Part shown: positions 1 through 64,000 of the stretch, piece after piece
Layout of the letters: each line of letters begins with the position of its first letter
How positions within the stretch are numbered: the stretch's first letter is position 1
NCBI GenBank assembly: GCA_015232565.1
Contig: JADFZK010000011.1
Span: 358 to 64,357, forward strand
DNA from: Candidatus Omnitrophota bacterium
GTDB taxonomy: Bacteria; Omnitrophota; Gorgyraeia; Zapsychrales; Fredricksoniimonadaceae
Length of the DNA: 64,000 nt
Direction: 5' to 3'
Notes under the pieces: generated by a model
What the model saw: the letters and a program-made list of their open reading frames with translations, nothing else
What the model was told of the DNA's origin: nothing
Databases searched by the model: none
Translations under genes and position numbers: made by a program

Positions 1-370
1 GATTTTGATTATTGCTTAGTTCGGGTGGTGGAATGATCCCTTTTCTAATAGAAAAGAGGTAGGGATCATTGCACCACCCTAAGATTTTGCTTTGTGAATA
101 TTATCAATATCCACGTTCACTGCACAACAATCACATTACCAATATGAAAAGAGGTGGGGATCATTGCACCACCCTAAGATCCTAGCATGTTAATTTGATC
201 AACATTCACATTCACTGAATAACAATCACCTTACCAAACATGAAAAGAGCAGGGGATCATTGCACCACCCTAAGATCCTAGCATGTTAATTTGATCAACA
301 TTCACATTCACTGAATAACAATCACCTTACCAAACATGAAAAGAGCAGGGGATCATTGCACCACCCTGCG
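1..370. repeat. Tandem array of ~96-bp units: unit1 61-155 (diverged), unit2 156-251 and unit3 252-347 (identical), partial unit4 348-370. Each unit carries the conserved 25-mer ggggatcattgcaccaccctaagat. An inverted partial copy of the motif (gggtggtggaatgatccc) lies at 24-41. The array probably continues beyond the window start.
   Basis: Direct inspection: the motif recurs at 62, 156, 252 and 348 with a 96-bp period; units 2 and 3 are identical; unit 1 is ~75% identical in the variable part; unit ends share atgaaaagag. Confidence 0.85.
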
Positions 371-455
371 GTCCTGCCTTGGGCTGAATCTCGAATTACA
401 ATACAACGAGGCAGGATATTAGCATACTTCGCCTGGGTGTCAAGCCCTGGCGCTA

Positions 456-3436
<2,981 letters not shown>

Positions 3437-3464
3437 AAGCCGCGCTCTGCTATTAAGCCCTGGT

Positions 3465-6400
3465 TTAAGCCTGTTCGGGGCCAGAAGATCTCTGGTAATA
3501 ACTCTGAAGCGATTCGACCGTGAAGCCTTCTTTTAAGCTGGCCTCAATGCCGTGTATTGCCGCCGCGGCGCCCTGGATGGTGGTAATGCAGGGGATATTG
3601 CGTAAAATAGCCGCCGCGCGGATCTTGCGCATATCGAACTGGCTTTTCTTGCCTGACGGCGTATTGATAACAAGATTTATCTCATCTTTCTGGATGAGTG
3701 TCAATATGTTGTTGTGGCCCTCGCCAGTCTTGTCTACCAGCGTGACCATGACGCCGCTGGTCCTTAAGACCTTGGCCGTGCCTTTGGTGGCGAACAACTT
3801 GAACCCCAGGTCGTGCAGGCGCTTGGCCATAAAAGCCACCGAACGCTTGTCGTTCTCGTTAACACTGATGAAAACGCCGCCCTTTTTGGGCAAACCCTGA
3901 TTGGCCGCCATCTGACTTTTGGCATACGCCGCGCCAAAAGTAGGCGCCATGCCCATAACCTCGCCGGTGGACTTCATTTCCGGTCCCAGGATGATGTCCA
4001 CGCCCGAAAAGCGCGAGAACGGCAGAACGCATTCCTTGACCGCCACCATGCCCAGGCGGTCGATATCCGGCAACTTAAAGCCCGACAGTTTCTCGCCGGC
4101 CATTATGCGCGCGGCCATCTTGGCCAGCGGCACGCCGATAGCCTTCGACACAAAAGGCACCGTGCGCGACGCCCGCGGATTAACTTCCAGAATAAAGACC
4201 TTCTCGCCTTTTACCGCGAACTGGATATTAAGCAGGCCGATGACTTTCAACGCCAGCGCAATACGGCGAGTGTGCTCTTTTATTTCCGCCAAAATCTCTT
4301 CGCTTAAGGTATGCGGCGGCAAAACACAGGCCGAATCACCCGAATGGATGCCCGCATTCTCAATATGCTCCATGATACCCGCCACGTAAACCTGCTCGCC
4401 GTCACAGACCGCGTCAACGTCGACTTCCATGGCGTCTTCGATGAACTTGTCGATCAAAATAGGATGGCCGCGCGAAACATCCGTGATCTCGTCGATAAAA
4501 GACATCAGGGACTCTTCGTCGTACACAATGCGCATCGCCCGGCCGCCCAGCACATAAGACGGGCGCACCAGGACCGGATACCCCACCCGCAAAGCCGCGG
4601 CAGCGGTTTCTTCCACAGTAGTAGCCGTGGCATTATTAGGCTGGCTGATCTTCAGCTCATCCATTAAAGCGGCGAATTTCTCGCGGTTTTCAGCGGTATC
4701 AATAGAGTCCACACTGGTGCCGATAATTGGCGCACCGGCCTGTTTCAGGCGGCGGGCCAGGTTCAGCGGAGTCTGCCCGCCAAACTGCACAATAACGCCG
4801 TCCGGCTTCTCGACATCCATAATATTCATTACATCTTCGAAAGTAAGCGGCTCGAAATAAAGGCGGTCGGAAGTATCGTAATCCGTAGACACGGTTTCCG
4901 GATTGGAATTAACCATGATGGTCTCGAAGCCCCGCTCCTTGAGCGCGAAAGCCGCGTGGCAGCAGCAATAATCAAATTCAATGCCCTGGCCGATACGGTT
5001 CGGGCCGCCGCCCAGGATCATGATCTTCCGGCGGGTAGTGCCTTTGGCCTGGGCTTTAGTAAGCTTTTCATTCTGCAGGATGGCCTCATCCTCGGTCTCG
5101 TAGGTAGAATAAAAATAAGGCGTATACGCTTCAAATTCCGCCGCGCAGGTATCCACCACTTTAAACGTGGCCACAATACCCTTTTGTTTGCGCAGGGTGC
5201 GCACCGCGCTCTCGGACATATCCATGATCTCGGCCAGCTGGGGATCGGAAAAACCCCACTCTTTGGCCTGACGCAAGGTTTTATCCGACAAGGTTTTGGC
5301 CGCGGCGAACTCGGCGATCATCTCGTTCTCAAAATCAAGCAACTGTTTCATCTGGGCGATGAACCAGATATCCATGCGCGTATGCTCGACCACCTGGTCT
5401 ACAGTCATGCCGCTCTGCAGGGCATACTTGATGTAAAAGATCCGCGACGCGTTCGGTTCACGCAAGCGCTGTAGCAGCTTGGCTTCCTCGATATTGCGAT
5501 AATCGGTCTTGTTGTCAAAACCGATATGATGTATTTCCAGCCCCCGCAAACCCTTTTGCAAAGACTCCTTGAAAGTCCGGCCGATGGCCATGGTCTCGCC
5601 GACCGACTTCATTTGAATGCCCAGCACATCCTGGGCTTCGGGGAATTTCTCGAAAGTAAAGCGCGGGATCTTGGTAACACAATAATCTATGGCCGGCTCG
5701 AACGAAGCCGGGGTTTCGCGGGTAATATCGTTCTGGATCTCGTCGAGCGAATAGCCCACCGCCAGCTTGGCCGCAAACTTGGCGATCGGAAAGCCCGTCG
5801 CCTTGGACGCCAGCGCGGAAGAGCGCGAAACGCGCGGGTTCATTTCAATTACCACCATCCGGCCGGTCTTGGGATGCACCGCGAACTGGATATTGGAACC
5901 GCCGGTTTCAACCCCGATCTCGCGGATAAGCGCCAGCGACTGGTCGCGCATCTGCTGGTATTCGCGGTCGGTCAGGGTTTGCGCCGGCGCCACGGTAATG
6001 GAATCACCGGTATGCACGCCCATGGGGTCGATGTTCTCGATAGCGCAAACAATGACCACATTGTCCTTGTTATCGCGCATTACCTCCAGCTCAAATTCTT
6101 TCCAGCCCTCGATGGATTCTTCAATAAGGATTTCCGAGATCATACTGCTGTCAATACCGCGCTGGGCCTTGACGTCGAAATCCTCGCGGGAATAAACAAT
6201 GGAACCGCCCGTGCCGCCCAACGTAAAGCTGGAGCGGATAATACACGGGAACCCGATCTCTTTAACGACCTCGCGGGCTTCGTCCAGAGTATAAGCAAAA
6301 GAACTGCGCGGCAAGTCCAGGCCGATGCTCTGGCAAGCCTGCTTGAACTGTTTGCGGTCCTCGGCCTTTTTAATGACCTCGTACCTGGCACCCAGCATTT

Positions 6401-6740
6401 CCACGTTATATTTCTTAAGAATGCCTTTTTCCCACAGCTCAACCGCCAGGTTAAGGCCGGTCTGGCCGCCCAAAGTCGGCAGGATAGCATCCGGGCGTTC
6501 CTTAATAATGATCTTTTCCAGGAACTCGACGTTAAGCGGCTCAATATAGGTATGCGGTGCGGTTTCCGGATCGGTCATGATAGTGGCCGGATTGGAATTA
6601 ACCAGCACGATCTCGAAACCCTCTTCGCGCAAAGCCTTGCAAGCCTGGGTACCGGAATAATCAAATTCACAGGCCTGGCCGATCACGATGGGGCCGGAAC
6701 CGATGAGGAGGATCTTTTTAATGTCAGTGCGTTTGGGCAT
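3465..6740 (-). CDS. carB: Carbamoyl-phosphate synthase large subunit
   Basis: 1091 aa. Duplicated ATP-grasp halves, oligomerisation domain and MGS-like C-terminus; typical CarB length. Confidence 0.97.
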
Positions 6741-6753
6741 AATAAAAGGACTG

Positions 6754-7854
6754 TTACCCTTTTTTCAGGGTGAATTTTTCCATCATTTCAATGAAACGGC
6801 CAAATAAATATTTCGCGTCGTTAGGCCCCGGCGCCGCTTCCGGATGATATTGCACGGAAAATAACGGATATTTCTTATGGCGCAGGCCTTCGACCGTCTT
6901 GTCGTTAAGATTAATATGTATCGCCTCAACTTCAGCTTTATTCAAACTGTTTATGTCTACACAAAACCCATGGTTCTGGGAGGTAATGCTAATACGCCCG
7001 GTCTCCAGGTCTTTCACCGGATGGTTACAGCCGTGGTGCCCGAACTTGAGCTTATAGGTGCGGCCGCCCAGCGCCAGGCCGATCATCTGATTACCCAGAC
7101 AAATGCCGAATATCGGCTTTTTTCCGATCAGTTCCCGGACGGTGGCAATAACATTGGTGACCGCGGCTGGATCGCCCGGGCCATTAGCCAGGAAGATGCC
7201 GTCGGGATCGGCCGCCAGGATATCGGCGGCGCTGGTAGTAGGCGGAACCACGCTGGTTTCAATGCCCAGCCTGGCCATTTCGCGCAGAATATTCAACTTG
7301 ATACCGCAATCGATAGCCGTCACCCGGTACTTCTTCTGGCCTTCGGCTTTCCATACATACGGCTTTTTGGTAGCCACTTCCTTGACCCAGTCGGCGCCTT
7401 CCATGGACGGCACCTTGGCCAGCTTGACCTTGAGGCTCCGGGGATCGAAATCGTCGGTGGAAATAAGGCCCTTCATAGCGCCCGCCACCCGTAAATGACG
7501 GGTAAGCGCGCGCGTATCCACGCCTTCAATACCGATGACCTTGTTCTCGTCCAGGTATTGAATAAGGCCTTTATTAGCCCGGAAATTGGAATAGGTGCGG
7601 CAGAATTCCTTGACCACGAAACCCTTCACATGCACCCGGGAGGATTCCACGTCTTCATCGTTAATGCCGTAATTGCCAATAAGGGGGTAGGTCATCACCA
7701 CGATCTGCCCGGCATAGGAAGGATCGGTAAGGACTTCCTGATAACCGGACAGGGCGGTATTAAAAACAACTTCGCCGGCCGATTCTCCGTGGATATTCAG
7801 GGATCTGCCGTAAAAACATTTGCCGTCTTCGAGGTAAAGGACTGCTTCTTTCAT
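6754..7854 (-). CDS. carA: Carbamoyl-phosphate synthase small subunit (glutamine amidotransferase)
   Basis: 366 aa. CPSase small-chain N-domain plus GATase (GICLGNQ); immediately upstream of carB. Confidence 0.96.
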
Positions 7855-7915
7855 CTGCGACTATTCTTATTTAGAGGAGTCAAAATAGGAGGAAAATCCT
7901 TCCCAAAACTTGCAC

Positions 7916-7944
7916 TACTATAACACCGTTTTTCTTTATGTCAA
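7916..7944 (-). promoter_or_regulatory. Sigma70-like promoter of the carA-carB-purF-pyrG operon: -35 TTGACA (7944..7939), 17-bp spacer, -10 TATAGT (7921..7916).
   Basis: Minus strand reads TTGACAtaaagaaaaacggtgtTATAGT, about 60 nt upstream of the carA ATG. Confidence 0.55.
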
Positions 7945-8206
7945 GGCGGGCAAAAATGAATGTGAATTCCCAGAGTAAACACCAAATACTGCCCCATTTG
8001 CTCCTTCTTCGTGGCCCTGGATCCTTTCTGTCCACTATCCCCAAAAATCAGCACGTAAAAACAACCACGTCGACAAAATCTTTATTATCAGACGCTATGA
8101 AATTAAACGGGCTTCCGAGGAATGCGCACCTAATCGTGCACTAATCATGCAAATCGTGAATGATTGAGGGAAAACATATTTGACAGCCCGCCGAAGCGCG
8201 CCCCTG

Positions 8207-8258
8207 AGCCCTTGTTGAACCCATTATGAGCCCTTTGAGCCCTTTATGAGCCCTTTCC
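8207..8258. repeat. Short tandem GAGCCCTT(T) repeat: 4 copies at 9/12-bp spacing overlapping the stop codon of the DUF4062 gene. It encodes the KGS/KGL C-terminal tail.
   Basis: gagcccttt at 8228, 8237 and 8249, plus gagccctt at 8207. Confidence 0.6.
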
Positions 8259-9705
8259 CTTTCAAATGATATGCTGTTCCTCTCCCAGTAACGCCAAGCC
8301 TCTCAATAACCCCTTTCTTCAAAAGATCCATCAAATCCCGAGTAGCTGTAGCCTTGGAAGCGCCAGACATCTCCCTATAATCATTATTCGTAATCTGACC
8401 ATTCTTCTTAATTAACTTTACGGCCCGCATTTGCCTTTCATTCAACCCCATACTCAAAAGAACGGCATCCGTTAACACATCCCGGGAAATGATCGTCTTA
8501 AACTCCAAATTCCTCACCGAAACAAACTCCGGCTCCGGCAAACCGGCTTCTTTACATTGCCTGATGATCTCCATTGTCCCGGATCCGGCCTCCTGAACGT
8601 AATTCCCGTAAAACATGACCGATGCCAGTCGCGGATTGGCAGGATGCGATGTGTGCGTCTTTTTCAGGTCTTCCAGCTTGAGACTTGGCGGCAGTGTCCC
8701 CGAATTCAACACCTCCACGCGATCAAGAAAGACCATAACCTGTACTGCCGATGTCGTGTTGTAATTTCGATGCACGACGGCATTAATAATCGCCTCCTCA
8801 ATGGCAAACGACGGTATCTCCAACGGACGACTGACTTGAGCTGTGTTTTCCTGCTGAATCACCGGCAAACGGATAGCATCAAACACAAACCCGACCGCTT
8901 TGTCCACCTGCTCAAAAAGATTGCCCTCGTAAATATGATACGACGCGAACGGCTTCTGAACCTCGATGCTTGAAAACTGGATGCATTTAATCTTAGCCTG
9001 ATCAAAGAACTTGCGCGGTTCTTTGCCAAATAACAAAATCGCGGCATTGGTCAGTTTTCCATCTTTCAACAGCTTCCAATGAGTAAAGACATCTTCGGTA
9101 GACGCATCTACCGAGATCGGATAATTGCGCTTTTCCCTGGCGGTTCGCAAACACCACTTCACCTTATCCTCGTCAATATCTGAAAACTTAGCACCCTCGC
9201 ATATGCGCTGATCAAACTCGGCCCGGCTAACCACTCCCTGTGCTTTTAAGAACGTGATCAGGCTTTCATAAACGAAGTCAGTTAATTCAACCGTCGAATT
9301 GTAGCGACGATAACTGTAGCCAGACCTTGAGTCTTTGATCTCTTTGATGAGTTTCTGGACGCCTGCCTCGCGCTTCTTGTCGTTTGCGCCATTCTCGCCC
9401 TTGATGTAGAACAAAATCTCTTTATGATGCTTCTGGGCTTCCCGGAACTCCGCCTCCGTAGGCGACACCTCTGCGCCCTTGGAACCGCCATAACGATCAC
9501 CAAGCAACCCAATGTAAACATCACTTCCTCTGACCTCATTAAGATACGCGGTCTCGGGAGATTTTCCCTGTGCTGGCGCGTCCTCAAACAAGAACACATC
9601 GAAATGCTACGACAACAGCACATCGCCAAGAACGGACACCTTCACTGCCCGCCTCTCGGCTTTCAGATCCTTCTGCACTCCGCTAATGAAAACTTTATAT
9701 TTCAT
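8224..9705 (-). pseudogene. DUF4062 / Schlafen-like AlbA_2 divergent AAA / HATPase_c_4 (RecG-C-terminal-like) protein. The reading frame is interrupted by an in-frame TAG at 9609..9607 after codon 33. The ORF track restarts at GTG 9597.
   Basis: Minus strand from ATG 9705 translates MKYKVFISGVQKDLKAERRAVKVSVLGDVLLS*HFDVFLFEDAPAQ...DVYIGLLGDRYGG, a canonical DUF4062 N-terminus split by the amber codon. The C-terminal ASVMFYGNYVQEAGSGTMEI motif fits HATPase_c_4. Lower GC than flanking genes. Confidence 0.7.
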
Positions 9706-9843
9706 AATTTCTTCCACTCAATAGTGGTTGATTTGGCATCGCCGATGTATCGATTCCATACTTATTTCTCGCCTATAGTTTGCTCGAAATCAAAAACAAT
9801 TTGTTTCTTATTCATTGGTCACCCTTAGTGTCTATTTGTTGTT

Positions 9844-12480
9844 CTAATGGCCCAGGCGTTTTTTGTTGGCCAGGTAATTGGCCTCGCCGAGGATCTTGCG
9901 GGCCAGGGCGTCCTTGTTCTGGCCATTATCAAAATCGTAGTCCATGACCGCCAGATAGCTCAGCAGATTGCCGAACGGGGACTGCAGCATTTCCGGGCTG
10001 GAGGAGGACAGCGCGTCGATCTTGCTGACATATTCACCCGGAGAATGGCCTATACGGATACCTTCCTTGCGGAAACGGTCGATGAATTCCGAAACGGTCA
10101 ACAGCTTTACCTCCCGGTCGATGATCTGCGCCCAGGAGCGCGAGGAACGTTCCAGCGCCTGCCAAAGTTCATTGATACCCACGATAGTTTCCGGAAGCGG
10201 AGTTTCTGCGGCCGCGGCACCAGCAGCTTTGGAAGCCAGCACTTCACTCTCCACCTCTTTGCCCAGCCGGCGGCGCACCTCCTGCTGATAAGCGGCATTG
10301 AGTGCGGCGCGTTTTTGCTGGACCGCGGCATTCTGATACGCCGCATGGGCCAGTAATTGCCTCTCGGTAGTCTCCTGCACCGCTTGCGCCGCCTGGGCCT
10401 GCATAAGGGCATTGCGCTTGGCGGCATATTCCGCGTACTGCCGGATCTCGCCGTTCAACTGCGCCTGGGTTTGCGCTTCCTTATACGCCTTCATTTCCTG
10501 AGCCTGTTTATACGCGTTCAATTCCGCCGCGTTCCGGTAGGCCGCCGCCTGCTGATATTGCGCCGCTTCCATTCCCTGCTTTTGCGCCACCGCCTGAACC
10601 ACTTGCGCGGCCTGTTCTTCTTCGGCTTTCTTTTTGGCCATGGCCATTTCCATAGCCTGCTTTTGAATGGCATATTCTTCCGCGGCTTTTTGCGCGACTG
10701 CCTCTTGATACTGCCGCTGGGCCACCGCCTGCTTGTACGCCTCAACCTGCTGGGCCTGCTGATACGCCGCCATTTGCTGAGCCTGCTGTTGCTGCATCAT
10801 TTGCTGTTGGTACTGCTGGGCGGCCTGGGCCTGCATTTGTTTTTGTTGCTGGACCCGGCGCTGAACCGCCGCGGCGGCGTGCGCGGAAGAAGCCTGGCAC
10901 AAAAAAGGGATCAACAAGATAAATAGCGCAGGCTTTTTAAAACCCGCGAACAGCGAACGGAATTTGGCCAGGAAGCTTATCATAGAAATTATTATAACAA
11001 AGGCCAGGCACGCCCATACAAAAACATCGCCAAATTTGGTATGGAAAGTGCTCCCGCTGGCCAGCGGAATGTCCAGGGCGGTCCAGCCGGTAGATTGCAA
11101 AGCGACTGCTTTTAGTACCCGGCCGCGGGAATCAAAACCCGCACTCCAGCCGGTATTCGCCGCGCGCACCAGCGGCCGGCCGGTCTCCACCGCGCGAAAA
11201 ACTGCCAGCGCCCCATGCATCATTAAAGCTTCCGGCCGCTGAAACCAGCCGTCGTTAAGAACGCTTATGAAGAACCCGGCATTTCGCAAAGCCAGGTCCC
11301 GGGCCAGCGCCGGATATCCTTCCTCAGAACAGATCAGCAACCCGGCGCTGATCTTGTTATCACCCAAAGCAAATAACCCGCGCCGATCACCGGGTAAAAA
11401 ATGATAACTTCCCATCCCGGCAGTACGGGCCAGCCAGACCGAAAATGGATCACTGGGTAAATATTCGCTAAAAGGCACCAGATGGCGCTTGTAATAAATG
11501 TCCCGCCATTGGCCCCGCCGGTCCAGAAGCAGTAAAGCATTAAGATCGTGGTCGTCCTCGGAAAGCAGGGCCGAACCCAGGACGAACCCCACGTTCAGGT
11601 TGCGCGCTACCATTTCGATCCGCGGCCGCCAGAGCGGATCGCGCAAAATATCATCGGGAAAAGCGGTCTCGGGCCAAATAACAATATCGGGCCGGGCCGC
11701 CTGCACGGCTTTCTTGCTGAGGATCAAATGCCGTCCGACATTTTCGTTATACAACGCAACGTTGGCCTTGTCCGCCCGAGAGATATTGGGCTGTACCAAC
11801 ACCACGCGCAAGCGCTGACCGGCCGGTAGGCCCTCCGTCATCATAACCCCCGAACCAATAAAGCCCACAATAAAGGGAAAGGTGATCATCAACCAAAAGA
11901 ACGGCGCTCTTATGACGCCCGACCTCTTCTGCCTGATCAGCAAGAACAGCCCGGTAGAAAAAAAGAGCAACAGCCAGCTGACCGCGTAGACCCCCCCAAA
12001 ACGCGCAGCCTGCACCAGCTCAGGGATCATGGCCTGGGAAACCCCCAGTCCCCAGGTAAAACCACCCAGCAATTGATTGCGTAAATATTCACTAACGACC
12101 CAGGCACAAGGCAGAAAGAACAGGTCGCTGACCCAACTGCGTCGCTCAACGAGGCTCAAGACCGCAAAAAGCGCACCCTGCAAAGCCAGCGCCAGAACCA
12201 GAACCACATAACCTGCCAGCGATACCGGCACCAGCCACCAGAGCAACAAACCATACGCCGCCACACCCCAAGCGAATCCCAGCCCGACCTTAAGCCGCCA
12301 GCCCTTACCCTCCAGTAAAAACAAAAGGGGGATGGCCATCAGCCACCCCCCGATAAATAAACCGTTAATGAATATCAAATTAGAAAACGAAAGCCAAAAC
12401 AAAACCGCCGATAACGCTAAAAACAAAAAAATAGTGTTTAGCATAAGCTTCCCGGGCCAGGTGAAGCGCTCTCCAGCCAC
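9844..12480 (-). CDS. lnt: Apolipoprotein N-acyltransferase (Lnt; 8 TM helices plus CN-hydrolase domain, ~aa 1-500) continuing in frame into a signal-peptide-like hydrophobic segment, a ~190-aa Q/A-rich coiled-coil region and a ~150-aa C-terminal domain of unknown function.
   Basis: 878-aa ORF with no stop between the Lnt C-terminal TM helix and the extension. An internal ATG at 10983 begins MISFLAKFRSLFAGFKKPALFILLIPFLCQASSAHA (signal-peptide-like). Q/A-rich repeats (YQQAQ, AYKQA) span 10300-10890. The stop codon is TAG at 9844-9846. Confidence 0.75.
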   Translation of the reverse strand: MAGERFTWPGKLMLNTIFLFLALSAVLFWLSFSNLIFINGLFIGGWLMAIPLLFLLEGKGWRLKVGLGFAWGVAAYGLLLWWLVPVSLAGYVVLVLALALQGALFAVLSLVERRSWVSDLFFLPCAWVVSEYLRNQLLGGFTWGLGVSQAMIPELVQAARFGGVYAVSWLLLFFSTGLFLLIRQKRSGVIRAPFFWLMITFPFIVGFIGSGVMMTEGLPAGQRLRVVLVQPNISRADKANVALYNENVGRHLILSKKAVQAARPDIVIWPETAFPDDILRDPLWRPRIEMVARNLNVGFVLGSALLSEDDHDLNALLLLDRRGQWRDIYYKRHLVPFSEYLPSDPFSVWLARTAGMGSYHFLPGDRRGLFALGDNKISAGLLICSEEGYPALARDLALRNAGFFISVLNDGWFQRPEALMMHGALAVFRAVETGRPLVRAANTGWSAGFDSRGRVLKAVALQSTGWTALDIPLASGSTFHTKFGDVFVWACLAFVIIISMISFLAKFRSLFAGFKKPALFILLIPFLCQASSAHAAAAVQRRVQQQKQMQAQAAQQYQQQMMQQQQAQQMAAYQQAQQVEAYKQAVAQRQYQEAVAQKAAEEYAIQKQAMEMAMAKKKAEEEQAAQVVQAVAQKQGMEAAQYQQAAAYRNAAELNAYKQAQEMKAYKEAQTQAQLNGEIRQYAEYAAKRNALMQAQAAQAVQETTERQLLAHAAYQNAAVQQKRAALNAAYQQEVRRRLGKEVESEVLASKAAGAAAAETPLPETIVGINELWQALERSSRSWAQIIDREVKLLTVSEFIDRFRKEGIRIGHSPGEYVSKIDALSSSSPEMLQSPFGNLLSYLAVMDYDFDNGQNKDALARKILGEANYLANKKRLGH

Positions 12481-12483
12481 CGC

Positions 12484-13056
12484 TTACTGCCCGGCGGGAA
12501 CGGCCGGTTGAGCGCTAACAGGTACTGCGTCCAGGGCTTTTTGCGCATCCGCCGCCGCATTGGCAGTGGCCGCATCTTCCGACTTTTGCTTGGCCGCCTG
12601 CACCAGCCCCGCCAAAAGCACCGCCGCGCGCTTTACGCCATCCTGATCCTGCTTGGCATTGAATATTTCCACGCTCCGGCGGGCCGCCTGAATGGCCGGC
12701 ATATCCTGCCCGGCGCCTTCATGTGCCACCGCCAACAAGTAATATGCCAAACCATTATCGGGAAACTGCCGCGCCGCAGTGGACAACACCGAGATCGCCT
12801 GGGGATACTGCTTTAAATGCACAAAAGTCTCGCTCAACATAAAATAACCTTCAAAATCACCGGGGGCGGCCTTGATCGCAGTGGCAAAACTCCCAACTGC
12901 GTTTTTAATATCACCCTGCTTCAAATATACCGTACCCTCCACGAGCAATTTCTTGGCCACCGCATTGTTTGCCGGTTCCGCTACCGCCGCTTCCTTCTTC
13001 GCGCAACCGGTGAATAACAGCCCCGCGATCAACAACATTGCCATGGATCTTTTCAT
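12484..13056 (-). CDS. TPR-repeat lipoprotein (signal peptide with LFTGC lipobox)
   Basis: 190 aa. MKRSMAMLLIAGLLFTGC, then TPR-like helices and an Ala-rich C-terminus. 4-nt gap to lnt. Confidence 0.7.
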   Translation of the reverse strand: MKRSMAMLLIAGLLFTGCAKKEAAVAEPANNAVAKKLLVEGTVYLKQGDIKNAVGSFATAIKAAPGDFEGYFMLSETFVHLKQYPQAISVLSTAARQFPDNGLAYYLLAVAHEGAGQDMPAIQAARRSVEIFNAKQDQDGVKRAAVLLAGLVQAAKQKSEDAATANAAADAQKALDAVPVSAQPAVPAGQ

Positions 13057-13091
13057 GCTACCTCCTGGTTTTTTACGCTCCCGGGGAGCTT

Positions 13092-14531
13092 TTAAGCCTG
13101 TCCCGGGCGGATCAAATACTCATGAACATTTTCCGCGGCTGTGCGGCCTTCCTGAATAGCCCACACCACCAGCGACTGCCCGCGGGTCATATCTCCCGCC
13201 GTGAACACACCCGGCAATGAAGTCATTTTGTCCGGTCCCGCTTTCACGTTACCCCGCGGGTCCAGCTCCACCGCCAGCTTTTCTACCAAACCACCCTTAA
13301 CCGGGCTCAGGAAACCCAAAGCCAGAAAAACCAGGTCGCAAGCTATCTCAAACTGTGAACCCGGCACCTCTTTCATAACCGGGCGGCCATTGGCATCTTT
13401 GGCCGACCAATCCAACCGTACGGCGTGGATCATCTTCACATTGCCATTCTCATCACCCGAGAAACTTTTGGTCAGGATATTATAATCCCGCTCACAGCCC
13501 TCTTCGTGCGAAGTGGACGTGCGCATGATAAAAGCCCAATTGGGCCAGGGGTTATCGTCCGCCCGAACAACCGGCGGCTTGGGCATCAGCTCAAACTGCA
13601 ACACCTCCGCCGCGCTCAGGCGGTTGGAAGTGCCCACGCAATCAGACCCCGTGTCTCCACCCCCCAGGACCACTACCTTTTTACCTTTAACATCAATAAA
13701 CTCTTTATTATCTACCTTGGTACCCATTAACAGGCGGGTCTTCTGGGAAAGATACTGCATGGCGAAATATACACCCTTTAACTCCCGGCCCGGCACCGCA
13801 ATATCCCGGGGCAATTCGGCCCCGCCGCACAAGACCAGCGCGTTGAATTGTTTGCGCAAGGCGTTGGGATCCACATCAACTCCCACATTCACCCCGGTCT
13901 TGAAAATCACGCCTTCCTGCTCCATCCGCTTGACCCGGCGCGCGACTACAGACTTCTCTAACTTGAAATTCGGGATCCCCAGCGTTAAAAGACCTCCGAC
14001 CACTTCATTCTTTTCGTACACCGTAACCTGATGGCCCTTTTTATTCAACTGGTCGGCACAAGCCAGGCCGGCCGGCCCCGAGCCAATTACCGCAACTTTA
14101 AATCCGCTGCGCTTTTGGGGCGGCTCGGGCTTAACCCAGCCTTCGGCATACCCGCGCTCAATTATCGCCAGCTCGATATTCTTTATTGTCACCGCCGGAT
14201 TATTGATCGCCAGCGTGCAGGAATTCTCGCAAGGAGCCGGACAGATCCGCCCGGTGAACTCGGGAAAATTATTGGTCTTATGCAGGCGCGCCAGGGCGTC
14301 TTTCCACTGGCCCTTGTTAACCAGGTCGTTCCAGGCCGGAATAATATTGCCCACCGGACAGCCCCACTGGCAAAAAGGCACGCCGCAATCCATACAACGG
14401 CCGCTCTGCTCCTTAAGGCCCTGCTCCTCGGGCAGTTTAATAAACTCTTTCCAGTGCTGTAACCGCCCGCTCACCGGTTCTTTGGTATATTCTGCGCGCC
14501 CGTATTTTAAAAAACCCTTAACTTCGCCCAT
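13092..14531 (-). CDS. gltD: Glutamate synthase (NADPH) small subunit
   Basis: 479 aa. N-terminal Cys cluster CMDCGVPFCQWGCP and FAD/NAD(P)-binding GSGPAGL motif. Confidence 0.93.
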   Translation of the reverse strand: MGEVKGFLKYGRAEYTKEPVSGRLQHWKEFIKLPEEQGLKEQSGRCMDCGVPFCQWGCPVGNIIPAWNDLVNKGQWKDALARLHKTNNFPEFTGRICPAPCENSCTLAINNPAVTIKNIELAIIERGYAEGWVKPEPPQKRSGFKVAVIGSGPAGLACADQLNKKGHQVTVYEKNEVVGGLLTLGIPNFKLEKSVVARRVKRMEQEGVIFKTGVNVGVDVDPNALRKQFNALVLCGGAELPRDIAVPGRELKGVYFAMQYLSQKTRLLMGTKVDNKEFIDVKGKKVVVLGGGDTGSDCVGTSNRLSAAEVLQFELMPKPPVVRADDNPWPNWAFIMRTSTSHEEGCERDYNILTKSFSGDENGNVKMIHAVRLDWSAKDANGRPVMKEVPGSQFEIACDLVFLALGFLSPVKGGLVEKLAVELDPRGNVKAGPDKMTSLPGVFTAGDMTRGQSLVVWAIQEGRTAAENVHEYLIRPGQA

Positions 14532-14547
14532 ATAGCTACCTTTTTAT

Positions 14548-17500
14548 TTAGACTGCTTTCTTCTTTGCCGCCTCTAAAGCCAGGCGGAAATCACGCGGAT
14601 AAACCTTAACGAACTGCGGCAAGGTACTGGCCCAGCCATCCAGGAGAGACTTCGCCGTGGTACTGCCGGTATACTGTAAATGGCGCTCGATCATGGTCTT
14701 TAATTCCGCCACATCCTGCTCTTCCTTGACCGGGAACAATTCCACCATGCCCATATTGCACAACTTGCCAAACTTGCCGTCGGGATCCCAAACATAGGCA
14801 ATACCGCCCGACATACCCGCCGCAAAATTGCGCCCCGTACTGCCCAGGACCACCACCCGGCCGCCGGTCATATATTCACAACCATGATCGCCCACACCTT
14901 CCACGACCGCCAAACCACCCGAATTGCGCACCGCAAAACGCTCGCCGGCCACTCCACGGAAATAAGCTTCGCCGCAAATAGCCCCGTAAAGCACCACATT
15001 GCCAGCCAGGATATTCTCGGCGGCCACCAGCGTGGATTTGCTAGCAGGATACACTATAATACGCCCGCCCGACAATCCCTTACCCACATAATCGTTGGCA
15101 TCGCCTGCCAGCTCGAAGGTGACTCCTTTGGAAAGAAAGGCCCCGAAACTCTGCCCGGCCGAACCGCTGAAATCAATGTGGATGGTCTCATCTTTCAACC
15201 CCGCCATGCCATACTTACGGGCAATAGTGGAACTCAACATGGTGCCCACTGTACGATTGACGTTCCGCACCTCGCAGGCAAAGCGGATCGGCGTACCGGT
15301 ATCAATAGCATTATTGCATTTGGCTATAAGCTCATTGTCCAGCGCTTTTTCCAGACCGTGCTCCTGTTTCAGGCAGTGCCGGATCGGAATATTCTTCGGC
15401 ACATCCGCCCGATGCAGGATATTGGCCAGGTCAATGCCCTTTAATTTCCAGTGCCCGATGACTTCTTTCATTTCCAGCATGTCCACCCGGCCGATCATGT
15501 CCTCAAACTTCCGGAAACCCAGCTCGGCCATCAACTCACGAATTTCCTCAGCCACAAAAGTAAAGAAACTCACCACATATTCCGGCTTACCGGCAAAATT
15601 GGCGCGTAAAAGCGGATCCTGGGTAGCAATGCCCACCGAACAAGCATCCAGATGGCATTTGCGCAACATGATACAACCCAGCGTCACCAGCGCTATAGTG
15701 GAAAAACCGAACTCGTCTGCTCCGAGCATGGCGGTAATTACCACATCCCGCCCGGTCTTGAGCTGTCCGTCGGCCTGAACACGAATACGGCCGCGCAGGT
15801 CGTTCATTACCAGCACCTGCTGGGTCTCCGCCAGGCCCAGCTCCATCGGCAGGCCGGCGTGTTTAATTGAAGTCTGCGGCGACGCGCCAGTACCGCCGTC
15901 GTAACCGGAAATAAGCACATGATCGGATTTGCCCTTGGACACCCCGGCCGCCACCGTGCCGACCCCCACTTCGGAAACCAGCTTAACGCTGACATCCGCC
16001 CGCGGATTGGCGTTCTTCAGATCGTGGATCAACTGGGCCAGGTCTTCGATAGAATAAATATCATGGTGCGGCGGCGGCGAGATCAACTGAACGCCCGGGG
16101 TCGTGCCGCGAGTACCGGCGATCTCTTTGGTAACCTTATGGCCCGGCAATTGCCCGCCTTCACCAGGCTTGGCGCCCTGCGCCATCTTGATCTGCATCTG
16201 ATCAGAATTGACCAAATACTCGATATTCACTCCAAACCGTCCCTGCGCCACTTGTTTGATGCGGCTGCGGCGGTAATCTCCATTGGGGTCTTTCTTGAAT
16301 CGACCCGGATCCTCGCCGCCCTCTCCGGTGTTGGAGAATCCGCCCAAGCGGTTCATGGCGATAGCCAAAGTTTCGTGGGCTTCCCGGGAAATAGAACCAT
16401 AACTCATCGCACCGGTAGCAAAACGCTTGACGATCTCGCTGGCCGGTTCGACCTCCGCAATTGGCACCGCCTGGCCCTTCTTAAACTGCATAAGGCCGCG
16501 AATATTAGCCACGGCCCGCCCCGTTTCATTAACGGTACGGGAAAACTTCTTGAACAACTGATAATCGTTGGCGCGCACCGCCTGCTGTAAAGTAGCAATG
16601 ACCTCGGGATTGATCTGGTGGAACTCACCGTCCTTGCGCCAGTGGTACCAACCGCCCTCATCGAGCAGTTCGTCGACCGGCCCAAATTCCGGATAAGCCG
16701 CGGTATGGCGGCGCAAAGTTTCCTCGGCCACGGTCCCGATCTCGATCCCGCCGATGCGCGAAGGCGTGGCGGTAAAATACCTCTCTATTAATTCTTTCCC
16801 CAGGCCCACCGCTTCAAAGATCTGGGCGCCGCAATACGACTGAATAGTCGAAATGCCCATCTTGGAAATAACCTTGAACAAACCCTTGCGCGTCGCCTTG
16901 ATGTAATTCTTCTCGGCGTGATGATAATCCAGGCCGGGGCCTTTAAAATTCCCTTTGGCCACTTCGCTCTCAATGGTTTCCAAAGCCAGGTAAGGATTGA
17001 TCGCATTCGCCCCGTAACCAATCAGGACCGCAAAATGATGCATTTCCCGCGCCTCACCGGTTTCCAATACAATAGAAACCTTGGTGCGCGCACCTTTACG
17101 GATCAAATGATGATGCAAACCGGCACAAGCCAGCAAGGACGGTATGGCCACATTGCGGGCGCTCATTTCCCGGTCGGACAAGACCAGAATGTTCACTCCT
17201 TCGCTCACCGCTTTATCCACCCGGGCAAACAACATGTCCAAAGCTTTGGCCAGGCCAGCCACCCCTTCCGCTTTAGGGAAGACGATCGGCAAAGTAGCGC
17301 TTTTAAGGCCAGTCAAATTAACGTGCGCAACTTGCTCCAGTTCCCGGTTGGTGAGGATCGGGCGGGCCAGCCGCAAACGACGGGCATGCTCCGGCGTTTC
17401 CGCCAGGATATTGCCTTCCGAACCCAGGTACACATTCTCCGCCATCACGATCTCTTCGCGAATAGCATCCACCGGCGGATTGGTAACCTGGGCAAAAAGC

Positions 17501-19065
17501 TGTTTGAAATAATTAAACAAAAGCTGGGGCCGCAAGGAGAGCACCGCGACCGGATTATCGGCGCCCATGGAACCCGTGGCTTCTTCACTATTCTCGACCA
17601 TCGCCTTAAGGACGATCTTCAGGTCTTCCTGGGTGTACCCGAAAGCGCGCTGGCGCTCCAGCAAAGTCTTTTCGTTCAGCCCGCTGACCTTTTTAGGCTC
17701 CGGCAGGTTCTTCACATCAACAATATTGTCCTTCAGCCACTGGCCATACGGCTGGCGGCGGGCATAAGTCTCTTTTATCTCCCGGTCATCAATAATACGT
17801 CCAACCTGGGTATCGATCAGGAACATCTTGCCCGGCTGCAGACGGCCTTTCTTTGCGACCCGCTCCGGAGCAATGGGCAAAACACCCGTCTCGGAAGCCA
17901 TCACAACCAGCCCGTCTTTGGTGATCGTATATCTGGACGGACGCAAACCGTTACGATCCAGAACCGCGCCGATATAACGGCCATCGGTGAAAGCTATGCA
18001 GGCCGGGCCATCCCACGGCTCCATTAAAAGGGAATGATATTCATAAAAAGCCCGTTTCTCCTCGCTGATGGCCTCGTCGCCCACCCAGGCCTCGGGCACC
18101 ATCATCAACACGGCATGCGGCAGGGAACGGCCGGCCATTACCAACAGCTCCAGCGCATTGTCAAAAGAAGCCGAGTCGCTCCCGAAGGGGCCGACGATCG
18201 GATAGATCTTCTTGACATCCTTGCCAAAAAGGTCGTTAGCCATTTGCGCTTCCCGCGCGCGCATCCAGTTCAAATTCCCGCGCAGGGTATTGATCTCGCC
18301 GTTATGGGCCATCATGCGGTACGGATGCGCCAAAGACCAGGTCGGAAAAGTATTGGTACTGTAGCGCGAATGGACCAGCGCCAGGGCTGAAGTCATGTCG
18401 GGATCGGCCAGGTCGGCAAAGAACGGACCCAGCTGTTCGGCCATGAACTGGCCTTTATAAACCAGCGTTTGCGACGACAGGCTGCAAACGTAAAAATAAC
18501 TGCGGTCATGCACGGTGGAAGTGTGCACCTTGGTCCAACAGCGCTTGCGCAGAACGTAAAGCTTACGCTCAAACTCTTCCGGCTTCGTATCCACGCCGCG
18601 GCCAATGAACAACTGCCGCAGTTCCGGCTGTACCGAATGCGCCACCCGGCCCACATGCCGATCATCATGCGGAATAACGCGCCAGCCCAAAAACTGCTGG
18701 CCTTCCTCACGGATGATCTGCTCCACCCACTCCTCGATAATATTACACGACTGAGTTTCGCCGGGCAAAAACACCAGCCCGCAGGCATAGTCTCCGGCCG
18801 CCGGCAACTCAAAACCTTCCGCCTTGGCCGCCTTGCGCAGGAACTGGTCGGGCATCTGCAGTAAAATACCCGCGCCATCCCCAGTTAAAGGATCACACCC
18901 GCAAGCGCCGCGGTGCGACAGGTTCTCCAGGACCTGAAGGCCCTGCCGGACGATATCATGCGACTTGCGCCCCTGGATGTCTGCCACAAAGCCGACACCG
19001 CAAGCGTCATGTTCGAATTGGGGGTCGTAAAGCCCCTGTTTGGACGGTAAGCCACTAATGTTCAT
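14548..19065 (-). CDS. gltB: Glutamate synthase large subunit (ferredoxin/NADPH type)
   Basis: 1505 aa. N-terminal Ntn amidotransferase (FEHDACGVGF), central domain, FMN-binding domain and GXGXG C-domain. Confidence 0.96.
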   Translation of the reverse strand: MNISGLPSKQGLYDPQFEHDACGVGFVADIQGRKSHDIVRQGLQVLENLSHRGACGCDPLTGDGAGILLQMPDQFLRKAAKAEGFELPAAGDYACGLVFLPGETQSCNIIEEWVEQIIREEGQQFLGWRVIPHDDRHVGRVAHSVQPELRQLFIGRGVDTKPEEFERKLYVLRKRCWTKVHTSTVHDRSYFYVCSLSSQTLVYKGQFMAEQLGPFFADLADPDMTSALALVHSRYSTNTFPTWSLAHPYRMMAHNGEINTLRGNLNWMRAREAQMANDLFGKDVKKIYPIVGPFGSDSASFDNALELLVMAGRSLPHAVLMMVPEAWVGDEAISEEKRAFYEYHSLLMEPWDGPACIAFTDGRYIGAVLDRNGLRPSRYTITKDGLVVMASETGVLPIAPERVAKKGRLQPGKMFLIDTQVGRIIDDREIKETYARRQPYGQWLKDNIVDVKNLPEPKKVSGLNEKTLLERQRAFGYTQEDLKIVLKAMVENSEEATGSMGADNPVAVLSLRPQLLFNYFKQLFAQVTNPPVDAIREEIVMAENVYLGSEGNILAETPEHARRLRLARPILTNRELEQVAHVNLTGLKSATLPIVFPKAEGVAGLAKALDMLFARVDKAVSEGVNILVLSDREMSARNVAIPSLLACAGLHHHLIRKGARTKVSIVLETGEAREMHHFAVLIGYGANAINPYLALETIESEVAKGNFKGPGLDYHHAEKNYIKATRKGLFKVISKMGISTIQSYCGAQIFEAVGLGKELIERYFTATPSRIGGIEIGTVAEETLRRHTAAYPEFGPVDELLDEGGWYHWRKDGEFHQINPEVIATLQQAVRANDYQLFKKFSRTVNETGRAVANIRGLMQFKKGQAVPIAEVEPASEIVKRFATGAMSYGSISREAHETLAIAMNRLGGFSNTGEGGEDPGRFKKDPNGDYRRSRIKQVAQGRFGVNIEYLVNSDQMQIKMAQGAKPGEGGQLPGHKVTKEIAGTRGTTPGVQLISPPPHHDIYSIEDLAQLIHDLKNANPRADVSVKLVSEVGVGTVAAGVSKGKSDHVLISGYDGGTGASPQTSIKHAGLPMELGLAETQQVLVMNDLRGRIRVQADGQLKTGRDVVITAMLGADEFGFSTIALVTLGCIMLRKCHLDACSVGIATQDPLLRANFAGKPEYVVSFFTFVAEEIRELMAELGFRKFEDMIGRVDMLEMKEVIGHWKLKGIDLANILHRADVPKNIPIRHCLKQEHGLEKALDNELIAKCNNAIDTGTPIRFACEVRNVNRTVGTMLSSTIARKYGMAGLKDETIHIDFSGSAGQSFGAFLSKGVTFELAGDANDYVGKGLSGGRIIVYPASKSTLVAAENILAGNVVLYGAICGEAYFRGVAGERFAVRNSGGLAVVEGVGDHGCEYMTGGRVVVLGSTGRNFAAGMSGGIAYVWDPDGKFGKLCNMGMVELFPVKEEQDVAELKTMIERHLQYTGSTTAKSLLDGWASTLPQFVKVYPRDFRLALEAAKKKAV

Positions 19066-19107
19066 GGGAAGAACTCCAAAAGTTAAGGATGCTCAAAGGG
19101 GGTTATT

Positions 19108-19911
19108 TTAAGTCCGCGGCCGGGCAAAAGCAACTGTTTTTTCGAGGGGCCGTTTACGTGCGATCAGGATCAATGACTGGCCAAAAGGCGGCGGGCAAAA
19201 GCTTTCCATTGCGCGCAGGAACGGCACGATCCGGTCCAGCGCCGCGCACGTTACGGGATCGAATCTTTGCTGACGCAAAATTCTGCCAGCGATAAACCAG
19301 GAAAAAACGCCCAGAGCATTCATGTAATATGCCCGCTCCACCTGCAAGCCGGCGGCCACCATCTTTTGCCCCAATTCCCTCCGGGTATAACGGCGCACAT
19401 GCCCCACCATATTGTCCAGGGAGCCGTGAATGGCCGGCAGAGCCGGAACCATGATCAACAAACGCCCTCCCGGAGCCAGAATGCGCGTCATATTGCCAAT
19501 TGCTGCCACATCATCGTCAATGTGCTCAAGAACATTCAACGCAATGACCGTATCCGGCAAATGCTCCTGGATAATGGTCGATCTCTCCAAAGCTGAAATA
19601 TCGGCCAACGGTAAAACCTCGTAACGCGGCTTACGACCGGCAAAACGTTTTTGCAGGAAGGCGGCCATTTCCGGGGCATGATCTGACAGGATGATCCTGT
19701 CTACCGACGGCAGATCATACAGCTCGGCCATATCGCCGCGGCCACTGCCCACATCGAAAACCACGCCGGATAAATACGGCCGAAAATGCGCCATGACCCA
19801 TTGATTATACCGGTCCGCCCGGGCCACAACCTCCAAAGTCGCAAACAGTTCACTCATTTTACGCCCGCCCCGGCACTGGAGATATTTCTGTTTATAAAAT
19901 ACAGCCCACAA
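19108..19911 (-). CDS. Class I SAM-dependent methyltransferase. The likely true start is the internal MSELFATLEV at about 19857.
   Basis: VFDVGSGRGDMAE motif I (GxGxG-like) and acidic motif II; 267-aa ORF. Confidence 0.7.
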   Translation of the reverse strand: MWAVFYKQKYLQCRGGRKMSELFATLEVVARADRYNQWVMAHFRPYLSGVVFDVGSGRGDMAELYDLPSVDRIILSDHAPEMAAFLQKRFAGRKPRYEVLPLADISALERSTIIQEHLPDTVIALNVLEHIDDDVAAIGNMTRILAPGGRLLIMVPALPAIHGSLDNMVGHVRRYTRRELGQKMVAAGLQVERAYYMNALGVFSWFIAGRILRQQRFDPVTCAALDRIVPFLRAMESFCPPPFGQSLILIARKRPLEKTVAFARPRT

Positions 19912-20057
19912 TCCTTAGCATTCCCCAACCTTAAAATATAATCGACCACTGCAAACCACACTGGTGCGTAACCAGAAATATTTCTTTACTGTAACAAAAT
20001 GTTATATAGGATGCTTTTTGTGTCAATCAACCCTTATAACAACAGCCAACAGATTGT

Positions 20058-20756
20058 TTGATGAAGATTTCTATCCTTATCCCCGTTTTTAATGAGTCAG
20101 CTACAATCTTAGCGCTTATCGACAAAGTGCTGGCCGCCGATCTACCCGCTGGGATAACCCGGGAAATACTGGTTATAAATGACGGCTCACGGGATCAAAC
20201 ATCCTCTCTGCTCAAATCCCTGACAGAAAATCCGCTAATCCGCCGCTTTGACCACCCGGTCAACCTTGGAAAAACTGCGGCTATCAGAACAGGTTTCCAA
20301 CATGCCGTTGGCGATATCATCATCATTCAAGATGCCGACCTGGAATACGACCCCTGCCAATATTCTTTATTGCTAGACCCGATACTGACCAGGAACAAAT
20401 CCATTGTTTACGGATCACGGCTAATGCGCAAATCAAACAAAATATACGCCATTAATTATTTAGCCAACAGAGCGGCGGTCATTACACTCAACTGGCTATT
20501 CAAAACACAATTGACCGATTTTCACACAGGATTCAAAGTGTTTAAAAGAAGCCTGCTTGAAGGCATAATCCTGACTTCTGAAAACTTTTCATTTGATACA
20601 GAATTAACCGCAAAATTTCTGGCCAAAGGGCTGGAGATCCACGAAGTGCCCATCGATTATGTACCCCGCACAAAGAAACAAGGCAAAAAGATCACCTGGG
20701 GACAAGCTTTCGAAACATATCTTGTTCTGTTCAAATGCCGCTTTACCCAAAGATAA
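20058..20756 (+). CDS. GT2 family glycosyltransferase, DPM1/GtrB-like polyprenyl-phosphate hexose synthase type (soluble, 232 aa)
   Basis: SILIPVFNE ... VINDGSRD ... QDADLEYDP (DAD motif). AT-richer than the core genes. Converges on the rSAM gene with a 14-nt 3' overlap. Confidence 0.8.
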   Translation: MMKISILIPVFNESATILALIDKVLAADLPAGITREILVINDGSRDQTSSLLKSLTENPLIRRFDHPVNLGKTAAIRTGFQHAVGDIIIIQDADLEYDPCQYSLLLDPILTRNKSIVYGSRLMRKSNKIYAINYLANRAAVITLNWLFKTQLTDFHTGFKVFKRSLLEGIILTSENFSFDTELTAKFLAKGLEIHEVPIDYVPRTKKQGKKITWGQAFETYLVLFKCRFTQR

Positions 20757-21783
20757 AAGCACCCAAGTTCCCAACAATGGTCGGATACGCTTCGCAGGGA
20801 GCCCAACAGCGCGGACAATCCATATTCTCGATCTGCTTCTTTAACGACTGCACCTCAGGATGCGCAATGATCCTGCCAATATCATAATCATTATCGCTTA
20901 ATTTACCTATGGGCCGATCATAAAACAAACAAGGAAACACCATGCCATACGCATCCACAAAAACACTGCCATGCAAAGCCTGACAGACAAAAGGGATCTT
21001 TTCACCTTTCCAGTGTTTATCCAAATAACGCATATATCTGTCTTCCAGAAAGCCTTTAAACGAGAACGCCTTCTTAAAACTTCGTAAAGATGCCCGAAGA
21101 TGCTTCAGATCCACCCCTTCGCACCCTTTTGCTCCCATGGCCTGATTGCCATAATAATGCCCGGAAACATGATAAAAGTTAAAGTGCAAGTCGTCGGCCG
21201 TAAAACCAGGAAGATCTTTTTTAAGGCCAACAATGAATTCCTCCACATATTCAAAGTTCAAAGCTGAAATGGTACAAGAAATTGAAACCCGGCCTTTCTT
21301 AAGGCGCTTCACAGCCTTAAATGTTTCGATACCGCGCGCATATGAGCCCTGGTGCCCGCGCAATTGATCATGAACACCTTCGGGACCATCAAGGCTTATT
21401 GAGATCATCGGACTTTGCCTGAGCCGAATTATCTCCTGCGCCACTTTGACCATTCGATCAGGAAACATCCCATTGGTCGTCATATGAAGGATCTTTAAAT
21501 TCTTAGACTGCCCTATAATTACCCGAACAACATCGATCAAGTCTTCTCTCAAGGTAAGTTCGCCACCCGTAAGATCCAACCAGCTCAAATTGGGCAATTT
21601 CCGAAACATCCTTTCTATTTCACCAACCGACAGCTCTGATCGCAAAGGCATTTTCCAAATAGAACAGATCTTACATTTCAAATTACACCTGAAAGTCAGG
21701 CAAAAAAGCAACTTTGCCACCGACTTCAACTGCCGGGCGTTTGCTCGATACACATTCTTCAAAAAAGTCAGGTTTTTACCCAT
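20743..21783 (-). CDS. Radical SAM protein with a C-terminal SPASM/twitch-like Cys cluster
   Basis: CNLKCKICSIW (CX3CX2C) near the N-terminus, and CQALHGSVFVDAYGMVFPC ... CPRCWAPC in the C-terminal third. Low GC (~35-40%). Confidence 0.75.
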   Translation of the reverse strand: MGKNLTFLKNVYRANARQLKSVAKLLFCLTFRCNLKCKICSIWKMPLRSELSVGEIERMFRKLPNLSWLDLTGGELTLREDLIDVVRVIIGQSKNLKILHMTTNGMFPDRMVKVAQEIIRLRQSPMISISLDGPEGVHDQLRGHQGSYARGIETFKAVKRLKKGRVSISCTISALNFEYVEEFIVGLKKDLPGFTADDLHFNFYHVSGHYYGNQAMGAKGCEGVDLKHLRASLRSFKKAFSFKGFLEDRYMRYLDKHWKGEKIPFVCQALHGSVFVDAYGMVFPCLFYDRPIGKLSDNDYDIGRIIAHPEVQSLKKQIENMDCPRCWAPCEAYPTIVGNLGAFIFG

Positions 21784-21812
21784 AGCCCTGTAAAATCGAT
21801 TAGTTAGTCCCG

Positions 21813-23690
21813 TCAGTTATTGCGTTTAGGATCAAGATAAAGCCTAAAGCCCTTTATTTCAGCCGCCTTAATGAACTGCCGACCATTAAAAACGTCTGCT
21901 CCGGAAATGTTTTCTCCCCCCAGGTCAATTACCGCACAAGGCGTGAATTCTCCCAAAGGATACCCGAGCGCCGAAACCGGCCCCACCACATTAACATGTT
22001 CTACCCGAACATCCGGCCCCAACAGAGCCTGCCAAGTATACTCCCACGCATCCGACCCTAAAATGATACCAACATTGCGGCACCCCATCCCGTTCAATGA
22101 CTCGGACACCTGATCAACCAATGAATATTCCCCGGGATGTTTTGCAAAATAATTCTGTGTGCGACTAAAGCGGAGCAAGCTTTTCTCGGATAACAAGCGC
22201 CGTGTATTGTTTAATACCAAAGGCTGTATGGCCACCAGGAACGCTACCAAGACAGCTCCAATGAGTAATTTGCGCGAAGCGGCCTTCTCAAATACCACCG
22301 CCACTAGCGGCATAGCCATTATAAAAAGCGGCAAGTGTAACCGGCTTATAAAAGGGTTCCATTGAGCCAAAATACAAAACATCAAAGTCTGACATAATCC
22401 TGTCATAACAAAAAACCATAAAACACGCTCTTTATTCCGCACTCGCCAAAACAATGCCCCCGCAATAACGACCAAAAACATATGAAAAGAATTTGGCATA
22501 TAATCTTCATCCAGATAATACCACAAACGCAAAGGCGCTCCCTCTGCTGGAATATTACACACCTTATCCCACTGCAAAACGACACTCTCAATAAAACGAT
22601 TCCACTCTTTCCCAGGCAACGCAAGCTGCGTTGCCGCATTCTTCAAAACATTTGAAACTATTTCCACGCCTCCCACTCGCACCATTGCGGCGTCGCCGCC
22701 TTTTTTCATGGCGACAATGACATTTTTATCCACCTGCGTCAGTCGACACAAGAATGAACCATTAATGATCCCCACCATAAACAACGTTAAAATTAACAAC
22801 CACGCTTTACGGCGAATTCCAACTCCAGAAGAAAACATCACTACCAAAACCGCAGTAACAGCCAAAAACCAACCCGAACCTTTGGTAAAAGCTGCCAAGC
22901 CCGCTCCTGCCGCGGTAAGCCAAAGCCACCTGCCTTGCCCGCTTAATAATACCTTCAATGCAAAACAGGCCGTACACAATACCAAGAAAGCAACCACGTA
23001 ATCATTCTGGGTACTTGAACCCTGCAGTATGCCCATAGGCAGGGTCAATGCCAACAAGGCCGCCGTAATCTGCCCTAAACGCGACGCTCCTAGCAAACCA
23101 GCGGCCAAAGACACTCCCAAAGCCGAACACACCATTGCCGACCATTGCACCATATTGGCGCATCGATCCCCTCCGCTCAATATCTGCAAATGCAGAATAA
23201 TATATTCAGCAAAAGGCAAATACACCAACTGTCGAATAATGTTCGTAGGATAATTCATGACACTGCTATTCTGCCGCCAATGGCCCACGCGCGCCATGTG
23301 ATAGGTCATCGAATCCCAGGTATTCGGCGGCGCATACAAAGCAATAAATCCCACCACCAGCACAATGAAGGCGGCCATACTCAAAAGGACTTTTTCAATC
23401 CAGGTTAAGGACCAACACGGCCATGACCAACGGCCAACGGAAGCAATACGCGCAATCATAAAACTTATGGCCACCACCAGCAAAGACCAGAACGTTAACA
23501 GGGAGAAGAAATTGATCTGCCGGATAGGAGAAAGCGCTTCGGTGGAAAAAACGATAAGAACGCCGCTGATCACATTGGCCGCCAGCAAAGCCTCGCGCGC
23601 TTCCAACCCGCGCAAGGTCAGCCAACGCCATAATAATAAGATAAAAACCAGCGGCAAAAACGCAAAAACTATCATAAACCCAAATTCCAT
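21813..23690 (-). CDS. Polytopic membrane protein, GT-C-like putative glycosyltransferase (copy A of a tandem pair)
   Basis: 625 aa, >10 predicted TM helices, conserved loop PPNTWDSMTYHMARVGHW. N-terminal ~225 aa nearly identical to copy B; C-terminal half diverged and lower GC. Confidence 0.55.
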   Translation of the reverse strand: MEFGFMIVFAFLPLVFILLLWRWLTLRGLEAREALLAANVISGVLIVFSTEALSPIRQINFFSLLTFWSLLVVAISFMIARIASVGRWSWPCWSLTWIEKVLLSMAAFIVLVVGFIALYAPPNTWDSMTYHMARVGHWRQNSSVMNYPTNIIRQLVYLPFAEYIILHLQILSGGDRCANMVQWSAMVCSALGVSLAAGLLGASRLGQITAALLALTLPMGILQGSSTQNDYVVAFLVLCTACFALKVLLSGQGRWLWLTAAGAGLAAFTKGSGWFLAVTAVLVVMFSSGVGIRRKAWLLILTLFMVGIINGSFLCRLTQVDKNVIVAMKKGGDAAMVRVGGVEIVSNVLKNAATQLALPGKEWNRFIESVVLQWDKVCNIPAEGAPLRLWYYLDEDYMPNSFHMFLVVIAGALFWRVRNKERVLWFFVMTGLCQTLMFCILAQWNPFISRLHLPLFIMAMPLVAVVFEKAASRKLLIGAVLVAFLVAIQPLVLNNTRRLLSEKSLLRFSRTQNYFAKHPGEYSLVDQVSESLNGMGCRNVGIILGSDAWEYTWQALLGPDVRVEHVNVVGPVSALGYPLGEFTPCAVIDLGGENISGADVFNGRQFIKAAEIKGFRLYLDPKRNN

Positions 23691-23697
23691 TTTAATC

Positions 23698-25590
23698 TTA
23701 AAATGCTATCTGTCGCGAAAGAGCAGAGTTCACATAAAGCGCAAACTCTGCCACTTCACCCGCCTTAATGAAAGATATACCCTGAAAAACCACCTCCCGC
23801 ACCCTGTCGGCAGTAGCCATGTCGATAACAGCGCAAGGGGCAAACTCACCCTTTGGGTACGCCCATGCCGCCATCACGCCACCCACACCTACATGCTCAA
23901 CGCGCACCTCAGGACCCAATAAAACCTGCCAGGGATACTCCCACTCATCACTGCCAAGCCTTACGCCGACATCGCGGCATGCCAACTCCCGCAAAGCTTT
24001 GGCCACCGGTGCAACCTTAAAATACCACCCTCGGTCCCTGACAAAATAAAGTTGTTCCCGACTAAACAGGAACATGCTTTTATTTGAAAACAACCGGCGC
24101 GTATTATTCAAGCCCAATGGTTGTGCCGCCGCCAGAAAAGTCACCACCAGAACGCCTATAAAAACCTTTCGTGGCATGCACTTCTCAAATATTACCGCAG
24201 TCAACGGCATCGCCAGGACAAAAAAAGGCAAATGAAAACGCCCGATCCAGGGCTGCCATTGTACCGTTACACAAAACAATAGCGCGCCAATTGCTAATGT
24301 CGCCGCATACCAACGCATTGCGGGAACCTTAAATCCATTGAACCAAAAACCACACGCCGAAATAAGAAACAAAAACAAATGCAAAGGATTAACAGCTACA
24401 TCTTCATCCATTTCATAAGTCACGGAAAAAGATGGCTCCAACTTATTCCCAACCGCAGAAGCATATCCACCAAGCAACGCCTGCCCACTTTTCACACCCG
24501 CGTATACGGCTTTATTCCAATCTTCCAGGGGCAAGGCGGCCTGAACAGCCAAGCTCTTTAACATATTTGCGAGCGTTTCCGCAACCCCCAGCCTTTCCAT
24601 TGAAACCCGTCCACCCGTTTCCATAGCCACTAAAGGATTGCGATCAATATCCAGCAACCTGAAACAGAACGAACCGGCGAACAACATCACCGCGAACACG
24701 CTTAAACCCAGGAACACCGCTTTACGGCGCACAGCCGCTTTGGCGAAGAATAACCATGCCAGCACCACTGCGCCTGCCAACAAAAGGCCCAGGCCTTTGG
24801 TCAAAGCCGCCAGGCCCACACTCGCCGCGGCCAAGCCCAACCACCGGCGCTGAGGACTGCTGAAGGTCTTTAACAAAAAGCACATGGCCGACAAAACCAG
24901 CACCGCCACCACGTAATCGTTCTGGGTGCTGGAACCTTGCAAAATACCCATCGGCAAAGTCAGTGCCAATAAAGCCGCCGCGATCTGCCCCAGGCGCGAA
25001 GCGCCCAGCAAGCCGGCGGCCAAAGACACGCCAAAAGCCGAACACACCATGGCCGACCACTGCACCATATTGGCAAACCGGTCGCCGCCAGTTAAAACCT
25101 GTAAATGCAGGATCACATACTCGGCGAACGGGAACATTACCAGCTGGCGGATGATGTTCGTAGGATAATTCATTACACTGCTGTTCTGCCGCCAATGGCC
25201 CACGCGCGCCATGTGATAGGTCATCGAATCCCAGGTATTCGGCGGCGCATACAAAGCAATAAATCCCACCACCAGCACAATGAAGGCGGCCATACCCAAA
25301 AGGACTTTTTCAATCCAGGTTAAGGACCAACGCGGCCAGGACCAGCGGCCGACGGAAGCAATACGCAAAAGCCTAAAGCTTATGGCCACCACCAGCAGAG
25401 ACCAGAACGTTAACAGCGAGAAGAAATTGATCTGCCGGAAAGGAGAAAGCGCTTCGGTGGAGAAAACGATAAGAACGCCGCTGATCACATTGGCCGCCAG
25501 CAAAGCCTCACGCGCCTCAAAGCCGCGCAAGGTCAGCCAGCGCCACAGCAACCCGGTGAATATTAACGGCAGGACGGCGAATACGAACAT
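23698..25590 (-). CDS. Polytopic membrane protein, GT-C-like putative glycosyltransferase (copy B of the tandem pair)
   Basis: 630 aa, same N-terminal core as copy A (long stretches of nucleotide identity, e.g. 23230-23400 vs 25145-25320), distinct C-terminal ~400 aa. Confidence 0.55.
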   Translation of the reverse strand: MFVFAVLPLIFTGLLWRWLTLRGFEAREALLAANVISGVLIVFSTEALSPFRQINFFSLLTFWSLLVVAISFRLLRIASVGRWSWPRWSLTWIEKVLLGMAAFIVLVVGFIALYAPPNTWDSMTYHMARVGHWRQNSSVMNYPTNIIRQLVMFPFAEYVILHLQVLTGGDRFANMVQWSAMVCSAFGVSLAAGLLGASRLGQIAAALLALTLPMGILQGSSTQNDYVVAVLVLSAMCFLLKTFSSPQRRWLGLAAASVGLAALTKGLGLLLAGAVVLAWLFFAKAAVRRKAVFLGLSVFAVMLFAGSFCFRLLDIDRNPLVAMETGGRVSMERLGVAETLANMLKSLAVQAALPLEDWNKAVYAGVKSGQALLGGYASAVGNKLEPSFSVTYEMDEDVAVNPLHLFLFLISACGFWFNGFKVPAMRWYAATLAIGALLFCVTVQWQPWIGRFHLPFFVLAMPLTAVIFEKCMPRKVFIGVLVVTFLAAAQPLGLNNTRRLFSNKSMFLFSREQLYFVRDRGWYFKVAPVAKALRELACRDVGVRLGSDEWEYPWQVLLGPEVRVEHVGVGGVMAAWAYPKGEFAPCAVIDMATADRVREVVFQGISFIKAGEVAEFALYVNSALSRQIAF

Positions 25591-25593
25591 TAA

Positions 25594-26277
25594 TTAAAAC
25601 CTGTACTTGATAATGGCCCCATACATTCCCAAAGCTTTCGGCCAATTGATCTTTTTACCTTGCACAATTGACCGCGCCTGATATTTAACGGGAACCTCCA
25701 CTATACGCACACCACGGCGCACCAGTTTAGCCGTGACCTCGGTCTCAAAAGAGAAATGATCCGACTCCAGCGCGATCGCTTTGATATCCTGCGCACGAAA
25801 CAACTTGAAACAGGTATTAATATCGGTCAGCCGGGTGCCAAATAACAGATTAAACGTGACGTTGGAAACCACATTCGCGAAACGATTCATCGGCGCCATG
25901 CCCTCGATAACGCCCTTGAAGCGGGAACCATACACCGCATCGGCCTGGCCGCTGAGGATCGGCGCCAGCAACCGGGGGTATTGCGCGGGATCATATTCCA
26001 GGTCGGCATCCTGGATCAGCACCAGCCCGCCGGTGGCTTCCTTGATGCCGCGGCGGATAGCCGCGGTCTTGCCCTGGTTGGTTTGCTGAAAGACCTTCAC
26101 GAAACGGTCGCCATCGAAACGGCCCAGCGCTCCGGCCGTGCCATCGGTAGAGCCGTCGTTGATCACCAGGATCTCGCGCTCCCAACCCAAAGGCAACACC
26201 ACCGCTTTCACCGCGTTAATAACCTCGACGACCGTACGCTCTTCATTGTAAGCCGGAATAATAACCGAAAGTTTCAC
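25594..26277 (-). CDS. GT2 family glycosyltransferase, DPM1/GtrB-like (paralog of 20058..20756, ~50% aa identity, opposite orientation)
   Basis: SVIIPAYNE ... [10 protein letters not shown] ... QDADLEYDP. 4-nt overlap with nadE. Confidence 0.8.
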
Positions 26278-27902
26278 AATACCGCCTTGTACCGGTTGGT
26301 AAGCGGCAAGCGCCAGTCTTTGCCGAAAGCCCGCTTGGAGATCTTGACCCCTGGAGGAGCCTGGCGTCTTTTATACTCACTTTTATCCACCAGCTCAACA
26401 ACTTTCCGGGCCATTTTAATATCACCACAAGACCGGCCCATGGCTCCCAAAGAACGATGGCCTTCAACATAAAGATTCAACAGGTCATCCAGCACCGGAT
26501 AAGGCGGCAGGGAATCCTGGTCTTTCTGTCCGGCCTTCAGCTCCGCGGACGGAGCACGGGCAATGACCGAGAGCGGAATAACCGCTTTACCGGCCCGGGC
26601 ATTAACCTGCCGGGCCAGCTCATACACTTTGGTTTTATAGATATCCTTAATGACCGCATACCCGCCGGACATATCGCCATAAAGGGTACAATAACCCGTA
26701 GCCATCTCGCTTTTATTGCCGGTAGTCAGAACCAGCCAGCCGAATTTGTTCGAAAAAGACATCAGCAGGTTCCCCCGGATGCGCGACTGCAAATTCTCCT
26801 CGGCCAGTCCGGAAGGCGTCCCTTTAAAATATGGCTTTAAGGTCTGTAAAAAAGCCGTCACTACTGCTTCGATGGGGATCTCGTGAAAAGCCACACCCAG
26901 GTTCCTGGCCACCCGACGGGCATCATTTCGGGTGGCGGCTACATTAAAACGGGTCGGCATGGAAATACACACCACATTCCGGGGGCCGACCGCATCGGCC
27001 GCGATCGCCGCCACTAAAGCCGAATCAATGCCTCCGGAAAGGCCGATCAGGACTTTCTGAAAACCGTTCTTGCGGATATAATCCCGGGTACCCAGCAAAA
27101 CCGCCTCATACATTTCTTCTATCCGCGGCAAAGGCGCCGGCACCGCCGCCCGCTTCTTACCAGGCAGATTAACCGGCAAATCAACCAATACCAGGTCTTC
27201 CCGGAACTGAGCGCCGGACGCCAGGCAGCGGCCTTGCGGATCCACGACCAGGCTGGAGCCATCAAAAACCAGCTCGTCCTGCCCGCCCACCAGGTTAACA
27301 TACACAATGAACGCGCCAGTCTCCCGAGCGCGCCGCGCTATAAGTTTCACCCGCTCTTCCCGTTTGCCGAACTCATACGGGGAGCTGGAAATATTAACAA
27401 TGATCCTGGCGCCCGCCGCCGCCTGAGCCTGAAAAACCCCGCCGTCCACCCAGATATCTTCACAAACATTTACCGCTATTTTCTCGCCTTTAAGCGAAAA
27501 CAATTTAAAACCCCGGCCCGGAGTAAAATACCGCTTCTCATCAAAAACACTATAATTCGGCAGGGCTTGCTTGTGATAAATGTATTTCACTCCGCCATCG
27601 GCAATAACCGCCGCGGCATTATAAAGCTCCCCACCGGGGCCGCGATCCACAAAACCCACCACCGCCGTAATGCCGCTTACCTGGCGGGCCACGGTCAGCA
27701 GGCTCTTAAGGTTACCGCCAATAAAATGATCCTTGAACAACAGGTCTTCCGGCGGATAACCGGTGGTGGCCAATTCGGGGAAAACCACCAGGTCCGCCCC
27801 GCGTTCCCGCGCCGCTACGCATTGTTCCACAACCTTGCGGGCATTACCTTCCAGGTCGCCCACCGTTGTATTGATCTGTGCCAACGCCACCCGTAAGCTC
27901 AT
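26274..27902 (-). CDS. nadE: Glutamine-dependent NAD+ synthetase (CN-hydrolase domain plus NAD synthetase domain)
   Basis: 542 aa. N-terminal nitrilase-like domain ([12 protein letters not shown]) and C-terminal [10 protein letters not shown]-loop. Confidence 0.93.
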
Positions 27903-28075
27903 TTAGACCTCATTATCGCCAAAATATAGCATCGTTTTAATAAACAGAATCATATCATATGCCCTTATTTAATTACGAACTTTTCTCTGCTTAGAGCCTG
28001 CAATGAAAAAAGGGCTCAAACGCAATATCAGCATCTGAGCCCTTTCTCCTCATCGTACTTTTCAAACTATCACTT

Positions 28076-30175
28076 TTAATACAAGAACAACATCTCCGCA
28101 TAGGTCGGCAAAGGCCACAAGTCGGCCGGGACCAAACCTTCCAGCTCATCGGCCGCGGCGCGAGCCTGTAACATCGCCGCCTTCATTTTCTCGGGATTAT
28201 GCGCTTCAATGGAAGCTTCCAGCGCCTTGATCCCCGCCGACAATGCATCCGCCAGCTGGCAAACCTTGCCCAGAACATCTTTCGCGGCTGCCGCTTTGGC
28301 GCCGGCGTCTTCCACCGCTTTGACCGTTGCCGCCAAGACCGCCTGGTACTCCACTACCGCCGGGAAGATCTGAGTCACGGCAATAGTGCGGGCACATTCC
28401 GCCTCATAGGACAGCACGCTCTTGTAGTTATGCATATAGATCTCATAACGGGACAAAAGCTCTTTCCGGGAGAATACCGCGTATTTCTCGAACAAGGCGA
28501 TCGTCTTTTCCTCTTCCAGTACTTTTAAAGCTTCCGGCGTGGTCTTAAAGTTCGGCAGGCCGCGGCGTTCCGCTTCCTTATGCCATTCTTCGGTATAATT
28601 ATCGCCGTTAAAAAGCACGCGCTTGTGTTTTTTGATGATCGCCTGCAGAACCGCCTGCAATGACTTGTTAAAATCCTTCTTCGCTTTGACATCGCTTTCG
28701 ATCTGGGTGCACATTTCGTCCATCGCGGCCGCCACGATGGTATTCAAAGCCACATTCGCACCCGACGGGCTCATATTGGAACCCAGCGCACGGAACTCGA
28801 ATTTATTGCCCGTAAAAGCAAACGGAGAAGTCCGGTTGCGGTCAGTGGCATCTCTCGGCAAGGTAGGAATAACGTCGACACCTATCTGGATAGTGCCGCC
28901 GCTCCGGGCGCTCTTGGCCTCGCCGCTTTCCAGCTGTTCGATGATATCGGTCAGCTGATCGCCCAGGAACACCGAGATAATAGCCGGAGGCGCTTCATTG
29001 GCGCCCAAACGATGGTCGTTGCCCGGGGAAGCCACGGTAGCGCGCAATAAAGCCGCATTCTCGTCTACCGCCTTAATGATGGCACACAGGGTGAACAGGA
29101 ACTTGGCATTCTCGTGCGGGCTGGAACCGGGGTTGAGCCAGTTCTTTCCATCGGTACCAACTACCGACCAGTTATTATGCTTGCCCGAACCGTTAACCCC
29201 GGCAAAGGGCTTCTCGTGCAACAGGCACACCAGGCCATGCTTGTCGGCGATCTGCTTCATTACGTCCATGCACATCATGTTATGGTCCACCGCCAGATTC
29301 AAGCGCTCGTAAATAGGCGCGATCTCAAACTGGGCCGGAGCCACTTCATTATGGCGCGTCTTGGAAGGCATACCGAGCTTCCAGAGCGTCTGGTCGAGCT
29401 CTTCCATAAAAGCCATGATCCGCGGACGGATAGCGCCGAAATAATGGTCTTCCATCTGCTGATGGCGGGCCGGCTTGCGGCCAAATAAAGTACGTCCGGT
29501 CTGCACCAGATCCAGGCGCTGTTCATAAAAAGCCTTATCGATCAGGAAATATTCCTGCTCGGGTCCGAGTGTGGCGTAAGACTTGACCACCGGTTTAACG
29601 CCGAACATCTTGCCGGCGCGGTCCATCTGTTTGGCCAGGGCCGCGATCGAGCGCAGTAAAGGCGCTTTCTTGTCGAGCGCTTCACCATGATAACCGCAAA
29701 AAATAGTAGGAATGCACAAAGTCGCCCCTTCCGCGCCTTCTTTAATAAAGGCCGGGCTGGTGGGATCCCAGGCGGTATAACCACGCGCTTCAAAAGTGGC
29801 ACGCAGGCCGCCCGAGGGGAAAGACGAAGCATCCGGCTCACCCTGAATAAGCTCTTTGGCGGAAAATTCCATCTTCACGCCGCCCTGCCCGTCAGGGGAA
29901 ATAAAGGAATCATGTTTCTCGGCCGTGGTACCCGTCAACGGCTGGAACCAGTGGCAAAAATGCGTAGCGCCCTTGGCCACCGCCCAGTCTTTCATGGCCC
30001 CGGCCACTTCGGTGGCGATCTGGGGATCCAGCGCGCCGCCGTTGTTCATGGTCTTGCTGAGAGAATCGAAAGCTTTCTTGGAAAGAGCTTTTTTCATGGC
30101 ATTCAGCCCGAATACGTTCTCGCCATACATAGCCTCCACCGCACTAACTACCTTTTTGCTAGTTTTTCCTGCCAT
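28076..30175 (-). CDS. glnN: Glutamine synthetase type III. Start assigned to the ATG at 30175, which has a GGAGG Shine-Dalgarno upstream; the ORF track begins at GTG 30187.
   Basis: ~700 aa, typical GSIII length, with the N-terminal KTSKKVVSAVEAMYGENVFG segment (ORF-track residues 7-26) and a central Gln-synt catalytic region. Confidence 0.9.
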   Translation of the reverse strand: MAGKTSKKVVSAVEAMYGENVFGLNAMKKALSKKAFDSLSKTMNNGGALDPQIATEVAGAMKDWAVAKGATHFCHWFQPLTGTTAEKHDSFISPDGQGGVKMEFSAKELIQGEPDASSFPSGGLRATFEARGYTAWDPTSPAFIKEGAEGATLCIPTIFCGYHGEALDKKAPLLRSIAALAKQMDRAGKMFGVKPVVKSYATLGPEQEYFLIDKAFYEQRLDLVQTGRTLFGRKPARHQQMEDHYFGAIRPRIMAFMEELDQTLWKLGMPSKTRHNEVAPAQFEIAPIYERLNLAVDHNMMCMDVMKQIADKHGLVCLLHEKPFAGVNGSGKHNNWSVVGTDGKNWLNPGSSPHENAKFLFTLCAIIKAVDENAALLRATVASPGNDHRLGANEAPPAIISVFLGDQLTDIIEQLESGEAKSARSGGTIQIGVDVIPTLPRDATDRNRTSPFAFTGNKFEFRALGSNMSPSGANVALNTIVAAAMDEMCTQIESDVKAKKDFNKSLQAVLQAIIKKHKRVLFNGDNYTEEWHKEAERRGLPNFKTTPEALKVLEEEKTIALFEKYAVFSRKELLSRYEIYMHNYKSVLSYEAECARTIAVTQIFPAVVEYQAVLAATVKAVEDAGAKAAAAKDVLGKVCQLADALSAGIKALEASIEAHNPEKMKAAMLQARAAADELEGLVPADLWPLPTYAEMLFLY

Positions 30176-30202
30176 ACATGCCTCCACTTATTTAAGATTT
30201 AC

Positions 30203-30307
30203 CCAAAATAAAAACATCCTCCCCCGAAAAGATCATTTTCGAAGGAGGACATCAGTGCCCTGCTCATTAGCTGTGAGGAGTATATCCAGCGCCCAAATTT
30301 TTGTCAA
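30203..30307 (-). promoter_or_regulatory. glnN promoter and leader. -35 TTGACA (30307..30302), 17-bp spacer, -10 TATACT (30284..30279). The leader holds a terminator-like hairpin (30249..30217, tcctccttcgaaaatgatcttttcgggggagga) followed by a U-tract (30216..30203) before the SD and ATG.
   Basis: Read directly on the minus strand. Candidate attenuator immediately downstream of the ANTAR-domain regulator gene. Confidence 0.55.
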
Positions 30308-30335
30308 TTAAAAATTTTCCGTGAACCCTGGCGCT

Positions 30336-31559
30336 TTACGCGCCTTTCTGAAAGTCGGCCATCAGCAAAATGGACTCCGCGATATCTTTCATGGAACGGC
30401 AGGAATCCATGCTCTTTTTATGGATCATCCGGTAAGCGGCATCTTCAGACAGGCCGTTCAGCTTCATGATCACGCCCTTGGCGCGTTCCACCAACTTGCG
30501 GGTCTCAAGGGCTTCCTTAGCCTTCAGGGCCTCCTCCATCCAGCGCGTATTCTCCACCGCCGCGGCCGCCTGATTGGCCACCACCTGCAATACTCCCACC
30601 TCATCGTCGGTAAAAACATGCGGCTCTTTGGTGTAAACATTAATCACGCCGATAGCCCGGCCCTTGACCACCATCGGCACCGCCACCATGGTGCTTAAGC
30701 CCTCCTTTACCGCCAGCTCACGATAAAAATAACGCTTCTCTTTACGGACATCCGCCACTACCAGCGGGCGCAAAGTCTTGATGACTTCGCCCGTAAGACT
30801 GGCGCCGACTTTAAGGTTGGGCTTCTTCTTATAATCATCGCTCAAGCTCTGCGTGGCCCGGATCACCAGCTCGGAGCCCTTGGCATCCAGCAGCATCACC
30901 GAACAAATGCGCGAATTAAGCATCTCGGCGGTAACAATAACTATAAGATTCAGTATCTCGTCGAGATATTTCTCGGAAGTAATGGACTGGCTCACCTTAA
31001 CCAGGCTGTCGAACTGCAAGGCTTTCTGCCGGGTCTCGCTGAACAGCCGGGCATGTTCCACCACACTGCCCAACTGGCGGGCGGCCATACCCAGCAGATC
31101 CACCACGCTGGCGGGAAAATCGAAAGGCTTCTTGTGCTGAAGGTTAATAACCCCGATGGCCTTACCCTTATACACGATCGGCAAAGCCAGGAAAGCCTCG
31201 TAACGATCTTCCGGCAGGACATCAAAGGCTTTAAAACGCGGGTCATTATAGGCATTAACATTAATCGCCAGCGGCTTGACATTCTTCGCCACCCAACCCG
31301 TTAACCCCTCGCCAACTTTAAGCGTCAGCTGGCCCAGCTCCTGTTTGTGCGGAGTCTTGGACGCGCACAGCACCAGGTTCTGGTGCGCGGCATCGAAAAG
31401 ATACACGAACACCGAGTCCGCAGGCGCTATTGCCAGGGCCACCTTGATGACCTCTTTTAACACCCCGTCGAGATCAACCTCGGAAGTAGTGATATCCACG
31501 ATCCGGCGTAACAAGGCCAGCTCATCTTTGGATGAAAGTTGCTTCTTGACTTTAGTCAT
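30336..31559 (-). CDS. GAF-GAF-ANTAR RNA-binding response-regulator-like antiterminator. Start at MTKVKKQL, preceded by GGAGG.
   Basis: Two GAF-like domains, then the C-terminal ANTAR motif LETRKLVERAKGVIMKLNGLSEDAAYRMIHKKSMD. Confidence 0.8.
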   Translation of the reverse strand: MTKVKKQLSSKDELALLRRIVDITTSEVDLDGVLKEVIKVALAIAPADSVFVYLFDAAHQNLVLCASKTPHKQELGQLTLKVGEGLTGWVAKNVKPLAINVNAYNDPRFKAFDVLPEDRYEAFLALPIVYKGKAIGVINLQHKKPFDFPASVVDLLGMAARQLGSVVEHARLFSETRQKALQFDSLVKVSQSITSEKYLDEILNLIVIVTAEMLNSRICSVMLLDAKGSELVIRATQSLSDDYKKKPNLKVGASLTGEVIKTLRPLVVADVRKEKRYFYRELAVKEGLSTMVAVPMVVKGRAIGVINVYTKEPHVFTDDEVGVLQVVANQAAAAVENTRWMEEALKAKEALETRKLVERAKGVIMKLNGLSEDAAYRMIHKKSMDSCRSMKDIAESILLMADFQKGA

Positions 31560-31640
31560 GTACCCGCCTCCATTTTGTACCAAACGATCCGTTAATTATC
31601 CTTTACCAGCCTCGCACCAGCCAGCCGACAGATTACTTTG

Positions 31641-32186
31641 TTAACCAGGCTTGGCGGACGCACTGGCGGTATATTTCAACAAGGCTTTGATGGTCTTCAA
31701 GCCGATCTGACCGTCGGCCGCCAACCCCTGGGAAGCCTGAAAGCCTTTTAGCGCCTCGCGCGTACGCCGGCCCAGTTGGCCATCGATCTTGCCCACCCCG
31801 AACCCGGCTTTAACCAGCGCTTTCTGCACCGCGCGGCCATCCAGTTCACCTTTCTTGAACAACGGGCTTTGCAAAACCGCCTGCATGCCCGCCCAGGTGT
31901 CTTTATCCACAAAACGGGTTACCTTAAGGCCTTCGTCGGCCTGGAACCGCGCCACCGCTTCGCGGGTGGAAGCGCCAAACTTGCCATCGGGCCGGCCGAT
32001 GCTGTAACCAAAACTTTTGAGGATCTTTTGCACCTCTTCCACTTTGGCATTATATTCATTGAACTCAAAGGCGCCCAGTATCTGCCGCTCTTCGCCACCA
32101 GGCTTATGCAAAAGGGCGTAAAGGCGGTCGCAACCCGCGGCCGGCAGAAGTAAAACGATCAATAAAAGCAGTTGGGCAAATCGCAT
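31641..32186 (-). CDS. Lipoprotein with three PG_binding_1 (peptidoglycan-binding) repeats
   Basis: LLPAAGC lipobox; repeated ...TREAL.GFQ...GL..DG.IG..T motifs. Confidence 0.75.
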   Translation of the reverse strand: MRFAQLLLLIVLLLPAAGCDRLYALLHKPGGEERQILGAFEFNEYNAKVEEVQKILKSFGYSIGRPDGKFGASTREAVARFQADEGLKVTRFVDKDTWAGMQAVLQSPLFKKGELDGRAVQKALVKAGFGVGKIDGQLGRRTREALKGFQASQGLAADGQIGLKTIKALLKYTASASAKPG

Positions 32187-32277
32187 ATCACTTTATAATA
32201 AGACCATTGAGCGCGGTGTCAATGCGATATTCATTACCTGTATTCAGTTCTCGGTCTTATGACCGCTCCACCCAGCT

Positions 32278-33975
32278 ATGGCCAATTTTATCTGCAAAAT
32301 AGAAAGATCCCTCGCCAAGCCAGCCTTGGCCGTACTTATCCTGGTCCTGCTGGGCGTGCTGGTCTACGCCAACTGCCTGCCCAATGAAATGTTCTGGGAC
32401 GATGACGATTTTATCCTCAAGAACATTTATATCCAGGACTGGAAATACTGGCCGCATTTTTTTACCGATAATGTTATCGCCGGCAACCACCTGAACAGCA
32501 ATTACTGGCGGCCGTTACTGCAGGCCGTCTTTGCCGTGGAATGGCATTTATGGAGCGACTGGGCTCCGGGCTGGCATCTGGTTAGCGCCGCCGGCCATAT
32601 CCTGGCGGGAACCGCCCTCTACAAATGCCTGGGCGCCCTGCTGAAAGACCGTCTCCCGGCCTTCCTGTGCGCGGCGGTGTTCATCGTGCACCCGGTCCAG
32701 ACCGAGGCCACGGCCTATCCCAACAGCCTGGGCGACGCGCTGGCGGCAATCTTTGTGTTCTGGGGCATCTATGCCTGGATCAAAACCCGCCGCACCGGCG
32801 CACGCGGCTGGTGGTGGGTTGCCTGGCTAATGTACCCACTGGCACTGCTGTCCAAAGAAACCGGCATCCTGTTGGCCGGCTACCTGGCCTTAACCGAATT
32901 TTTCATTCTGCAGAAAAGCGGCACCTTTTGGCAAAAGTCCTGGCGCACGCTTAGGAACCTGTGGCCTTTTATCGGCACCGCCATTGGCTACCTGGCCCTG
33001 CGGGCCACCGTATTAAACTTTGCCAATTCTTTCAACTTCTACAAAGAGCCCACCGCTTTCACCTCGCACCTGGAACTGCGCATCGTTTCTTTCCTGCAAA
33101 CCCTGGCGGCCTACACGGGGCTATTGTTCATTCCCTACGACCTGCGCGTGGAACGGGTTATCCAGCCCTCGCCCAACCTTTTTACTCCGGACGTTTTCTT
33201 TGGCGGAGCGGTTTTCCTGCTCCTGACGTTCACAATTATTTATTACTGGAAACGTAAGCCGCTGGTTACGTTCGGGGCCCTATGGTTCCTGGTGGGCATA
33301 CTGCCGACTTCCAACCTTATTGTCATCATCAATGCCGTATTATACGAACACTTCCTTTATTCCGCGCTCGTCGGTATCTTTCTGGCCATTTTCTGGAGCG
33401 GCCTGGCATGGGCCAATACCAAGACCAGAAAAAGACTGTTCCTGGGGTTAGCGTTGGTTTTTATCGCCGGGCTGGCCGGCCGCAGCCTCTGGCGCACTTT
33501 CGACTGGCGCACGGCAGTGGGTTTTTATGAAAAGCTGATCGTCACCGCGCCGCACAGTTACCGGGTGGTCAACAATCTGGGCATGGAATACGCCCAGAAA
33601 GGCCGCAATCCCGAGGCCGAAGCCACCTACCGCAAAGCCATTGTCCTGGACCCCACCAACGCGGTGGCGTACCATAATCTGGGTAATTTGTGCCGGGACA
33701 CCGGCCGCAAGGCGGAAGCCGCGCAATTCTTCGAGAAAGCCATTACCGCGCAAAGTAATTTTATCTTTTCCTACCAGGCCCTGATCCAGATCTATCTGGA
33801 TAACCAGGACTACGCCAATGCCCGCCGGGTGCTGGAACAATATTTCCAATATTCCGACGACCGCATAAATATCCTCAACCTGCTGAAAAACATCGCCCAA
33901 AAGCAGAACGACCCCGCCGCCATCCAGCGCTATTCAGAAGTATTATCCAAACTACAAACGGTCCGCCCAAAATAA
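32278..33975 (+). CDS. TMTC/PMT_2-like GT-C membrane glycosyltransferase with C-terminal TPR repeats
   Basis: 565 aa. N-terminal multi-TM region with an acidic loop (NEMFWDDDDFI), C-terminal TPRs (AVAYHNLGNLCRDTGRKAEA...). Confidence 0.65.
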   Translation: MANFICKIERSLAKPALAVLILVLLGVLVYANCLPNEMFWDDDDFILKNIYIQDWKYWPHFFTDNVIAGNHLNSNYWRPLLQAVFAVEWHLWSDWAPGWHLVSAAGHILAGTALYKCLGALLKDRLPAFLCAAVFIVHPVQTEATAYPNSLGDALAAIFVFWGIYAWIKTRRTGARGWWWVAWLMYPLALLSKETGILLAGYLALTEFFILQKSGTFWQKSWRTLRNLWPFIGTAIGYLALRATVLNFANSFNFYKEPTAFTSHLELRIVSFLQTLAAYTGLLFIPYDLRVERVIQPSPNLFTPDVFFGGAVFLLLTFTIIYYWKRKPLVTFGALWFLVGILPTSNLIVIINAVLYEHFLYSALVGIFLAIFWSGLAWANTKTRKRLFLGLALVFIAGLAGRSLWRTFDWRTAVGFYEKLIVTAPHSYRVVNNLGMEYAQKGRNPEAEATYRKAIVLDPTNAVAYHNLGNLCRDTGRKAEAAQFFEKAITAQSNFIFSYQALIQIYLDNQDYANARRVLEQYFQYSDDRINILNLLKNIAQKQNDPAAIQRYSEVLSKLQTVRPK

Positions 33976-33979
33976 AAGA

Positions 33980-34000
33980 CCGGCTTAACGCCGGCCTTTT
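33980..34000. terminator. Putative bidirectional intrinsic terminator: ccggc-ttaac-gccgg hairpin with T-runs on both strands
   Basis: Perfect 5-bp stem with a 5-nt loop. ttttag follows on the plus strand; minus-strand U-rich uuuuauuuu lies on the other side. Confidence 0.4.
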
Positions 34001-34023
34001 AGAATTTACTGCATGTAATTCTT

Positions 34024-34161
34024 TTACGGCAAGCCGACCGGCTGGGCATTGTTGCAATTCAGGGACCACACACTGCCTGTCATCTGCATCATATTGATGA
34101 CCACCGGAGCAAAGCAGTCCACGCCGCGGGTCTTGATGCGCTGGATCTTAAACGTGTTCAT
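34024..34161 (-). CDS. 45-aa ORF that duplicates the C-terminal 40 residues of the giant protein (MNTFKIQRIKTRGVDCFAPVVINMMQMTGSVWSLNCNNAQPVGLP). Its ATG overlaps the yhcG-like stop (ATGA).
   Basis: Derived by reverse-complementing 34024-34161; not in the ORF track (<60 aa). It lies within direct-repeat copy A. Confidence 0.35.
   Translation of the reverse strand: MNTFKIQRIKTRGVDCFAPVVINMMQMTGSVWSLNCNNAQPVGLP
34026..34148. repeat. Direct-repeat copy A (123 bp, ~92% identical to 35335..35457)
   Basis: Direct alignment: acggcaagccgaccggctgggcattg...gcgctggatct. Confidence 0.9.
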
Positions 34162-35258
34162 CCCTGCGCCTCAAAGAATCTCTTCTGCTCTTGCTCAATC
34201 TGCGCCATCAAAACTTTCTCATTTGGTAACTGGAGCCTATACTTCGACGCAAATATCTTGTTGTCGAGCCCGCCCAGGGCGTATTCTGCAACGGTCTTTC
34301 TCTTATCCGCACACAAAACTATCCCCACCGGAGGATTCTCACCCGGCAGCATTTCTTTAGCTTTCAAATAATTCAAATACAAATTCATCTGCCCTGCATC
34401 AGCATGGGTGAACTCTCCAAGCTTCAAGTCGATTCCGACGAGGCATCGTAAAACACGATGGTACAAAAGCAAGTCCAAGCGATAATGCGCCCCTTCCAGT
34501 GTTATCCTTTTCTGACGGGCAACGAAGGTGAAACCAGCCCCCATCTCCAGCAAGAAATGTTCCAAATGCCTGATCAACCCATCCTCCAGATCGCTCTCGG
34601 AATATTCATCCCGCAGCCCCAGAAATTCAAGAACATACGGGTCTTTAACTTCATCCTCCGGCTTCAAAACAATTGGAGCCTTATGTGCCTTGCTGATAAC
34701 CGCTGCTTTTTTCTTTGATAACGCCGTCCGCTCATAAAGCATGGATTGCAGCTGGCGATTCAACTGCCGAACCGACCAATTACCCCGTGCGCACTCCACT
34801 TCGTAGAATGTTCTTTTATGTTCTTCATCTATCCGCATCAGCAAACAATAATGTGACCACGATAGCCCCAAAGCCCCGGACAGTGTCTGGGGTTTCTCGA
34901 CACCAAATTTCCCAGACGCTGTCTGGGAAATTACTGAACGCCGATAAAGCATGAAGAACCGTCTCATCAAACGCAGATTCTCCGACGAAAACCCTTTACC
35001 AAAACGTTTGGTCAGATCCTGGGCCAGTTTCAACAGCACCTCATCGCCATACTCTGCCCGCAGTGCACCCCCCTGCTCATGCTGAACGATACTGCGCCCA
35101 ATGGACCAATATGTGACCACTAAAGCCACATTCACCTGACGAACAGCGACTCTTCGTCCTTGCTCAATAAGCGAAGACAGCTCATTAACGAGACCAGAAT
35201 AACTGCGGGACTTTAATATAATTTTGGGCATGGCTTTATTATATCCACCACGTTTCAA
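34158..35258 (-). CDS. YhcG-family PDDEXK nuclease-domain protein (DUF1016-like)
   Basis: 366 aa. N-terminal DUF1016-like helical region, C-terminal PD-(D/E)XK-like ...LDLLLYH...VGIDLKLGEF. GC ~42%, below the core genes. Confidence 0.7.
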   Translation of the reverse strand: MKRGGYNKAMPKIILKSRSYSGLVNELSSLIEQGRRVAVRQVNVALVVTYWSIGRSIVQHEQGGALRAEYGDEVLLKLAQDLTKRFGKGFSSENLRLMRRFFMLYRRSVISQTASGKFGVEKPQTLSGALGLSWSHYCLLMRIDEEHKRTFYEVECARGNWSVRQLNRQLQSMLYERTALSKKKAAVISKAHKAPIVLKPEDEVKDPYVLEFLGLRDEYSESDLEDGLIRHLEHFLLEMGAGFTFVARQKRITLEGAHYRLDLLLYHRVLRCLVGIDLKLGEFTHADAGQMNLYLNYLKAKEMLPGENPPVGIVLCADKRKTVAEYALGGLDNKIFASKYRLQLPNEKVLMAQIEQEQKRFFEAQG

Positions 35259-35332
35259 CAGAACGGAAGATTTACCTGAAGTTCAGCAAACCCAGCGACT
35301 TTGAAATAGCATCCGGAGATGCAAACTCAACA

Positions 35333-38300
35333 TCACGGCAAGCCGACCGGCCGGGCATTGTTACTATTTAGGGACCAGACACTGCCCGTCATCTGCATCA
35401 TATTGATGACCACCGGAGCAAAGCCGTCCACGCCGCGGGTCTTGATGCGCTGGATCTCGGCAGGATCAATGTTGACCTTAACCCCGTTTCCGGTGCGTTC
35501 CACGGTCATATTGAGCATGGCGGAATCGAAGTCGATACCACCCACCTCACTGTTCGCAGAATAATCAATTCCTAACGCTTTAAGATATCTAGGAATATCA
35601 TCGCCTGGTTTATTATGTTCTTTATTCCGGTCTTCTCGACTAACGGGAAAGGAAGATGCATGTAAGCGTGTATTATTAGGATCAGTACCATTTCCTCCCA
35701 TAATGCTGCGCAACTCAACTTTCTCTTTCACAGTCAACGCCGCTCCCGCATGCGCCATACTATCCAAAGGCTCAATCAACCATACCTCCACCTCACCACT
35801 GGTCACATTCCCAACCACCGACTCAAGAAGATTAACCGTTTGCCCTTCTTTTTGAATAGTGCGCCCGGCCAGCCCGTTATAAAAATCCCGGGTCCAACTA
35901 TCGGAAGGCCTAAAACGCGGCAACTGATGAATAACACGAAGACCCAGCTCCTTCAATCTGGCCTTTACCTTCTCTTGAAGTTCGTCGATATTGGGTAAAG
36001 CCAAAGAATCCGGACGAAACATAATACTAGCCACTTTATTAAGCCCAGCCCCAGCCACCAGGGCCGGTGCGGCTGACTGCAATTCATCATTAACTTTCTT
36101 GGCCAATGCTTGCGCTATTACCATCTTGGCCACTGCCAAAGGAAGAAAAAAGTCCTTATCTGTTAAAGTTGAATCCAATTTTTTTGCTTTTTCGGCATCC
36201 TGTTCGCTCAAACTTAATTCCTGCGCTATGTTTTCCGGAGAAACATCAAATCCATTTTTCATGGCGCTCGTCAACCAATTATTTACGATTTGATAATCGT
36301 AAACGCCAGGCGTTCCATTATAAATATTCCACATTGATACACGAAGTTTGATTGCCAGCGCACGATAAACATCATTTGATTCAATGTCGAGTAATATACT
36401 GCTAGGAAGCAAAGCCAGGGCCCATTCAAAACCAGGGATCCCGGCCAGTGCCAGGCGAATCGCCGTAGAAGAAGCACCGCCCAGATTACGATCCTGATTC
36501 AACATAATCCGACCGCTTTTAATAAGATCGTCAACATCGAGCGTTTCTCCATGAGTCTTCTCGCCATCAAACGAACTGCGTTCATTAAAAAGACCTATCA
36601 CCTGGGTTGTTTCTGTCACTAGGGCGGTTTTTAACACCTCTGTCTGCGCCGCAATAATATCCAGCCCAAAACCTTCACTTAAAAGACGCCCGATAAAATC
36701 TGCTTCCCAACCGGTTTCCGGCATTTCTTCCACCCCGCTACTGATCTTCACTAAACGTTCAACGCGTTCTAAAACATCCTCTAACAATTTGGGAATTGTA
36801 TCCCGCACAACTTTGCCATCAATCTCTTCAGGAAGCCTTAATCCGCTTATTGGATCCCTTTTCTTTCCCGGAGCCTTACCGTGCATATGATCAGTACCAA
36901 CAAGGTAATAAATAATTAATTCCTTAAGCTTCTCCGGATTCGTTAATGCCAGCCTAACCAGGAATTCAACAACTTGCGTTTCTCCATCGACAGTTCCAAT
37001 ATGCTCCAGCGGCATCGAAATGAACGGCTTCATCCCAGGTTTTTTAACGAAACGCGATATCATTTTCTTGCGATGAACCTCAGTAAACAAAGTTAAAATC
37101 TTGCGAAAATCGGCCCCTTGCAGACGCATTATACAATTTGCGGTCTTTGTTCTAACAAAACCTCTCCTTATCGCATCATCCTGACCAAAATGATACGGAT
37201 CGGCCGCCAACGGATAAAACACAAGTGCATGCTCATTGATTCTGTCATCCATCACCGCCATCCCAATACCTGCCGTGGAACGTAAAATCCTCCTTTCTTC
37301 GTCATCCAAAATAAACTTAATTTTCATTTTTGTTTCTGGTGTTAATCCCGGACGCTCAAGCAACTTCCAGTTAAGTTCTTGCAACAACTCGTTTTCCATA
37401 ACCAGAACATCACTTACGGTCTTATTTTCGCGAATTTCATCAGCGTACTCTTTGCGCGCCCATGAAAACGCGGCCAATTGTTTGCCCAGCCAATCGTCCT
37501 GAGTAACTGCAAAGATCACCGCACGGGTCAACATTCCAAAGGCATTCTTTCTATCATGCACTCGTTTCAAAAACGCTTTCTCTAAAACCAGGCGTACTCC
37601 ATCGTAATAAACCCCAAAAGTTTCTTTCTTTCCATTGTCAACCACCATAACCGGCTTGCCTGTTTGACCCAACACATGCCAGGCCAAAGAAATGCTCGAC
37701 TCGTATTCGTACTCGCTTTCAATCGGAACCATTTCATTATACTTAACCGTAGATAAAGCAACGGGGCTATCAAAACCGGCATTGGAGAAACGAGCATCAT
37801 TAATCAGTTCGTCAATCAAAATGGTTCTTAATGCCTTCCCATCCACATCAACTGGAGAATTGATCTTAACCTCTCGCCCGTTGAATTCCAAAAAAACCGA
37901 AGTTTTGTCCTTAAACTTAATTCTGATCCTGTTATTCCCCATAACTTCAAAAGTGTCTCCTTCAGCAATCAGATCATTAGCATCCAGAACCAGCTCGTTT
38001 TTCCGACCCAATAAATTAGCCACAGCAAATGCCACACTTGGCAGTGATTGTGACGTTAAAATCCCTGCCGGGAAATCAGTGGGCAACATTACAATACGAG
38101 TGAAAACTTTATTCGGTGTTGCCAATGCCACCGTTGCTTTTATTTGCTGTCCATTATTTGTAGCGCTCTCACTGAAATCTTTCGATGCCGCGGACTGAGG
38201 CCTGGCCTCCAGACGCTGCGCCAAATCAACATAACTTTCTCCACCGGAAAAATACTTACGCGGAATTATTTCGCCTGTTACCGGGTCAGCGTCTTCATGA

Positions 38301-39283
38301 ATCAAATTAAAAGCCCCCTTGCTGAATTGCTTCAAGTATTCCTTATAAATACGCTTGCGAGCATAAGGATCATTGGAATTCACTCCGGCCGTTTTCTTCT
38401 GGTTTGCGTACACCTGGGACAACAAGCTGTCTTTGAGCGCTTTTTTGTACCAAGTCGCCAGCACCATAGCGCCGTATACCTGGCGCAATTGGGCAAAAGC
38501 TTCTCCAGTGTTAACTTCTTTTTCAATCGCCGGGAGCATTACTTCGCGCATTACCTTCAACTCCATCTCCTGCATGGCATCCGAAGGCGCCGCCTGATCC
38601 TCGGCCGCACCCTGCGCCTTACTGGCCGCCAGCCCAAAATAGTCCCGCGCCAGCATTACTTTCATGGAAAGCTCACCCAGTAAGACCGTATTGTTATTCT
38701 CGTAAACCACGGCCTTGTTTGGCACTATCCAAACCTTGCTTAGGGTGTCCAGCGGAACCTCGGTAGTACCCAGCTGTTCTTTGGCCGCGGCATATACCCG
38801 GCTCCAGAAAGCTTTTCCGGTATCCGAATCCGGATGCAAAATGCTTGAAGCATAACGCTTTAGCGCACTATCCTGCGCCAACATAACGCGGCCCATCTCG
38901 GTTAACCCGAGCTCATTGGGAATAATGCGATCGTTCTCGTAAGGGGAAAGGTTAACCCACAACTCTTTTTCGGGTATCGTTACTGCGGCCAGAAAATATT
39001 TCGCAAGTTTCTCTGTTTCTTTCTTTAACGCTTCACCGCTTAACTCGGTGGAACCGTTATCTACCACAAAATCAAACACCAAGGGCTCATCAACACGCAC
39101 ATTTAGAGCGCGCAGATGTACCGGAAAATATCCAGCATTCGCGGAAACGGTAGCAACAGCCGGCAAGTTAAAAGCCACCTGCGCCATTGCCGGCACCGGG
39201 AAAACCGAATTAACGCTAAAAACCAAAGCTAAAACTGCCGCCATCCGCTTTACAAAACCAGACTTCTTTGCGCAATTCAACAT
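35333..39283 (-). CDS. Giant secreted protein of unknown function (1316 aa, N-terminal signal peptide)
   Basis: MAAVLALVFSVNSVFPVPAMAQV signal-like N-terminus. No domain recognised by eye. ~45% GC versus ~58% for the core genes. SD GAGGA lies 6 nt upstream of the ATG. Confidence 0.7.
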   Translation of the reverse strand: MLNCAKKSGFVKRMAAVLALVFSVNSVFPVPAMAQVAFNLPAVATVSANAGYFPVHLRALNVRVDEPLVFDFVVDNGSTELSGEALKKETEKLAKYFLAAVTIPEKELWVNLSPYENDRIIPNELGLTEMGRVMLAQDSALKRYASSILHPDSDTGKAFWSRVYAAAKEQLGTTEVPLDTLSKVWIVPNKAVVYENNNTVLLGELSMKVMLARDYFGLAASKAQGAAEDQAAPSDAMQEMELKVMREVMLPAIEKEVNTGEAFAQLRQVYGAMVLATWYKKALKDSLLSQVYANQKKTAGVNSNDPYARKRIYKEYLKQFSKGAFNLIHEDADPVTGEIIPRKYFSGGESYVDLAQRLEARPQSAASKDFSESATNNGQQIKATVALATPNKVFTRIVMLPTDFPAGILTSQSLPSVAFAVANLLGRKNELVLDANDLIAEGDTFEVMGNNRIRIKFKDKTSVFLEFNGREVKINSPVDVDGKALRTILIDELINDARFSNAGFDSPVALSTVKYNEMVPIESEYEYESSISLAWHVLGQTGKPVMVVDNGKKETFGVYYDGVRLVLEKAFLKRVHDRKNAFGMLTRAVIFAVTQDDWLGKQLAAFSWARKEYADEIRENKTVSDVLVMENELLQELNWKLLERPGLTPETKMKIKFILDDEERRILRSTAGIGMAVMDDRINEHALVFYPLAADPYHFGQDDAIRRGFVRTKTANCIMRLQGADFRKILTLFTEVHRKKMISRFVKKPGMKPFISMPLEHIGTVDGETQVVEFLVRLALTNPEKLKELIIYYLVGTDHMHGKAPGKKRDPISGLRLPEEIDGKVVRDTIPKLLEDVLERVERLVKISSGVEEMPETGWEADFIGRLLSEGFGLDIIAAQTEVLKTALVTETTQVIGLFNERSSFDGEKTHGETLDVDDLIKSGRIMLNQDRNLGGASSTAIRLALAGIPGFEWALALLPSSILLDIESNDVYRALAIKLRVSMWNIYNGTPGVYDYQIVNNWLTSAMKNGFDVSPENIAQELSLSEQDAEKAKKLDSTLTDKDFFLPLAVAKMVIAQALAKKVNDELQSAAPALVAGAGLNKVASIMFRPDSLALPNIDELQEKVKARLKELGLRVIHQLPRFRPSDSWTRDFYNGLAGRTIQKEGQTVNLLESVVGNVTSGEVEVWLIEPLDSMAHAGAALTVKEKVELRSIMGGNGTDPNNTRLHASSFPVSREDRNKEHNKPGDDIPRYLKALGIDYSANSEVGGIDFDSAMLNMTVERTGNGVKVNIDPAEIQRIKTRGVDGFAPVVINMMQMTGSVWSLNSNNARPVGLP
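35335..35457. repeat. Direct-repeat copy B (123 bp) covering the last 40 codons and stop of the giant gene
   Basis: Aligned to 34026..34148; the copies differ by ~10 substitutions. Confidence 0.9.
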
Positions 39284-39350
39284 AAAGATCCTCTGTTTTA
39301 TGTTAGTTTATCAGTTTTGCTGAATATAGTATAAAACGGACATCCTTGCA

Positions 39351-39366
39351 ATGAAAAAATCTTTGC
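39351..39366. promoter_or_regulatory. Perfect 16-bp palindrome CTTTGCTttAGCAAAG in the promoter region of the giant gene; candidate operator
   Basis: 7-bp inverted-repeat arms with a 2-bp spacer, ~70 bp upstream of ATG 39283, between TTGCAT/TATACT-like hexamers. Confidence 0.35.
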
Positions 39367-39413
39367 TTTAGCAAAGTATGCAATATATTTCAGAGAAAAT
39401 CAAGGGGACGAAT

Positions 39414-39466
39414 AAAAAAACCGGGCCAAGACACTTCCCATCTCGTGGGAAACGCTCAACCCGGCA
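39414..39466 (-). terminator. Intrinsic terminator on the minus strand: a 10-bp stem (GCCGGGUUGAG/CUUGGCCCGG) enclosing a UCCCA-CGAGA-UGGGA hairpin, followed by U7
   Basis: Minus strand reads ...gccggguugagcguuucccacgagaugggaagugucuuggcccgguuuuuuu. Confidence 0.5.
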
Positions 39467-39575
39467 CTAAACATCGGGGGCTGTCAGGGTGGCAAGGAAG
39501 TACAACGAGTCTGGTGGATTCGTCTTTGGGGAGGGTTCCTGACAACCCCGTATCTAATCGGCCCGGCATAACCTC
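39466..39575 (-). ncRNA. Candidate structured RNA element (GC-rich rod-like hairpin). The cgggggctgtcagg (39475-39488) / cctgacaaccccg (39540-39552) helix is nested inside ccgggcc (39421) / ggcccgg (39561). Class and strand are unresolved; it could be an sRNA or a 3'-UTR structure.
   Basis: Long-range complementarity seen directly, in an otherwise AT-rich 520-bp intergenic region, followed on the minus strand by the terminator above. Confidence 0.3.
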
Positions 39576-39802
39576 CGAACCCTATCTTGCAAAGAACGCG
39601 GCGACCACTCCCGCCTAATTGAAAGCATACCCTATAAAAACGCTAAAAACAGCCCTTTTGGCGAAAAACGGGAAAACGTTTGCCCGATTTGCGCGGAATT
39701 TTTTTGCCAAAACATAAATGCTCGTCGGGAAATCACACCTTTAGAAGCTAAAAAGGCGTGCCAGGAAGGCTGAAAAATAATTAAAAAAGTTGCTAAAAAA
39801 GC

Positions 39803-41125
39803 TTAAAAATTGCCCAAAATAACGCGCCGCTCGTCGGAGATGGAATAAAACCGCACCGCCTCTTTTAGCCCGCAGGCCTTAAAGGCGATCTTTTTCTTTT
39901 TCAGGAACCGGGCAGCCTTCAACGCCAGCACGGTTTTCTTGCCCGCTCCGCAAGCGGCAATGAAAAGTTCCGGGCCTTTACGGCAGAGCTCTTCCACATC
40001 GCGTTCGGCCAGATAGGACGGCGTAATATCACCAAGCTCCTTGACCTTGCCATCGGCGCGAATAAAGAACGGGCCCGACATCAGGCGCCCCTTGACACTC
40101 AATTTACCGGAAGGCGTTACCCGGACCACGGGATAATAGGGCGCGTCTTTCAGGTCCCGGGGATCACATTCCTGGCGCACCGCCGCCACTGCCCCGAGCA
40201 TGGTGGCATCGTCGCCCAGCTTGGCCTGCAAGACCCGGGGCGTATTTAATCTGGCGAAGAACGGATCCTGTTTCAACGCCCGCTCCACGACCGGTAAAAT
40301 ATATTCTCCGCACGACTCAACCAGGCCCCCGCCAAAAATAAAAGCTTCCGGATTGAATATATGGTTAAGCGATACGCAGGCACTGCCCAGCGCCTCGGAA
40401 GACCTGCGGATAACGCGCGTAACCAGCGGGTCTTTGGCTTGCAGGGCTTTTTTTATTGCGCCGCTTTTAATTTGCCGCAATTCTTTACCCGCAATATTCT
40501 CGATCAGCGAAGCTTCGCCGTCCTTGACCGCCGCCCGGATATCCCGCTCTATAGCCCAGCGGCCAGCCAGCGCTTCCAGGCAGCCGGTATTGCCGCAAGT
40601 GCACTTTGGCCCGGCGGGATCCACGCTCATATGCCCCAGCTCCGCCGCCGCGCCCTGGGCGCCATCCACCATCCGCCCGCCGGCGATCACGCCGCCGCCC
40701 ACGCCCGTACCCGGAAAAATACCCACTACATTATTGGCTTTACGCGCCGCGCCCAGCCAGCGTTCGCCCATTACCCCGAAATTAACATCGTTGCCTACCG
40801 CCGCCGCAGTGCCGTATTTCTTCACCAGGATCTTTCTTAAATCCACCCCGCTCAGCGAGATGTTAGGGGTCACCACCACCTTGCCAGCGCCATCAACCAC
40901 GCCCGGCACCGCCACTCCAATGCCCAGGATATTCTTGAGCTGAACGTTCTCTTCCTTTAACAACTCCTTGATCACCTGGTACAAAGCCGCCAAAATGGCC
41001 CCCGCGCTGGCCTTGGCCGGCGTGGGCACCTTGATAGCGCGCGCGATCTTGCCCGAAGGGCTTACCAGCCCGCCGTAGATCTTGGTGCCGCCGATATCTA
41101 TACCGATGAAGTATTTTTTAAACAT
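39803..41125 (-). CDS. ROK-family sugar kinase (candidate polyphosphate/ATP glucokinase) with a ~110-aa C-terminal extension (Mth938-like?)
   Basis: FIGIDIGGTKI ... ROK Cys motif CTCGNTGCLE. The extra C-terminal segment reads ...ELFIAACGAGKKTVLALKAARFLKKKKIAFKA. The ORF track starts 36 nt further upstream. Confidence 0.75.
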   Translation of the reverse strand: MFKKYFIGIDIGGTKIYGGLVSPSGKIARAIKVPTPAKASAGAILAALYQVIKELLKEENVQLKNILGIGVAVPGVVDGAGKVVVTPNISLSGVDLRKILVKKYGTAAAVGNDVNFGVMGERWLGAARKANNVVGIFPGTGVGGGVIAGGRMVDGAQGAAAELGHMSVDPAGPKCTCGNTGCLEALAGRWAIERDIRAAVKDGEASLIENIAGKELRQIKSGAIKKALQAKDPLVTRVIRRSSEALGSACVSLNHIFNPEAFIFGGGLVESCGEYILPVVERALKQDPFFARLNTPRVLQAKLGDDATMLGAVAAVRQECDPRDLKDAPYYPVVRVTPSGKLSVKGRLMSGPFFIRADGKVKELGDITPSYLAERDVEELCRKGPELFIAACGAGKKTVLALKAARFLKKKKIAFKACGLKEAVRFYSISDERRVILGNF

Positions 41126-41135
41126 AATTGGAATA

Positions 41136-42482
41136 CTACACGACCGCCGAACAGAATTCAACAGGCAAACCGAATATCCGCTCCAGCAAGTCGGACTTTA
41201 CTTTAGCGGCGGATAATTCGGCGGCAATATCCGCGCCCTTGTTAACGCGCACAATACAGTCGATCTTGTGCAAACCGACCGCCAGATCCACTCCGGCCAC
41301 CAGGGCCCGATGGGTCCGGTCCAGGCCATCGGCAATACGCAGGCAAGCCGCCAGCACACCCACGTTCTCCTGATCATAAAAAGCCAGATCAGCATAGACC
41401 TTGTGCTTGCTGTCCGGCAAACTCCCCCGGTGATAACGGGCCGCTAAAGCCACCATGGCCCGCTCGGCCGCGTTTAACGGTAAAGTACGGTCTTGTAAAA
41501 TTATATCCCGCGAAGCTTTATGGTGCCCTTCCCGGCCATTGACCCACCCGGTATCATGCAATACAGCGGCCACGCGTAAATAGACCTCTTCACGCCAGCC
41601 CAGGCGATGCAGGTTTTTCAGCCCGCTGAATAGCTCTCCAGCCAAACGCGCCACCTGCAGTTCATGGTCCCCTTGCGGGAACTTGCGGCTTAAGGCGCCC
41701 GCCGCCGCCAGGCATTTCTCCGCCTCGGCTTTATTCAGGCCGTCCTGCCCCTCCAGACTGCGCGCTTGCAGGAACGAACGGATCAGCCGCGGCGAAAAAT
41801 CCCGCGCCCGCATCTCGTCCATTACGCTATCTCCGGAATAAGGCACCCGCCAATGTTCCACGGCCAGCCGCTCCGGACTGATATCCAGCACACAATACGA
41901 AGCGCGCGTATCACCATCAAAAGACCGGCCCACCCCGCCGGGATTAATAAAACGCACCCCGTCAACCGTCCGGTCAAAGAACTCATGCGTGTGCCCGCAC
42001 AAAACCACCTTTACCCCCTGGGGGCGCACTTCCGCCGCCAGGCTTTGCAATTTTTCTACCGCCGTACGCGGGGTAATGCCGTCGTTAATCCCGCCCGGAC
42101 TGCCATGCGTCAACAAAAGGCTCCAGCCGGCCACGTCCAACAATTCAGTCCGGGGCAGGCGCGCAATGAATTCCCGACTAACGGAGTTCAAAGCCTGATT
42201 GGTCCAGGCAAAAGAATAAACCTTGTCGGGGTCCTTGCCGGCGGAACGCATCTTGTCCGCATGGCTGTTATCGGCGCATTTAATATCGTGATTACCCAGG
42301 ACATGGCGGGAACATTGCTTCGCCAGCAAAGCCACCACCTGATTAGGGAACGGCGCGTAACCCACCATATCACCCAGGTTCCAGCTTTCATTAACGGCGC
42401 GGGACTGCGCGTCCTGGATAACTGCCTGCAGAGCGGGAAGGTTAGCGTGAACATCCGCGAAAAGGGCGATCCGCGTGCTCAT
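41136..42482 (-). CDS. Calcineurin-like metallophosphoesterase fused to a C-terminal HD domain
   Basis: IALFADVHAN, GDMVGYAPFP and LGNHD (MPP motifs), then AAVLHDTGW (HD). The start at MSTRIALF gives an ATGA overlap with the CHAD gene stop. Confidence 0.7.
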   Translation of the reverse strand: MSTRIALFADVHANLPALQAVIQDAQSRAVNESWNLGDMVGYAPFPNQVVALLAKQCSRHVLGNHDIKCADNSHADKMRSAGKDPDKVYSFAWTNQALNSVSREFIARLPRTELLDVAGWSLLLTHGSPGGINDGITPRTAVEKLQSLAAEVRPQGVKVVLCGHTHEFFDRTVDGVRFINPGGVGRSFDGDTRASYCVLDISPERLAVEHWRVPYSGDSVMDEMRARDFSPRLIRSFLQARSLEGQDGLNKAEAEKCLAAAGALSRKFPQGDHELQVARLAGELFSGLKNLHRLGWREEVYLRVAAVLHDTGWVNGREGHHKASRDIILQDRTLPLNAAERAMVALAARYHRGSLPDSKHKVYADLAFYDQENVGVLAACLRIADGLDRTHRALVAGVDLAVGLHKIDCIVRVNKGADIAAELSAAKVKSDLLERIFGLPVEFCSAVV

Positions 42483-43390
42483 GGGCGGTCGAGGGTAAAA
42501 TAGCTCAGGCGGGCCCAGGTCTTTTGTTTCTTCAGGCGCGACCAGATCAACAGGAAGTCCTGGTAGGCTTCCGCCCGGCGCAGGGTGCATTCTTCATGCA
42601 GGAAATTGACCGCCCGACGAAAATACACGTCACGGCCGGAACTGTCCTTGAATATCTTTATCAAACCCAGCCAGATATCAAAATTATGCATATCGCCCAA
42701 AGCCCGCTGGACTTTCATGGCCGCAAAAATAAAAGGCTTAACCTTGTTCCCGTACAGGCATTCGAAATTCTCCAAAGTGTACCGGAGATTTTTGGCCGCA
42801 ATGCGCATTTCATGCAATTCCTTCACGCAGGCGGCCTGACGCACATACGGCTCCAGGCTGAACATTTTCTCCAAACGCTCCAGGATATTGTTCTTGGCCC
42901 ACTCGTCGAGCGTTACCCCGGTCTCGGCCAGCGTCGGCTTAAGCCGGCGGATAGACTTGAAAACCTGGTGCTGATGCAAACGGGACAAGTCTTTTAGGAT
43001 GCGCGGCTGGATCTCGGCCCGGTCTTCCCGAAGCTCGTCGATGATCTCGAATATACCCTCGCGGTATTTAAGGCCCGGCGCAGTCTTGCCTCCGGCCGGC
43101 TCGGTGACCGGCCCCGCGGCCAGCTGGGTAAGATAAGAGATCTTGGTATCGATATCCCGCGCTTGTCCCAGCGAACGCAAAAGCCGCTTGATATTCAGGA
43201 TCGCCGCCTGATACTCGCGCGAGTTCACCGTTTCCTTAAAATCAGCCAGGGTACTCTTCAGCCGGCGCAGATCCACCCGCATACGATGCAAATGCTCGAT
43301 ATCCTGGCCCAGGCGCACTCCCTTAACCTCGGCCTCTACCGCCGCAATATGCTTTTCCACCAATTTGGTATACAGCGTCCGTTCATCCAT
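42479..43390 (-). CDS. CHAD-domain protein (polyphosphate-granule associated)
   Basis: ~300 aa, helical, with conserved His/Arg (HRMRVDLRRLK, KNLRY). Sits between the MPP-HD gene and ppk1. Confidence 0.65.
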   Translation of the reverse strand: MDERTLYTKLVEKHIAAVEAEVKGVRLGQDIEHLHRMRVDLRRLKSTLADFKETVNSREYQAAILNIKRLLRSLGQARDIDTKISYLTQLAAGPVTEPAGGKTAPGLKYREGIFEIIDELREDRAEIQPRILKDLSRLHQHQVFKSIRRLKPTLAETGVTLDEWAKNNILERLEKMFSLEPYVRQAACVKELHEMRIAAKNLRYTLENFECLYGNKVKPFIFAAMKVQRALGDMHNFDIWLGLIKIFKDSSGRDVYFRRAVNFLHEECTLRRAEAYQDFLLIWSRLKKQKTWARLSYFTLDRP

Positions 43391-45443
43391 AGTGTTTAAT
43401 GAAATAATCCTGGGCATTGAACCGGTCTTCCTCGGCTTTACGAAAAGAATACGTGCGCTGGCTTAATAACAGGCGCACCCGTTGATTGTCTTTCCAGGTC
43501 TGTTCCAGGACGAACCGCAAATGATCCTTGAGTTCCTGGCGATGGATCTCGAACAAGAGCTCGATGCGCCGGTCCAGGTTTCGGCTCATCCAGTCGGCGG
43601 AAGAAAGGAACATCCGGAACTCCGAATTATTATTGAACAGGAATATCCGGCTGTGCTCCAGGAAGCGTCCCACCAGGCTTTTCACCACGATGTTCTCGCT
43701 TAACCCCGGCACTCCGGGCACCAGCACGCAAATACCGCGCACGATCAAATGTACCTTTACCCCCTCGCGCGACGCCTCATAAAGCTTATCGATCATCCGG
43801 GTGTCTTCCAGCGAATTCATCTTGGCAAACACAAACCCGTTCTTGTACGCCCGCTGGAATTCGATCTCTTTATCAATAAGCTCAAAGAAATATTCCCGCA
43901 GGTCATAAGGGGATGAGATCACCCGCTTCCAGCGCGCCGGCTGGGAATACCCGGAGATCACATTGAACACGTCCGAAATATCCCGGGCAAAATCATCGTT
44001 GGCCGTAAAATAGCCGATATCAGTATAAACCCGGGCGGTCTTTTCATTATAATTGCCGGTGGACAAATGCACATAACGCCGGGTGCGGTTCTCTTCCCGG
44101 CGGACAATGAGCGTGATCTTGGAGTGGATCTTCATGCCCGCAATGCCATAGATCACATAACACCCGGATTCTTCCAGCTGGCGCGCCCAGCCGATGTTGC
44201 GCTCTTCGTCAAACCGGGCCTTGATCTCCACCAGCACCGTGACCTGCTTTTTATTCTTGGCCGCCGTTTTCAGCGCCTGAACTATTTCCGAATCCTCACT
44301 GGCGCGGTAAAGCGTCATTTTGATGGCCAGCACGTTGGGGTCGACCGCGGCCGCCTTGATCAGGTCTACCGTCGGCTGAAAAGACTGGTAGGGCATATGC
44401 AGGATGAAATCTTCTTCCTTTATACGGTCGAAAATATTCTCGTACTGCATCCTGGCCGGCGAGTATGACGGATAGAACAAGGCCGGGACTCCCGCCAACC
44501 CCACCAGCTGGAACAGGAAAGTAAGGTCTATTTCCCCGTTGATACGGGTAACTTCCTCCTTGAAAAAACCGGCCGCTTCCATGACCGCGTCGAGCAAAAG
44601 TTCCGGGCACGATTGCTCCACGGATAATTGCACCACCTTGGCCCGCGGGCGCTTCTTGATCTCTTCCTCGATCGATTCCAGCAGGTTCGGAGAAAATTCC
44701 TCGTCCACCGAAAGCTCGCTGTCGCGGATCAGCCTAAAGAGCGAAGCCCCGGTGATCTCATAACCGCGAAAAAAACTTTTCAGGTTATCGCGAATGATCT
44801 CGTCGATCAAAATGAACTCGAAAGAATCCTTGGCCGAAGGCAGTTTAACGATACGCGGAATGCTTTGCGGCACCGGGATGACCGCCAGATGGATAAGTTC
44901 CTGGTGCAAAAGATGCACCGCAAAAGCCAGCGTTTTGGAAGCCAGCACCGGGAACGGATGGCCCTGATCGATAGCCATGGGCGTAATTATCGGATACAAG
45001 GTGGAGTCGAAAAAACGTTTAGCAAATTTCTGCTGGTCGGCGGTCAACTCGCCGATCCGCCGGATGAAAATATTGTTCCGGGCCAGCTCGGGCTTAAGTT
45101 TCTGCTCGTAAATGCCATAAAGCCTTTCCACCAACTGAGCCGTGGTTTCGCGCACCTCGCGGTACACGTCCTGCGGATAATAACCGTAGATATCCTGCCG
45201 GTTATACTGGGCATCAAGCAGGCGCTTTAAGCCGGCCACCCGCACCATGATGAATTCGTCCAGGTTATTGGCAAAAATAGCCAGAAACCGCGCCCGTTCC
45301 AGCAGGGGATTCTCCGGTTCATCGGCCTCTTCCAGCACGCGGCCGTTAAACGCCAGCCAGCTTAAATCACGATGGATAAAACGATCCCGCTCATCCGGAG
45401 CCGGCGCAGAATTTACCTTTGGATCAGACATAGGAACCTTCAA
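43383..45443 (-). CDS. ppk: Polyphosphate kinase 1
   Basis: 686 aa. N-domain ERDRFIHRDLSWLAFNGRVLEEA and two PLD-like C-domains. Confidence 0.93.
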   Translation of the reverse strand: MKVPMSDPKVNSAPAPDERDRFIHRDLSWLAFNGRVLEEADEPENPLLERARFLAIFANNLDEFIMVRVAGLKRLLDAQYNRQDIYGYYPQDVYREVRETTAQLVERLYGIYEQKLKPELARNNIFIRRIGELTADQQKFAKRFFDSTLYPIITPMAIDQGHPFPVLASKTLAFAVHLLHQELIHLAVIPVPQSIPRIVKLPSAKDSFEFILIDEIIRDNLKSFFRGYEITGASLFRLIRDSELSVDEEFSPNLLESIEEEIKKRPRAKVVQLSVEQSCPELLLDAVMEAAGFFKEEVTRINGEIDLTFLFQLVGLAGVPALFYPSYSPARMQYENIFDRIKEEDFILHMPYQSFQPTVDLIKAAAVDPNVLAIKMTLYRASEDSEIVQALKTAAKNKKQVTVLVEIKARFDEERNIGWARQLEESGCYVIYGIAGMKIHSKITLIVRREENRTRRYVHLSTGNYNEKTARVYTDIGYFTANDDFARDISDVFNVISGYSQPARWKRVISSPYDLREYFFELIDKEIEFQRAYKNGFVFAKMNSLEDTRMIDKLYEASREGVKVHLIVRGICVLVPGVPGLSENIVVKSLVGRFLEHSRIFLFNNNSEFRMFLSSADWMSRNLDRRIELLFEIHRQELKDHLRFVLEQTWKDNQRVRLLLSQRTYSFRKAEEDRFNAQDYFIKHYG

Positions 45444-46972
45444 AAACTTTCGTTGATCACCAGCCGGATCCGGCTGCCGGTTATACGTTCAAAAAGCTCT
45501 TTCTTTTCCAGGAAGTCATTCTTCTCCAGGAGAAAATTATCCCGCGAATCCACCTGCAGGGTAACATCATCACTGGTGCCGTTGAGCACCTTTAATTCCT
45601 GCACTTTCTGCCGATGCGCATGGTCCAGCGCATTGGCAATGCGCAAAAGCGCCGACAGTTTTTGCACCGCGATCTGACGGTCGTCCGACAGGCTGTTATA
45701 CACCAGATGCGACCTCTGCGGATCGCCCCGGCGATGATAACGCGCCACGCAAGCGATAGTCTTGATCTCTTCGTCAGTAAGGCGGAAAAGATTCAGTGAA
45801 CTAATGATATATTCCGAATGTTTGTGGTGCGCGCGATTGGAAATGAACTTGCCGATATCGTGCAGATAAGCCGCCAGGCTCAGGTAAAGCAGGTCGCGTT
45901 CCTCCAGCCCCAGCTGTGCCCCCAAACCCTCAAAAAGCACCTTGGCCAGGTGGGCCACATGCTTGGAATGATCGATATTAACATTGTATTGCTCGCAGAT
46001 CGAGTGCGCCACCGACAAAAGCTGATTGGACTTGTTATACCTTCTCGAAAGCTCCAGCCCCAGCACTTTATTGGCCAGCACCGCCTCGGCCAGCGAAGTC
46101 TCCAGGATATAGACGTGCGGAATGCCCGTTAATTCAAAGAACATCTTAAGGACCACCATGTAAGGCAAAAGCGCCTCGGTGTTCTCTACCGGCAGGTCGT
46201 AATCGTGGGCCACTTCCTCATTGGTCTTTTCGGTCAACTCGGTAATAACTTTGTCCACCTCGTTAACACTGAACTGAAAGAAATTGGTCGAAACCTTCTT
46301 GCTCGGCAGGATGGCTTTTAACAGGTCCTGGTTCTCGTCGATCAGGAAAATATCATCCACATGCAGGCGCGGCAGGCGCGTCTTAAGGTAACGAAACTCG
46401 TTCTCGATATATTCATGCACCGCTTCCGCCAGCTCTTCCTTACTGCCGTCGATCTTGCCCGTCAGCTGTTTAAACCGCAACGCGCCCAGGGCCAGCCCGG
46501 TGTTCATCAGGGTAAACCCTTTTTTCAAGATCGAGATATCCAGGCTGCCCGCCCCCATTTCAGCGATCAGCAGATTCTTGTTATGAACGGGATAAGTACC
46601 TTTCAATTTGTGGGAAATATAAGCGTCAATGTAGTAAACAATGTCGCCGACATTAAGCACATCGATCTCGAGCCCCGTCTTGCGCCGTACCGTATCCACG
46701 AAAATATTCCGGTTATCCGCTTCCCGCACCGCGGTGGTGCCGATCACGAACACCTGGTTTACATTGTATTCCCGCAGGATCTTTTTATATTTCTCGAGGG
46801 TGTTGATGGTGAGATTAATGAGTTCCTGCGAAATGCTCCCTTTGAGGAAAGTGGCCCGCCCGATAGGCACCACGTTCTTCAGGGACTCGATGATCATAAT
46901 ATCGCCGTCGGAAGGCTCACCGATAAGCAGCTTGATGGAATTGGATCCTATATCAATTACACCGCTAGCCAT
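45440..46972 (-). CDS. ppx: Exopolyphosphatase / guanosine pentaphosphate phosphohydrolase (Ppx/GppA) with a C-terminal HD-like domain
   Basis: ASGVIDIGSNSIKLLIGE actin-like ATPase fold N-terminus. 4-nt overlap with ppk. Confidence 0.88.
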   Translation of the reverse strand: MASGVIDIGSNSIKLLIGEPSDGDIMIIESLKNVVPIGRATFLKGSISQELINLTINTLEKYKKILREYNVNQVFVIGTTAVREADNRNIFVDTVRRKTGLEIDVLNVGDIVYYIDAYISHKLKGTYPVHNKNLLIAEMGAGSLDISILKKGFTLMNTGLALGALRFKQLTGKIDGSKEELAEAVHEYIENEFRYLKTRLPRLHVDDIFLIDENQDLLKAILPSKKVSTNFFQFSVNEVDKVITELTEKTNEEVAHDYDLPVENTEALLPYMVVLKMFFELTGIPHVYILETSLAEAVLANKVLGLELSRRYNKSNQLLSVAHSICEQYNVNIDHSKHVAHLAKVLFEGLGAQLGLEERDLLYLSLAAYLHDIGKFISNRAHHKHSEYIISSLNLFRLTDEEIKTIACVARYHRRGDPQRSHLVYNSLSDDRQIAVQKLSALLRIANALDHAHRQKVQELKVLNGTSDDVTLQVDSRDNFLLEKNDFLEKKELFERITGSRIRLVINESF

Positions 46973-46976
46973 ATTC

Positions 46977-49415
46977 TTAACCCGTACGCACCTTGAGCAT
47001 ATCGCCCAACTGCCCAAAACTTTTCAGCCAGTCCACCGCCCCCGCATCCCCGGCGGCCGCCTGGGCGCGTTTTTCCCGTTCTGCAGTCTGGGCTATAGCA
47101 TAATAAATATTCTGCGCTTTCCAGTAATCCTGGTCCAGCCGTAAACTGGCCAGCAAACGCACCAGTTCACTGATATTCTCCAGCAAAGCGCCGTCATTGG
47201 GATTACGTGCAAAACGCGCCATCAATTCATTGACCTTGTGCCCGCCGGTAAATTCCAGCTGTTCCTTGCCGCGGTTAAACGGCCAGCGGCTGATCTCGCT
47301 GACCATCCGCCGCAGTTTGTCCAGCGGCACATCCGGCATGGCCAACAGCCGCAGGATATCGCGGTTCAGCACAAACTCCACTACGCCGGACAAAGTCTTG
47401 GGCAGGGGCATATGATTTTCATTGATCATCCGGATCAGCGAATAATGGTCCTCGTATATCCGGCGGAACGACGCCTCGACCTCACGCATCGTGGATTCAA
47501 AGATACTGTCCAGAATAGACTGCTGTTCCTGCCGGAACAAATGCCAGAGAGAATAATTCTTCGAACCGAAATAACGGTTGATAACATGAATAGCGCGCGG
47601 AATATCGCCCTCGGAAAATATTTGCAAAACCTCCTGGCGCATCTTGTTGAACCAGGCGTCATCGCGATAGTAATCCACTCCGGTAATAAAATTATGATCT
47701 CCCAGGTGCAAAACAATATAATGCACCTCAAACTTGGTCCAGGTGACCTCGGAAATGATCTCGCAATGGCCGGCCACCAGGGCCAGCTTGCCGACGGTCT
47801 GCTTGTCGTGCACCTTACGGATGACCTTAAAACAATACAGGTCGGCTTCCGGCGGATAATCCTGATACAGCGAGCTCATGGCGTAATGCGCGCCGACCCG
47901 CAGGATATCCACGATCGAAGGCTCCACATAGGTCTTGTAGATCCGCGCCCCGTTATTGGCCTCGGGCACATTGCTTTTGGCCTTACCCAGGATCTCGATA
48001 AACCCCAGCTCCAGGTCCTCCTCGGTAACGCGGCGCACCAGCTGGATAACCCGGGCAGCATACTTGATTATCTGTACGGTCTCGATGCCGGATATATCAT
48101 CAAAAAACCAGCCGCAACTGGTATACATCAGCAAGGCATTGCGCTGGGTTTCCAGACAACGCAGGATGCGGTTCTTTTCTTTAAGCTCCAACCCCGGGCG
48201 AATATGCTCGCTGAAGAAAAGCTCCACATTGGCGTGCGTACGGTCCAGAATGACCTCAATATAAGCATCCCGGAGTTTCCAGGGTCCGTTGGGCTCCGGC
48301 ACATAAGCCTTTAATTCCCGCACAAAAACTTCGGCCGTACGGTCGCGCAACCAGTCGAGCGCCTCCCGCAGGGGAGCGCGCCACTCCTGTTGCCACCCTG
48401 GTCGGCCGCCGGAATTGCAGCCGCAATTATCCCGCCAGCGCTCGATCCCGTGCAGACAACTCCAGGAGCTGTTCTCCACGATCTCCACCTCATACTCGGG
48501 CGGATTGCGCTCCAGATACTCGCCGTAAATAGTGATGCCGGCCAGATTGTTCTTTTCCACATAATACAAAGCGTATGCCAGCGCCATATCACCAAACTTG
48601 TGATGATGGCCGTAACTTTCGCCGTCGGTCGCAATATGCACCAATTGCGGTTTGGCCGTACGGCGGTCCAGCGCGCCCAGAATGCGGTTGGCCAGGGCCT
48701 CGCCGCTGTTCAAAAGCCCTTCAAAAGCCACCGCCTGGGAAATATGGCCGTCATAAAAGAATAAGGCTATAGTGCGGCCCGACGGCAGACGACACAAATA
48801 AGGCCTCCGCAGATCGATAGCCTCAGCGTCTTCCTCATTCCAGGTTCGACTGGCAGTGATCTTTTTAGCCCGTTTGGCCTGATGCGGCGCCAGCACCGTG
48901 AACTTAATACCCTGCTCGGCCATCAGGTCCAGGCTCTCAAGGTCCACAGCGGTCTCGGCCAGCCACATGCCTTCCGGCCGGCGCTGAAAGCGCGACTCGA
49001 AATCCTCGATCCCCCAGATTATCTGTGTCCGCTTGTCGGCCGCATTGGCCAGCGGCATGATCATGTGATTATAAACCTGCGCCATGGCCGACCCGTGGCC
49101 GGAAAAACGCGTACGGCTTAACCGGTCAGCCTCCAGCACCGAGCGGTAAGCATCAGGGTCCTTTTTTTCCATCCAGGAAAGCAGGGTGGCCCCCATGTTA
49201 AAACTTATTTTGGAATAGGTGTTCACGATCTCAACTACCCGGCCCTCATTGTCCAGGATCCGGGAAGCCCCGTTACGGGCGTAGCATTCGGTGGAAATGC
49301 GCTCGTTCCAGTCGTGATACGGCTGGGCAGATTCCTGCAATTCCACCTCTTCCAGCCACGGATTCTCGCGCGGCGGCTGATAAAAATGCCCATGGATACA
49401 TATGAATTTATTCAT
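46977..49415 (-). CDS. Glycoside hydrolase family 57 protein (alpha-glucan branching / 4-alpha-glucanotransferase type) with a C-terminal DUF3536-like region
   Basis: HGHFYQPPREN, the GH57 N-terminal signature; 812 aa. Confidence 0.85.
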   Translation of the reverse strand: MNKFICIHGHFYQPPRENPWLEEVELQESAQPYHDWNERISTECYARNGASRILDNEGRVVEIVNTYSKISFNMGATLLSWMEKKDPDAYRSVLEADRLSRTRFSGHGSAMAQVYNHMIMPLANAADKRTQIIWGIEDFESRFQRRPEGMWLAETAVDLESLDLMAEQGIKFTVLAPHQAKRAKKITASRTWNEEDAEAIDLRRPYLCRLPSGRTIALFFYDGHISQAVAFEGLLNSGEALANRILGALDRRTAKPQLVHIATDGESYGHHHKFGDMALAYALYYVEKNNLAGITIYGEYLERNPPEYEVEIVENSSWSCLHGIERWRDNCGCNSGGRPGWQQEWRAPLREALDWLRDRTAEVFVRELKAYVPEPNGPWKLRDAYIEVILDRTHANVELFFSEHIRPGLELKEKNRILRCLETQRNALLMYTSCGWFFDDISGIETVQIIKYAARVIQLVRRVTEEDLELGFIEILGKAKSNVPEANNGARIYKTYVEPSIVDILRVGAHYAMSSLYQDYPPEADLYCFKVIRKVHDKQTVGKLALVAGHCEIISEVTWTKFEVHYIVLHLGDHNFITGVDYYRDDAWFNKMRQEVLQIFSEGDIPRAIHVINRYFGSKNYSLWHLFRQEQQSILDSIFESTMREVEASFRRIYEDHYSLIRMINENHMPLPKTLSGVVEFVLNRDILRLLAMPDVPLDKLRRMVSEISRWPFNRGKEQLEFTGGHKVNELMARFARNPNDGALLENISELVRLLASLRLDQDYWKAQNIYYAIAQTAEREKRAQAAAGDAGAVDWLKSFGQLGDMLKVRTG

Positions 49416-49618
49416 CGGAACCTAAACCTCTCACCTTAATAGAAAACCCGTCCTGGTGTAGCGTGTCTGTCGCTTCTTTACATTTGAAGAGCATCTTGTT
49501 TTCGAACGTATAGGAAAGCATTTTATACTCGCCTGTACCATAAAAACTTTCGTGATAATGCTTAACGGCCGGAAAACTGTGCCGCTAAACATTATCACGA
49601 AAACATTATCCTCGGCAC

Positions 49619-51631
49619 TTAACGCGTAATGCGAAAAAACGTCACGCTTAAAGGCGGCAAGCGCAGGTTAAGCGAATGCTCACGGCCATTCCAGCCGATC
49701 GCCTCGCTCATTACTCCGCCGGCATTACCCTTGTTGCTTCCACCATACAGCGCGGCATCCGAATTCAACAGTTCCCGCCAATATCCCGGCTGAGGCACCC
49801 CCACCCGGTAATTGTCCCGCATGACAGGAGTGAAATTACACACCACCAGAATATCCTCACTACGATTCCCGGTTTTGCGCACCCAGGTCAGCACACAATC
49901 CTCCCAGGCCCCGCACTCGATCCATTCAAAGCCGTGATGGCTGAAATCGTCCGCATAGAGCGCCGGTTCACGGCGATACATCGCATTGAGATCCTGCATC
50001 CACTTCTGCGCGCCCTGATGCGGCTGCCAGTTTAACAAATGCCAGTCGAGGCTGGTCTGATAGTTCCATTCATCCCACTGCCCGAACTCGCCGCCCATAA
50101 AATGCAGTTTCTTGCCCGGCTGACCGAACATATACCCGAACAACAGGCGCAAATTAGCGAACTTCTGCCAATCGTCCCCGGGCATTTTATTGAGCAAAGC
50201 GCCCTTGCCATGTACCACCTCGTCGTGCGACAGGGACATCATGAAATTCTCGGTGAACGCATAAAGCAGGCCGAAAGTAAGCTGACCATGATGATGCTTG
50301 CGGTAGACCGGGTCCTTGGTGAAATACACCAAAGTATCGTGCATCCAGCCCATGTTCCATTTCATGCCAAACCCCAGGCCGCCATCCCAAACCGGCTTGG
50401 ACACTTTGGTCCAGGCCGTGGACTCCTCGGCAGTCATCAAAATATCCGGATGCGCCGCGTACACCGCTTCGTTCAGGCGCTTGATGAAGTCGATCGCTTC
50501 CAGGTTTTCGCGCCCGCCAAAACAATTCGGGATCCACTCGCCTTCCTTGCGGGAATAATCCAGGTACAGCATGGAAGCCACGCCATCCACCCGCAAGCCA
50601 TCAGCATGATATTTGTCGAACCAGAACAAGGCGCTGGAAATAAGGTAATTGCGCACCTCAACCCGGCCGTAATTAAAGATCGAACTTTTCCAGTCCGGAT
50701 GGAACCCCTTACGCTGGTCTTCATGCTCATAAAGCGAAGTGCCGTCAAACTGGTAAAGCCCATGGCCGTCATTAGGAAAATGCGACGGGACCCAGTCAAT
50801 AAAAACCCCGATGTCGTTCTGGTGCATCTTGTCTATCAGGAACATCAGCTCCTGCGGTCCGCCAAAGAACGACGCCGGCGCAAAAAAACCGATCGTCTGA
50901 TAACCCCACGACCCCTGGAACGGATGCGCCAGTACCGGCATGAATTCCACGTGCGTATAACCCATCTTTTTTACATAAGCCACCAGCTTGTCGGCCATTT
51001 CCACATACGTCAGCGAACGATTGCCGTCTTCCGGAACGCGCATCCACGAACCCAAATGAACTTCGTATACCGAGATCGGCGCATTCAGGGCATTGTTGTT
51101 CTTGCGTTTTTCCATCCAGGCCTGATCGCGCCACTGATACTCCAGGTCCCACACGATACTCGCCGACTTGGGCGGAACTTCCGAATGACGCCCCATAGGA
51201 TCGGACTTTTCCAGCTCCCAGCCCTGCCGGGTACGGATATAATATTTATAATGATCCCCATGTCCCAGGCCCGCCACAAAACCTTCCCACACCCCGGATT
51301 GATCGCCGCGGCAGTTCAGCCTGGTCGCCTGGCGGTTCCAGCCATTAAAATCACCAATGACCGTGACCACTTCCGCGTTCGGCGCCCACACCGCAAACCA
51401 CACGCCCTTGACGCCATCGCGCTCAATAATATGCGCGCCCAGCTTGTCGTACAGATTAAAATGATTGCCTTCCCGGATAAGATGTATATCAAAGTCAGAC
51501 AGGTAGCAATTCACAGGTTTGTTCTCCTTTAAATAGCCCTGGGCTTCACAGACAACCTTCTTTGCTTCTTTGCGCGACACGGTGCGCGCCGGTTTTTTTA
51601 CTCGACCAGAAAGAAGTGTAGCTGTTGGCAT
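49619..51631 (-). CDS. glgB: 1,4-alpha-glucan branching enzyme
   Basis: CBM48 (VWFAVWAPNAEVVTVIGDFNGW) plus a GH13 catalytic domain. Confidence 0.93.
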   Translation of the reverse strand: MPTATLLSGRVKKPARTVSRKEAKKVVCEAQGYLKENKPVNCYLSDFDIHLIREGNHFNLYDKLGAHIIERDGVKGVWFAVWAPNAEVVTVIGDFNGWNRQATRLNCRGDQSGVWEGFVAGLGHGDHYKYYIRTRQGWELEKSDPMGRHSEVPPKSASIVWDLEYQWRDQAWMEKRKNNNALNAPISVYEVHLGSWMRVPEDGNRSLTYVEMADKLVAYVKKMGYTHVEFMPVLAHPFQGSWGYQTIGFFAPASFFGGPQELMFLIDKMHQNDIGVFIDWVPSHFPNDGHGLYQFDGTSLYEHEDQRKGFHPDWKSSIFNYGRVEVRNYLISSALFWFDKYHADGLRVDGVASMLYLDYSRKEGEWIPNCFGGRENLEAIDFIKRLNEAVYAAHPDILMTAEESTAWTKVSKPVWDGGLGFGMKWNMGWMHDTLVYFTKDPVYRKHHHGQLTFGLLYAFTENFMMSLSHDEVVHGKGALLNKMPGDDWQKFANLRLLFGYMFGQPGKKLHFMGGEFGQWDEWNYQTSLDWHLLNWQPHQGAQKWMQDLNAMYRREPALYADDFSHHGFEWIECGAWEDCVLTWVRKTGNRSEDILVVCNFTPVMRDNYRVGVPQPGYWRELLNSDAALYGGSNKGNAGGVMSEAIGWNGREHSLNLRLPPLSVTFFRITR

Positions 51632-51711
51632 GATAACTCTCCATTGCAACGTTTGATTTTATATAAAAACCGCGCCGGTCCGGCCAGGCCATACAGCGCG
51701 TGACAAAAAGG

Positions 51712-54150
51712 TTATACTTTCCAGATCTCCCGGGCATATTCCCCAATGGTCCGGTCGCTGGAGAACGGCCCGGCCTTGGCCACATTAACGATCGCACGCC
51801 GGGTCCACTCTTCATGATCCTTGTAAAGCTCCGACACTTCGTCCTGGGCTTTGGAATACGCCTCAAAATCAGCGCACAACATGTAATAATCACCCCGGTA
51901 AATAGTGTCCAGCAAAGGCGCGAACAGGCCCTTTTGGCCGTTGGAGAACATATCACTTTCCAGGGCTCGGAACACTTCGCGTAAAGCCGGCGAGCGTTTG
52001 ATATATTCCCGCGGGTCATAACCGCCCTGGCGCAAGGCCAACACCTCATGCGCTTTCAAACCAAAAATAAATATGTTCTTCCCCTCCAGGCACTGCGCCA
52101 TTTCGATATTGGCCCCGTCGTAAGTACCGATCGTCAGCGCGCCGTTCAACATGAACTTCATGTTCCCGGTACCGGACGCTTCCATACCCGCGGTCGAGAT
52201 CTGTTCCGAAAGGTCGGCCGCCGGAATGATCTTCTCGGCCAGCGAAACCCGATAATTCTCCAGGAAAACCAGCCGGATCTTGTCGCGCACCGACTTGTCC
52301 TGCTCGATCGTGGCCGCCACGCTGTTAACAAAACGGATTATCAATTTAGCCAGAAAATATCCCGGCGCAGCCTTGCCGCCCACAATAAACGTCCGCGGCA
52401 TAATAAACTCGTAAGGCGCCGACTTGGCTTTCAAATATTGCGAAACGATGTACAGCGCAAAAAGAAACTGGCGCTTGTATTCATGTATGCGCTTGACCTG
52501 CACATCAAAAAGTGAATTCGGGTCGACCGGCACTTTCAGCGTGCGGGTAATGATCTCCGCCAAGGCGTTCTTGTTAACCTGCTTTATAGCCCGCCAGCGG
52601 CGACGGAATTCCTTGTTGTCTTTATGCTCTTCCAGCCTTTGCAGCAGATCCAGGTTGGTAACCCACTTGTCGCCGATGGTCTCGGTGATCAGGTCGGCCA
52701 GGCGCGGGTTGGCCTTCAACAGCCAGCGGCGCGGCGTTATGCCATTAGTCTTGTTATTGAACCGGCCCGGGAACATCTCGTTAAAATCCCGAAACAAAAC
52801 ACTCTGCAACAACTGCGAATGCAAGGCCGAAACCCCGTTCACCGAGAAACTGCCCACAATGGCCAGATACGCCATGCGCGCTTTCTTAGGGCTGCCTTCC
52901 TCAATGATCGACATCCGGCGTAACCGGTCCGCGTCGCCCGGGAATTTCCGCGCCACCTCGTCCAGGAACCGCCGGTTCACCTCATAAATTATATCCAAAT
53001 GCCGAGGCAAAACCTTCCCCAACAAATCCACAGTCCAGCACTCCAGGGCCTCGGGCATCAGAGTATGATTGGTATACGCAAAAGTCCGGGTGGTTATCTG
53101 CCAGGCCTCGTCCCAGCCCAGGCCTTCCTGGTCGATCAAAACCCGCATCAGTTCCACCACGGCCAAGGTCGGATGCGTATCGTTAAGCTGAATACAGGCC
53201 TTCTCATGGAACAAGCGGATATCATTATTATCGCCTTTATGCCGGCGGATAATGTCCGCGATCGAGGCGGCAGTGAAAAAATATTCCTGCTTGAGCCGCA
53301 GTTCCTTGCCCTGGCTCACATTGTCGTTAGGATACAAAACCTTGGAAATGCTTTCCGACTGGATCTTCTGATGGACCGCTTTTTCATAATCGCCGTGATT
53401 AAAAGAATCAAATTCGAACTCGTCCGTCGCCCGGGCCGACCACAAACGCAAAGTGTTCACCACGTCATTCTTGTAGCCGGGGATCGGGGTATCATAAGGC
53501 ACGGCCATTACCGCTTCGGCATCCACCCAGGAAGAACCGGTCCGGATGCTTTTATCGCTGCGGCCATAGAACTGCACTTTCACCGCATATTCCGGACGGG
53601 GGATCTCCCAGGGATTGCCATTGCGCATCCACTCGTCGGGGATCTCCAGCTGTTCACCATTCTTGATCTTCTGATTAAAAATACCGTAATCATAACGAAT
53701 CCCGTAACCGTGCCCGGCGATACCCAAAGTAGCCATTGAGTCCAGAAAACAAGCGGCCAGGCGGCCCAGCCCGCCATTACCCAGGCCGGCGTCCATCTCT
53801 TCATTACGAACGGCATCGAGATTAATATCCAGCTCCCGCAAAGCCGCTTCAATATCTTTCTCCTTGCCGAGATTGAACATGTAATTACCCAGCAAACGGC
53901 CGATCAAAAACTCCATGGAGAGATAATAAACCCGGCGGGTATTCTTTTCATGATAACGGCTTTGGGTATTCATCCAGCGCTCTACGATACGATGCCGGAC
54001 GGTTAAAGCCAGGGCATGGAAATTATCCAAAGTCGTTGCGGTCCTTTGGTTTTTGGCCAGATAATGCGCGCGAATATCCTGCAGGGAGAACTTGATGTCT
54101 TCTTTGCTCATGTCCACATTGATATCATACTTATCGGCAGGTAGCGACAT
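51712..54150 (-). CDS. glgP: Glycogen/alpha-glucan phosphorylase
   Basis: 812 aa. GLGNGGLGRLAACFLDS and the pyridoxal-phosphate Lys region. Confidence 0.95.
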   Translation of the reverse strand: MSLPADKYDINVDMSKEDIKFSLQDIRAHYLAKNQRTATTLDNFHALALTVRHRIVERWMNTQSRYHEKNTRRVYYLSMEFLIGRLLGNYMFNLGKEKDIEAALRELDINLDAVRNEEMDAGLGNGGLGRLAACFLDSMATLGIAGHGYGIRYDYGIFNQKIKNGEQLEIPDEWMRNGNPWEIPRPEYAVKVQFYGRSDKSIRTGSSWVDAEAVMAVPYDTPIPGYKNDVVNTLRLWSARATDEFEFDSFNHGDYEKAVHQKIQSESISKVLYPNDNVSQGKELRLKQEYFFTAASIADIIRRHKGDNNDIRLFHEKACIQLNDTHPTLAVVELMRVLIDQEGLGWDEAWQITTRTFAYTNHTLMPEALECWTVDLLGKVLPRHLDIIYEVNRRFLDEVARKFPGDADRLRRMSIIEEGSPKKARMAYLAIVGSFSVNGVSALHSQLLQSVLFRDFNEMFPGRFNNKTNGITPRRWLLKANPRLADLITETIGDKWVTNLDLLQRLEEHKDNKEFRRRWRAIKQVNKNALAEIITRTLKVPVDPNSLFDVQVKRIHEYKRQFLFALYIVSQYLKAKSAPYEFIMPRTFIVGGKAAPGYFLAKLIIRFVNSVAATIEQDKSVRDKIRLVFLENYRVSLAEKIIPAADLSEQISTAGMEASGTGNMKFMLNGALTIGTYDGANIEMAQCLEGKNIFIFGLKAHEVLALRQGGYDPREYIKRSPALREVFRALESDMFSNGQKGLFAPLLDTIYRGDYYMLCADFEAYSKAQDEVSELYKDHEEWTRRAIVNVAKAGPFSSDRTIGEYAREIWKV

Positions 54151-54318
54151 AAGGCTCCTTTATTAAGTCTGTTCAATAAACCGTTGCACAAAAAGAAGTT
54201 ACATCTCAAGTTTTTAGATTATATCTGGCCCGGCCATTGCGTCAACAAAATTCTGCGAGCCTGAACAAAAAATGCCAAGGGAAAGCAGTTTTAGCGGTTA
54301 CGAACGTGCTAATAACAC

Positions 54319-55803
54319 CTAAACTTCTGCGCCAATTGGGCTTTGCGCCCACTCGCGGGAGAAACGACACCGCCAGGACAAAACACTCACATAACCAAAA
54401 CCCACCGCGAAGAGCATCATTATAAAGGCATTCCCTTTGTAATGATGATGGTATGCGTACATGGCACTTAAAAGAAAATATAATGTCAGCAGCATCTCGC
54501 TAGCCAGCAAACCTGCCGACCTTAACGATATAGGCTCCAGGCGTATACGTGTTTTCTCCCGGGCCTGTGTCCCGGCCTTAGGCGTCCGCACAAAAACTGC
54601 CGGCTTACCGCCCAACCCCTTGAAGGCCGCCACCGACAAATGCGCCGAAAGCCCCATCGGCACCACGACCGCCGCCGCCACTGAAAAAACCTGCCGCCAG
54701 GCTCCGCAGCCATGCCGCACAAATTGCCCGAACAGGTGGTACAAGAACGCCACCGAACTTAAGCACAGAAAAACAAAAATATCCCAGGCGCTGTCCTGGC
54801 CGGGTGAAAGCCAGCGCCAGAATATCGACGGCAAAACAAAAACCGCCGCAAACAGCCCCAAAGGATAAACCACGCTGTTGGTTAAATGCAAAAAACATTC
54901 CAGTTTTACTTTAAGCGGTAAACTGCTGGTCAGGACCGGCGCCAGGACTTTACACGCCACCTGCACCGTCCCGCGCGTCCAGCGTTCCTGCTGTTTCTTG
55001 AACACCTGCATATCCGCCGGCAATTCGGCATCGGCCAGGATCTCGTCCACATACACAAACCGCCAGCCTTTCAGCTGGGCGCGATAACTCAGGTCCAGGT
55101 CCTCGGCCAGGGTATCACCCTGCCAGCCGCCGGCATCATTAATAGCCTCCCGGCGCCAGATCCCGCAGGTCCCGTTAAAATTAAAAAACCGCCCGCCCGC
55201 CGAGCGCGCCCGCTGGTCGACCGCAAAATGACTGACCGTCAACACCTCCTGCAAACGGGTCAGCAAAGACGCGCCGCAATTCAAATGCGCCCACGTCGCC
55301 TGTACCACGCCGGCCCGGGGGTCGGCGAAATACGGTACCAGTTTCTTAAGAAATTCCCGCCGGGGAATAAAATCAGCATCAAAAATAGCCACAAACTCGC
55401 CACGCGCCGACTTAAGCCCTTCATGCAAAGCCCCGGCCTTAAAGCCCGACCGGTCCACCCGATGATAATGCGTTATATTAAAACCCCGCTCCCGGGCCTC
55501 AGCGGCCAGGCGGGCGGCTATCGCGGTAGTCTCATCGGTAGAATCATCCAGCAACTGAAACTCCACCCGATCCTGGGGATAATCCAGAGCCAGCGCACCG
55601 TTAACCAGACGGGAAACCACCGCCGCTTCATTAAAAAATGGCAGTTGCACCGTTACCAGCGGCCAGGTCACCGGCAAAGCCGCATAGCTTTTACGCCGGA
55701 CATTCTTGATCCATAAATATACCAGCCCATAACGATGCAGCGCATAGACCGTTAAAAGGATCATCAATACCGTATAAACGGGCCAAAAGAAATACATCAA
55801 CAT
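54319..55803 (-). CDS. Membrane GT2 processive beta-glycosyltransferase (cellulose/hyaluronan-synthase-like; D,D,D,QxxRW)
   Basis: LDDSTDETT, FDADF and QQERWTRG motifs; TM helices on both sides. The ORF-track start overlaps ilvD, so an internal Met is used. Confidence 0.75.
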   Translation of the reverse strand: MLMYFFWPVYTVLMILLTVYALHRYGLVYLWIKNVRRKSYAALPVTWPLVTVQLPFFNEAAVVSRLVNGALALDYPQDRVEFQLLDDSTDETTAIAARLAAEARERGFNITHYHRVDRSGFKAGALHEGLKSARGEFVAIFDADFIPRREFLKKLVPYFADPRAGVVQATWAHLNCGASLLTRLQEVLTVSHFAVDQRARSAGGRFFNFNGTCGIWRREAINDAGGWQGDTLAEDLDLSYRAQLKGWRFVYVDEILADAELPADMQVFKKQQERWTRGTVQVACKVLAPVLTSSLPLKVKLECFLHLTNSVVYPLGLFAAVFVLPSIFWRWLSPGQDSAWDIFVFLCLSSVAFLYHLFGQFVRHGCGAWRQVFSVAAAVVVPMGLSAHLSVAAFKGLGGKPAVFVRTPKAGTQAREKTRIRLEPISLRSAGLLASEMLLTLYFLLSAMYAYHHHYKGNAFIMMLFAVGFGYVSVLSWRCRFSREWAQSPIGAEV

Positions 55804-55813
55804 AATTACCTTA

Positions 55814-57466
55814 TTATTTAAGTATGGCGCCGGTAGAAGCCGACGTGACCATCCGGGCATAACGCCCCAGATATCCGCCAACCTCTTTGGGAGGCAATAA
55901 TCGGGTGTTTTTCCGCCGTGATCTTATTTCCGCGGCTGTCAGCCGGACCTGGATGGTTTTACCAGGAATATCAATATCAATAATGTCCCCATTGCGTACA
56001 TAAGCGATCAATCCACCCGCCGCCGCCTCTGGTGAAATATGGCCAATACATGGGCCGCGCGTGCCGCCCGAAAACCGGCCGTCGGTTATTAACGCCACAT
56101 GCTTGTGTAACCCCATGCCCACAATAGCCGAGGTGGGCGAAAGCATTTCCCGCATGCCCGGGCCGCCGGCCGGGCCTTCATAACGGATCACCACAACCAT
56201 ACCTTTGGTTATCTTGCCCGCCAGGATGGCCGCCATGGCCTCCTCTTCCGAATTAAATACCCGCGCCTTGCCGCTGAACTTAAGCATCTCGGGCTCAACT
56301 GCCGCCTGTTTCACTACACAGCCCTCTTCGGCGAGGTTGCCGTGTAAAACCGCTATCCCGCCCTGCGCATGCTCGGGTGCGTTAGCCGGCTTGATCACTT
56401 CGGGATCGATCAATTTGACCGCGCGCATTATAGCCCGGGTCGAAACCCCGGAAACCGTCGGCAGGTCATGAATATCTTTGGCCAGCATCCTCATTACCGC
56501 CGGAATACCTCCCGCGTAATGCAGGTCCTCCATATACCATTTTCCCGCCGGATTCATACTGCACAGATGCGGCGTGGTCCGGCTGAGCCGGTCGAAAGTA
56601 TCCAAAGTCAGCGGCACTCCGGCCTCACGTGCAATAGCCATCAGATGCAAAACCGTGTTGGACGACCCGCCCAAAGCCATATCCACCCGCACTGCATTTT
56701 CCAGCGCTTTAAGAGTTACAATATCCCGCGGGCAGATCTTTTCCTTAACCATGCCCACCACCCGCTGGCCGCTTTCATAAGCCAGGCGCTGTTTGGCGCT
56801 TAATACCGCCATAGTAGTGGCACACATCGGCAAGGACAAGCCCAGCGCTTCCGCCAGGCACGCCATCGTATTGGCCGTATACATCCCCTGGCAGGAGCCG
56901 CAGGTTGGACAAGCTTCGGTCTCCAATGTCAGCCGCTCGTCCTCCTTCAGGTCGCCAGCCTTAAACCTGCCCACCGCTTCAAAAGTATCGGTTATCAAAT
57001 TAAGGCGGCGTTTATTATGCCGTCCCGTCAACATAGGCCCGGCGGTAACCACCACTGCCGGCACATTCACCCTCAGCGAACCCATTATCATGCCGGGAGT
57101 TATCTTGTCACAATTGGTCAACAGTACCAACCCGTCGAAAGCATTGGCGCCGGCGATACATTCAATAATATCCGCGATCAGTTCGCGGGAAGGGAGAGAA
57201 TTCTGCATGCCCTTATGGCCCATGGCAATGCCGTCACAAATACCCGGGACTCCGAAAATAAACGGCGTGCCGCCGGCATTCTCAATGCCCCGCTCTATCG
57301 ACCTCTCCAGGGTGCGCATCTGGGTATGCCCGGGGATAATATCCGTAAAAGACGAAGCGATCCCGATGAACGGCCGGTCCATATGCGAACGATGCAAACC
57401 CGTAGCGTACAACAAAGCCCGATTCGGCATCCGTTCCAGGCCTTTTTTTATATTATCTGATCTCAT
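55814..57466 (-). CDS. ilvD: Dihydroxy-acid dehydratase
   Basis: 550 aa; the catalytic region is read in the overlapping ORF; ILVD/EDD family. Confidence 0.95.
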
Positions 57467-57501
57467 GGCTTTTCTCTGATGGCTTATGTTACTTAAAAGT
57501 T

Positions 57502-57861
57502 TTATTTCCCGCTTTCACTTTGATCCAGGAATAGCGTCTGCCCTACAATTATACCGGTGCTGGCAATAGTGCCCACCGGCAATTCTATGGCTGTTGCCGC
57601 TCGCCAGAATATCGGGCTGAGCTGAAACGGCCGGATCCCGCGAACCAGCCCGACCACACACCAGGACCGGTCCACAAACACCACGTCGAGCGCAAAACGC
57701 ATAAAGAACATGTGAATCGAATTACACCGCGTTATAACCAACGCTTCCCCCGGCTCCAGGCTGGTGCGGCCCAGCAGGCCCTTAAGCCTGGCCAGAAAAG
57801 TATCTGCCAGCCCGGCCTTGACAGCTACCATTCTCTGGGTGGAAATATTCGCGATGGTCAA
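57502..57861 (-). CDS. DUF192 (COG1430) domain protein
   Basis: 119 aa. ...[23 protein letters not shown]... matches the DUF192 core. Confidence 0.7.
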
Positions 57862-57879
57862 AGCTTTCGTCCGGGTTTA

Positions 57880-60054
57880 TTATGACGGGCAGACCTTGCT
57901 GGAATCAAAAATATCCGCGCTAAGGGTGAGCCCCCTCTTGATAAAACCGTCAAAACATACCGGCACATAACCGGTGGGCGCAAATTCGCCAATAATGCGG
58001 CCATTACGATCGGTGCTCTGGTGATTAAAAACAAAGATGTCCTTCAGTTCCGGCAAGCCGTCCACCATCCGGCCGGTCAATTCCGTTATCCCGGTTATTT
58101 TCCGGGTGCCATCCGAAAATCTGGCCACATGCACCACAATATGGATAGCGGAAGCCACCATTTCATAAACCGCGCGCAGGGGGAGTTCAATACCGCTTAA
58201 AAGAAAAAGGGAGTTAAGGCGGATGATCGCGTCCCGGGTAGAATTGGCGTGCACAGTGGTCAACGAACCGTCATGGCCGGTATTCATGGCCTGCAACATG
58301 TCGATAACCTCGGGGCCGCGGCACTCACCGATAATGATCCGGTCCGGGCGCATACGCATGGTGTTCACAAAAAGATCGCGGATGGTTATAGCGCCCTTGC
58401 CTTCCACGTTCGAGGAACGCGACTCCAGGCGGGCCCAGTGGCTTTTATTAAGCTTCAGCTCGGCGGCATCCTCAATGGTAATAATACGTTCGGTATCCGG
58501 AATATATTCGGAAATAATATTAAGCAAGGTGGTCTTGCCCGAACCCGTACCCCCGGAAACCAGAATATTCTTGCGCGCCATGACCGCGGTCTGGATAAAA
58601 TCGGCCATCGGCTGGGAAAGGCTGTGGAAACGATTGATCAGGTCATCCGAAGTATAACGTTCGCGCGAAAATTTACGAATGGTTATCATCGGCCCGCGCA
58701 AGGACAGGGGCGGAATAATAGCGTTGATACGCGAACCGTCGGGCAGGCGCGCGTCAACCATCGGCACCGATTCATCGATACGCCGGCCCAGCGGCGCAAT
58801 AATACGGTCGATTATCAGCCGCACCTGCTGGTCCGACATAAACTTGCGATTAGTGTGTATTATCTTGCCGCTCTTCTCGACATAGATCTCGTCCTTGTTA
58901 TTAACCATGATATCGGTAATATCGGCGTCGGCCAAAAACTCTTCCAGCGGACCCAGGCCCAGGGCTTCATTCAGGATATCCTGCACCAGCCGGGCGCGTT
59001 CTTCATGGGACGAAAGTATCGAGCCGGACTCCTCGGCAATAATATCCGCTATAATACGCTGGGCCTCTTTTTTAATTACCGCCGACTGCTCGGGATCGGC
59101 CAACTGTTCAGGCGTGGCCTTCAAATTCATCCGGTCGATCAGTTTGCCATGCACGCGCCGCTTGAACTGGTCGACCTGGTCATCTTCTTTCTTGGAGACC
59201 ACCTGCAACTGGTTAACATTGCCCGCCCGGGTAATGCCAAACCTTTCCCAAAAATTATCGCCTTTTTTCTCGTCGGTAGTAGCCCGGACGCGGTACACCT
59301 CGGAGGTCAGGACATACAGGCTCTCGTGCTCCAGCTGTTCAGCCATGTCAATAAAAGCCTGGGCCACCTTGGAGCGCGGAGAATCCATCACGCAGGGGAT
59401 CCCGCGATTCAGGGCCACGCCCACCACCTTGCCATCCGAAGGAATACGAGCCAGGATATCCAGGCCGAGCGCGGCTTTCACTTCCTGCCAGGCCACCCCG
59501 CCATGGCTTTCCGAACGATTCAAAACCAACTTTACCATCTTGAGCGGGAAATGCTGGCTTTGCAAAACCTCAATGCCCCACTTGAGCTGGTACACCGCCA
59601 GAATATCCGGCGTGGCTATAAGCAAAATAAGATTGGAAATATCCAGCACCGAAAGCAAGACCTCCGAAAAAGCCTTGCCCACATCCACGATCACATAATC
59701 GTATTGGTTGGAGATCTTCTTAAAGAATATCTTGGTATTATCGGGGGTTATCTGACCGGCCTGGCGGACAGTCGTGACTGCCGGAATAAAATCAATACCG
59801 GAAGAATGCCGGGTGACAAAATTCTTTATAACCGAGGGATCCACTACCCGTTCCAGCTCGGGGAGGGCATCAATTACAGAATGCCGCGGAGCCAGATTCA
59901 GCATCCGGGCCATGTCCTGGCCCGACTGAAAATCATAATCCACCAGCAAAACCTTGTGCCCGGCCATCACCAAAGCGGTGGCAGTATTTACACAGGAAAA
60001 GGTCTTGCCAACGCCGCCTTTATTGCTAAAAACTGTAATTATTCGAGCGATCAT
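57880..60054 (-). CDS. Fused Tad-type pilus assembly proteins: N-terminal CpaE/TadZ-like ParA/MinD ATPase plus C-terminal CpaF/TadA secretion ATPase
   Basis: N-terminal SNKGGVGKTF (deviant Walker A); C-terminal LVSGGTGSGKTT, EDAAEL and IIGECRG (TadA boxes). A single 724-aa ORF. Confidence 0.85.
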   Translation of the reverse strand: MIARIITVFSNKGGVGKTFSCVNTATALVMAGHKVLLVDYDFQSGQDMARMLNLAPRHSVIDALPELERVVDPSVIKNFVTRHSSGIDFIPAVTTVRQAGQITPDNTKIFFKKISNQYDYVIVDVGKAFSEVLLSVLDISNLILLIATPDILAVYQLKWGIEVLQSQHFPLKMVKLVLNRSESHGGVAWQEVKAALGLDILARIPSDGKVVGVALNRGIPCVMDSPRSKVAQAFIDMAEQLEHESLYVLTSEVYRVRATTDEKKGDNFWERFGITRAGNVNQLQVVSKKEDDQVDQFKRRVHGKLIDRMNLKATPEQLADPEQSAVIKKEAQRIIADIIAEESGSILSSHEERARLVQDILNEALGLGPLEEFLADADITDIMVNNKDEIYVEKSGKIIHTNRKFMSDQQVRLIIDRIIAPLGRRIDESVPMVDARLPDGSRINAIIPPLSLRGPMITIRKFSRERYTSDDLINRFHSLSQPMADFIQTAVMARKNILVSGGTGSGKTTLLNIISEYIPDTERIITIEDAAELKLNKSHWARLESRSSNVEGKGAITIRDLFVNTMRMRPDRIIIGECRGPEVIDMLQAMNTGHDGSLTTVHANSTRDAIIRLNSLFLLSGIELPLRAVYEMVASAIHIVVHVARFSDGTRKITGITELTGRMVDGLPELKDIFVFNHQSTDRNGRIIGEFAPTGYVPVCFDGFIKRGLTLSADIFDSSKVCPS

Positions 60055-60073
60055 GCTCTCTTATCTATCATAG

Positions 60074-61747
60074 TTACTTACGTTTGGCAACATTTTTCAA
60101 AAAAGCATCGAGGCTGTAAACGATAGGAAGCGTTACAGTTATCTCATCTTGCGCCAGGCCGGCAGGAAAAGCGCTGTACGGCGCAAGGATCTGGGCTGTA
60201 TTAACGGCGTCCTGGTCAAAAACATCGTAACCGGAACTTTCTTTTACAAAAACATCGCGCAAACTGCCATCCTTGCGGATCACCAAAGCCAGCTTCACGG
60301 TACCCTGCCAGCGATTCTCCTGGGCTTCGTAAGGATAAGCGATCGAAGCCGAAACCTTCTGCTGAACGGCTTCAGCATACGGCTTGAGTTCCGGCGCTAT
60401 AGTGACCGGCACTTCCGCCGCGTTCTTGGCGATCACCGGTAATTTCACATCATTCCGCCCGGCCGCCATAGTGATCTGGTCATCGGGCTTTACTACCGGA
60501 AGATTGTCGTTCTTGACCACCGGCTCAATTTTAATTTCTTCCTCTTTAACCAAGGCTTTAATGATCGTTGGAGTAATAGAAATTACTACTTCCGTTTCGC
60601 TGGTAGGTGTTTTCGTATTACGGAAAAGTGCGCCCACCAACGGAATTTTGCTCATTAAAGGCACTCGGTTAACCGTCTGGCTGTCACGCTTGTCTATTAA
60701 ACCCGCCAGCACTATGGTTTGCTTATCATCCAGAAAAAGCTGGGTTTGCGCAGTCCGCGTGGTAAAAGCAACATCACCATTTGCTCCAGTGCGGCCTTCA
60801 TCAATGCCGCTGATCTCAACATTCAACAAAAGATCAACCTTACCCTTCTTAATAGATGGCGTTGCCCCCATGCTGATACCATAAGACTTGAATGAAACAC
60901 TGGTTTGTGTAGTCTGGGAACTGACGGATGAAGTGGTTGTGGATATCGGTATTTCCCCGCCCACCAAAAAAGTGGCTTCTTTGCCGCTCTTAACAACCAA
61001 CCGCGGCTTTGAAAGAACGTGGCCCTTGCCCTCTGTGATTAAAGCATTGATAGCCGCCAGCAATGCCGTTGTACGATTAAAATCTCCGATCGTAAATAAA
61101 TCTTTAACCTTACCGGTTGCCGTCGGCAAAGTTTCGCTAACACTTAAGGAATCATTCCATTTTACACCCAACAGTTTACTCAACGACGAAGACAACTCGG
61201 TGATCTGCATATCCAGCTGGATCATGTCCTCAATGTCTTCTTTTTTAACCAGGTTCAGCACACTACCCGGAAAAGAATCCGCCACTGAATTAACGTTAGC
61301 CATCTTATCTTCCGGCACAACCCCGGTCAGCATAACCTTGCCTTCCAGGTCGTTTTGTTCGACCTTGACACCAGTAACCAGTGAAGCATCCAACAACGTC
61401 TGAATACGGGCTTTAACCAGGCCCAGATCATCGGTAATAACCCGGATTATAAATGAACGCTTCCCGCTCTCATCCCACAGAAACAACACCGTCTGCCCGG
61501 CCTGCTGGCCCACCACCACCACTTGCCCGGGCTGGGCATCCGTAATATCGGCCACGGCCGGATCGGTCACCGAAACCCGCTGTAAACCTTTTGCGGCGAT
61601 CGTATACACATCACCTTTAAGTATCTGGACCTCTTCGAAAGCCCCGACAGCCGCCAACGCGATGTGGGCCGGCGACATCAGCAAACAAACCGCCAGCAAC
61701 AAACTCAAGCTTTTCTTCATAGTCCCCACCATTAGGTTAATGTTCAT
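60074..61747 (-). CDS. cpaC: Secretin (CpaC/RcpA-like) with a C-terminal TonB_C-like domain
   Basis: Secretin core ...VNRVPLMSKIPLVGALFRN.... The C-terminal ~90 aa read AYPYEAQENRWQGTVKLALVIRKDGSLRDVFVKESSGYDVFDQDAVNTA..., matching the TonB C-terminal domain pattern. Confidence 0.8.
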   Translation of the reverse strand: MNINLMVGTMKKSLSLLLAVCLLMSPAHIALAAVGAFEEVQILKGDVYTIAAKGLQRVSVTDPAVADITDAQPGQVVVVGQQAGQTVLFLWDESGKRSFIIRVITDDLGLVKARIQTLLDASLVTGVKVEQNDLEGKVMLTGVVPEDKMANVNSVADSFPGSVLNLVKKEDIEDMIQLDMQITELSSSLSKLLGVKWNDSLSVSETLPTATGKVKDLFTIGDFNRTTALLAAINALITEGKGHVLSKPRLVVKSGKEATFLVGGEIPISTTTSSVSSQTTQTSVSFKSYGISMGATPSIKKGKVDLLLNVEISGIDEGRTGANGDVAFTTRTAQTQLFLDDKQTIVLAGLIDKRDSQTVNRVPLMSKIPLVGALFRNTKTPTSETEVVISITPTIIKALVKEEEIKIEPVVKNDNLPVVKPDDQITMAAGRNDVKLPVIAKNAAEVPVTIAPELKPYAEAVQQKVSASIAYPYEAQENRWQGTVKLALVIRKDGSLRDVFVKESSGYDVFDQDAVNTAQILAPYSAFPAGLAQDEITVTLPIVYSLDAFLKNVAKRK

Positions 61748-61750
61748 CGA

Positions 61751-62614
61751 TCAAAGCTCCCTTCCACCGCGGTATATCTGAATATACGGCTTGGCATCCA
61801 CGGCGCTCTCGGTCTCCACGCTCAGCTCGGCTTTTCTGGCTACCGGCTCTTCAGTCTGCAACTTGATATCCGCGCCGCTGTTCTCCAGCACATACTCACC
61901 CAGCGTAGACCAGTTGGCGGTGGGTATCATCGGCCGGCCTTTTTCGGTCGGCGTACGCAAAGCCAGTTCCAGCTTTCCGTTCAGGTCGGCAAAAGCCAGC
62001 AAGCCGGCTTCCTGCGGATCGACCGCAAAGGTAACTTTTAAGGCTTTTTCTTTTTGCTGGAATTCATAAGCACCGGGCTCGTCAATATTCGTATTGATGG
62101 CCAGCACCTGCAGGCCCTGAAAGATCATGGCCGTAACTTTTTCCTTTGGATCGAGCTTTTTTCCCGTGGGCATATCCAAATGGGCAATAACGTCCACGAA
62201 ATCGCCAGGGTTAAGCAGTCCGCCTACCGCGCCCAAAGATTGCAGTTCCACCGTAAGAGCGCGCTTGCCCGCCGGAGTACGTAAGGCGAGCGAAGGCTTC
62301 TTTTTGGGGGCTTCCGCGGCCGCTGTTGTAACGGCGGCTTTTTGTGAGGCCGCCATTTTTACCGCTTCCTGCGCGGCTTTATTGGCACTGGCCTGCACTT
62401 CCACTATCTTCTGGTTAAGGCTCGCGATGTCCTGCTGATACTGTGCCTTGTTCTCTTCCTGCGCTTTCTGGTACTGATTGGCCAGCTTGGTAGTCCCCTC
62501 ATTCACCATCGAGGTTACCACATTGCCAACCAGGACCGAGGCCACTACCCCGGCCGCTATCGCTACCGCGATAAAAGTGAACTGCACTTTGTTCCCTGCG
62601 TTAAATAAGGCCAT
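61751..62614 (-). CDS. cpaB: Flp pilus assembly protein CpaB/RcpC (SAF domain)
   Basis: N-terminal TM, ...RTPAGKRALTVELQSLGAVGGLLNPGDFVDVIAH... Confidence 0.8.
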   Translation of the reverse strand: MALFNAGNKVQFTFIAVAIAAGVVASVLVGNVVTSMVNEGTTKLANQYQKAQEENKAQYQQDIASLNQKIVEVQASANKAAQEAVKMAASQKAAVTTAAAEAPKKKPSLALRTPAGKRALTVELQSLGAVGGLLNPGDFVDVIAHLDMPTGKKLDPKEKVTAMIFQGLQVLAINTNIDEPGAYEFQQKEKALKVTFAVDPQEAGLLAFADLNGKLELALRTPTEKGRPMIPTANWSTLGEYVLENSGADIKLQTEEPVARKAELSVETESAVDAKPYIQIYRGGREL

Positions 62615-62616
62615 AA

Positions 62617-63591
62617 TTATTCTCCGGTTTTTTCGTTCAGCAGTTCGGTGTTCACGCTGATCTTGACCTTTTTGGTCACTTCAGCCATTTTATCCAACAC
62701 CGCTTTCTGCTGTTTCTGGGCTGTCAGCCCCTTGATCAACTCCGCCTTGACGGTCTCAAAAGACGCTTTATCACCGCCGCGCACATCATCTACCTTTACA
62801 ATGTAATAACCTTCCGGGCCCTGGAACACTGCCGACACATTGCCTTTGTTAAGCGCATCCACCGCCCGGCCCTGCTGTTCAAAAGCATATTTAACCAAAA
62901 AACCGAGGTCACCGCCCGCCGCCGCTGTTTTACCCTTGGAGCGGTCTTTGGCGATCTGCGCAAAATCCCCGCCCTGTAAAACCTGGACCAGGATATCTTT
63001 GGCTTCCGCTTCGGTCAACACCACGATCTCGCTGACCTTCTTCTCCACCGGATTCAAAAAAGTATCCGGATTCTTTTCGTAATACTCTTTGGCCTCTGCT
63101 TCGGATGATGCCAGATCCTTGGTTAACCCGGCTACCAACTCCTGAACCAGAATGTTATTCTCAAAATCTTGCATGGCCGCGCGCACCACTTTGGATTCAT
63201 TCAGTTTTTGCTCACGCGCTTCATAAACCATCAACTGTTGCCGAATAAGCTCATCCAGTAACATATTGCGGGATTCGGTTTTCTTTTCATCAAAATCAGT
63301 CACCACCTGCTTGATGTTTTTAACTCTTTCCGCAAACTCCGCAGTGGTCAAGGTCCAATCCCCAACCTTGGCCAATACGTCTTTAGGTAATTTTTCATCT
63401 GCGGCTACTACGGTAGTGGCCGAAGTCGCAGGAGTTGCTACGGCAACCGGTGCCACATTGGCAACAGGAGCGCTAACGGTTTTGGTAGCTGGTACTTTAC
63501 CGGATTTTGGAAAAAGATTATCACAGCCGCTCAAGCACAGAACGGCAAGGAATGTAAACAAAACAAACTCTCTCTTTGTGGCAACAACCAT
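62617..63591 (-). CDS. SurA/PrsA-like parvulin peptidyl-prolyl isomerase lipoprotein
   Basis: CLSGC lipobox, SurA-like N-domain, PpiC-type PPIase region (PEGYYIVKVDD). Confidence 0.75.
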   Translation of the reverse strand: MVVATKREFVLFTFLAVLCLSGCDNLFPKSGKVPATKTVSAPVANVAPVAVATPATSATTVVAADEKLPKDVLAKVGDWTLTTAEFAERVKNIKQVVTDFDEKKTESRNMLLDELIRQQLMVYEAREQKLNESKVVRAAMQDFENNILVQELVAGLTKDLASSEAEAKEYYEKNPDTFLNPVEKKVSEIVVLTEAEAKDILVQVLQGGDFAQIAKDRSKGKTAAAGGDLGFLVKYAFEQQGRAVDALNKGNVSAVFQGPEGYYIVKVDDVRGGDKASFETVKAELIKGLTAQKQQKAVLDKMAEVTKKVKISVNTELLNEKTGE

Positions 63592-63599
63592 GGTCTTAT

Positions 63600-63645
63600 C
63601 CTCCTGATTAGTAGTTCCGCTTTAATTATACACGACATTTGTCAA
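63600..63645 (-). promoter_or_regulatory. Promoter-like -35 TTGACA (63645..63640) and -10 TATAAT (63630..63625), with a strong SD AGGAGG (63605..63600), for the PPIase-cpaB-cpaC-cpaEF operon. The -35/-10 spacer is only 9 bp, so the TTGACA may be incidental.
   Basis: Minus strand reads tttttttgacaaatgtcgtgTATAATtaaagcggaactactaatcAGGAGGataagaccATG. Confidence 0.4.
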
Positions 63646-63678
63646 AAAAACAAGTTTAGCACAAAAATTAATGAATTC

Positions 63679-64000
63679 TCAACTTTTCAACAACCCCAAA
63701 ACCTGGTCGCGCTCCTCGAGCAATTCAGCTAAAGTAAGGGCGATTTTTTGTTGCGCGAAACCATCCAGCGTTAACCCTTTGACCACTTGCCAATCCCGGC
63801 CATTGGAACAAACGGGAAAACCAAACACCAGCCCGGCAGGTATATCGTAACTGCCATCCGATACCGCGGCCACCGAAAAAAATTCCCCTTCCGCAGTTGG
63901 CGTAATTAATGCCCGCACAGTATCCACCACCGCATTAGCCGCGGAAGCCGCGGAAGAAAACCCGCGCGCTTTTATAATTTCGGCGCCGCGCTTTTGCACC
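63679..64000 (-). CDS. mdh: Malate dehydrogenase, C-terminal part (gene continues beyond the window end)
   Basis: ...[59 protein letters not shown]... matches the LDH/MDH C-terminal domain. Confidence 0.85.

Follow-up and report, generated by a model that had tools for sequence, protein, structure and literature searches.

A DUF4062–GHKL–winged-helix gene, probably of defence type, inserted between lnt and carA in an Omnitrophota bacterium and interrupted by an amber codon

In this paper we describe a gene that lies between lnt and carA in a stretch of 64,000 nucleotides from a Candidatus Omnitrophota bacterium, which we refer to throughout as the window. The reading frame of this gene is broken by a single in-frame TAG. 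We consider it likely that the gene is a recently acquired, one-gene insertion, that its intact form would be an NADase–GHKL–wHTH protein (wHTH denoting a winged helix-turn-helix) of the abortive-infection type, and that the TAG has made the copy in the window a null allele. The TAG at codon 33 makes the window copy a disrupted member of the DUF4062 NADase defence-type proteins.

The frame opens with an ATG at 9705-9703, on the reverse strand, and ends with a TAA at 8226-8224; it comprises 493 codons when the TAG is read through. As the initial annotation had noted, the TAG at 9609-9607 is the sole break in this frame. The features of the gene are as follows.

8224..9705, reverse strand: the disrupted gene, encoding a DUF4062 (TIR-like NADase) domain, a helical linker, a GHKL ATPase and a winged helix (translation, Pfam)
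9235..9705, reverse strand: DUF4062 / TIR-like NADase domain, codons 1-157 (Pfam, match to 10wc_A, Foldseek)
9607..9609, reverse strand: in-frame amber TAG, codon 33, in place of GAG (Glu), in the loop joining helix A to strand B of the NADase domain
9595..9597, reverse strand: GTG, codon 37, the first possible restart, 9 nt past the TAG and the start of a 457-aa open reading frame
9454..9456, reverse strand: codon 84 (GAG, Glu), aligned to the catalytic E97 of KpSwz (HMM alignment to 10wc_A)
8476..9063, reverse strand: GHKL (Bergerat-fold) ATPase, codons ~215-410 (Pfam, model)
8794..8796, reverse strand: codon 304 (Glu) of the N-box E-x-x-x-N-A-x-x-H, invariant, presumed ATP-hydrolysis residue
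8515..8748, reverse strand: HATPase_c_4 (PF13749) match, codons 320-397, 66.1 bits against a cutoff of 26
8263..8469, reverse strand: C-terminal winged helix-turn-helix, codons 413-481 (HTH_24, model pLDDT ~90)
8205..8256, no strand assigned: tandem repeat of an 11-nt unit (TGAGCCCTTTA), 4.9 copies, 79% matches (repeat detection)

The TAG is a single-base nonsense change, G to T, at a near-invariant glutamate codon. That is, codon 33 is GAG both in the intact homologue L001, whose nucleotide sequence is 92% identical to the window gene, and in L002; when L002 is used as an outgroup, the change from GAG to TAG falls on the branch leading to the window. Alignment with these and other intact homologues identifies Glu as the residue replaced by the TAG, and Glu is kept at this position in at least 90% of 73 homologues. 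The proposal of the initial annotation that a nonsense mutation had struck the gene is thus borne out, and translation would end once strand A and helix A of the NADase domain had been made.

Several comparisons bear on the nature of the N-terminal domain. The full DUF4062 model (PF13271, positions 1-82) matches residues 4-90 at 68.8 bits, against a cutoff of 24.7, and by HMM alignment the solved DUF4062 structure of KpSwz (10wc_A) matches residues 2-174 with E 1e-6. This alignment places the SPTE of the window protein on the SFTE of KpSwz, residue 82 of the 10wc_A chain being E97 once the 15-residue construct offset is added. Within the family, T83 is invariant and E84 is kept in at least 90% of 74 members. 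The AlphaFold2 (AF2) model of this domain has pLDDT >80 over residues 1-157, and its Foldseek matches include the TIR domain of SARM1 (E 4.6e-4, TM 0.67-0.69 normalised to the target) as well as TIR-STING and nucleoside deoxyribosyltransferases. None of the PADLOC models covers this domain. In KpSwz the DUF4062 domain is an NADase whose E97 is required for defence (bioRxiv 10.64898/2026.05.01.722283), and in the Eva01 protein a mutation of F11 or E87, or truncation of its auxiliary region (AUX), abolishes defence (bioRxiv 10.64898/2026.06.25.731849). Both proteins represent single-gene systems, Swarozyc and Evangelion, that act by abortive infection and have DUF4062 as their effector. We infer that the intact form of the window protein would hydrolyse NAD+ and would probably serve in defence.

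The remainder of the protein would be the machinery that controls this domain. The AF2 model used here was made from a diverse alignment and has a pLDDT of 90.6 over the full protein; it replaced a first model, built on a shallow alignment of sequences all >60% identical, where residues 234-410 were poor (pLDDT 63.5). In the model, the GHKL region is predicted to contain seven strands and three long helices. Both the glycine-rich ATP-lid motif and the Glu and Asn of the N-box are present, and across 71 diverse relatives of the DUF4062 and Schlafen types there is no variation at E304, N308, A309, H312, G374 or G376. By motif, rather than by direct alignment, E304 and N308 appear equivalent to E314 and N318 of RzAgo (bioRxiv 10.64898/2026.05.29.728809). 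Outside the N-terminal part the best Foldseek match is 3LMM (DIP2311), with E 2e-14, and the C-terminal end is matched by HTH_24 (E 6e-5, 22.9 bits against 21.9) and also by the MarR, DeoR and DIP2311-like_C models of Pfam. Binding and hydrolysis of ATP and the oligomerisation driven by it have been demonstrated for RzAgo only (bioRxiv 10.64898/2026.05.29.728809), and by analogy we suppose that the window protein would bind and hydrolyse ATP and that its oligomerisation would likewise be gated by ATP.

The tandem repeat at the 3' end covers the final codons of the gene (GKGLIKGSKGS) together with the stop codon, and continues for another 19 nt. It encodes the tail KGKGLIKGSKGS, and its coding part is identical in L001 (92% identical); the same tail ends three homologues that are 70-71% identical (P0009, P0010 and P0012). 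The initial annotation was right about the presence of a repeat, but the tail is conserved, and it gives no evidence of the instability implied by the description ‘slippage-prone’.

Three further features delimit the segment in which the gene arrived.

7952..9858, no strand assigned: inserted segment, ~1.9 kb, from just past the lnt stop to ~10 nt upstream of the carA -35 box
9844..9846, reverse strand: stop codon TAG of lnt, the left edge of the insertion; the lnt genes of relatives end at the same aligned position
7917..7944, reverse strand: carA promoter-like site (TTGACA, 16 nt, TATAGT), just outside the insertion, matching at 11/12 positions

In the relative L003, whose carA is 92% identical, homology stops at window position 9859 and resumes at 7951, with 33 bp between the two points. 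Relatives with a 92% identical carA have a gap of ~120 bp between lnt and carA and lack the gene, and the order TPR-lnt-carA-carB is kept without it in four genomes (L003-L006). Because the closest Omnitrophota genomes keep the lnt-carA synteny without the gene, the ~1.9-kb segment is a lineage-specific insertion; that the gene is an insertion had been claimed from the window alone. The flanking genes are also what they were said to be, carA carrying CPSase_sm_chain and GATase domains and lnt carrying LNT_N and CN_hydrolase domains, and the stretch around them (pyrG, a glutamine amidotransferase, carB, carA, lnt and glutamate synthase) is indeed one of housekeeping genes. The ‘low-GC islet’ was put too strongly: the GC content is 0.47, against 0.525 for the window, which ranks no lower than the 9th percentile among windows of the same size, and other stretches are lower still in GC.

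The carA promoter-like site is conserved in L003 and L004. The non-coding flanks of the insertion have no match among 89 compared loci or elsewhere in the window, Rfam gave no matches over 7800-9950, and neither a target-site duplication nor a terminal inverted repeat was found at the insertion borders. We considered whether the lnt-carA spacer might be a hotspot for defence genes and rejected this idea; at this place L004 has a CBS-like ORF, and more distant relatives have glpK/glpD, none of which is a defence gene.

Apart from the stop, the gene shows no decay. Translation of 8224..9705 contains no further stops or frameshifts, and the private deviations of the window copy at conserved columns are E13D and the stop alone. 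The ratio of non-synonymous to synonymous changes (N/S) is 10/47 on the window branch and 7/58 on the branch of L001 (p = 0.31). Four of the ten non-synonymous changes on the window branch fall in codons 23-33, compared with an N/S of 6/42 downstream; the Fisher p-value for this clustering is 0.04 if the stop is included and 0.11 if it is left out. We considered relaxed constraint on the N-terminal stub as an explanation and rejected it, because the test is marginal and the three substitutions in codons 23-32 lie at family-variable positions, one of them, L32S, restoring the family consensus. With no decay apart from the stop, the copy is therefore a null allele of very recent origin or, with lower probability, the product of a base-call error.

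It is important, then, to ask whether the TAG is real. Under the second of these readings the TAG would be an error of sequencing or assembly, or else a minority allele that became fixed in the consensus, and the organism's own gene would be intact and functional. The otherwise pristine state of the copy, with an N/S indistinguishable from that of its intact sister L001, is what such an artefact would leave, and the close relatives of the window are all metagenome-assembled genomes (MAGs), whose consensus sequences can mix strains; since these relatives are all MAGs, the lineage itself appears to be uncultured Omnitrophota. Against an artefact, assembled consensus sequence seldom contains single-base substitution errors, and the stop is made by one transversion at a conserved Glu. 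Moreover, a homologue on a Legionella plasmid (L090) is split by a +1 frameshift, and six more plasmid records carry the same two-CDS annotation. Null alleles of this kind therefore exist, for the lesion in those finished plasmid sequences is a comparable one. When metagenome contigs were scanned for the exact sequence around the TAG, the variable base being given as N, no other contig of this population came up (0 matches). On balance we regard an error or minority allele as unlikely, though it is the strongest of the alternatives, and we infer that the TAG is real.

If the TAG is real, the allele might still be of use to the cell. Translation could restart at the GTG at 9597, or at the TTG of codon 39, to yield a GHKL-wHTH protein with a crippled NADase, serving as a regulator or a non-toxic remnant. 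The initial annotation had raised the possibility of such a truncated product, and the frame for it exists: the GTG lies close behind the stop, the 457 codons from it onward are intact and form the longest uninterrupted ORF of the gene, and the low downstream N/S of the window branch (6/42) is what selection on this product would leave. A low downstream N/S is equally expected, however, from a very recent mutation, and the substitutions upstream of the stop, lying at variable positions as described above, do not point to a stub released from constraint. Nor was any Shine-Dalgarno-like motif found in the 22 nt upstream of the GTG (GCTGTTGTCGTAGCATTTCGAT). The product would, according to the AF2 model, be without strand A, helix A and half of strand B, and helix A forms the core dimer interface in KpSwz (bioRxiv 10.64898/2026.05.01.722283). 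It would also be without the invariant F6, which by position only, and not by direct alignment, would correspond to F11 of Eva01. For these reasons we think a useful restart product improbable.

A still less probable reading is that full-length protein is made in spite of the TAG, through recoding or readthrough of this codon; a suppressor tRNA, an alternative code or programmed readthrough would then be responsible. The base directly 3' of the stop is a C, which in E. coli is a comparatively weak termination context, and trace near-cognate readthrough is therefore conceivable. But TAG is a genuine stop elsewhere in the window, as had been stated: it ends 3 of the 35 long ORFs, one of them lnt (TAG at 9846-9844), which stops where the lnt genes of relatives stop. 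Besides codon 33, the window has no other pair of long open coding-strand stretches joined by a TAG, and the 64-kb window contains no tRNA gene. The replaced residue, Glu, is not among the usual outcomes of recoding, and all 120 homologues among the matches listed are uninterrupted ORFs, nearly all of 480-514 aa. The programmed readthrough that had been offered as an alternative thus finds no support, and we regard recoding of any kind as very improbable.

The last alternative is the original reading of the protein as a Schlafen-like (AlbA_2) nucleic-acid-sensing ATPase. Its basis is a true homology: hhalign to canonical Schlafen-ATPase-HTH relatives gives a probability of 100% with E 2e-103 and 32% identity, and PADLOC models of Schlafen-bearing Argonaute partners match residues 160-433. 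The alignment with the canonical relatives begins at about residue 128-160, however, and the first 127 residues cannot be aligned with AlbA_2. In those relatives SLFN_AlbA_2 lies at residues 5-115, ahead of the region in common, and the corresponding HMM (PF04326) has no match in the window protein at E<=0.1, where the N-terminal part instead folds like a TIR domain by the 10wc_A match, Foldseek and the model. Judged by sequence comparison, residues ~128-493 are the ATPase-HTH chassis of the Schlafen-ATPase-HTH proteins, and DUF4062 stands in the place of the Schlafen domain. Of the three domains originally assigned, DUF4062 and HATPase_c_4 stand, both above their Pfam cutoffs, and AlbA_2 does not; the ‘Schlafen-like’ label has to be given up, the chassis being all that the protein has in common with Schlafen proteins. 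Nor does this locus, with housekeeping genes as its neighbours, bear out the description of a nucleic-acid-sensing ATPase that is common in defence islands. We therefore give the Schlafen-like reading almost no credence. As a lesson for annotation, a match to HATPase_c_4 and HTH without AlbA_2 should not be called ‘Schlafen-like’.

The window family can be placed among three known systems. Swarozyc (KpSwz; PDB 10wc, 11cq, 11cv) resembles the window protein in its DUF4062 TIR-like domain with the catalytic Glu E97, the counterpart of E84, in being a single polypeptide with a winged-helix fold at its C-terminal end, and in its horizontal spread into unrelated contexts. In KpSwz, however, a helical stalk joins the NADase to the portal-binding winged-helix AUX and there is no ATPase (bioRxiv 10.64898/2026.05.01.722283), whereas the window protein has a helical linker of ~50 residues and a GHKL ATPase of ~200 residues between its NADase and its wHTH, and the window copy is disrupted by the amber codon. 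Evangelion (Eva01; bioRxiv 10.64898/2026.06.25.731849) likewise combines a DUF4062 core and an auxiliary region in one gene, has an N-terminal aromatic (F6 in the window protein, by position) and a catalytic Glu (E87), and, being plasmid-borne, shares with the window family its carriage on mobile DNA. It differs in having a short C-terminal AUX and no ATPase, and the paper that describes it mentions no GHKL/HATPase architecture. The ‘Schlatpase’, or pSlfn-HisKinase-HTH, proteins (bioRxiv 10.64898/2026.05.29.728809; Nat Microbiol 2026, PMC13056530; 3LMM DIP2311) have a linker, GHKL and wHTH homologous to residues 128-493, with N-box and G2-box residues invariant in both groups, but carry a Schlafen/AlbA_2 nuclease where the window protein has its TIR-like NADase. 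By analogy, the output expected of the window family would be depletion of NAD+, as opposed to the cleavage of tRNA by Schlatpase.

The family itself is large. The window gene has >1500 homologues, the best 95% identical, and the close group of DUF4062-GHKL-wHTH proteins comprises >1500 clusters at 90% identity; at E<=1e-30 there are 891 cluster representatives. These homologues occur in unrelated contexts, among them Legionella conjugative plasmids, one of which carries the intact 523-aa protein WP_106195501.1; their neighbours differ in every context examined, no partner gene is conserved, and the borders of the gene are also the limits of the homology between the window and L001. The viral contigs of IMG/VR contained no relative, and carriage by phage is unsupported. 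The window locus does not lie in a defence island, and the 60-70% identity found across phyla is unusually high for a defence gene, which counts against a role in defence. The accessible literature contains no NADase or defence assay on any DUF4062-GHKL-wHTH member.

The mechanism that we propose is as follows. The DUF4062 domain, a TIR-like NAD+ hydrolase, would be the effector, and the GHKL ATPase would be its switch, as in the related Schlafen-Argonaute protein RzAgo, where ATP-dependent oligomerisation turns the effector on. The C-terminal winged helix would be the part that binds the trigger. The whole would amount to the Schlafen-ATPase-HTH chassis with the Schlafen tRNA nuclease exchanged for an NADase. 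In the window copy, the G-to-T change at codon 33 would stop synthesis of the NADase early and so produce a null allele.

More broadly, DUF4062-GHKL-wHTH may be a widespread, uncharacterised, ATP-gated NADase defence system in which the Schlafen nuclease has been swapped, and the amber codon, together with the frameshifts in Legionella, may reflect recurrent counter-selection of a toxic effector; we see this wider proposal as evenly balanced between right and wrong. There is nothing unusual in an uncultured bacterium having one horizontally acquired gene hit by a single nonsense mutation; the swap of effectors at the level of the family is moderately interesting. The family links two sets of findings of 2026, those on DUF4062 as an NADase effector of TIR-like type and those on the ‘Schlatpase’ switch of the Schlafen-GHKL proteins, and suggests that a tRNA nuclease and an NADase, though unrelated, can each serve as the effector of one GHKL-wHTH chassis. 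It would allow a direct comparative test of how the commonest prokaryotic Schlafen architecture is activated, and such a test is feasible because the Legionella homologues are cultured and plasmid-borne and exist in both intact and frameshifted form. If the proposal is true, the GHKL-wHTH module would be an effector-agnostic sensor and oligomerisation switch.

The frame of the DUF4062 gene extends on the minus strand from an ATG at 9705-9703 to a TAA at 8226-8224, and its sole break is the TAG at 9609-9607, codon 33. Both agree with the initial annotation, as does the tandem repeat at the 3' end (8205..8256, period 11, 4.9 copies), which runs 19 nt beyond the stop codon. The longest unbroken ORF has 457 aa and starts from the GTG at 9597. 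Where the window has TAG, at least 90% of the members carry Glu in alignments of 20 and of 74 sequences, within the family motif ..VLLSE[Y/H]FDVFLFED.., and L001, the contig of the best relative (protein 95% identical, gene 92% identical in nucleotides), has GAG at this position. With the locus L002 as outgroup, the G-to-T change is placed on the window branch. The proposal that the TAG is a nonsense change, replacing a conserved Glu codon on this branch, is thus well supported by sequence comparison.

Apart from the stop, the gene is not decaying. The window protein deviates at ten positions where at least 90% of family members agree; eight of these deviations are common to the intact relative P0002, the only private ones are E13D and the stop, and intact members have up to 15 (median 6.5). 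Polarised changes, non-synonymous versus synonymous, number 10/47 on the window branch and 7/58 on the L001 branch (p = 0.31). Codons 23-33 hold four of the ten non-synonymous changes of the window branch, but we do not take this as relaxed constraint, since the changes fall at variable positions and L32S is a return to the family consensus. Given so few private deviations and so unremarkable a ratio of changes, the stop is either very recent or not real; to the second case, that is, a base-call error or a minority allele, we assign a minor but appreciable chance.

We searched the protein against Pfam with codon 33 masked, and built a structure model from a diverse alignment (pLDDT 90.6, pTM 0.79).

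Features of the DUF4062 protein
Residues 1-157: alpha/beta domain (model), with strand A at 3-7, helix A at 12-27, strand B at 35-39 and a helix beginning at P82-T83-E84
Residues 4-90: DUF4062 (Pfam, 68.8 bits, cutoff 24.7)
Residues 160-210: helical linker (model)
About residues 215-410: one domain of seven strands and three long helices (model)
Residues 320-397: HATPase_c_4 (Pfam, 66.1 bits, cutoff 26)
Residues 413-481: winged helix (model)
Residues 421-482: winged helix (Pfam HTH_24, MarR, DeoR, DIP2311-like_C)
C-terminal to the winged helix: disordered Lys/Gly tail (model)

Work from 2026 established that DUF4062 is a TIR-like NADase (10.64898/2026.05.01.722283). Termination after residue 32 would leave only strand A and helix A of this domain. 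A truncated product from GTG 37 had been suggested, and the 457-aa ORF is indeed present; however, we found no SD-like sequence upstream of this GTG, and in the model such a product would start inside strand B, losing strand A with its invariant F6 as well as helix A, the core dimer interface in the Swarozyc defence protein KpSwz (10.64898/2026.05.01.722283). A functional restart product is therefore possible but unsupported, and we consider it improbable. NADase function should be lost with either termination or restart. Recoding or readthrough of the TAG is highly improbable and unsupported by the window's sequence: TAG ends three of its 35 long ORFs (TAA 22, TGA 10), the TAG of lnt coincides with the ends of lnt homologues and so acts as the genuine stop it was taken for, no TAG bridges another pair of long coding-strand open stretches in the window, and the window holds no tRNA gene.

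The domain assignment is another matter. Of the three domains initially proposed, DUF4062 and HATPase_c_4 score above their Pfam cutoffs, but AlbA_2 has no match even at E<=0.1. NCBIfam yields weak HTH matches only, and PADLOC models of Argonaute-associated proteins match residues 160-433, while none match the N-terminus. The solved DUF4062 structure of KpSwz matches residues 2-174 by sequence (E 1e-6), and E84 aligns with the catalytic glutamate of KpSwz, E97 (residue 82 of the chain). Foldseek matches the N-terminal domain to TIR-STING and SARM1 TIR (about E 4e-4), and the model to 3LMM (DIP2311, E 2e-14), a solved Schlafen-ATPase-HTH protein. Residues F226, P298, E304, N308, A309, H312, G374, G376 and P392 are invariant in 71 sequences of DUF4062 and Schlafen types, and include the GHKL N-box (ExxxNAxxH) and the glycine-rich lid motif.

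Searching 1.84 billion cluster representatives with a profile gave 891 relatives at E<=1e-30, in two groups: one matches from about profile position 1 and has an N-terminal DUF4062; the other matches from about position 130-165 onwards only and has SLFN_AlbA_2 at residues 5-115, followed by HATPase_c_4 and HTH. In profile-profile comparison, window residues 128-493 align with residues 100-460 of the canonical Schlafen-ATPase-HTH proteins (probability 100%, E 2e-103, 32% identity) and the N-termini do not align; therefore, DUF4062 occupies the place of the canonical Schlafen domain. Since AlbA_2 in the canonical relatives lies upstream of the shared region, the label of a Schlafen-like protein fails for its defining domain and retains almost no probability. 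On this alignment evidence we correct the family name to 'TIR-like NADase (DUF4062) on the Schlafen-type GHKL-wHTH chassis'.

A search of 5.8 billion proteins gave >1500 matches. The 120 relatives listed are unbroken ORFs as called, nearly all of 480-514 aa and 61-95% identical, from Omnitrophota, Elusimicrobiota and Poribacteria MAGs. The close family comprises >1500 clusters at 90% identity, 60-95% identical across these phyla, which appear to merge into one 50%-identity cluster: among the representatives, P0065 alone comes near the full score, and P0123, the next of full length, is 43% identical. For a putative defence gene this family is unusually conserved, which points either to strong constraint or to a recent passage from phylum to phylum. 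Beyond the wHTH, homologues carry a short low-complexity tail, Gly/Lys or Gly/Ser in type, whose length and sequence differ from one to another (none, GLIKGSKGS, GSGYGGGSGSG...). Odd relatives (P0143, P0121, P0135) include an 897-aa protein with TIR_2, DUF4062 and two HATPase_c_4 stretches, a 2918-aa protein with repeated AlbA_2/HATPase_c_4/HTH units, and a 660-aa DUF4062-HATPase_c_4 protein in which a Fic-like C-terminal domain replaces the wHTH.

Pfam domains of both neighbours place the gene between carA and lnt, in surroundings that are otherwise housekeeping, as described initially.

Neighbouring features
carA, neighbour of the DUF4062 gene: CPSase_sm_chain and GATase (Pfam)
7944..7917: carA promoter-like site TTGACA-16-TATAGT, just outside the insert, conserved
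9844-12480, minus strand: lnt, long neighbour of the DUF4062 gene, LNT_N and CN_hydrolase, stop TAG 9846-9844

By its carA relatives, the organism is an Omnitrophota bacterium. Four other Omnitrophota, L003 and L004 (carA 92% identical) and L005 and L006 (81%), retain the order TPR-lnt-carA-carB and lack the DUF4062 gene, which bears out an insertion. DNA homology with L003 ends at 9859 and restarts at 7951, a gap of 33 bp in L003 versus 1907 bp in the window. We saw no target duplication or terminal repeats at the borders, and the non-coding flanks match nothing else compared and no Rfam family. The insert's GC of 0.47 is lower than the window's 0.525, but only at the 9th percentile of equal-sized windows, so that the low-GC islet of the initial annotation stands in direction only; GC3 of the gene is 0.565 versus 0.63-0.69 in its neighbours. 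This composition is consistent with a foreign origin, and not extreme. The lowest-GC stretches (0.43-0.44) lie elsewhere, at ~35500-38500, within a 1316-aa ORF (35333..39283), and at ~19800-21900, near an ORF (21813..23690, 625 aa) with no Pfam match at 1e-5. The lnt-carA spacer holds a different 138-aa ORF with CBS-like sequence in L004 (9469-9885), and glycerol kinase and glycerol-3-phosphate dehydrogenase-like genes (glpK/glpD) in the more distant L007, L010, L013, L014, L016 and L017; the spacer is variable but not a defence hotspot. The 878-aa lnt product has normal Lnt domains at aa 24-474, then an Ala/Gln-rich stretch of ~240 aa (65 A, 54 Q) and finally ~220 aa forming a C-terminal domain that other Omnitrophota also conserve beside lnt (L003-L017, alignment over aa 658-876).

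Homology with L001 runs from about 10 nt before the ATG to the stop codon, with unrelated sequence on either side. Homologues lie beside AbiEii (L002), flanked by a molybdopterin oxidoreductase and an ammonium transporter, or adjoining partition genes on Legionella conjugative plasmids; P0012 (L086-L089, 7786-11316, one groundwater lineage) has a small HTH_3 gene on one side and a large serine recombinase on the other, an arrangement that resembles the cargo of an integrative element. Since no partner gene is conserved, the DUF4062 gene is a one-gene unit. No relatives were found in IMG/VR. The Legionella plasmid homologue is ~40% identical. On the pLPP-like plasmid L090 (NZ_CP021282.1, 3986-5489), an extra T near codon 170 causes a +1 frameshift, splitting it into 'DUF4062' and 'ATP-binding protein' CDSs, an annotation repeated in six further Legionella plasmid records, while the related plasmid L091 (NZ_CP021275.1, 3989-5560) has an intact 523-aa gene. 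A TGQV tandem repeat lying between ATPase and HTH also sets the two versions apart (9 vs 3 copies). An independent lesion of a DUF4062-family gene thus exists in finished genomes.

KpSwz depletes NAD+ upon phage infection, requiring E97 and an auxiliary domain (10.64898/2026.05.01.722283), and Eva01 (Evangelion) requires F11, E87 and its AUX region (10.64898/2026.06.25.731849); the text of these papers and the Osinski supplementary file mention no GHKL, HATPase or Schlafen-related auxiliary region. The Schlafen-GHKL pair is the 'Schlatpase' supradomain, in 58.6% of 103,533 prokaryotic Schlafen proteins, the majority of which add nothing beyond a C-terminal HTH (10.64898/2026.05.29.728809); the commonest bacterial Schlafen architectures are pSlfn-HisKinase (34%) and pSlfn-HisKinase-HTH (19%) (PMC13056530). 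We found no description of DUF4062-GHKL-wHTH in the accessible literature. By analogy with KpSwz, Eva01 and the Schlafen-Argonaute protein RzAgo, the intact protein may act in abortive infection as a single chain: a cue of infection would be sensed by the wHTH, the GHKL domain or both, the GHKL domains would oligomerise in an ATP-dependent manner and so draw the TIR-like domains together in active form, and the E84 site would hydrolyse NAD+. The present analysis shows the homologies and the conserved residues; activity, trigger and order of events are inferred from those three systems.

The pseudogene is in itself ordinary, and selection could plausibly have favoured the loss of a self-toxic effector. 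Architecturally, the protein is a variation on two defence themes that were described recently.

Follow-up and report, generated by a model that had tools for sequence, protein, structure and literature searches.

The open reading frame of 878 codons at 9844..12480 (minus strand) is two genes merged into one. They are lnt, for the apolipoprotein N-acyltransferase, and an Omnitrophota-specific gene for an exported protein, here called ds (downstream). The frame lies in a 64-kb stretch of Candidatus Omnitrophota DNA, which we refer to as the window. The fused frame is genuine and conserved in a clade. By its sequence, the merged ds gene looks to have retained its start codon, its signal peptide and an apparent promoter of its own. 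A first-pass annotation had described a stop-free passage from the last Lnt transmembrane (TM) helix into the downstream sequence, an in-frame ATG at 10983, and a TPR lipoprotein gene just upstream. All of this holds. There is a single frame, the ATG is its residue 500, and the TPR gene (12484..13056, minus strand; N-terminus MKRSMAMLLIAGLLFTGC with a lipobox) ends 3 nt before the GTG at 12480. The same annotation offered a choice between a fusion with an extra TM segment and a gene with an internal start. The evidence favours both at once, not one of them.

The frame encodes 878 amino acids from GTG 12480, 866 from ATG 12444 and 831 from ATG 12339. The shortest form is GenBank entry MBF0386958.1, and TM1 would be lost in it. 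ATG 12444 keeps TM1 and is a more plausible start than GTG 12480. The TPR lipoprotein gene, lnt and ds are syntenic in every locus examined. The TPR protein was also considered as a MamA, and this identity was rejected: its 49.5 bits against a cutoff of 200 represent generic TPR similarity. Rfam gave no match anywhere in the 64-kb window.

The first half of the frame (Lnt proper, 10948..12444, minus strand) is, by homology and motifs, a bona fide Lnt. It matches the equivalog model TIGR00546 at 2e-75, with 254.4 bits against a cutoff of 132.9. Pfam places LNT_N (PF20154) at residues 24-175 and CN_hydrolase (PF00795) at residues 228-474. The catalytic Glu-Lys-Cys triad is complete, with WPE (E269), KRHLVPF (K331) and CSEE (C384), and it aligns to the E. 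coli enzyme. Against the Lnt chains of the PDB (E=6e-22), residues 65-504 aligned to chain residues 57-507, which reaches E. coli TM8. AF2 modelled this half with a pLDDT of about 95. Hydropathy and the AF2 helices fit eight TM helices, TM8 being residues 486-511, after which the chain enters a ninth hydrophobic stretch. Eight TM helices are also present in the structure of E. coli Lnt, where the N- and C-terminus are both cytoplasmic (PMC5500888). We found no paper in the literature connecting Omnitrophota with Lnt. The GenBank entries of 820-870 amino acids named 'apolipoprotein N-acyltransferase' need correction, since almost half of every such entry belongs to another protein, which is uncharacterised and predicted to be exported.

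The downstream part consists of a helical rod, a linker and a C-terminal domain. The rod of about 210 amino acids (10240..10875, minus strand) begins at the conserved mature N-terminus AAAVQRRVQQQK. Its Q/A-rich segment covers residues 536-760 and contains 27.6% A, 23.6% Q and no Pro. This segment was known from the first pass, and its 225 amino acids are somewhat over the ~190 given there. AF2 predicts two long helices, 532-636 and 652-747 (pLDDT about 70), with a low-confidence break at 637-651. The heptad-like repeats and the coiled coil proposed earlier are not supported. At periods 3.5-3.67, the power does not exceed that of shuffled sequences, of which a fraction of 0.16-0.93 equals or surpasses the observed value. 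The period that is significant is 4.65, and the strongest autocorrelation lags are 9 and 18 in the window and 15 family-wide. A canonical heptad coiled coil was rejected, despite the long uninterrupted alpha-helices of the AF2 model: no 3.5-residue periodicity rises above shuffles. The low-confidence AF2 linker (10177..10239, minus strand; residues 748-768) is probably flexible.

The C-terminal domain (9847..10176, minus strand) is conserved and all-alpha, with 8 helices, the motif YDFDNGxNKD and a pLDDT of 93. A globular region had been claimed at this place. It is present, with about 110-118 amino acids instead of ~150. The domain has no Pfam or NCBIfam match and no PDB or BFVD fold match, and the whole extension downstream of Lnt likewise lacks any domain known to Pfam or NCBIfam. 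The C-terminal domain founds an unannotated family, which comprises 381 clusters at 50% identity. The domain is C-terminal in every one of them. A metagenome scan added one further, distant C-domain locus only. The ds protein probably acts in the cell envelope, and its family offers an entry point to the envelope biology of the uncultured, ultra-small Omnitrophota.

Counting the window and 7 more, at least 8 independent assemblies of Omnitrophota, from NCBI, JGI, ENA and Logan, contain the fused frame. The fused lineages have 50-64% identity to the window (clade members P0030-P0036, L001 and L007). With the extension as query, the first 29 homologues among the matches listed (P0001-P0029) are all stand-alone proteins of 310-431 amino acids. 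The view that all homologues are stand-alone was overturned by the full-length query, which returned seven fused proteins, the window's own among them. The stand-alone proteins, named 'hypothetical protein', are direct orthologues with 40-63% identity, each encoded by a separate gene that overlaps the lnt stop or lies directly against it. They have the same signal peptide, the mature N-terminus AAA(V/M)QRR, the Q/A-rich helical region and the C-terminal domain.

The first pass had proposed comparing the length of lnt and its 3' neighbourhood among relatives. This comparison gives a separate ds with its own start, and an Lnt ending shortly after TM8, an outcome that the first pass had named as refuting. 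It means that the downstream part is an independent gene that was merged. Where the two genes are unfused, lnt encodes 488-506 aa, and its out-of-frame overlap with ds is 4, 11 or 17 nt, or else 1 nt separates them; the gene order gltB-gltD-TPR-lnt-ds-carA is kept. In a poorly resolved NJ tree of Lnt, the fused frames fall in one clade with two unfused genes nested within.

At the junction, the segment 10876..10983 (minus strand) is the signal peptide of ds. In the fusion, it is also the end of TM8, a cytoplasmic basic turn and the ninth hydrophobic segment. Its n-region is MISFLAKFRSLFAGFKK, its h-region is PALFILLIPFLC (10897-10932), and its c-region is QASSAHA. The earlier description of a signal-peptide-like or TM-like segment with an AHA site was borne out. 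After ATG 10983 the sequence reads MISFLAKFRSLFAGFKKPALFILLIPFLCQASSAHA and then AAAVQRR. It contains four K/R and a hydrophobic core of 12 residues, and A occupies positions -3 and -1. The signal peptidase I site is predicted between AHA and AAA, after 10876. By sequence it is a Sec type-I signal peptide, with a basic n-region, a hydrophobic core and AHA followed by A, without a lipobox Cys at +1. The same design (basic turn, core of 11-16 residues, A/V-x-A) occurs in 8/8 fused genes just before AAAVQRR, and in most stand-alone ds homologues. AF2 gives this core a low confidence (pLDDT 52-69). Two arginines stand at +6/+7 of the mature ds part, and they could slow Sec export. A terminator-like hairpin within the signal-peptide codons (10948-10927) was discarded, as such hairpins were not above the shuffle expectation (8 found versus 5.7 ± 2.0).

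The merged form lacks Lnt's own cytoplasmic tail of 10-20 residues and its stop codon. In the merged clade, the ds start codon lies 2 codons past the TM8 motif FVII, inside the last TM helix of Lnt. Therefore, the signal peptide of ds begins with residues that double as the end of TM8 and the basic cytoplasmic anchor. One codon stretch thus serves as TM-helix end, cytoplasmic anchor and signal-peptide n-region. By homology TM8 ends in the cytoplasm (PMC5500888), so the extra hydrophobic segment must bring the chain back to the periplasm.

The codons for F-V-I-I of TM8 contain a promoter-like box, TTTGTTATAAT (10991..11001, minus strand). We propose from its sequence that this box, inside lnt, is the extended -10 promoter of ds. 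It includes TGnTATAAT at 10991-10999, here TGTTATAAT, the sole copy in the 64-kb window. None of the 8 bases specified in the extended -10 consensus is mismatched in the junction element; this consensus is that of sigma-70 and may not be Omnitrophota's own. The same 11-mer occurs in 10/10 lineages, whose Lnt identity falls as low as 34% (counted ignoring shared ancestry). Its synonymous sites are invariant in 3/3 cases versus 2/20 in flanking codons. From codon usage the box would be expected in 0.7-3.4% per lineage, and it contains the rare ATA (5-19% of Ile codons). The motif FVI[IM] is found in 24/25 Lnts of the clade versus 0/66 other Lnts, again counted ignoring shared ancestry. The sole clade Lnt without it comes from the locus in which ds has ceased to be its neighbour. 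An FVI[I/M] motif encoded by an invariant TTTGTTATAAT, with its perfect extended -10 match in all these lineages, is new. The conserved promoter-like box appears to fix four TM-helix residues across a phylum-level clade, which makes it a case of overlapping codes.

A sigma-70 scan for two hexamers did not call the junction promoter, since a canonical -35 hexamer is missing at a spacing of 16-18 nt. A conserved TTG is the sole -35 candidate, and its spacing of 19 nt is suboptimal. In extended -10 promoters the -35 element is dispensable. TGN-extended -10 boxes are strong without it, TANNNT is found 7-12 bp upstream of transcription start sites (TSSs), a purine is favoured at +1, and a -10 abutting the ORF is a mark of leaderless genes (PMC3898074, PMC12340547).

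The internal ATG (Met500; 10981..10983, minus strand) is 7 nt after TATAAT. It is the ancestral ds start codon and the proposed leaderless start. Met500 aligns with the ds start in L004. TATAAT-N7-ATG/GTG is present in 5/5 fused loci with DNA. Met at +3 occurs in 7/8 fused versus 1/19 unfused genes (p=7e-5, a statistic that ignores shared ancestry). No Shine-Dalgarno sequence lies upstream of ATG 10983; the TPR gene, by contrast, has GGAGG. Across lineages, the distance from TATAAT to the ds start ranges from 7 to 47 nt. Among other window genes, a search for -10-adjacent starts gave a handful of matches and no clear leaderless signature. To our knowledge, leaderless usage is undocumented in Omnitrophota. 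The proposal, from sequence and spacing, is that the ds transcript of merged genes would be leaderless and begin at the internal AUG.

We consider it moderately probable that two overlapping genes were merged in frame, giving an Lnt-signal peptide-rod precursor that would be split, while ds would also be expressed separately. In one subclade of Candidatus Omnitrophota, two ancestrally separate, translationally overlapping genes have become a single frame. As lnt has no stop, ribosomes would continue into ds and make the precursor. Given that TM8 ends in the cytoplasm, the signal-peptide core would insert as a ninth TM segment and take the rod into the periplasm. The precursor would probably be cut between AHA and AAA by signal peptidase I, and cleavage would yield the same two mature proteins as in split-gene relatives. 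Such identical products would account for the evolutionary interchange of the two states: the lnt-ds pair switches between overlapping and fused, with its predicted mature products unchanged. Synthesis of the rod protein by itself is probable as well. In this case, TGTTATAAT within lnt would be the extended -10 promoter, and the transcript would be leaderless and start at AUG, as the ATG is 7 nt after the box, where transcription should begin. The rod protein may work in the periplasm or cell envelope with Lnt, the TPR lipoprotein or both, its C-terminal domain perhaps being a binding module. The fusion is independent evidence that places the ds family in the periplasm and links it to Lnt and the TPR lipoprotein.

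A stable bifunctional fusion is another reading, which we find unlikely. The ninth TM helix would be permanent, A-x-A would stay uncut, there would be no separate ds, and Lnt would be tethered to a periplasmic rod of about 15-30 nm, whose head domain touches an envelope partner. Without a stop codon, the fusion polypeptide must be made. Eight lineages, with identities as low as 50%, have retained the merger, fused genes classically point to partners that associate physically or functionally, and the TPR lipoprotein, likely an Lnt substrate, is always co-encoded. However, cores of 11-16 residues followed by helix-breaking residues and A/V-x-A, as in 8/8 fused genes, are of the cleavable type and not anchors. 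Most lineages have a free ds product bearing a signal peptide, fused and unfused states interchange within one clade, and the start codon and the -10 box are kept. The conserved A-x-A site predicts release from Lnt, which weakens the tether idea. A functional form of the uncleaved fusion seems very doubtful to us: the inner-membrane Lnt would anchor the 15-30 nm non-heptad rod, with its novel-fold head docked on the outer-membrane TPR lipoprotein. If true, this uncleaved periplasm-spanning bridge would link the final lipoprotein maturation step with the delivery of lipoproteins or with envelope spacing, and the embedded promoter would supply extra free rod, tuning the stoichiometry.

The box itself could be read differently, as a signal at the RNA level with ds translated from the lnt mRNA only. 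Such a signal might be an AU-rich ribosome standby or S1-binding site for ds translation, an RNase E site separating the messages, or a rare-codon pause aiding TM8 insertion. In every lineage, the AU-rich element shortly precedes the ds start. Its ATA codon is rare, a canonical -35 is absent, and the 4-17 nt overlaps in unfused relatives suggest translational coupling. On the other hand, the match to the extended -10 consensus extends to all 8 specified bases, and neither a pause nor a protein-level explanation needs the invariant TTT and GTT. A distance ranging over 7-47 nt is easier to reconcile with a promoter whose leader varies than with a signal for translation, and the spacing in fused genes is exactly the -10-to-TSS distance. 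This makes an RNA-level role decidedly unlikely in our view. A sequencing or assembly artefact, in which an indel error near 10950-11000 joined two out-of-frame genes, is scarcely credible. Such errors do occur in MAG assemblies, relatives with separate genes exist, and the window junction has short homopolymers (tttt, aaaaa). Nevertheless, the same in-frame junction recurs with different sequences in seven other independent assemblies from four data sources. Compared with unfused relatives, a tail of ~23 nt or longer was lost, not a 1-nt slip, and each of the other two frames meets a stop a few codons on, which would leave TM8 incomplete. The artefact is rejected because eight independent assemblies share the junction.

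For the merged precursor that would be split, a comparable layout is that of FbcH, the cytochrome b-c1 precursor of Bradyrhizobium japonicum, reportedly described by Thony-Meyer et al. in PNAS in 1991 as processed at an internal signal peptide. It is said to consist of a polytopic membrane protein ending in the cytoplasm, a signal-peptide-like segment and a periplasmic protein, with cleavage giving two mature proteins. From sequence, AF2 and homology, such a polyprotein layout fits Lnt-ds, with an upstream membrane protein, an internal predicted signal peptide and a putative periplasmic domain. This one-gene, two-protein arrangement is the mechanism proposed here, although the proteins are unrelated, and cleavage is reportedly demonstrated for FbcH and predicted only for Lnt-ds. 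We know of no internal promoter or start for the second half of FbcH. In-frame nested genes with internal initiation are present in E. coli, as CheA-L/CheA-S and the ClpB and IF2 isoforms. Like them, Lnt-ds has a single ORF with two in-frame starts and two products, the second being predicted. Those pairs are isoforms from one mRNA, whereas the shorter Lnt-ds product is a distinct exported protein that has an evolutionary history of its own and probably a transcript to itself.

Lnt is also joined to a second domain in Ppm1 of M. tuberculosis (Rv2051c / BCG_2070c), namely polyprenol-monophosphomannose synthase, and Lnt and Ppm are separate adjacent genes in M. smegmatis (MSMEG_3860/3859) and C. 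glutamicum (PMC3850990). Both cases present a functional Lnt with a second protein at its C-terminus, and the fused and split forms alternate between lineages. In contrast, the Ppm1 partner is a cytoplasmic enzyme without a signal peptide, and the partner families are unrelated. The Omnitrophota partner is a predicted exported, non-enzymatic rod, reached via an internal signal peptide and with a putative internal start and promoter. Pfam and NCBIfam found no Ppm synthase (glycosyltransferase) domain in the extension.

Leaderless genes of Mycobacterium and Deinococcus-Thermus have TANNNT/TATAAT a few nt before ATG/GTG, without a Shine-Dalgarno sequence (PMC3898074, PMC12340547). If the leaderless start of ds is true, leaderless, -10-adjacent expression reaches another phylum. 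Unlike in those genes, the box and the start of Lnt-ds are inside, and in frame with, another coding sequence, where they dictate FVI[IM].

The minus strand of the window carries a single ORF without interruption, 9844-12480, which encodes both Lnt and the protein of the gene downstream of it (ds). It has 878 codons from GTG 12480, or 866 from ATG 12444, which is directly upstream of the TM1 codons. As the first-pass annotation described, a single frame runs from Lnt through a signal-peptide-like segment and a Q/A-rich region to a C-terminal domain. The Lnt half scores 254 bits against the TIGR00546 equivalog (cutoff 133). It contains the LNT_N and CN_hydrolase domains and keeps the catalytic motifs (WPE, KRHLVPF, CSEE). 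It also aligns with solved Lnt chains (E=6e-22), reaching residue 504 on the window side and 507 on the chain side. These matches identify residues ~24-500 as a bona fide Lnt. Past this point the same frame reads MISFLAKFRSLFAGFKKPALFILLIPFLCQASSAHA followed by AAAVQRR, and its M is ATG 10983. The GenBank product of the window (MBF0386958.1, 831 aa) is labelled only 'apolipoprotein N-acyltransferase', and our literature search found no publication on Omnitrophota Lnt.

The extension alone matches at least 29 homologues; those listed all stand alone, with lengths of 310-431 aa, and the named ones come nearly all from Candidatus Omnitrophica MAGs. Each listed homologue starts with a typical signal peptide ending in (S/A)D(A/V)(F/Q/H)A before AAA(V/M)QRR. 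The order gltB-gltD-TPR lipoprotein-lnt-ds-carA-carB-purF-pyrG is collinear between the homologue genomes and the window. In the unfused relatives, lnt has 488-506 codons and its own stop codon. There, ds overlaps lnt by 4, 11 or 17 nt in a different frame, or starts 1 nt past the stop. The ds start of one relative (L004) aligns with window ATG 10983 (MIS...). The comparison identifies the extension as a separate gene, merged into the lnt frame.

Other relatives are fused. A genome scan found the same in-frame arrangement in another Omnitrophota MAG (L007), which reads FVIIVLMRLCPLLLFPLLLMLLLPSDAQA followed by AAAVQRR. The closest stand-alone match among those listed (P0001) lies at a contig edge, and the 39 nt on its 5' side translate in frame to FVWACAGFVIIMF, the TM8 of Lnt. 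With the full 878-aa query, seven fused proteins of 818-870 aa were found at 50-100% identity, including that of the window (NCBI, JGI, ENA, Logan). The junctions of two further fused genes were confirmed on DNA. In a weakly resolved NJ tree of the Lnt domain, the fused genes group in a single clade, which also encloses two unfused genes. In one of these two (P0037), a DUF1016 gene replaces the adjacent ds. The first-pass annotation weighed a genuine Lnt fusion against a secreted coiled-coil gene with an internal start, and took a separate downstream gene in relatives as evidence against the fusion. Such relatives exist, but the merged ORF is, on these comparisons, real and conserved. The junction state is clearly labile across these genomes.

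Beyond the conserved FVI[I/M], unfused Lnts have 10-20 residues, hydrophobic at first and basic in the tail. In fused Lnts only two residues separate FVII from the ds Met (7/8; the eighth has GTG at that place), and the chain then passes straight into the ds signal peptide. A Met at the ds-start position is present in 7/8 fused against 1/19 unfused Lnts (Fisher p=7e-5; kinship ignored). All eight fused junctions present 1-4 K/R, a hydrophobic core of 11-16 residues, helix-breaking residues, A/V at -3 and A at -1. In E. coli, Lnt crosses the membrane through eight TM helices and has both termini in the cytoplasm, with the periplasmic domain bridging H7 and H8 (PMC5500888). Therefore, a segment after TM8 must cross from cytoplasm to periplasm, and the fusion fixes the predicted location of the ds protein as periplasmic. 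This agrees with the ds signal peptide.

The codons for FVI[I/M] are TTT GTT ATA AT in fused and unfused loci alike. Together they read TGTTATAAT, a perfect match to the extended -10 promoter box. The box is identical in 10/10 distinct lineages, with Lnt identity as low as 34% (kinship ignored), and the 64-kb window holds a single copy. The box includes ATA, which is rare, at 5-19% of Ile codons. From local codon usage, its three synonymous choices are expected at 0.7-3.4% per lineage. Its synonymous positions are invariant (3/3), against 2/20 third positions in the upstream codons (mean conservation 0.56). At the protein level, FVI[I/M] occurs in 24/25 Lnts of this clade and in 0/66 other Lnts (kinship ignored); the sole exception in the clade (TATACT) is the locus where ds no longer adjoins lnt. 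We conclude that selection probably acts on the DNA of the box, thereby imposing FVI[I/M] on TM8. Most simply, the box is read as the promoter of ds.

No canonical -35 was found at the box, although extended -10 promoters do not need one. In the TSS map of mycobacteria, promoters of the TGN-TANNNT class are the strongest (PMC3898074). A TTG is conserved 19 nt upstream of TATAAT. It belongs to a second nucleotide-invariant stretch, GAT-nTT-TTT-G (Lnt D-x-F; window ~11019-11028, minus, and the homologous positions in 8 loci). This TTG stretch may act as a weak -35 or an upstream element, or may reflect codon preference and nothing more.

Unfused loci have 30-47 nt between TATAAT and the ds start; in the fused loci with DNA the spacing is exactly 7 nt (5/5; 4 ATG, 1 GTG). 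Because TANNNT sits 7-12 bp 5' of TSSs and +1 prefers a purine (PMC3898074), the 7-nt spacing puts the ds start at the expected transcription start. The internal ATG 10983 has no Shine-Dalgarno; the TPR gene does have one, aGGAGGtagcATG. Leaderless genes are characteristically marked by a -10 box that abuts the ORF (PMC12340547). For ds in the merged genes, we infer a leaderless start.

The expression-level steps of the mechanism that we propose rest on sequence inference. Translation of lnt, without a place to terminate, would yield a precursor of Lnt, signal peptide and rod. The signal-peptide core would become a ninth TM segment, and its insertion would export the rod. Signal peptidase I would probably cut at the predicted site between AHA and AAA, giving two products: Lnt with a short extra hairpin, and a free mature ds protein. 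The latter would be the same product that unfused relatives secrete. Fused and split states would then be nearly equivalent, explaining their interchange. In parallel, ds would probably have its own promoter and transcript, with translation beginning at a leaderless AUG. The residues just after the ds Met appear to serve as the end of Lnt TM8, as a basic cytoplasmic anchor and as the signal-peptide n-region. This triple role may be why no new stop evolved.

In M. tuberculosis Ppm1 (Rv2051c), Lnt is fused to a second protein; M. smegmatis and C. glutamicum have split genes (PMC3850990). The merged ORF likewise joins Lnt to a protein that is separate elsewhere; however, the partner in M. tuberculosis is a cytoplasmic enzyme. 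For B. japonicum FbcH, one ORF reportedly encodes a membrane protein, then an internal signal peptide, then a periplasmic protein, and its product is processed into two; the merged ORF has the same predicted succession. Actinobacteria and Deinococcus-Thermus are known to have leaderless genes whose -10 box abuts the ORF. The novelty lies in how these features combine, in a phylum that is unstudied and a protein family that is uncharacterised, and in a conserved putative promoter box shaping a TM helix.

After the signal peptide, the Q/A-rich region has 225 residues (27.6% Ala, 23.6% Gln, zero Pro), longer than the ~190 first estimated. Its helices (window 10240-10875, minus) show a significant hydrophobic periodicity of 4.65 residues. 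Autocorrelation lags 9 and 18 stand out, and 15 is the strongest family-wide, which points to non-heptad repeats of 9, 15 or 18 residues. The heptad-like repeats claimed earlier are not sustained; power at periods 3.5-3.67 does not exceed that of shuffled sequence. The full-length AlphaFold model has two helices of ~100 residues (532-636 and 652-747) with a low-confidence break between them. A short low-confidence linker leads to the C-terminal domain, compact, with eight helices and pLDDT 93. This globular region is thus present as first noted, at ~110-118 aa instead of ~150.

The C-terminal domain matches no model in Pfam or NCBIfam, and nothing in PDB (sequence and fold) or BFVD. Its family comprises proteins of 114-568 aa that fall into 381 clusters at 50% identity; all named members are from Omnitrophota. 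The domain is always at the C-terminus. Only P0122 (568 aa) has three tandem copies, after a Q/M/K-rich helical region. Between signal peptide and domain, most lnt-linked genes encode Q/A-rich helices, and L016 (4002-4619) a Pro/Ser-rich linker instead. Proteins of ~180 aa carry a hydrophobic anchor at the N-terminus and hardly any spacer (L008 3746-4339, L009 692-1252, L010 2183-2716). They are encoded directly 3' of an S41-type (tail-specific protease-like) gene, a second conserved context. As the spacer varies, the constants are predicted export, a basic mature N-terminus and the head domain. The spacer appears interchangeable and the head domain constant. Tentatively, ds may have a periplasmic or envelope role alongside Lnt, the TPR lipoprotein that is always co-encoded, or both.

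The same-strand block from gltB to pyrG (456-19065, minus) is collinear with Omnitrophota relatives down to ~45% protein identity, a gene order that looks unusually stable for MAGs so divergent. Between ds and carA, the window has a gene (8224-9597, minus) whose 457-aa product combines DUF4062, HATPase_c_4 and winged-helix domains. It looks like a lineage-specific insertion, because carA is directly 3' of ds in three relatives (L002, L005, L014). In L011, a DUF1016 gene is inserted directly after lnt instead. An Rfam scan of the entire window (1-64000) gave no family at gathering score.

Three candidate lnt starts (12339, 12444 and 12480, minus) leave the choice ambiguous. The GenBank start at 12339 would drop TM1. 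GGGAAG precedes ATG 12444, and 3 nt separate the TPR gene stop from GTG 12480. Before ATG 12444, the ORF encodes residues 2-21 (AGERFTWPGKLMLNTIFLFL), and these match at the N-terminus with P0015, a stand-alone ds paralogue of 379 aa from MAG HQL18 (50% over 20 aa; window 12301-12480, minus). This match suggests an lnt start at GTG 12480 or earlier. P0015 itself may be an lnt-deleted derivative, with Lnt TM1 serving as its signal peptide.

What the first reader, a model, noticed from the sequence alone, without database searches (positions are those of the whole stretch)
19108..26277. Low-GC glycosylation island with tandem mosaic GT-C-like paralogs, an inverted GT2 pair and a SPASM radical-SAM enzyme
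Between gltB and nadE sits a ~7-kb block: SAM-methyltransferase, a DPM1-like GT2 on the plus strand, a radical-SAM/SPASM gene, two tandem GT-C-like polytopic membrane proteins (A and B), and a second DPM1-like GT2. The two GT-C genes share a near-identical 5' ~690 bp (N-terminal ~225 aa, TM core with the PPNTWDSMTYHMARVGHW loop). The rest of each protein, the C-terminal ~400 aa, diverges. This pattern is typical of gene conversion that maintains a catalytic core while acceptor-specificity domains diversify, as with GtrC or YfhO-type systems. The segment ~20050-22800 (GT2a, rSAM, 3' two-thirds of GT-C A) is clearly AT-richer than its neighbours (~35-45% vs ~58-60% by eye), suggesting a horizontally acquired module later partly homogenised with the resident copy. 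The two GT2 paralogs bracket the island in inverted orientation, and GT2a and the rSAM gene converge with a 14-nt overlap. A radical-SAM/SPASM enzyme inside a lipid-carrier glycosylation module is not a described combination that I recognise, and its substrate (peptide, glycan or lipid) is unknown.
Basis: partly seen in the sequence, partly recalled or inferred. Interest (0 to 1): 0.72.

Follow-up and report, generated by a model that had tools for sequence, protein, structure and literature searches.

The report
Variable surface-sugar locus with radical enzyme
An uncultured Omnitrophota bacterium carries, between two housekeeping genes, a fast-changing gene block for attaching sugars to its cell envelope. 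The block holds two half-identical membrane sugar-transferases and an uncharacterised radical-SAM enzyme whose family sits next to the same kinds of sugar genes in many bacterial and archaeal phyla.

Summary
Two figures need correcting. GC is 0.42-0.46 against about 0.53-0.57, not 35-45 against 58-60. The 5' ends of A and B are 84% identical as DNA; only about 360 nt are near-identical.

Gene conversion is supported. N-terminal trees join A with B (bootstrap 100), while C-terminal trees join each with its ortholog in a sister genome.

The nadE-gltB junction is a variable glycosylation site in related Omnitrophota. Two genomes hold only GT2b plus one GT-C. One holds MT, GT-C, GT2 and GT-C. One holds the same layout as here but with a non-orthologous rSAM and MT.

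The rSAM matches no curated family. Its five conserved C-terminal cysteines look twitch-like, and its best fold matches are SkfB and the sugar enzyme BlsE. Relatives occur in 534 species genomes. In 50 of 79 loci examined, a small GT2 or a PMT_2-type GT-C lies within three genes.

Best reading: two polyprenyl-phosphate-sugar/GT-C pairs, one using a sugar tailored by the rSAM and perhaps the MT. The substrate is inferred, not shown. I found no published description. This is a new variant of a known kind.

The parts
19108..19911 (-). Class-I SAM-dependent methyltransferase. The likely true start is the ATG at 19857 (residue M19). It has core-like GC (0.546), and the sister genome has a non-orthologous MT in the same slot.
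   Evidence: Pfam Methyltransf_23/11/12/25. No curated NCBIfam membership. Only 34% identity over 58 aa to the L008 MT. L010 and L091 lack it.
19912..20057 (.). The only sizeable intergenic gap in the block (146 nt), lying between the divergent MT and GT2a genes. It holds the two best promoter-like sites in the region, one on each strand.
   Evidence: Promoter scan: + strand 19915-19942 and - strand 20026-19999, 10 of 12 matches each. The total number of sites is no higher than in shuffles. No Rfam match. Only chance-sized small ORFs of 20-42 aa.
20058..20756 (+). GT2a: a soluble GT2 of about 230 aa, consisting of the catalytic domain of a polyprenyl-phosphate sugar synthase, with no TM helix. 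It is low in GC (0.439, GC3 0.481).
   Evidence: Pfam Glycos_transf_2, 97.6 bits. The best solved homologs are Pyrococcus Dol-P-Man synthase, ArnC and GtrB. The best NCBIfam hits are AglJ, PgfS, PpgS and ArnC, all below cutoff. No TM segment. It is 65% identical to L008 GT2a and 46% to GT2b.
20743..21783 (-). Radical-SAM enzyme with a twitch/SPASM-type C-terminal Fe-S domain. It is the last gene of the nadE-GT2b-B-A-rSAM string, is low in GC (0.441), and belongs to an uncurated, widespread family associated with glycan loci.
21813..23690 (-). GT-C A: a polytopic GT-C-fold glycosyltransferase (11-13 TM helices plus a C-terminal alpha/beta domain). Its 3' two-thirds are low in GC.
   Evidence: PMT_2 25.3 bits, just below the gathering score of 26.1. 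AF2 pLDDT 95.3. Foldseek PDB top hits are AftB, ArnT, Pmt4, STT3, DPY19 and Emb. The ortholog of its C-terminal part is L008 GT-C A.
23698..25590 (-). GT-C B: a tandem paralog of A; B's stop codon lies 7 nt upstream of A's start codon. Its C-terminal part is orthologous to L008 GT-C B; its N-terminal part has been converted to A-type.
   Evidence: PMT_2 28.1 bits. C-terminal clade (W_B, L8_B) bootstrap 100; N-terminal clade (W_A, W_B) bootstrap 100. The N-terminus of W_B is closer to L8_A (65% and 76% in the two segments) than to L8_B (58% and 65%).
23256..23615 (-). Recent gene-conversion tract, copy in A. It includes the invariant PPNTWDSMTYHMxRV loop. The perfect 112-nt run is at 23269-23380.
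   Evidence: Identity of 88-100% in 60-nt bins. Third-position identity is 91% over codons 21-140, against a background of 40-50%.
25171..25530 (-). Recent gene-conversion tract, copy in B. The perfect run is at 25184-25295.
22986..23270 (-). Codons 141-235 of A, matching B at 24901-25185. Protein identity is 91% but third positions match at only 49%. This is either an older homogenisation or unusually strong shared constraint.
   Evidence: Every other pairing among the five related GT-Cs compared (W_A, W_B, L8_A, L8_B, L10) is 62-77% identical in this segment.
25594..26277 (-). GT2b: the resident small GT2. It overlaps the end of nadE by 4 nt and lies 3 nt upstream of B. It is present at this position in four of the five related loci compared; in the fifth (L092, which lacks nadE) a 231-aa GT2 of unchecked orthology precedes the distal GT-C.
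   Evidence: Pfam Glycos_transf_2, 96.9 bits. It is 74-75% identical to the GT2 after nadE in L008 and L010. The same nadE-GT2 overlap is seen in L008, L010 and L091.
19800..22800 (.). Low-GC block covering GT2a, rSAM and the 3' two-thirds of GT-C A.
   Evidence: 400-nt windows read 0.42-0.49 here against a mean of 0.529 elsewhere. GC3 is 0.48 against 0.60-0.67.
26274..27902 (-). nadE (glutamine-dependent NAD synthetase). It heads the co-directional gene string and forms the conserved left border of the variable site.
   Evidence: Pfam NAD_synthase plus CN_hydrolase. It is 80-83% identical to L008 and L010 nadE.
14548..19065 (-). gltB (glutamate synthase large subunit), the conserved right border of the variable site.
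   Evidence: It is 87-88% identical to the L008 and L010 genes that carry GATase_2, Glu_syn_central, Glu_synthase and GXGXG.

Best explanation
The block is a hypervariable envelope-glycosylation locus at a fixed chromosomal site (nadE | gltB) in a clade of Omnitrophota.

It encodes two donor-synthase/transferase pairs of the Arn/Gtr/PPM type. Each small GT2 (GT2b, GT2a) would load a sugar from a nucleotide sugar onto polyprenyl phosphate at the cytoplasmic face. After flipping, each GT-C (B, A) would transfer that sugar to an acceptor outside the cytoplasmic membrane.

The GT2b/GT-C pair is the conserved minimal state and is tightly packed behind nadE (4-nt overlap). The second pair comes with tailoring genes: a twitch/SPASM-type radical-SAM enzyme and a SAM methyltransferase. 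I infer that these chemically alter the sugar donor before GT-C A uses it. The radical step could be H-atom abstraction leading to epimerisation, oxidation, deoxygenation or decarboxylation. It could act either on the polyprenyl-phosphate-linked sugar or on its nucleotide-sugar precursor.

Repeated gene conversion, running from A-type into B, keeps the conserved N-terminal GT-C module the same in both enzymes. That module holds the first membrane helices and the invariant WDSMTYH loop. The variable C-terminal module stays distinct.

The tailoring genes are exchangeable: a sister genome carries an unrelated rSAM and MT in the same slot.

Shown here: gene identities and folds, the conversion, the locus variability, and the family-wide association of the rSAM with glycan genes. 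Inferred: the sugar, the acceptor, the rSAM reaction and substrate, and which GT-C uses which donor.
For: Gene identities:
- GT2a's best solved relatives are all polyprenyl-phosphate sugar synthases: DPMS, ArnC and GtrB. Its top NCBIfam hits are of the same kind.
- The A model has a GT-C fold, with AftB, ArnT and Pmt4 as top matches. From general knowledge, these enzymes use polyprenyl-monophosphate sugars.

Operon:
- nadE-GT2b-B-A-rSAM run in the same direction, with a 4-nt overlap and gaps of 3, 7 and 29 nt.

Variable site:
- L010 and L091 hold GT2b plus one GT-C.
- L092 holds MT, GT-C, GT2 and GT-C.
- L008 holds GT2b, B, A, GT2a, rSAM' and MT'.

Conversion:
- Segment identities and third-position identities and incongruent bootstrapped trees.

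rSAM family:
- 534 loci in 185,579 species genomes, spread over many bacterial phyla, CPR, Methanosarcinales and DPANN.
- In 79 non-redundant loci, a small GT2 lies within 3 genes in 33, a GT-C in 37, either in 50, both in 20, and a carbamoyltransferase in 13.
- Small GT2 takes 12% of the +-1 positions against 2% at 4 or more genes away (p = 1e-4).
- 38 of the 44 neighbours I labelled GT-C hit Pfam PMT_2.
- The remaining adjacent genes are mainly GT9, NDP-sugar epimerases/dehydratases, methyltransferases and B12-rSAMs.
- Examples with Pfam labels come from an acidobacterium, an archaeon and others.

Fold and slot-mate:
- The unrelated rSAM' of L008 also belongs to a family found next to GT2, WbqC and formyltransferase genes.
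Against: - No biochemical evidence exists. Every related genome is a MAG except Luteitalea.
- The rSAM family also occurs in loci with GT9 and NDP-sugar genes but no GT2 or GT-C nearby (29 of 79). The specific link to the lipid-carrier step is therefore not universal, and a nucleotide-sugar substrate is at least as likely.
- Enrichment of GT-C near the rSAM is modest compared with the outer flanks of the same loci (11% against 5-7%, p = 0.01-0.03).
- GT2a is no closer to other rSAM-adjacent GT2s than GT2b is (27-30% identity), so there is no sign that GT2a and the rSAM evolved together.
- No flippase gene lies in the block.
- A's PMT_2 score is just under Pfam's threshold, and structural similarity to solved GT-Cs is distant (TM 0.43-0.56).
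Confidence: 0.55

Rival explanations
1. The rSAM is a general glycan or LPS-core tailoring enzyme acting on a soluble nucleotide sugar or on a finished glycan. On this view its position next to GT-C A and GT2a here is just cluster packing, with no dedicated link to the lipid-carrier pair.
For: 29 of 79 loci have neither GT2 nor GT-C within 3 genes. Adjacent genes there include GT9 (13), NDP-sugar epimerases/dehydratases (12) and GT1/4 (4). The closest homolog, P0002, sits downstream of NTP-transferase, epimerase, dehydratase, GT4 and oxidoreductase genes. From general knowledge, the known sugar-acting rSAMs BlsE and DesII use soluble nucleoside- or nucleotide-linked sugars.
Against: A small GT2 is sharply enriched at the immediately adjacent position. 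The trio rSAM, GT2 and PMT_2 recurs in an acidobacterium, an archaeon and other lineages. In the window, the rSAM is the next gene after GT-C A, 29 nt away.
Confidence: 0.25
2. The rSAM is a peptide or protein maturase, either RiPP-type or anSME-like, modifying a peptide or one of the envelope proteins rather than a sugar.
For: Most characterised SPASM/twitch enzymes act on peptides. The top sequence and fold hit is the RiPP maturase SkfB, and anSME, SuiB, CteB and PqqE also rank high.
Against: There is no N-terminal extension for a peptide-recognition domain, since the CX3CX2C motif starts at residue 33. The only intergenic gaps are 146 and 29 nt, with no plausible precursor ORF. No protease or transporter genes are present. 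Neighbours across 79 loci are glycan genes, not RiPP genes. No long ORF in the family is a domain fusion.
Confidence: 0.05
3. The rSAM modifies the lipid rather than the sugar: either the polyprenyl carrier or a membrane lipid that then becomes glycosylated.
Against: Similarity to the lipid enzymes is weak compared with SkfB and BlsE. The protein has no membrane segment. There are no lipid-synthesis genes among the neighbours.
Confidence: 0.07
4. The N-terminal identity of A and B reflects purifying selection on a very conserved core, or an assembly collapse, rather than gene conversion.
For: The N-terminal core is highly conserved across the whole family, and many invariant residues lie in residues 117-230. 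Codons 141-235 are 91% identical as protein while synonymous sites are saturated. The sequence comes from a MAG.
Against: Third-position identity is 91% over codons 21-140, with a perfect 112-nt run, against a background of 40-50%. The orthologous pair in the sister genome is only 52-62% identical in the same segments. Bootstrap support is 100 for (A, B) at the N-terminus but 100, 92 and 70 for the orthologous pairings further along. An assembly collapse would not leave two complete, in-frame, tandem genes with diverged flanks.
Confidence: 0.04

Closest known systems
Arn pathway of lipid A modification (ArnC GT2, ArnD tailoring of the undecaprenyl-phosphate-linked sugar, ArnT GT-C)
   Same: The logic is the same: a GT2 polyprenyl-phosphate sugar synthase, a tailoring step on the donor, then a GT-C that transfers the sugar outside the cytoplasmic membrane. 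ArnC is among GT2a's best solved homologs and ArnT among GT-C A's best fold matches.
   Different: The Arn pathway has no radical-SAM step; its tailoring is a deformylase (general knowledge). GT2a and GT2b lack ArnC's membrane helices. There is no NCBIfam ArnC or ArnT membership. Here there are two GT2/GT-C pairs and no ArnE/F-type flippase genes. The acceptor is unknown.
Gtr serotype-conversion cassettes (GtrA flippase, GtrB GT2, variable GtrC) and YfhO/GtcA-type systems
   Same: A conserved polyprenyl-phosphate sugar synthase is paired with a variable polytopic transferase. The locus content varies between close relatives. GtrB is a solved homolog of GT2a.
   Different: No GtrA is present. 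There is no YfhO Pfam hit (Pfam returned only PMT_2 for A and B). The block is not phage-borne and shows no integrase, tRNA or boundary repeats. It also contains a radical-SAM enzyme and two transferases homogenised by conversion.
Sugar-modifying twitch radical-SAM enzymes (BlsE, BtrN, DesII, AprD4)
   Different: Identity is only 13-18% (AprD4 6%). Those enzymes work in antibiotic pathways on soluble substrates, not next to GT2/GT-C genes. A fifth invariant cysteine (C330) is present here.
Lipid-linked sugar tailoring before GT-C use in mycobacteria (DprE1/DprE2 epimerisation feeding AftB/Emb; PpgS with Rv3779)
   Same: A polyprenyl-phosphate monosaccharide is altered, or is made by a small TM-less GT2 such as PpgS, and then used by a GT-C. 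AftB is the top fold match of GT-C A. PpgS is among GT2a's top NCBIfam hits, at 67 bits and below cutoff.
   Different: The tailoring there is flavin/NADH redox chemistry rather than radical SAM (general knowledge). There is no sequence-level family membership.
Hopanoid side-chain genes HpnI (GT2), HpnK and HpnJ (radical SAM)
   Same: From general knowledge, this is a precedent for a GT2 and a radical-SAM enzyme acting in turn on a lipid-bound sugar.
   Different: HpnJ is a different, B12-domain rSAM family. Only HpnH and HpnB gave weak hits here, below cutoff. That system has no GT-C and no polyprenyl-phosphate carrier.

Membership tests
GT-C fold glycosyltransferases | Polytopic membrane protein whose fold matches solved GT-C enzymes | tested here: met
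   There are 11-12 hydrophobic segments. The AF2 model has pLDDT 95.3. All Foldseek PDB hits with E below 1e-3 are GT-Cs: AftB, ArnT, Pmt4, STT3, DPY19 and Emb, at TM 0.37-0.56.
GT-C fold glycosyltransferases | Conserved acidic residue in the first extracytoplasmic loop | tested here: inconclusive
   D126 in the WDSMTYH loop is invariant in 65 family members and sits in a short helix after the fourth TM helix of the model. Its sidedness and catalytic role were not tested.
Pfam PMT_2 (PF13231; GT39/GT83-like) | Score at or above the gathering threshold of 26.1 bits | tested here: inconclusive
   B scores 28.1 bits (passes) and A scores 25.3 bits (just fails). Many family members carry a precomputed PMT_2 hit and many do not.
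Protein O-mannosyltransferases (GT39, Pfam PMT) and ArnT (GT83) | Match to the PMT model, or to the ArnT equivalog models | tested here: not met
   There is no PF02366 hit and no NCBIfam hit at all for A or B. A profile of the family finds no solved structure by sequence. NCBI's label 'glycosyltransferase family 39' is not backed by these tests.
YfhO / GtrC-type transferases | Match to the YfhO (PF09586) or GtrC-type models | tested here: not met
   Pfam returns only PMT_2 for A and B.
Polyprenyl-phosphate sugar synthases of GT2 (DPM1/ArnC/GtrB/PpgS type) | GT2 catalytic domain with a DxD motif, most similar to known members | tested here: met
   Glycos_transf_2 scores 97.6 and 96.9 bits. The QDADLEYD motif is present in both proteins. 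The top solved homologs are DPMS, ArnC and GtrB.
Polyprenyl-phosphate sugar synthases of GT2 (DPM1/ArnC/GtrB/PpgS type) | Membership of a curated equivalog (AglJ, ArnC, PpgS, PgfS) | tested here: not met
   The best hits are AglJ at 91.8 bits (GT2a) and 129.2 bits (GT2b) against a cutoff of 325; all others are further below. There are no C-terminal TM helices.
Radical SAM superfamily | CX3CX2C cluster motif and a Pfam Radical_SAM match above threshold | tested here: met
   C33-x3-C37-x2-C40 is invariant in 65 homologs. PF04055 scores 47.9 bits against 29.5. The GGE motif (G73, G74, E75) is invariant.
SPASM subfamily (two auxiliary clusters) | Seven-cysteine motif CX9-15GX4C ... CX2CX5CX3C ... 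C | tested here: not met
   Pfam SPASM passes weakly (24.2 against 21.5 bits). However, only five C-terminal cysteines are invariant, spaced C267-x17-C285 ... C323-x2-C326-x3-C330. The two best fold matches, SkfB and BlsE, are, from general knowledge, twitch enzymes with one auxiliary cluster.
Curated rSAM families in NCBIfam (including AlbA, SkfB, anSME-like, HpnH, Tes, PTO1314) | Score above the family cutoff | tested here: not met
   The best hit is PTO1314 at 62.5 bits against a cutoff of 306. All 56 hits lie far below their cutoffs.
RiPP maturase systems | Precursor peptide gene and a peptide-recognition domain or accessory genes | tested here: not met
   There is no space or ORF for a precursor and no N-terminal domain ahead of the cluster motif. 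The neighbours are glycan genes.

The most novel reading that the evidence does not exclude
The rSAM belongs to a large, unnamed family, present in at least 534 species genomes across Bacteria, CPR and Archaea. On the most novel reading, this family carries out radical chemistry on polyprenyl-phosphate-linked monosaccharides. That would be a new kind of tailoring step between the GT2 donor synthase and the GT-C transferase, producing envelope sugars not yet described. Different rSAM families would then be interchangeable in this slot as a way of diversifying the cell surface.
Probability: 0.25. Interest if true: 0.8.

Novelty: new variant of a known kind. Interest (0 to 1): 0.55.

Why it matters
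Glycosylation through a polyprenyl-phosphate sugar and a GT-C (Arn, Gtr, PPM/PMT, Emb/Aft) underlies antibiotic resistance, serotype switching and cell-wall assembly. No radical-SAM step is known in it. A conserved rSAM partner found from Omnitrophota to Acidobacteria, CPR bacteria and archaea would point to unknown sugar chemistry and unknown envelope structures in largely uncultured lineages. One cultured host, Luteitalea pratensis, makes the idea testable. The locus also gives a clean natural example of segmental gene conversion that follows the boundary between the conserved and variable modules of GT-C enzymes. It also shows that a surface-glycan hot spot can sit inside a nitrogen-metabolism gene string.

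Tried and rejected
- **Precursor peptide or RiPP reading.** I listed all ORFs of 20 aa or more in 19850-21850. Coding density leaves only 146-nt and 29-nt gaps. Rejected.
- **Riboswitch or other RNA in the block.** Rfam at E up to 1 on 18800-28300 found nothing.
- **Mobile-element borders.** No boundary direct repeats were found, and neither the ORF list nor the Pfam scans of the block's genes and several neighbouring ORFs showed an integrase or transposase. No tRNA scan was run. The terminator and promoter scans were no richer than shuffled sequence.
- **Domain fusions of the rSAM.** Six long ORFs in high-GC loci have no extra Pfam domains; their N-terminal extensions look like start-codon artefacts.
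- **Co-evolution of GT2a with the rSAM.** GT2a is no closer than GT2b to the 22 rSAM-adjacent GT2s. Not supported.
- **B as the resident GT-C and A as the newcomer.** The single GT-C of L010 and L091 groups weakly with A (bootstrap 19-26). Unresolved, so not claimed.
- **My first GT-C profile.** Built only from relatives of A, it found 13 hits. An iterated profile seeded with Pfam-labelled PMT_2 neighbours found 70, and these were then checked with Pfam.
- **Literature.** Seven searches combined radical SAM or SPASM with GT-C, ArnT, polyprenyl or dolichol phosphate, heptosyltransferase or Omnitrophota. None found a description of this combination. The one Omnitrophota preprint mentions radical SAM only in a domain co-occurrence list. 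The library lacks most subscription journals.

Full report
**Source and layout**

The window matches a Candidatus Omnitrophica MAG contig of 65,326 bp; the rSAM and both GT-C proteins are 100% identical to NCBI entries from it.

| Gene | Coordinates | Strand |
|---|---|---|
| gltB | 14548-19065 | - |
| Methyltransferase (MT) | 19108-19911 | - |
| GT2a | 20058-20756 | + |
| rSAM | 20743-21783 | - |
| GT-C A | 21813-23690 | - |
| GT-C B | 23698-25590 | - |
| GT2b | 25594-26277 | - |
| nadE | 26274-27902 | - |
| Type III glutamine synthetase | 28076-30187 | - |

nadE, GT2b, B, A and rSAM form one tightly packed co-directional string, with a 4-nt overlap followed by gaps of 3, 7 and 29 nt. GT2a converges on the rSAM with a 14-nt overlap. 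GT2a diverges from the MT across the only real intergenic gap (146 nt), which holds the two best promoter-like sites in the region.

**Gene identities**

- Pfam gives Glycos_transf_2 for both small GTs, Radical_SAM plus a weak SPASM hit, and class-I methyltransferase domains. For the two large proteins it gives only a weak PMT_2 hit: A at 25.3 bits (just under the 26.1 threshold) and B at 28.1 bits.
- No protein in the block reaches any curated NCBIfam cutoff.
- GT2a's best solved relatives are all polyprenyl-phosphate sugar synthases: Pyrococcus Dol-P-Man synthase, ArnC and GtrB. Both GT2s carry the QDADLEYD motif and have no membrane helix.
- An AlphaFold model of GT-C A is confident (pLDDT 95.3). 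Every significant Foldseek hit in the PDB is a GT-C enzyme: AftB, ArnT, Pmt4, STT3, DPY19 and Emb. The similarity is distant (TM 0.43-0.56), and a family profile finds no solved structure by sequence.
- The GT-C fold is therefore established. Membership of GT39/PMT, ArnT or YfhO/GtrC is not.

**Composition**

GC falls to 0.42-0.46 from about 19800 to 22800 (mean 0.447), against 0.529 +/- 0.042 in the rest of the window. The drop shows at synonymous sites: GC3 is 0.48 for GT2a and rSAM, against 0.60-0.67 for MT, GT2b, nadE and gltB. It is therefore not a side effect of hydrophobic protein composition. A second equally low-GC stretch lies at 35.9-38.0 kb.

**The two GT-C paralogs**

Overall identity is 62%. 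The table gives A-versus-B identity by segment.

| Residues | Protein identity | Third-position identity |
|---|---|---|
| 21-140 | 94% | 91% |
| 141-235 | 91% | 49% |
| 236-400 | 41% | 42% |
| 401-625 | 48% | 45% |

Third positions in all other comparisons match at 33-53%, so 49% is background. As DNA, the first 720 nt are 84% identical (114 mismatches). The truly near-identical tract is about 360 nt long and contains a perfect 112-nt run (A 23269-23380, B 25184-25295).

A sister genome (L008, GCA_015233765.1) has the same tandem pair. Comparison with it shows the following:

- In the C-terminal segment, W_B is closest to L8_B (59%) and W_A to L8_A (51%).
- In the N-terminal segments, L8_A and L8_B are only 52-62% identical to each other.
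- W_B's N-terminus is closer to L8_A than to L8_B.

Neighbour-joining trees with 200 bootstraps give:

| Segment | Clade | Bootstrap |
|---|---|---|
| 21-235 | (W_A, W_B) | 100 |
| 236-400 | (W_A, L8_A) | 92 |
| 401-625 | (W_B, L8_B) | 100 |
| 401-625 | (W_A, L8_A) | 70 |

The duplication therefore predates the split of the two genomes. In this lineage the N-terminal third of B was overwritten by A-type sequence. This happened at least once recently (codons 21-140) and probably once earlier (codons 141-235).

The converted part covers the first six or seven membrane helices of the model, including the loop APPNTWDSMTYHMxRVxHW, which is nearly invariant across the family. From general knowledge of GT-C structures, this matches the conserved module, while the remainder is the variable module. 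Note that divergence begins inside the membrane domain, not at a separate soluble domain.

**A variable site**

Five related Omnitrophota loci share the flanking genes (GAF-ANTAR regulator, GS-III, nadE, gltB, gltD, a TPR protein and Lnt) but differ in between:

| Locus | Content between the flanks |
|---|---|
| L010, L091 | GT2b plus a single GT-C |
| L092 | MT, GT-C, GT2, GT-C (no rSAM in the block, no nadE) |
| L008 | GT2b, B, A, GT2a (inverted), rSAM', MT' |
| Window | GT2b, B, A, rSAM, GT2a (inverted), MT |

- GT2a is orthologous between the window and L008 (65% identity).
- The rSAM and the MT are not orthologous. The rSAMs share 23% identity over the core only, and the MTs share one 58-residue stretch. 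The order of GT2a and rSAM is also swapped.
- The closest relative of the window's rSAM (P0002, 58% identity) lies in a 39%-GC genome, where the gene itself is 36% GC.
- The tailoring genes therefore behave as exchangeable cargo, and a low-GC origin for the rSAM is plausible.
- The fuller story, in which a whole foreign module was homogenised with a resident copy, is not established. A is at least as old at this site as B, and the single GT-C of the minimal loci groups weakly with A.

**The radical-SAM enzyme**

- It has the canonical cluster motif (C33, C37, C40) and the GGE motif. Only five C-terminal cysteines are invariant in 65 homologs: C267, C285, C323, C326 and C330.
- This falls short of the seven-cysteine SPASM signature. 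From my memory of BtrN, the spacing looks like a single-cluster twitch domain.
- The model is confident (pLDDT 92.5).
- BlsE, BtrN, DesII and AprD4, all among the hits, act on sugars. SkfB, SuiB and anSME act on peptides. The fold alone cannot decide between the two.

**Gene context of the rSAM family**

Context does help to decide.

- The family has at least 325 clusters at E up to 1e-5 (the 120 listed reach 1e-64 or better) in the protein collection.
- It has 534 confirmed loci among 185,579 species genomes. These span Omnitrophota, Acidobacteriota, Myxococcota, Desulfobacterota-type lineages, Binatia, Gemmatimonadota, Planctomycetota, Bacteroidota, Spirochaetota, Nitrospirota, Latescibacterota, Proteobacteria, CPR groups, Methanosarcinales and DPANN archaea.
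- Pfam-labelled neighbourhoods include:
  - Luteitalea pratensis: rSAM, GT2, carbamoyltransferase, PMT_2.
  - An archaeon: GT2, GT2, rSAM, PMT_2, PMT_2, carbamoyltransferase.
  - A Vicinamibacterales MAG: PMT_2, PMT_2, GT2 divergent from the rSAM.
  - A JGI contig: PMT_2, GT2, rSAM, PMT_2.
- Using my own profiles on 79 non-redundant loci, a small GT2 lies within three genes in 33, a GT-C in 37, either in 50, both in 20, and a carbamoyltransferase in 13.
- 38 of the 44 neighbours I labelled GT-C were confirmed as Pfam PMT_2.
- Small GT2 fills 12% of adjacent positions against 2% at four or more genes away (p = 1e-4). GT-C enrichment is weaker (p = 0.01-0.03).
- The other adjacent genes are mostly GT9 heptosyltransferase-family (13), NDP-sugar epimerases/dehydratases (12), methyltransferases (9), B12-rSAMs (8-9) and GT1/4 (4).
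- There are no fusions and no room for a precursor peptide.
- The unrelated rSAM' of L008 also belongs to a family found beside a membrane-anchored GT2, and beside WbqC and formyltransferase genes.

**Interpretation**

The best-supported reading has four parts.

1. The locus encodes two polyprenyl-phosphate-sugar/GT-C pairs that decorate an acceptor outside the cytoplasmic membrane. The organism encodes Lnt, which fits a diderm envelope.
2. One pair draws on a donor tailored by the rSAM and perhaps by the MT.
3. Conversion keeps the donor-binding and catalytic module of the two transferases the same, while their variable modules differ.
4. The content of the locus turns over between relatives, as at other surface-glycan loci.

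Still inferred: whether the rSAM acts on the lipid-linked sugar or on its nucleotide precursor, which reaction it catalyses, and what the acceptor is. Because a sizeable minority of family members sit with GT9 and NDP-sugar genes but no GT2 or GT-C, the soluble-substrate version is a serious rival.

**Comparison with known systems**

The logic is that of Arn (ArnC, ArnD, ArnT), Gtr cassettes, and mycobacterial DprE/Aft or PpgS/Rv3779. No curated family membership is met, and none of these systems has a radical-SAM step. I found no paper describing the combination in seven full-text searches, although the library omits most subscription journals. I therefore rate this a new variant of a known kind. 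It has moderate interest as it stands, and high interest if the lipid-stage radical tailoring proves true.

Noticed in passing
window 35333-39283 (-), with low GC at about 35900-38000: A 1316-aa ORF with no Pfam match has the same low GC (below 0.46) as the glycosylation block. It lies next to a YhcG/DUF1016 PDDEXK nuclease gene (34158-35258). The syntenic locus L010 also begins with a large (1246-aa) protein that has no Pfam hits.
   Followed up: partly
window 27903-28075, compared with L008:206-895, L010:7010-7702 and L092:3875-4567: Three related genomes carry a class-I glutamine amidotransferase gene of about 230 aa between GS-III and the nadE/glycosylation block. The window has only a 173-nt gap there, and L091 likewise has no full-length gene there, only a 65-aa ORF.
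   Followed up: no
window 26274-26277; L008:2505-2508; L010:9312-9315; L091:7309-7312: nadE overlaps the start of GT2b by 4 nt in every genome of this clade that has both genes. A housekeeping NAD synthetase therefore appears to be translationally coupled to an envelope glycosyltransferase.
   Followed up: partly
window 22986-23270 and 24901-25185 (codons 141-235 of GT-C A and the matching part of B): Protein identity is 91% while third codon positions match only at background level (49%). The A copy is much more AT-rich here (GC 0.39-0.40 against 0.51). An older conversion followed by compositional drift is one explanation. A shared constraint, such as a common partner, is another. Neither was tested.
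   Followed up: partly
L003:1-3482 (Omnitrophota GCA_030649895.1): Upstream of a member of the rSAM family lies a further string of rSAM, rSAM/SPASM and PMT_2. The middle gene is distantly related (24% identity) to the rSAM' of L008. Several different rSAM lineages may therefore pair with GT-C genes.
   Followed up: partly
L005, L006, L013, L015, L020, L025, L035, L039, L069, L086, L088 and others: A NodU/CmcH-type carbamoyltransferase (Carbam_trans_N/C) lies within three genes of the rSAM in 13 of 79 loci. It usually sits together with GT2 and PMT_2, which hints at carbamoylated sugars in those versions of the module. The window has no such gene.
   Followed up: partly
L029 (CAMBZJ010000006.1): A contig labelled 'MAG: Klebsiella pneumoniae' carries a member of this rSAM family. 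The label may reflect mis-binning or misnaming.
   Followed up: no
window 19108-19911 and 20058-20756: The listed ORFs start at TTG codons. In-frame ATGs at 19857 (MT, residue M19) and 20061 (GT2a, second residue) are more likely starts. NCBI also starts GT-C A five codons later, giving 620 aa.
   Followed up: no
window 54322-55923 (-): This is the only other weak GT2-like hit in the window (E 1e-7 with my GT2 profile). No other GT-C or rSAM family member lies outside the block.
   Followed up: no

Follow-up and report, generated by a model that had tools for sequence, protein, structure and literature searches.

A yhcG-family nuclease gene inserted at the 3′ end of a very large Omnitrophota gene, between two diverged copies of that gene's conserved tail

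We analyzed a 64,000-nt stretch of DNA (the window) from a Candidatus Omnitrophica MAG, in which a gene encoding a 1316-aa protein, hereafter the giant gene, is followed by a yhcG-family gene and then by a second copy of the giant gene's own 3′ end. The features of the locus are as follows, in window coordinates:

32278–33975, plus strand: convergent membrane/TPR gene, 565 aa; synteny anchor, 51% identical to the gene directly after the giant-gene ortholog in one syntenic relative (L002)
33978–33996, no strand assigned: terminator hairpin, GC-rich, flanked by an A-run and a T-run on opposite sides; fold −25.3 kcal/mol, z = −3.35
34024–34148, minus strand: repeat copy A, tail and TAA stop, beside the terminator in the ancestral position
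34149–34161, minus strand: junction or filler sequence linking the clipped end of yhcG to copy A, giving an ATG and codons MNTF(K)
34158–35231, minus strand: yhcG/DUF1016 gene for a predicted PD-(D/E)XK nuclease, 357 aa (Pfam, PADLOC, alignment)
34871–34895, no strand assigned: palindrome 2, an imperfect second copy inside yhcG, 2 mismatches in 11 bp
34906–34932, no strand assigned: palindrome 1, perfect, 12 bp with a 3-nt loop, inside yhcG, encoding ISQTASGKF
35232–35332, minus strand: spacer, 101 nt, from the giant gene stop to the yhcG start
35333–35457, minus strand: repeat copy B, the last 40 codons (IQRIK...PVGLP) and TGA stop of the giant gene
35333–39283, minus strand: giant gene, 1316 aa, GenBank HQL20_03875

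A preliminary description of the sequence had claimed 123-bp direct repeats at 34026–34148 and 35335–35457 with ~92% identity. A repeat search found the repeats at these coordinates, with a spacing of 1309, and revised the identity to 94% over 123 nt. The two stop codons (TGA for copy B, TAA for copy A) line up as well, which lengthens the repeat to 125 nt (34024–34148 and 35333–35457), with 117/125 positions identical in a base-by-base comparison that detected no similarity past either end. The two copies match each other by blastn with E = 3e-51, and blastn found no third copy within the window. Between the repeats is an 1184-bp (1.18-kb) segment that holds only the 101-nt spacer and an intact yhcG/DUF1016 nuclease gene. 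The open reading frames agree with the rest of the described anatomy: copy B is the last 40 codons and stop of the 1316-aa gene (35333–39283, minus strand), and copy A lies inside a minus-strand 45-codon ORF (34024–34161) whose ATG overlaps the stop of the program-listed yhcG ORF (34158–35258) as ATGA. The GenBank annotation of the 45-codon ORF is hypothetical protein HQL20_03865.

Copy B runs on from the giant gene body, keeps the family motif GVDGFAPVVIN, and is the functional tail of the giant gene. The copy A peptide is identical to that of copy B at 37/40 residues; in the G[FL]xPV motif, where the Gly is near-invariant, copy A has Cys. This decay argues against the earlier suggestion that both copies are under selection, and copy A is best read as a displaced, non-functional tail remnant. 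The comparison of synonymous and nonsynonymous change that had been called for leans synonymous: the copies differ by four synonymous, three nonsynonymous and one stop-to-stop change (pS 0.147, pN 0.032; binomial p = 0.051), and the synonymous fraction is 0.57 compared with about 0.37 expected. Seven of the eight differences fall within the 55 nt nearest the stop. GC3 is about 0.8 in both tails, a host-like value, and about 0.42 in the giant gene body. We asked whether GC3 could mark a recombination tract; although the gene body is atypical, GC3 does not change abruptly at the edge of the repeat, and it was therefore left out as evidence.

The giant protein, read here as a surface protein, has no match in Pfam or NCBIfam. 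It consists of a signal-peptide-like N-terminus, an N-domain of ~350 aa, a variable middle and a conserved C-terminal tail; its closest ortholog is 44% identical. The N-domain is common to >2270 protein matches in a similarity search, and the family proteins carry GGIDL in the last 100 aa in 94/120 cases and a GFxPVII motif in the last 60 in 87/120. Two elements characterize the family, the ~350-aa N-domain preceded by a signal-like peptide and a GGID[LF]...G[FL]xPV[IV]IN module at the C-terminus, and the giant protein has both. As the preliminary description had supposed, the C-terminal peptide is a recurrent C-terminal domain: among 1.84 billion cluster representatives searched, 249 matched the tail, at the C-terminus in every one. 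The tail is a family-wide C-terminal domain in Omnitrophota. In the same search, the nearest tail of another protein was 66% identical, compared with 88% (94% in DNA) for copy A. The 64-kb window contains no second member of the family. As an observation in its own right, this is an unnamed and very large Omnitrophota family in which an unannotated N-domain and a C-terminal tail enclose diverse enzyme domains.

One earlier proposal was that yhcG had been inserted where the giant gene ends, and we looked for the uninterrupted locus in related genomes. In three syntenic relatives (L002–L004), a terminator directly follows the giant gene and the convergent TPR-type gene comes next; there is a single tail, and yhcG is absent. 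Gene order is kept on both sides, with PPK-CHAD-Ppx-ROK-giant to one side and TPR-PG_binding-GAF/ANTAR to the other, and the genes flanking the locus are syntenic, housekeeping-type and non-mobile. The syntenic relatives indicate that yhcG and the second tail are a lineage-specific insertion. The giant-gene orthologs of these relatives are only 38% identical, which makes a nucleotide comparison with their tails impossible. The hairpin at 33978–33996 is a bidirectional intrinsic terminator for both convergent genes; it is missing from the output of a promoter/terminator consensus scan, and folding supports it. Copy A is 24 nt from this terminator, and the single tail in L002 is 30 nt from its own.

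The yhcG protein matches PF17761 (DUF1016_N; 2.5e-43, 147.9 bits) and PF06250 (YhcG_C; 1.2e-57, 194.6 bits), with gathering cut-offs of about 32.5–32.8, and both domains place it in the YhcG/DUF1016 family (COG4804). It is also a full-length match to the PADLOC profile PDC-S02, a candidate defense system (E = 9.6e-138). The columns invariant across 10 aligned homologs include E238, D262, D277 and K279, and all family-invariant residues are retained. The protein is a predicted nuclease, since the residues of the E...D...(D/E)xK catalytic core of the family (Kosinski 2005, PMC1189080) are present; the YhcG nuclease domain is similar to Holliday-junction resolvases (PMC1189080). In the alignment, its C-terminus is 2–11 residues shorter than those of nine relatives, and the last three residues deviate. 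Homologs at 60–72% identity occur in Nitrospirota, Elusimicrobiota, Deltaproteobacteria and Actinobacteria, indicating that the gene moves widely. The gene had been called lower-GC; at 48% GC and a GC3 of 0.54 it is below most of its neighbors (GC3 about 0.65) but not below the giant gene itself (GC 46%, GC3 0.47).

The 101-nt spacer contains a perfect TATAAT 8 nt upstream of the yhcG ATG, which may be a promoter element for yhcG. The spacer shows no similarity to the regions upstream of other yhcG loci, and the spacer and junction sequences together match none of those loci, so no conserved cassette ends can be defined. Domain and inverted-repeat searches bear out the report that the insert has no transposase and no inverted terminal repeats, and we found no integrase, Rfam element or short target duplication at the insert. 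The sole match in an Rfam scan of 33500–35800 was a sub-threshold miRNA hit on the yhcG palindrome.

The preliminary description had also suggested looking for yhcG genes at other 3′ ends with similar duplications, and such cases exist. Three of 100 other yhcG loci (L019, L046 and L056) have the same layout at unrelated genes: the upstream gene is intact, yhcG has the same orientation and a 3′ fragment lies beyond it. The target is a UDP-glucose dehydrogenase gene in L019 and an N6 methylase gene in L046. For both, comparison of the upstream 3′ end with the downstream fragment gave a saturated pS of 0.76–0.82 and a pN of 0.13–0.15, indicating that the copies diverged as working genes in separate lineages; the repeat similarity in L019 also ends at the stop codon. 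By contrast, L056 has a pN/pS of 0.58 with differences even across codon positions, a pattern of decay. A further locus (L076) combines a tRNA 3′ end with a serine recombinase, an integrase-type island that regenerates the 3′ end of its target. Overall, flanking repeats occur at 3–4 of the 100 loci, a modest enrichment, and yhcG relatives lie in many unrelated contexts, such as type I R-M operons or beside gyrA. A tblastx search for more diverged flanking duplicates showed no enrichment (4/50 loci, compared with 3/39 and 3/37 controls), and none of 12 yhcG loci in a viral scan had bracketing repeats. A scan of a genome collection with a single yhcG protein returned only six loci, none from a close relative of the source genome. 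Identical yhcG proteins on many contigs (P0238, P0160) were considered as multiple insertion sites and rejected, as they represent one context repeated.

We also observed a covarying DNA palindrome conserved inside yhcG genes from E. coli K-12 yhcG to Omnitrophota, of which palindrome 1 is an instance. A 10-mer of the second palindrome, CAGTGTCTGG, is present in copy B (0/300 shuffles). A palindrome half-site was considered as the insertion target; however, neither copy A nor the repeats at L019, L046 and L056 contain the 10-mer, and we therefore treat its presence in copy B as a coincidence.

The locus is an ordinary recombination scar, not a new kind of mobile element. Our tentative preference, at a little under even confidence, is that yhcG, a horizontally acquired gene of the defense-island type that brings no mobility machinery, came with a donor tail through recombination that was anchored on homology but otherwise illegitimate, and that the resident tail (copy A) was displaced in the process. 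The donor would have been a related genome in which yhcG was already directly downstream of the orthologous giant gene, and the incoming fragment would have carried the donor gene 3′ end, its stop, the 101-nt spacer and yhcG, ending a few codons before the yhcG stop. The fragment could have entered in linear form, through a single homologous crossover within the giant gene plus an illegitimate join to the resident gene at codon −40 (homology-facilitated illegitimate recombination, HFIR), or as a circularized fragment, with a single crossover inside the 123-bp tail homology. Either route would yield the gene body, tail B, spacer, yhcG, resident tail A and old terminator, such that tail B would keep the giant protein whole and tail A would be a displaced remnant with its ORF retained by chance. 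That the similarity of the copies ends exactly at the stop codon follows if the tails are two alleles with different downstream DNA, whereas it would be a coincidence under random in-situ duplication; the clipped yhcG with its deviating last residues is expected for an illegitimate joint at the end of incoming DNA. Both features appear compatible with HFIR or single-crossover integration. We infer the donor arrangement and the recombination route, and the former is hypothetical because the nearest ortholog is 44% identical. Counting against the donor-tail reading, it requires that yhcG had been placed downstream of the gene beforehand by an event that it leaves unexplained, it neither predicts nor explains the difference in GC3 between the tails and the gene body, flanking repeats are only modestly enriched at yhcG loci, and the differences between the copies cluster near the stop.

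There are precedents for such recombination. One-ended recombination and single-crossover integration with duplications of 109–950 bp have been shown experimentally (PMC3240628); there, as in our proposal, foreign DNA is integrated via one homologous segment without element-encoded machinery, and a duplication of that segment flanks the insert. In classical HFIR, insertion is usually coupled to deletion, with 3–10 bp of microhomology (PMC3240628). Similar recombination has been put forward to explain the orphan 3′ modules of T6SS and Rhs loci (Kirchberger et al. 2017, PMC5361080). As in T6SS effector, Rhs and CDI loci, the incoming module would be anchored on a conserved upstream region and the resident 3′ end pushed downstream as an orphan; unlike in those loci, what has been displaced is the same conserved tail rather than a variable toxin domain, neither an immunity gene nor an array is present, and the orphan is followed by a terminator. 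Integrase islands at tRNA and protein genes likewise have repeats that correspond to the target 3′ end and leave the gene intact, but here there is no tyrosine or serine recombinase in or beside the 1.3-kb unit and no conserved att-like core, and the yhcG ORF itself is clipped at the junction. The locus does not fit a transposon or insertion sequence (no transposase domain, no terminal inverted repeats, a repeat of 125 bp) or an integron cassette (no imperfect inverted-repeat attC site between yhcG and copy A, an ORF that abuts the repeat, no Rfam match).

A close rival of the donor-tail reading, although in our estimate an unlikely one, is in-situ insertion with long target duplication, in which a yhcG cassette (spacer and gene) was inserted and 125 bp of target duplicated in one event, after which the copies diverged by 6% and copy A decayed. 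Such insertion was described for restriction-modification units by the Kobayashi laboratory (Furuta et al. 2010, PMC2853133). Consistent with their operational criteria, the 1184-bp insert is <20 kb, the 123–125-bp repeat is >30 bp and inside their 46–423 bp range, mobility genes are absent and the cargo is a nuclease (PMC2853133). Their units are also short, nuclease-type defense units without transposase or integrase, the direct repeats are tens to hundreds of bp that are single copy in the uninterrupted locus, the site often overlaps a gene 3′ end, and the GC of the insert is atypical. This rival needs one event rather than two, and is further supported by the non-conservative change at the near-invariant Gly of copy A and by the decay-type pattern of L056. 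By contrast, the cargo here is a solitary DUF1016 nuclease with no methyltransferase, whereas their criteria ask for homologs of both R and M; the two copies differ by 6%, and their similarity ends exactly at the stop codon, a few-percent chance for random placement; the clipped yhcG 3′ end is left unexplained; the differences between the copies lean synonymous; and saturation at synonymous sites means that L019 and L046 cannot have arisen by duplication in situ. Judged from the sequences, seven coding differences cannot tell the donor-tail reading from in-situ duplication with decay of copy A. Free-standing homing endonuclease genes (intronless homing) are small nuclease genes beside conserved host genes, with a patchy phylogenetic distribution, and yhcG is like them in these respects; unlike theirs, its insertion is not recurrent at one site. 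To our knowledge, homing makes no target duplications. A nuclease-driven or homing-like insertion, as entertained in the preliminary description, or one otherwise self-promoted, would have YhcG or a structure in its gene make a break, target gene 3′ ends and regenerate the tail. The layout does recur at unrelated genes (L019, L046, L056), the nuclease domain resembles Holliday-junction resolvases (PMC1189080), yhcG genes bear a conserved internal palindrome, and the 10-mer of its second copy is in copy B. Nonetheless, we consider this mechanism highly improbable, given that flanking repeats occur at only about 3–4% of 100 loci, most homologs are in R-M operons or other contexts without repeats, the insert ends are not conserved, the yhcG 3′ end is clipped, the target sequences are unrelated and the 10-mer is missing from copy A and the other three loci's repeats. 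It is very improbable that YhcG/DUF1016 genes are self-promoting elements in which the resolvase-like nuclease acts on the own-gene palindrome (as a cruciform) or similar sites, with breaks and repair carrying the gene and the 3′ end of its upstream neighbor into new genomes; if true, this would account for the recurrent layout of intact gene 3′ end, yhcG and displaced 3′ fragment.

The preliminary description had offered a second reading, that copy A is left over from a deleted paralogous giant gene; such a gene would have stood in tandem and lost its body by deletion or to replacement with yhcG. A tandem arrangement does occur in L001, where a further gene sharing the N-domain and tail comes after the ortholog; however, these adjacent tails are very different, the most syntenic relatives have no tandem paralog at this position, the window holds no other family member, and tails of different members are at most 66% identical compared with 88% (94% in DNA) for copy A, such that we regard this origin as very unlikely. 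Copy A might instead be functional, as a small protein translationally coupled to yhcG through the ATGA overlap or as a stored orphan tail for swapping the giant C-terminus as in Rhs/CDI modules. Its reading frame, stop and ATG are all kept, the differences lean synonymous and it is annotated as a CDS. We find a function highly doubtful: the Gly-to-Cys change of copy A hits a near-invariant residue of the motif, the tail that it encodes is the one already present in copy B and so offers no alternative function to swap in, there is no immunity-like partner, and with substitutions only over 123 nt an intact frame is the default expectation. A search of 5.8 billion proteins with the 45-aa ORF matched only itself, a weak negative from a single retrieved candidate that is uninformative on paralogs. 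Finally, the contig comes from a MAG and the tails are identical over stretches as long as about 60 nt, raising the prospect that two strain variants were joined in assembly. We judge such an artifact extremely unlikely: the repeats are diverged, neither collapsed nor identical, the same architecture occurs at other genes in independent assemblies, and the yhcG-tail A junction is unique, with no k-mer in common with the giant-gene-tail B junction, indicating that a graph mis-join cannot create it.

At this locus the analysis mostly tidies up the annotation: HQL20_03865, the 45-aa hypothetical protein, most plausibly represents a fragment of a gene that was displaced, nothing is missing from the giant gene, and yhcG is a defense-type gene acquired horizontally and recently. 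The locus adds a new case, a solitary DUF1016 nuclease from an uncultivated phylum, to defense genes with long direct repeats and no mobility genes. L019 and L046 indicate that such repeats can be two xenologous 3′ ends rather than an in-situ duplication, and so bear on the interpretation of "insertion with long target duplication". Two by-products, the yhcG palindrome and the very large Omnitrophota family, may outweigh the finding itself.

The repeat search, ORFs and domain matches agreed with the preliminary description, which had reported a yhcG-like gene between two direct repeats that carry the C-terminal coding segment of the giant gene. The repeats (34026-34148 and 35335-35457) are 123 nt long, 94% identical and spaced 1309 nt apart; the base-by-base match reaches 125 nt (34024-34148 and 35333-35457; 117/125 positions) because the stop codons, TAA in copy A and TGA in copy B, are in register. 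Similarity is cut off sharply at either end, and there is no third copy within the 64-kb window. The locus is arranged as follows.

Features of the locus in window coordinates
33978-33996: terminator hairpin (folding, -25.3 kcal/mol, z = -3.35)
34024-34161, minus strand: 45-codon ORF that contains copy A, its ATG overlapping the stop of the upstream gene (ATGA)
34158-35231, minus strand: yhcG, the sole gene between the repeats, encoding a complete YhcG/DUF1016 protein
Spacer, 101 nt: between the repeats, beside yhcG
35333-35457, minus strand: copy B, the last 40 codons and stop of the 1316-aa giant-gene ORF, 35333-39283(-)

In GenBank the ORF containing copy A is annotated as HQL20_03865, a hypothetical protein from a Candidatus Omnitrophica MAG. 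The yhcG product matches PF17761 (2.5e-43), PF06250 (1.2e-57) and the PADLOC candidate defence family PDC-S02 (9.6e-138). The gene had been described as lower in GC, which holds against its neighbours (GC3 0.54 vs ~0.65) but not against the giant gene (GC3 0.47). A perfect TATAAT lies 8 nt 5' of the yhcG ATG (35232-35250) with no Shine-Dalgarno sequence in between, which suggests that the cassette may carry its own promoter and produce a leaderless or near-leaderless mRNA.

The closest orthologs of the giant gene are 38-44% identical to it and are located on their own contigs. At three of these loci, from three samples (L002, L003 and L004), the genes run PPK-CHAD-Ppx-(501 aa)-ROK-giant gene, followed by a convergent TPR-type gene, PG_binding and GAF/ANTAR; the order in the window is identical on both flanks, at 46-73% identity. 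In L002 an intrinsic terminator lies 30 nt past the giant-gene stop, and the convergent gene ends beyond it; in the window the equivalent terminator lies 24 nt from copy A. An uninterrupted locus is thus present in relatives, and the window exceeds the conserved arrangement by 1.3 kb, made up of the second tail, the spacer and yhcG. This excess bears out the proposed insertion at the 3' end of the gene. Copy A had alternatively been read as the leftover of a deleted paralog; the window contains no second member of the giant-gene family and the syntenic relatives contain no tandem paralog at this place, which speaks against a paralog remnant, and we give that reading little weight. Little weight also attaches to an assembly artefact.

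The suggestion that the repeated peptide is a recurrent C-terminal domain was upheld. Searched exhaustively with HMMER, the C-terminal 72 residues matched 249 cluster representatives at E<=1e-3, with the tail at the C-terminal end of long proteins among the matches listed; many of the short matches may be contig-end fragments. This placement argues that the repeat encodes the distal half of a C-terminal domain that is genuine and recurrent. The closest tail from another protein in that search was 66% identical to copy B, while copies A and B share 88% of their residues and 94% of their nucleotides, indicating that both arose recently within this lineage and do not descend from old paralog tails. 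They are separated by seven coding differences and the stop change, and 7/8 of these fall within the 55 nt nearest the stop. Nei-Gojobori counting gave 4.0 synonymous and 3.0 nonsynonymous differences (pS 0.147, pN 0.032), a borderline synonymous excess (binomial p = 0.051). In copy A a Cys replaces the near-invariant Gly of the family (the final G of GVDG in GVDGF), which places copy A outside the family's constraint. This does not support the idea that both copies are kept under selection, and we give little weight to copy A being a functional orphan tail.

The unit between the repeats encodes yhcG alone, without mobility genes, and its flanking genes are those that are syntenic in the relatives. 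We found neither terminal inverted repeats flanking the unit nor an Rfam element within it, and the spacer and 3' junction resembled nothing at 100 other yhcG loci. Homing-like or nuclease-driven insertion, the other part of the proposed insertion, is given little weight. The yhcG product retains all residues that do not vary in nine homologs; it ends 2-11 residues before them and its last three residues deviate, which puts the right-hand junction within the gene, at its very 3' end. Homologs 60-72% identical to it come from Nitrospirota, Elusimicrobiota, Deltaproteobacteria, Actinobacteria and others, and identical YhcG proteins are encoded within type I R-M operons and beside an R-M pair and gyrA. 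DUF1016 has been reported on integrative conjugative elements and beside phase-variable R-M genes (PMC4316617, PMC9881135). These distributions fit a widely transferred defence-island gene.

We surveyed 100 other yhcG loci (521 kb in total) for the same layout. In 4/100 loci yhcG lies between long direct repeats (140 nt or more); repeats of that length were found in 0/76 shifted control intervals. The surveyed loci also hold other repeats, which do not bracket yhcG, and the enrichment is real but modest, roughly five-fold.

Surveyed yhcG loci with bracketing direct repeats (positions within each locus)
L019: UDP-glucose dehydrogenase upstream; repeats of 208 and 68 nt; 2030-2413 and 3829-4147
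L046: N6 DNA methylase upstream; repeat of 270 nt; 1281-1550 and 2778-3047
L056: SNF2/NOV_C helicase upstream; repeat of 143 nt; 2795-2962 and 4504-4668
L076: tRNA 3' end, with an adjoining large serine recombinase; repeat of 209 nt; 2401-2609 and 4025-4233

L076 is an ordinary tRNA-targeting integrase island, a different class from the window case. The remaining three have the layout of the window, in which the upstream gene is intact and is followed by yhcG in the same orientation and then by a fragment of that gene's own 3' end; yhcG-like genes thus do lie at other 3' ends with similar flanking repeats, in 3/100 loci and at unrelated genes. In L019 and L046 the copies differ mostly at third codon positions, with synonymous sites nearly saturated and few nonsynonymous changes (pS 0.82 and pN 0.13 in L019; pS 0.76 and pN 0.15 in L046), indicating that they diverged inside working genes in different lineages. 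From this pattern the repeats at both loci are judged to be xenologous 3' ends, not in-situ duplications. Similarity in L019 also ends exactly at the stop codon. The L056 pair (pN/pS 0.58) looks like decay, to judge from its substitutions. In L019 a HicB-like antitoxin domain (3559-3800) separates yhcG from the displaced UDP-glucose dehydrogenase fragment and is fused in frame to the latter.

Two described routes yield the anatomy of the window without an element-encoded enzyme. Homology-facilitated illegitimate recombination attaches a linear fragment through a homologous crossover on one side and an illegitimate join on the other. When a circularised fragment integrates by a single crossover, the homologous segment is duplicated, with 109-950 bp obtained experimentally (PMC3240628). 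The first route has been put forward to explain how T6SS effector/Rhs 3' ends are displaced and left as orphans downstream (PMC5361080). The most likely reading, which we hold tentatively, is that a homology-anchored event brought in yhcG together with a donor tail. The incoming DNA would have consisted of the tail and stop of a donor allele, the spacer and a 3'-clipped yhcG. Such an event explains the repeat boundary at the stop codon, the clipped 3' end of yhcG, the ancestral place of copy A beside the terminator, the lean towards synonymous changes between the copies and the lack of conserved insert ends. L019 and L046 display its outcome directly.

The main rival, an in-situ insertion in which a long target duplication produced both tails, strikes us as less likely. 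It accords with the degenerate Gly-to-Cys change in copy A and needs one event instead of two, and a class of such insertions has been described in which R-M units without mobility genes are flanked by repeats of 46-423 bp, often over gene 3' ends (PMC2853133); however, it leaves both the stop-codon boundary and the clipped yhcG unexplained. The comparison of copies A and B amounts to seven differences with no close relative, too few to separate in-situ duplication from acquisition of a donor tail. The window feature resembles the long-repeat defence-gene insertions but lacks their literal R+M cargo, and resembles orphan-forming 3' displacement but lacks the toxin/immunity character of that class. 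It is best called a member of already known kinds of event.

Two palindromes lie inside the yhcG gene of the window.

Palindromes within yhcG in window coordinates
34906-34932, plus strand: palindrome 1, AATTTCCCAGAC-GCT-GTCTGGGAAATT
34871-34895: palindrome 2, a weaker second copy

Perfect palindromes of this kind are conserved in yhcG/DUF1016 genes, with a stem of 11-14 bp, a 3-nt loop and the consensus ATTnnnCAGAC-NNN-GTCTGnnnAAT. They lie in a variable linker ~250-330 nt into each yhcG ORF (L005-L102) and encode I-x-Q-T-x-S-x-K/E, often as 2-3 in-frame tandem copies; E. coli K-12 yhcG has three, at nt 315, 354 and 393, 39 nt apart. In 55/99 distinct yhcG genes a perfect stem of 10 bp or more, closed by a 3-nt loop, occurs ~270 nt into the ORF, and 76/99 have a stem with at most one mismatch in 11 bp, compared with 0/495 codon-shuffled genes and 5/257 flanking pieces. 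The stems vary widely in sequence while complementarity persists, with double-sided changes at 10/12 stem pairs (145 cells vs 36 in shuffles). There is no G-T bias among the stem mismatches, which points to a DNA rather than an RNA element. The YhcG nuclease domain is predicted to resemble Holliday-junction resolvases (PMC1189080); if so, a cruciform would be an obvious candidate substrate. We found no published description of the palindrome in Rfam or in the literature searched.

The giant gene belongs to an Omnitrophota family of >2000 proteins without a Pfam model (window 35333-39283; P0002-P0120), built from a signal-like N-terminus, a conserved ~350-aa N-domain, a highly variable, enzyme-bearing middle and a likewise conserved ~65-aa C-terminal module (GGID[LF]...GFxPVIIN). 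The 1316-aa protein itself has no Pfam or NCBIfam match. Its first ~350 residues are common to >2270 database proteins at 45-60% identity, the middles of which are very diverse and include NDK, UDPGP, NUDIX, methyltransferase and HEAT domains. Pairwise alignments revealed that the very C-terminal residues form a second common module, GGID[LF]...G[VF]xGFxPV[IV]IN; among the 120 best matches of the >2270, 94 have a GGIDL-like sequence within the last 100 residues and 87 a GFxPVII motif within the last 60. The composition of the giant gene is unusual (GC3 0.47 overall vs ~0.65 in nearly all neighbours). Its body has a GC3 of ~0.42, compared with 0.6-0.8 in the neighbours, the N-domain core and the tail, and host-like values are confined to codons ~151-300 and the last ~65 codons. 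In L002 the syntenic ortholog shows no such anomaly. Judging from this composition, the variable middle may have been swapped by recombination at the conserved ends. The closest ortholog (L001:1-12920) lies among very large family members arranged in tandem: upstream of it is a 3794-aa gene, which has a different C-terminus, and downstream a 1126-aa gene with Glyco_transf_5, which shares the N-domain and ends in a GGIDF tail.
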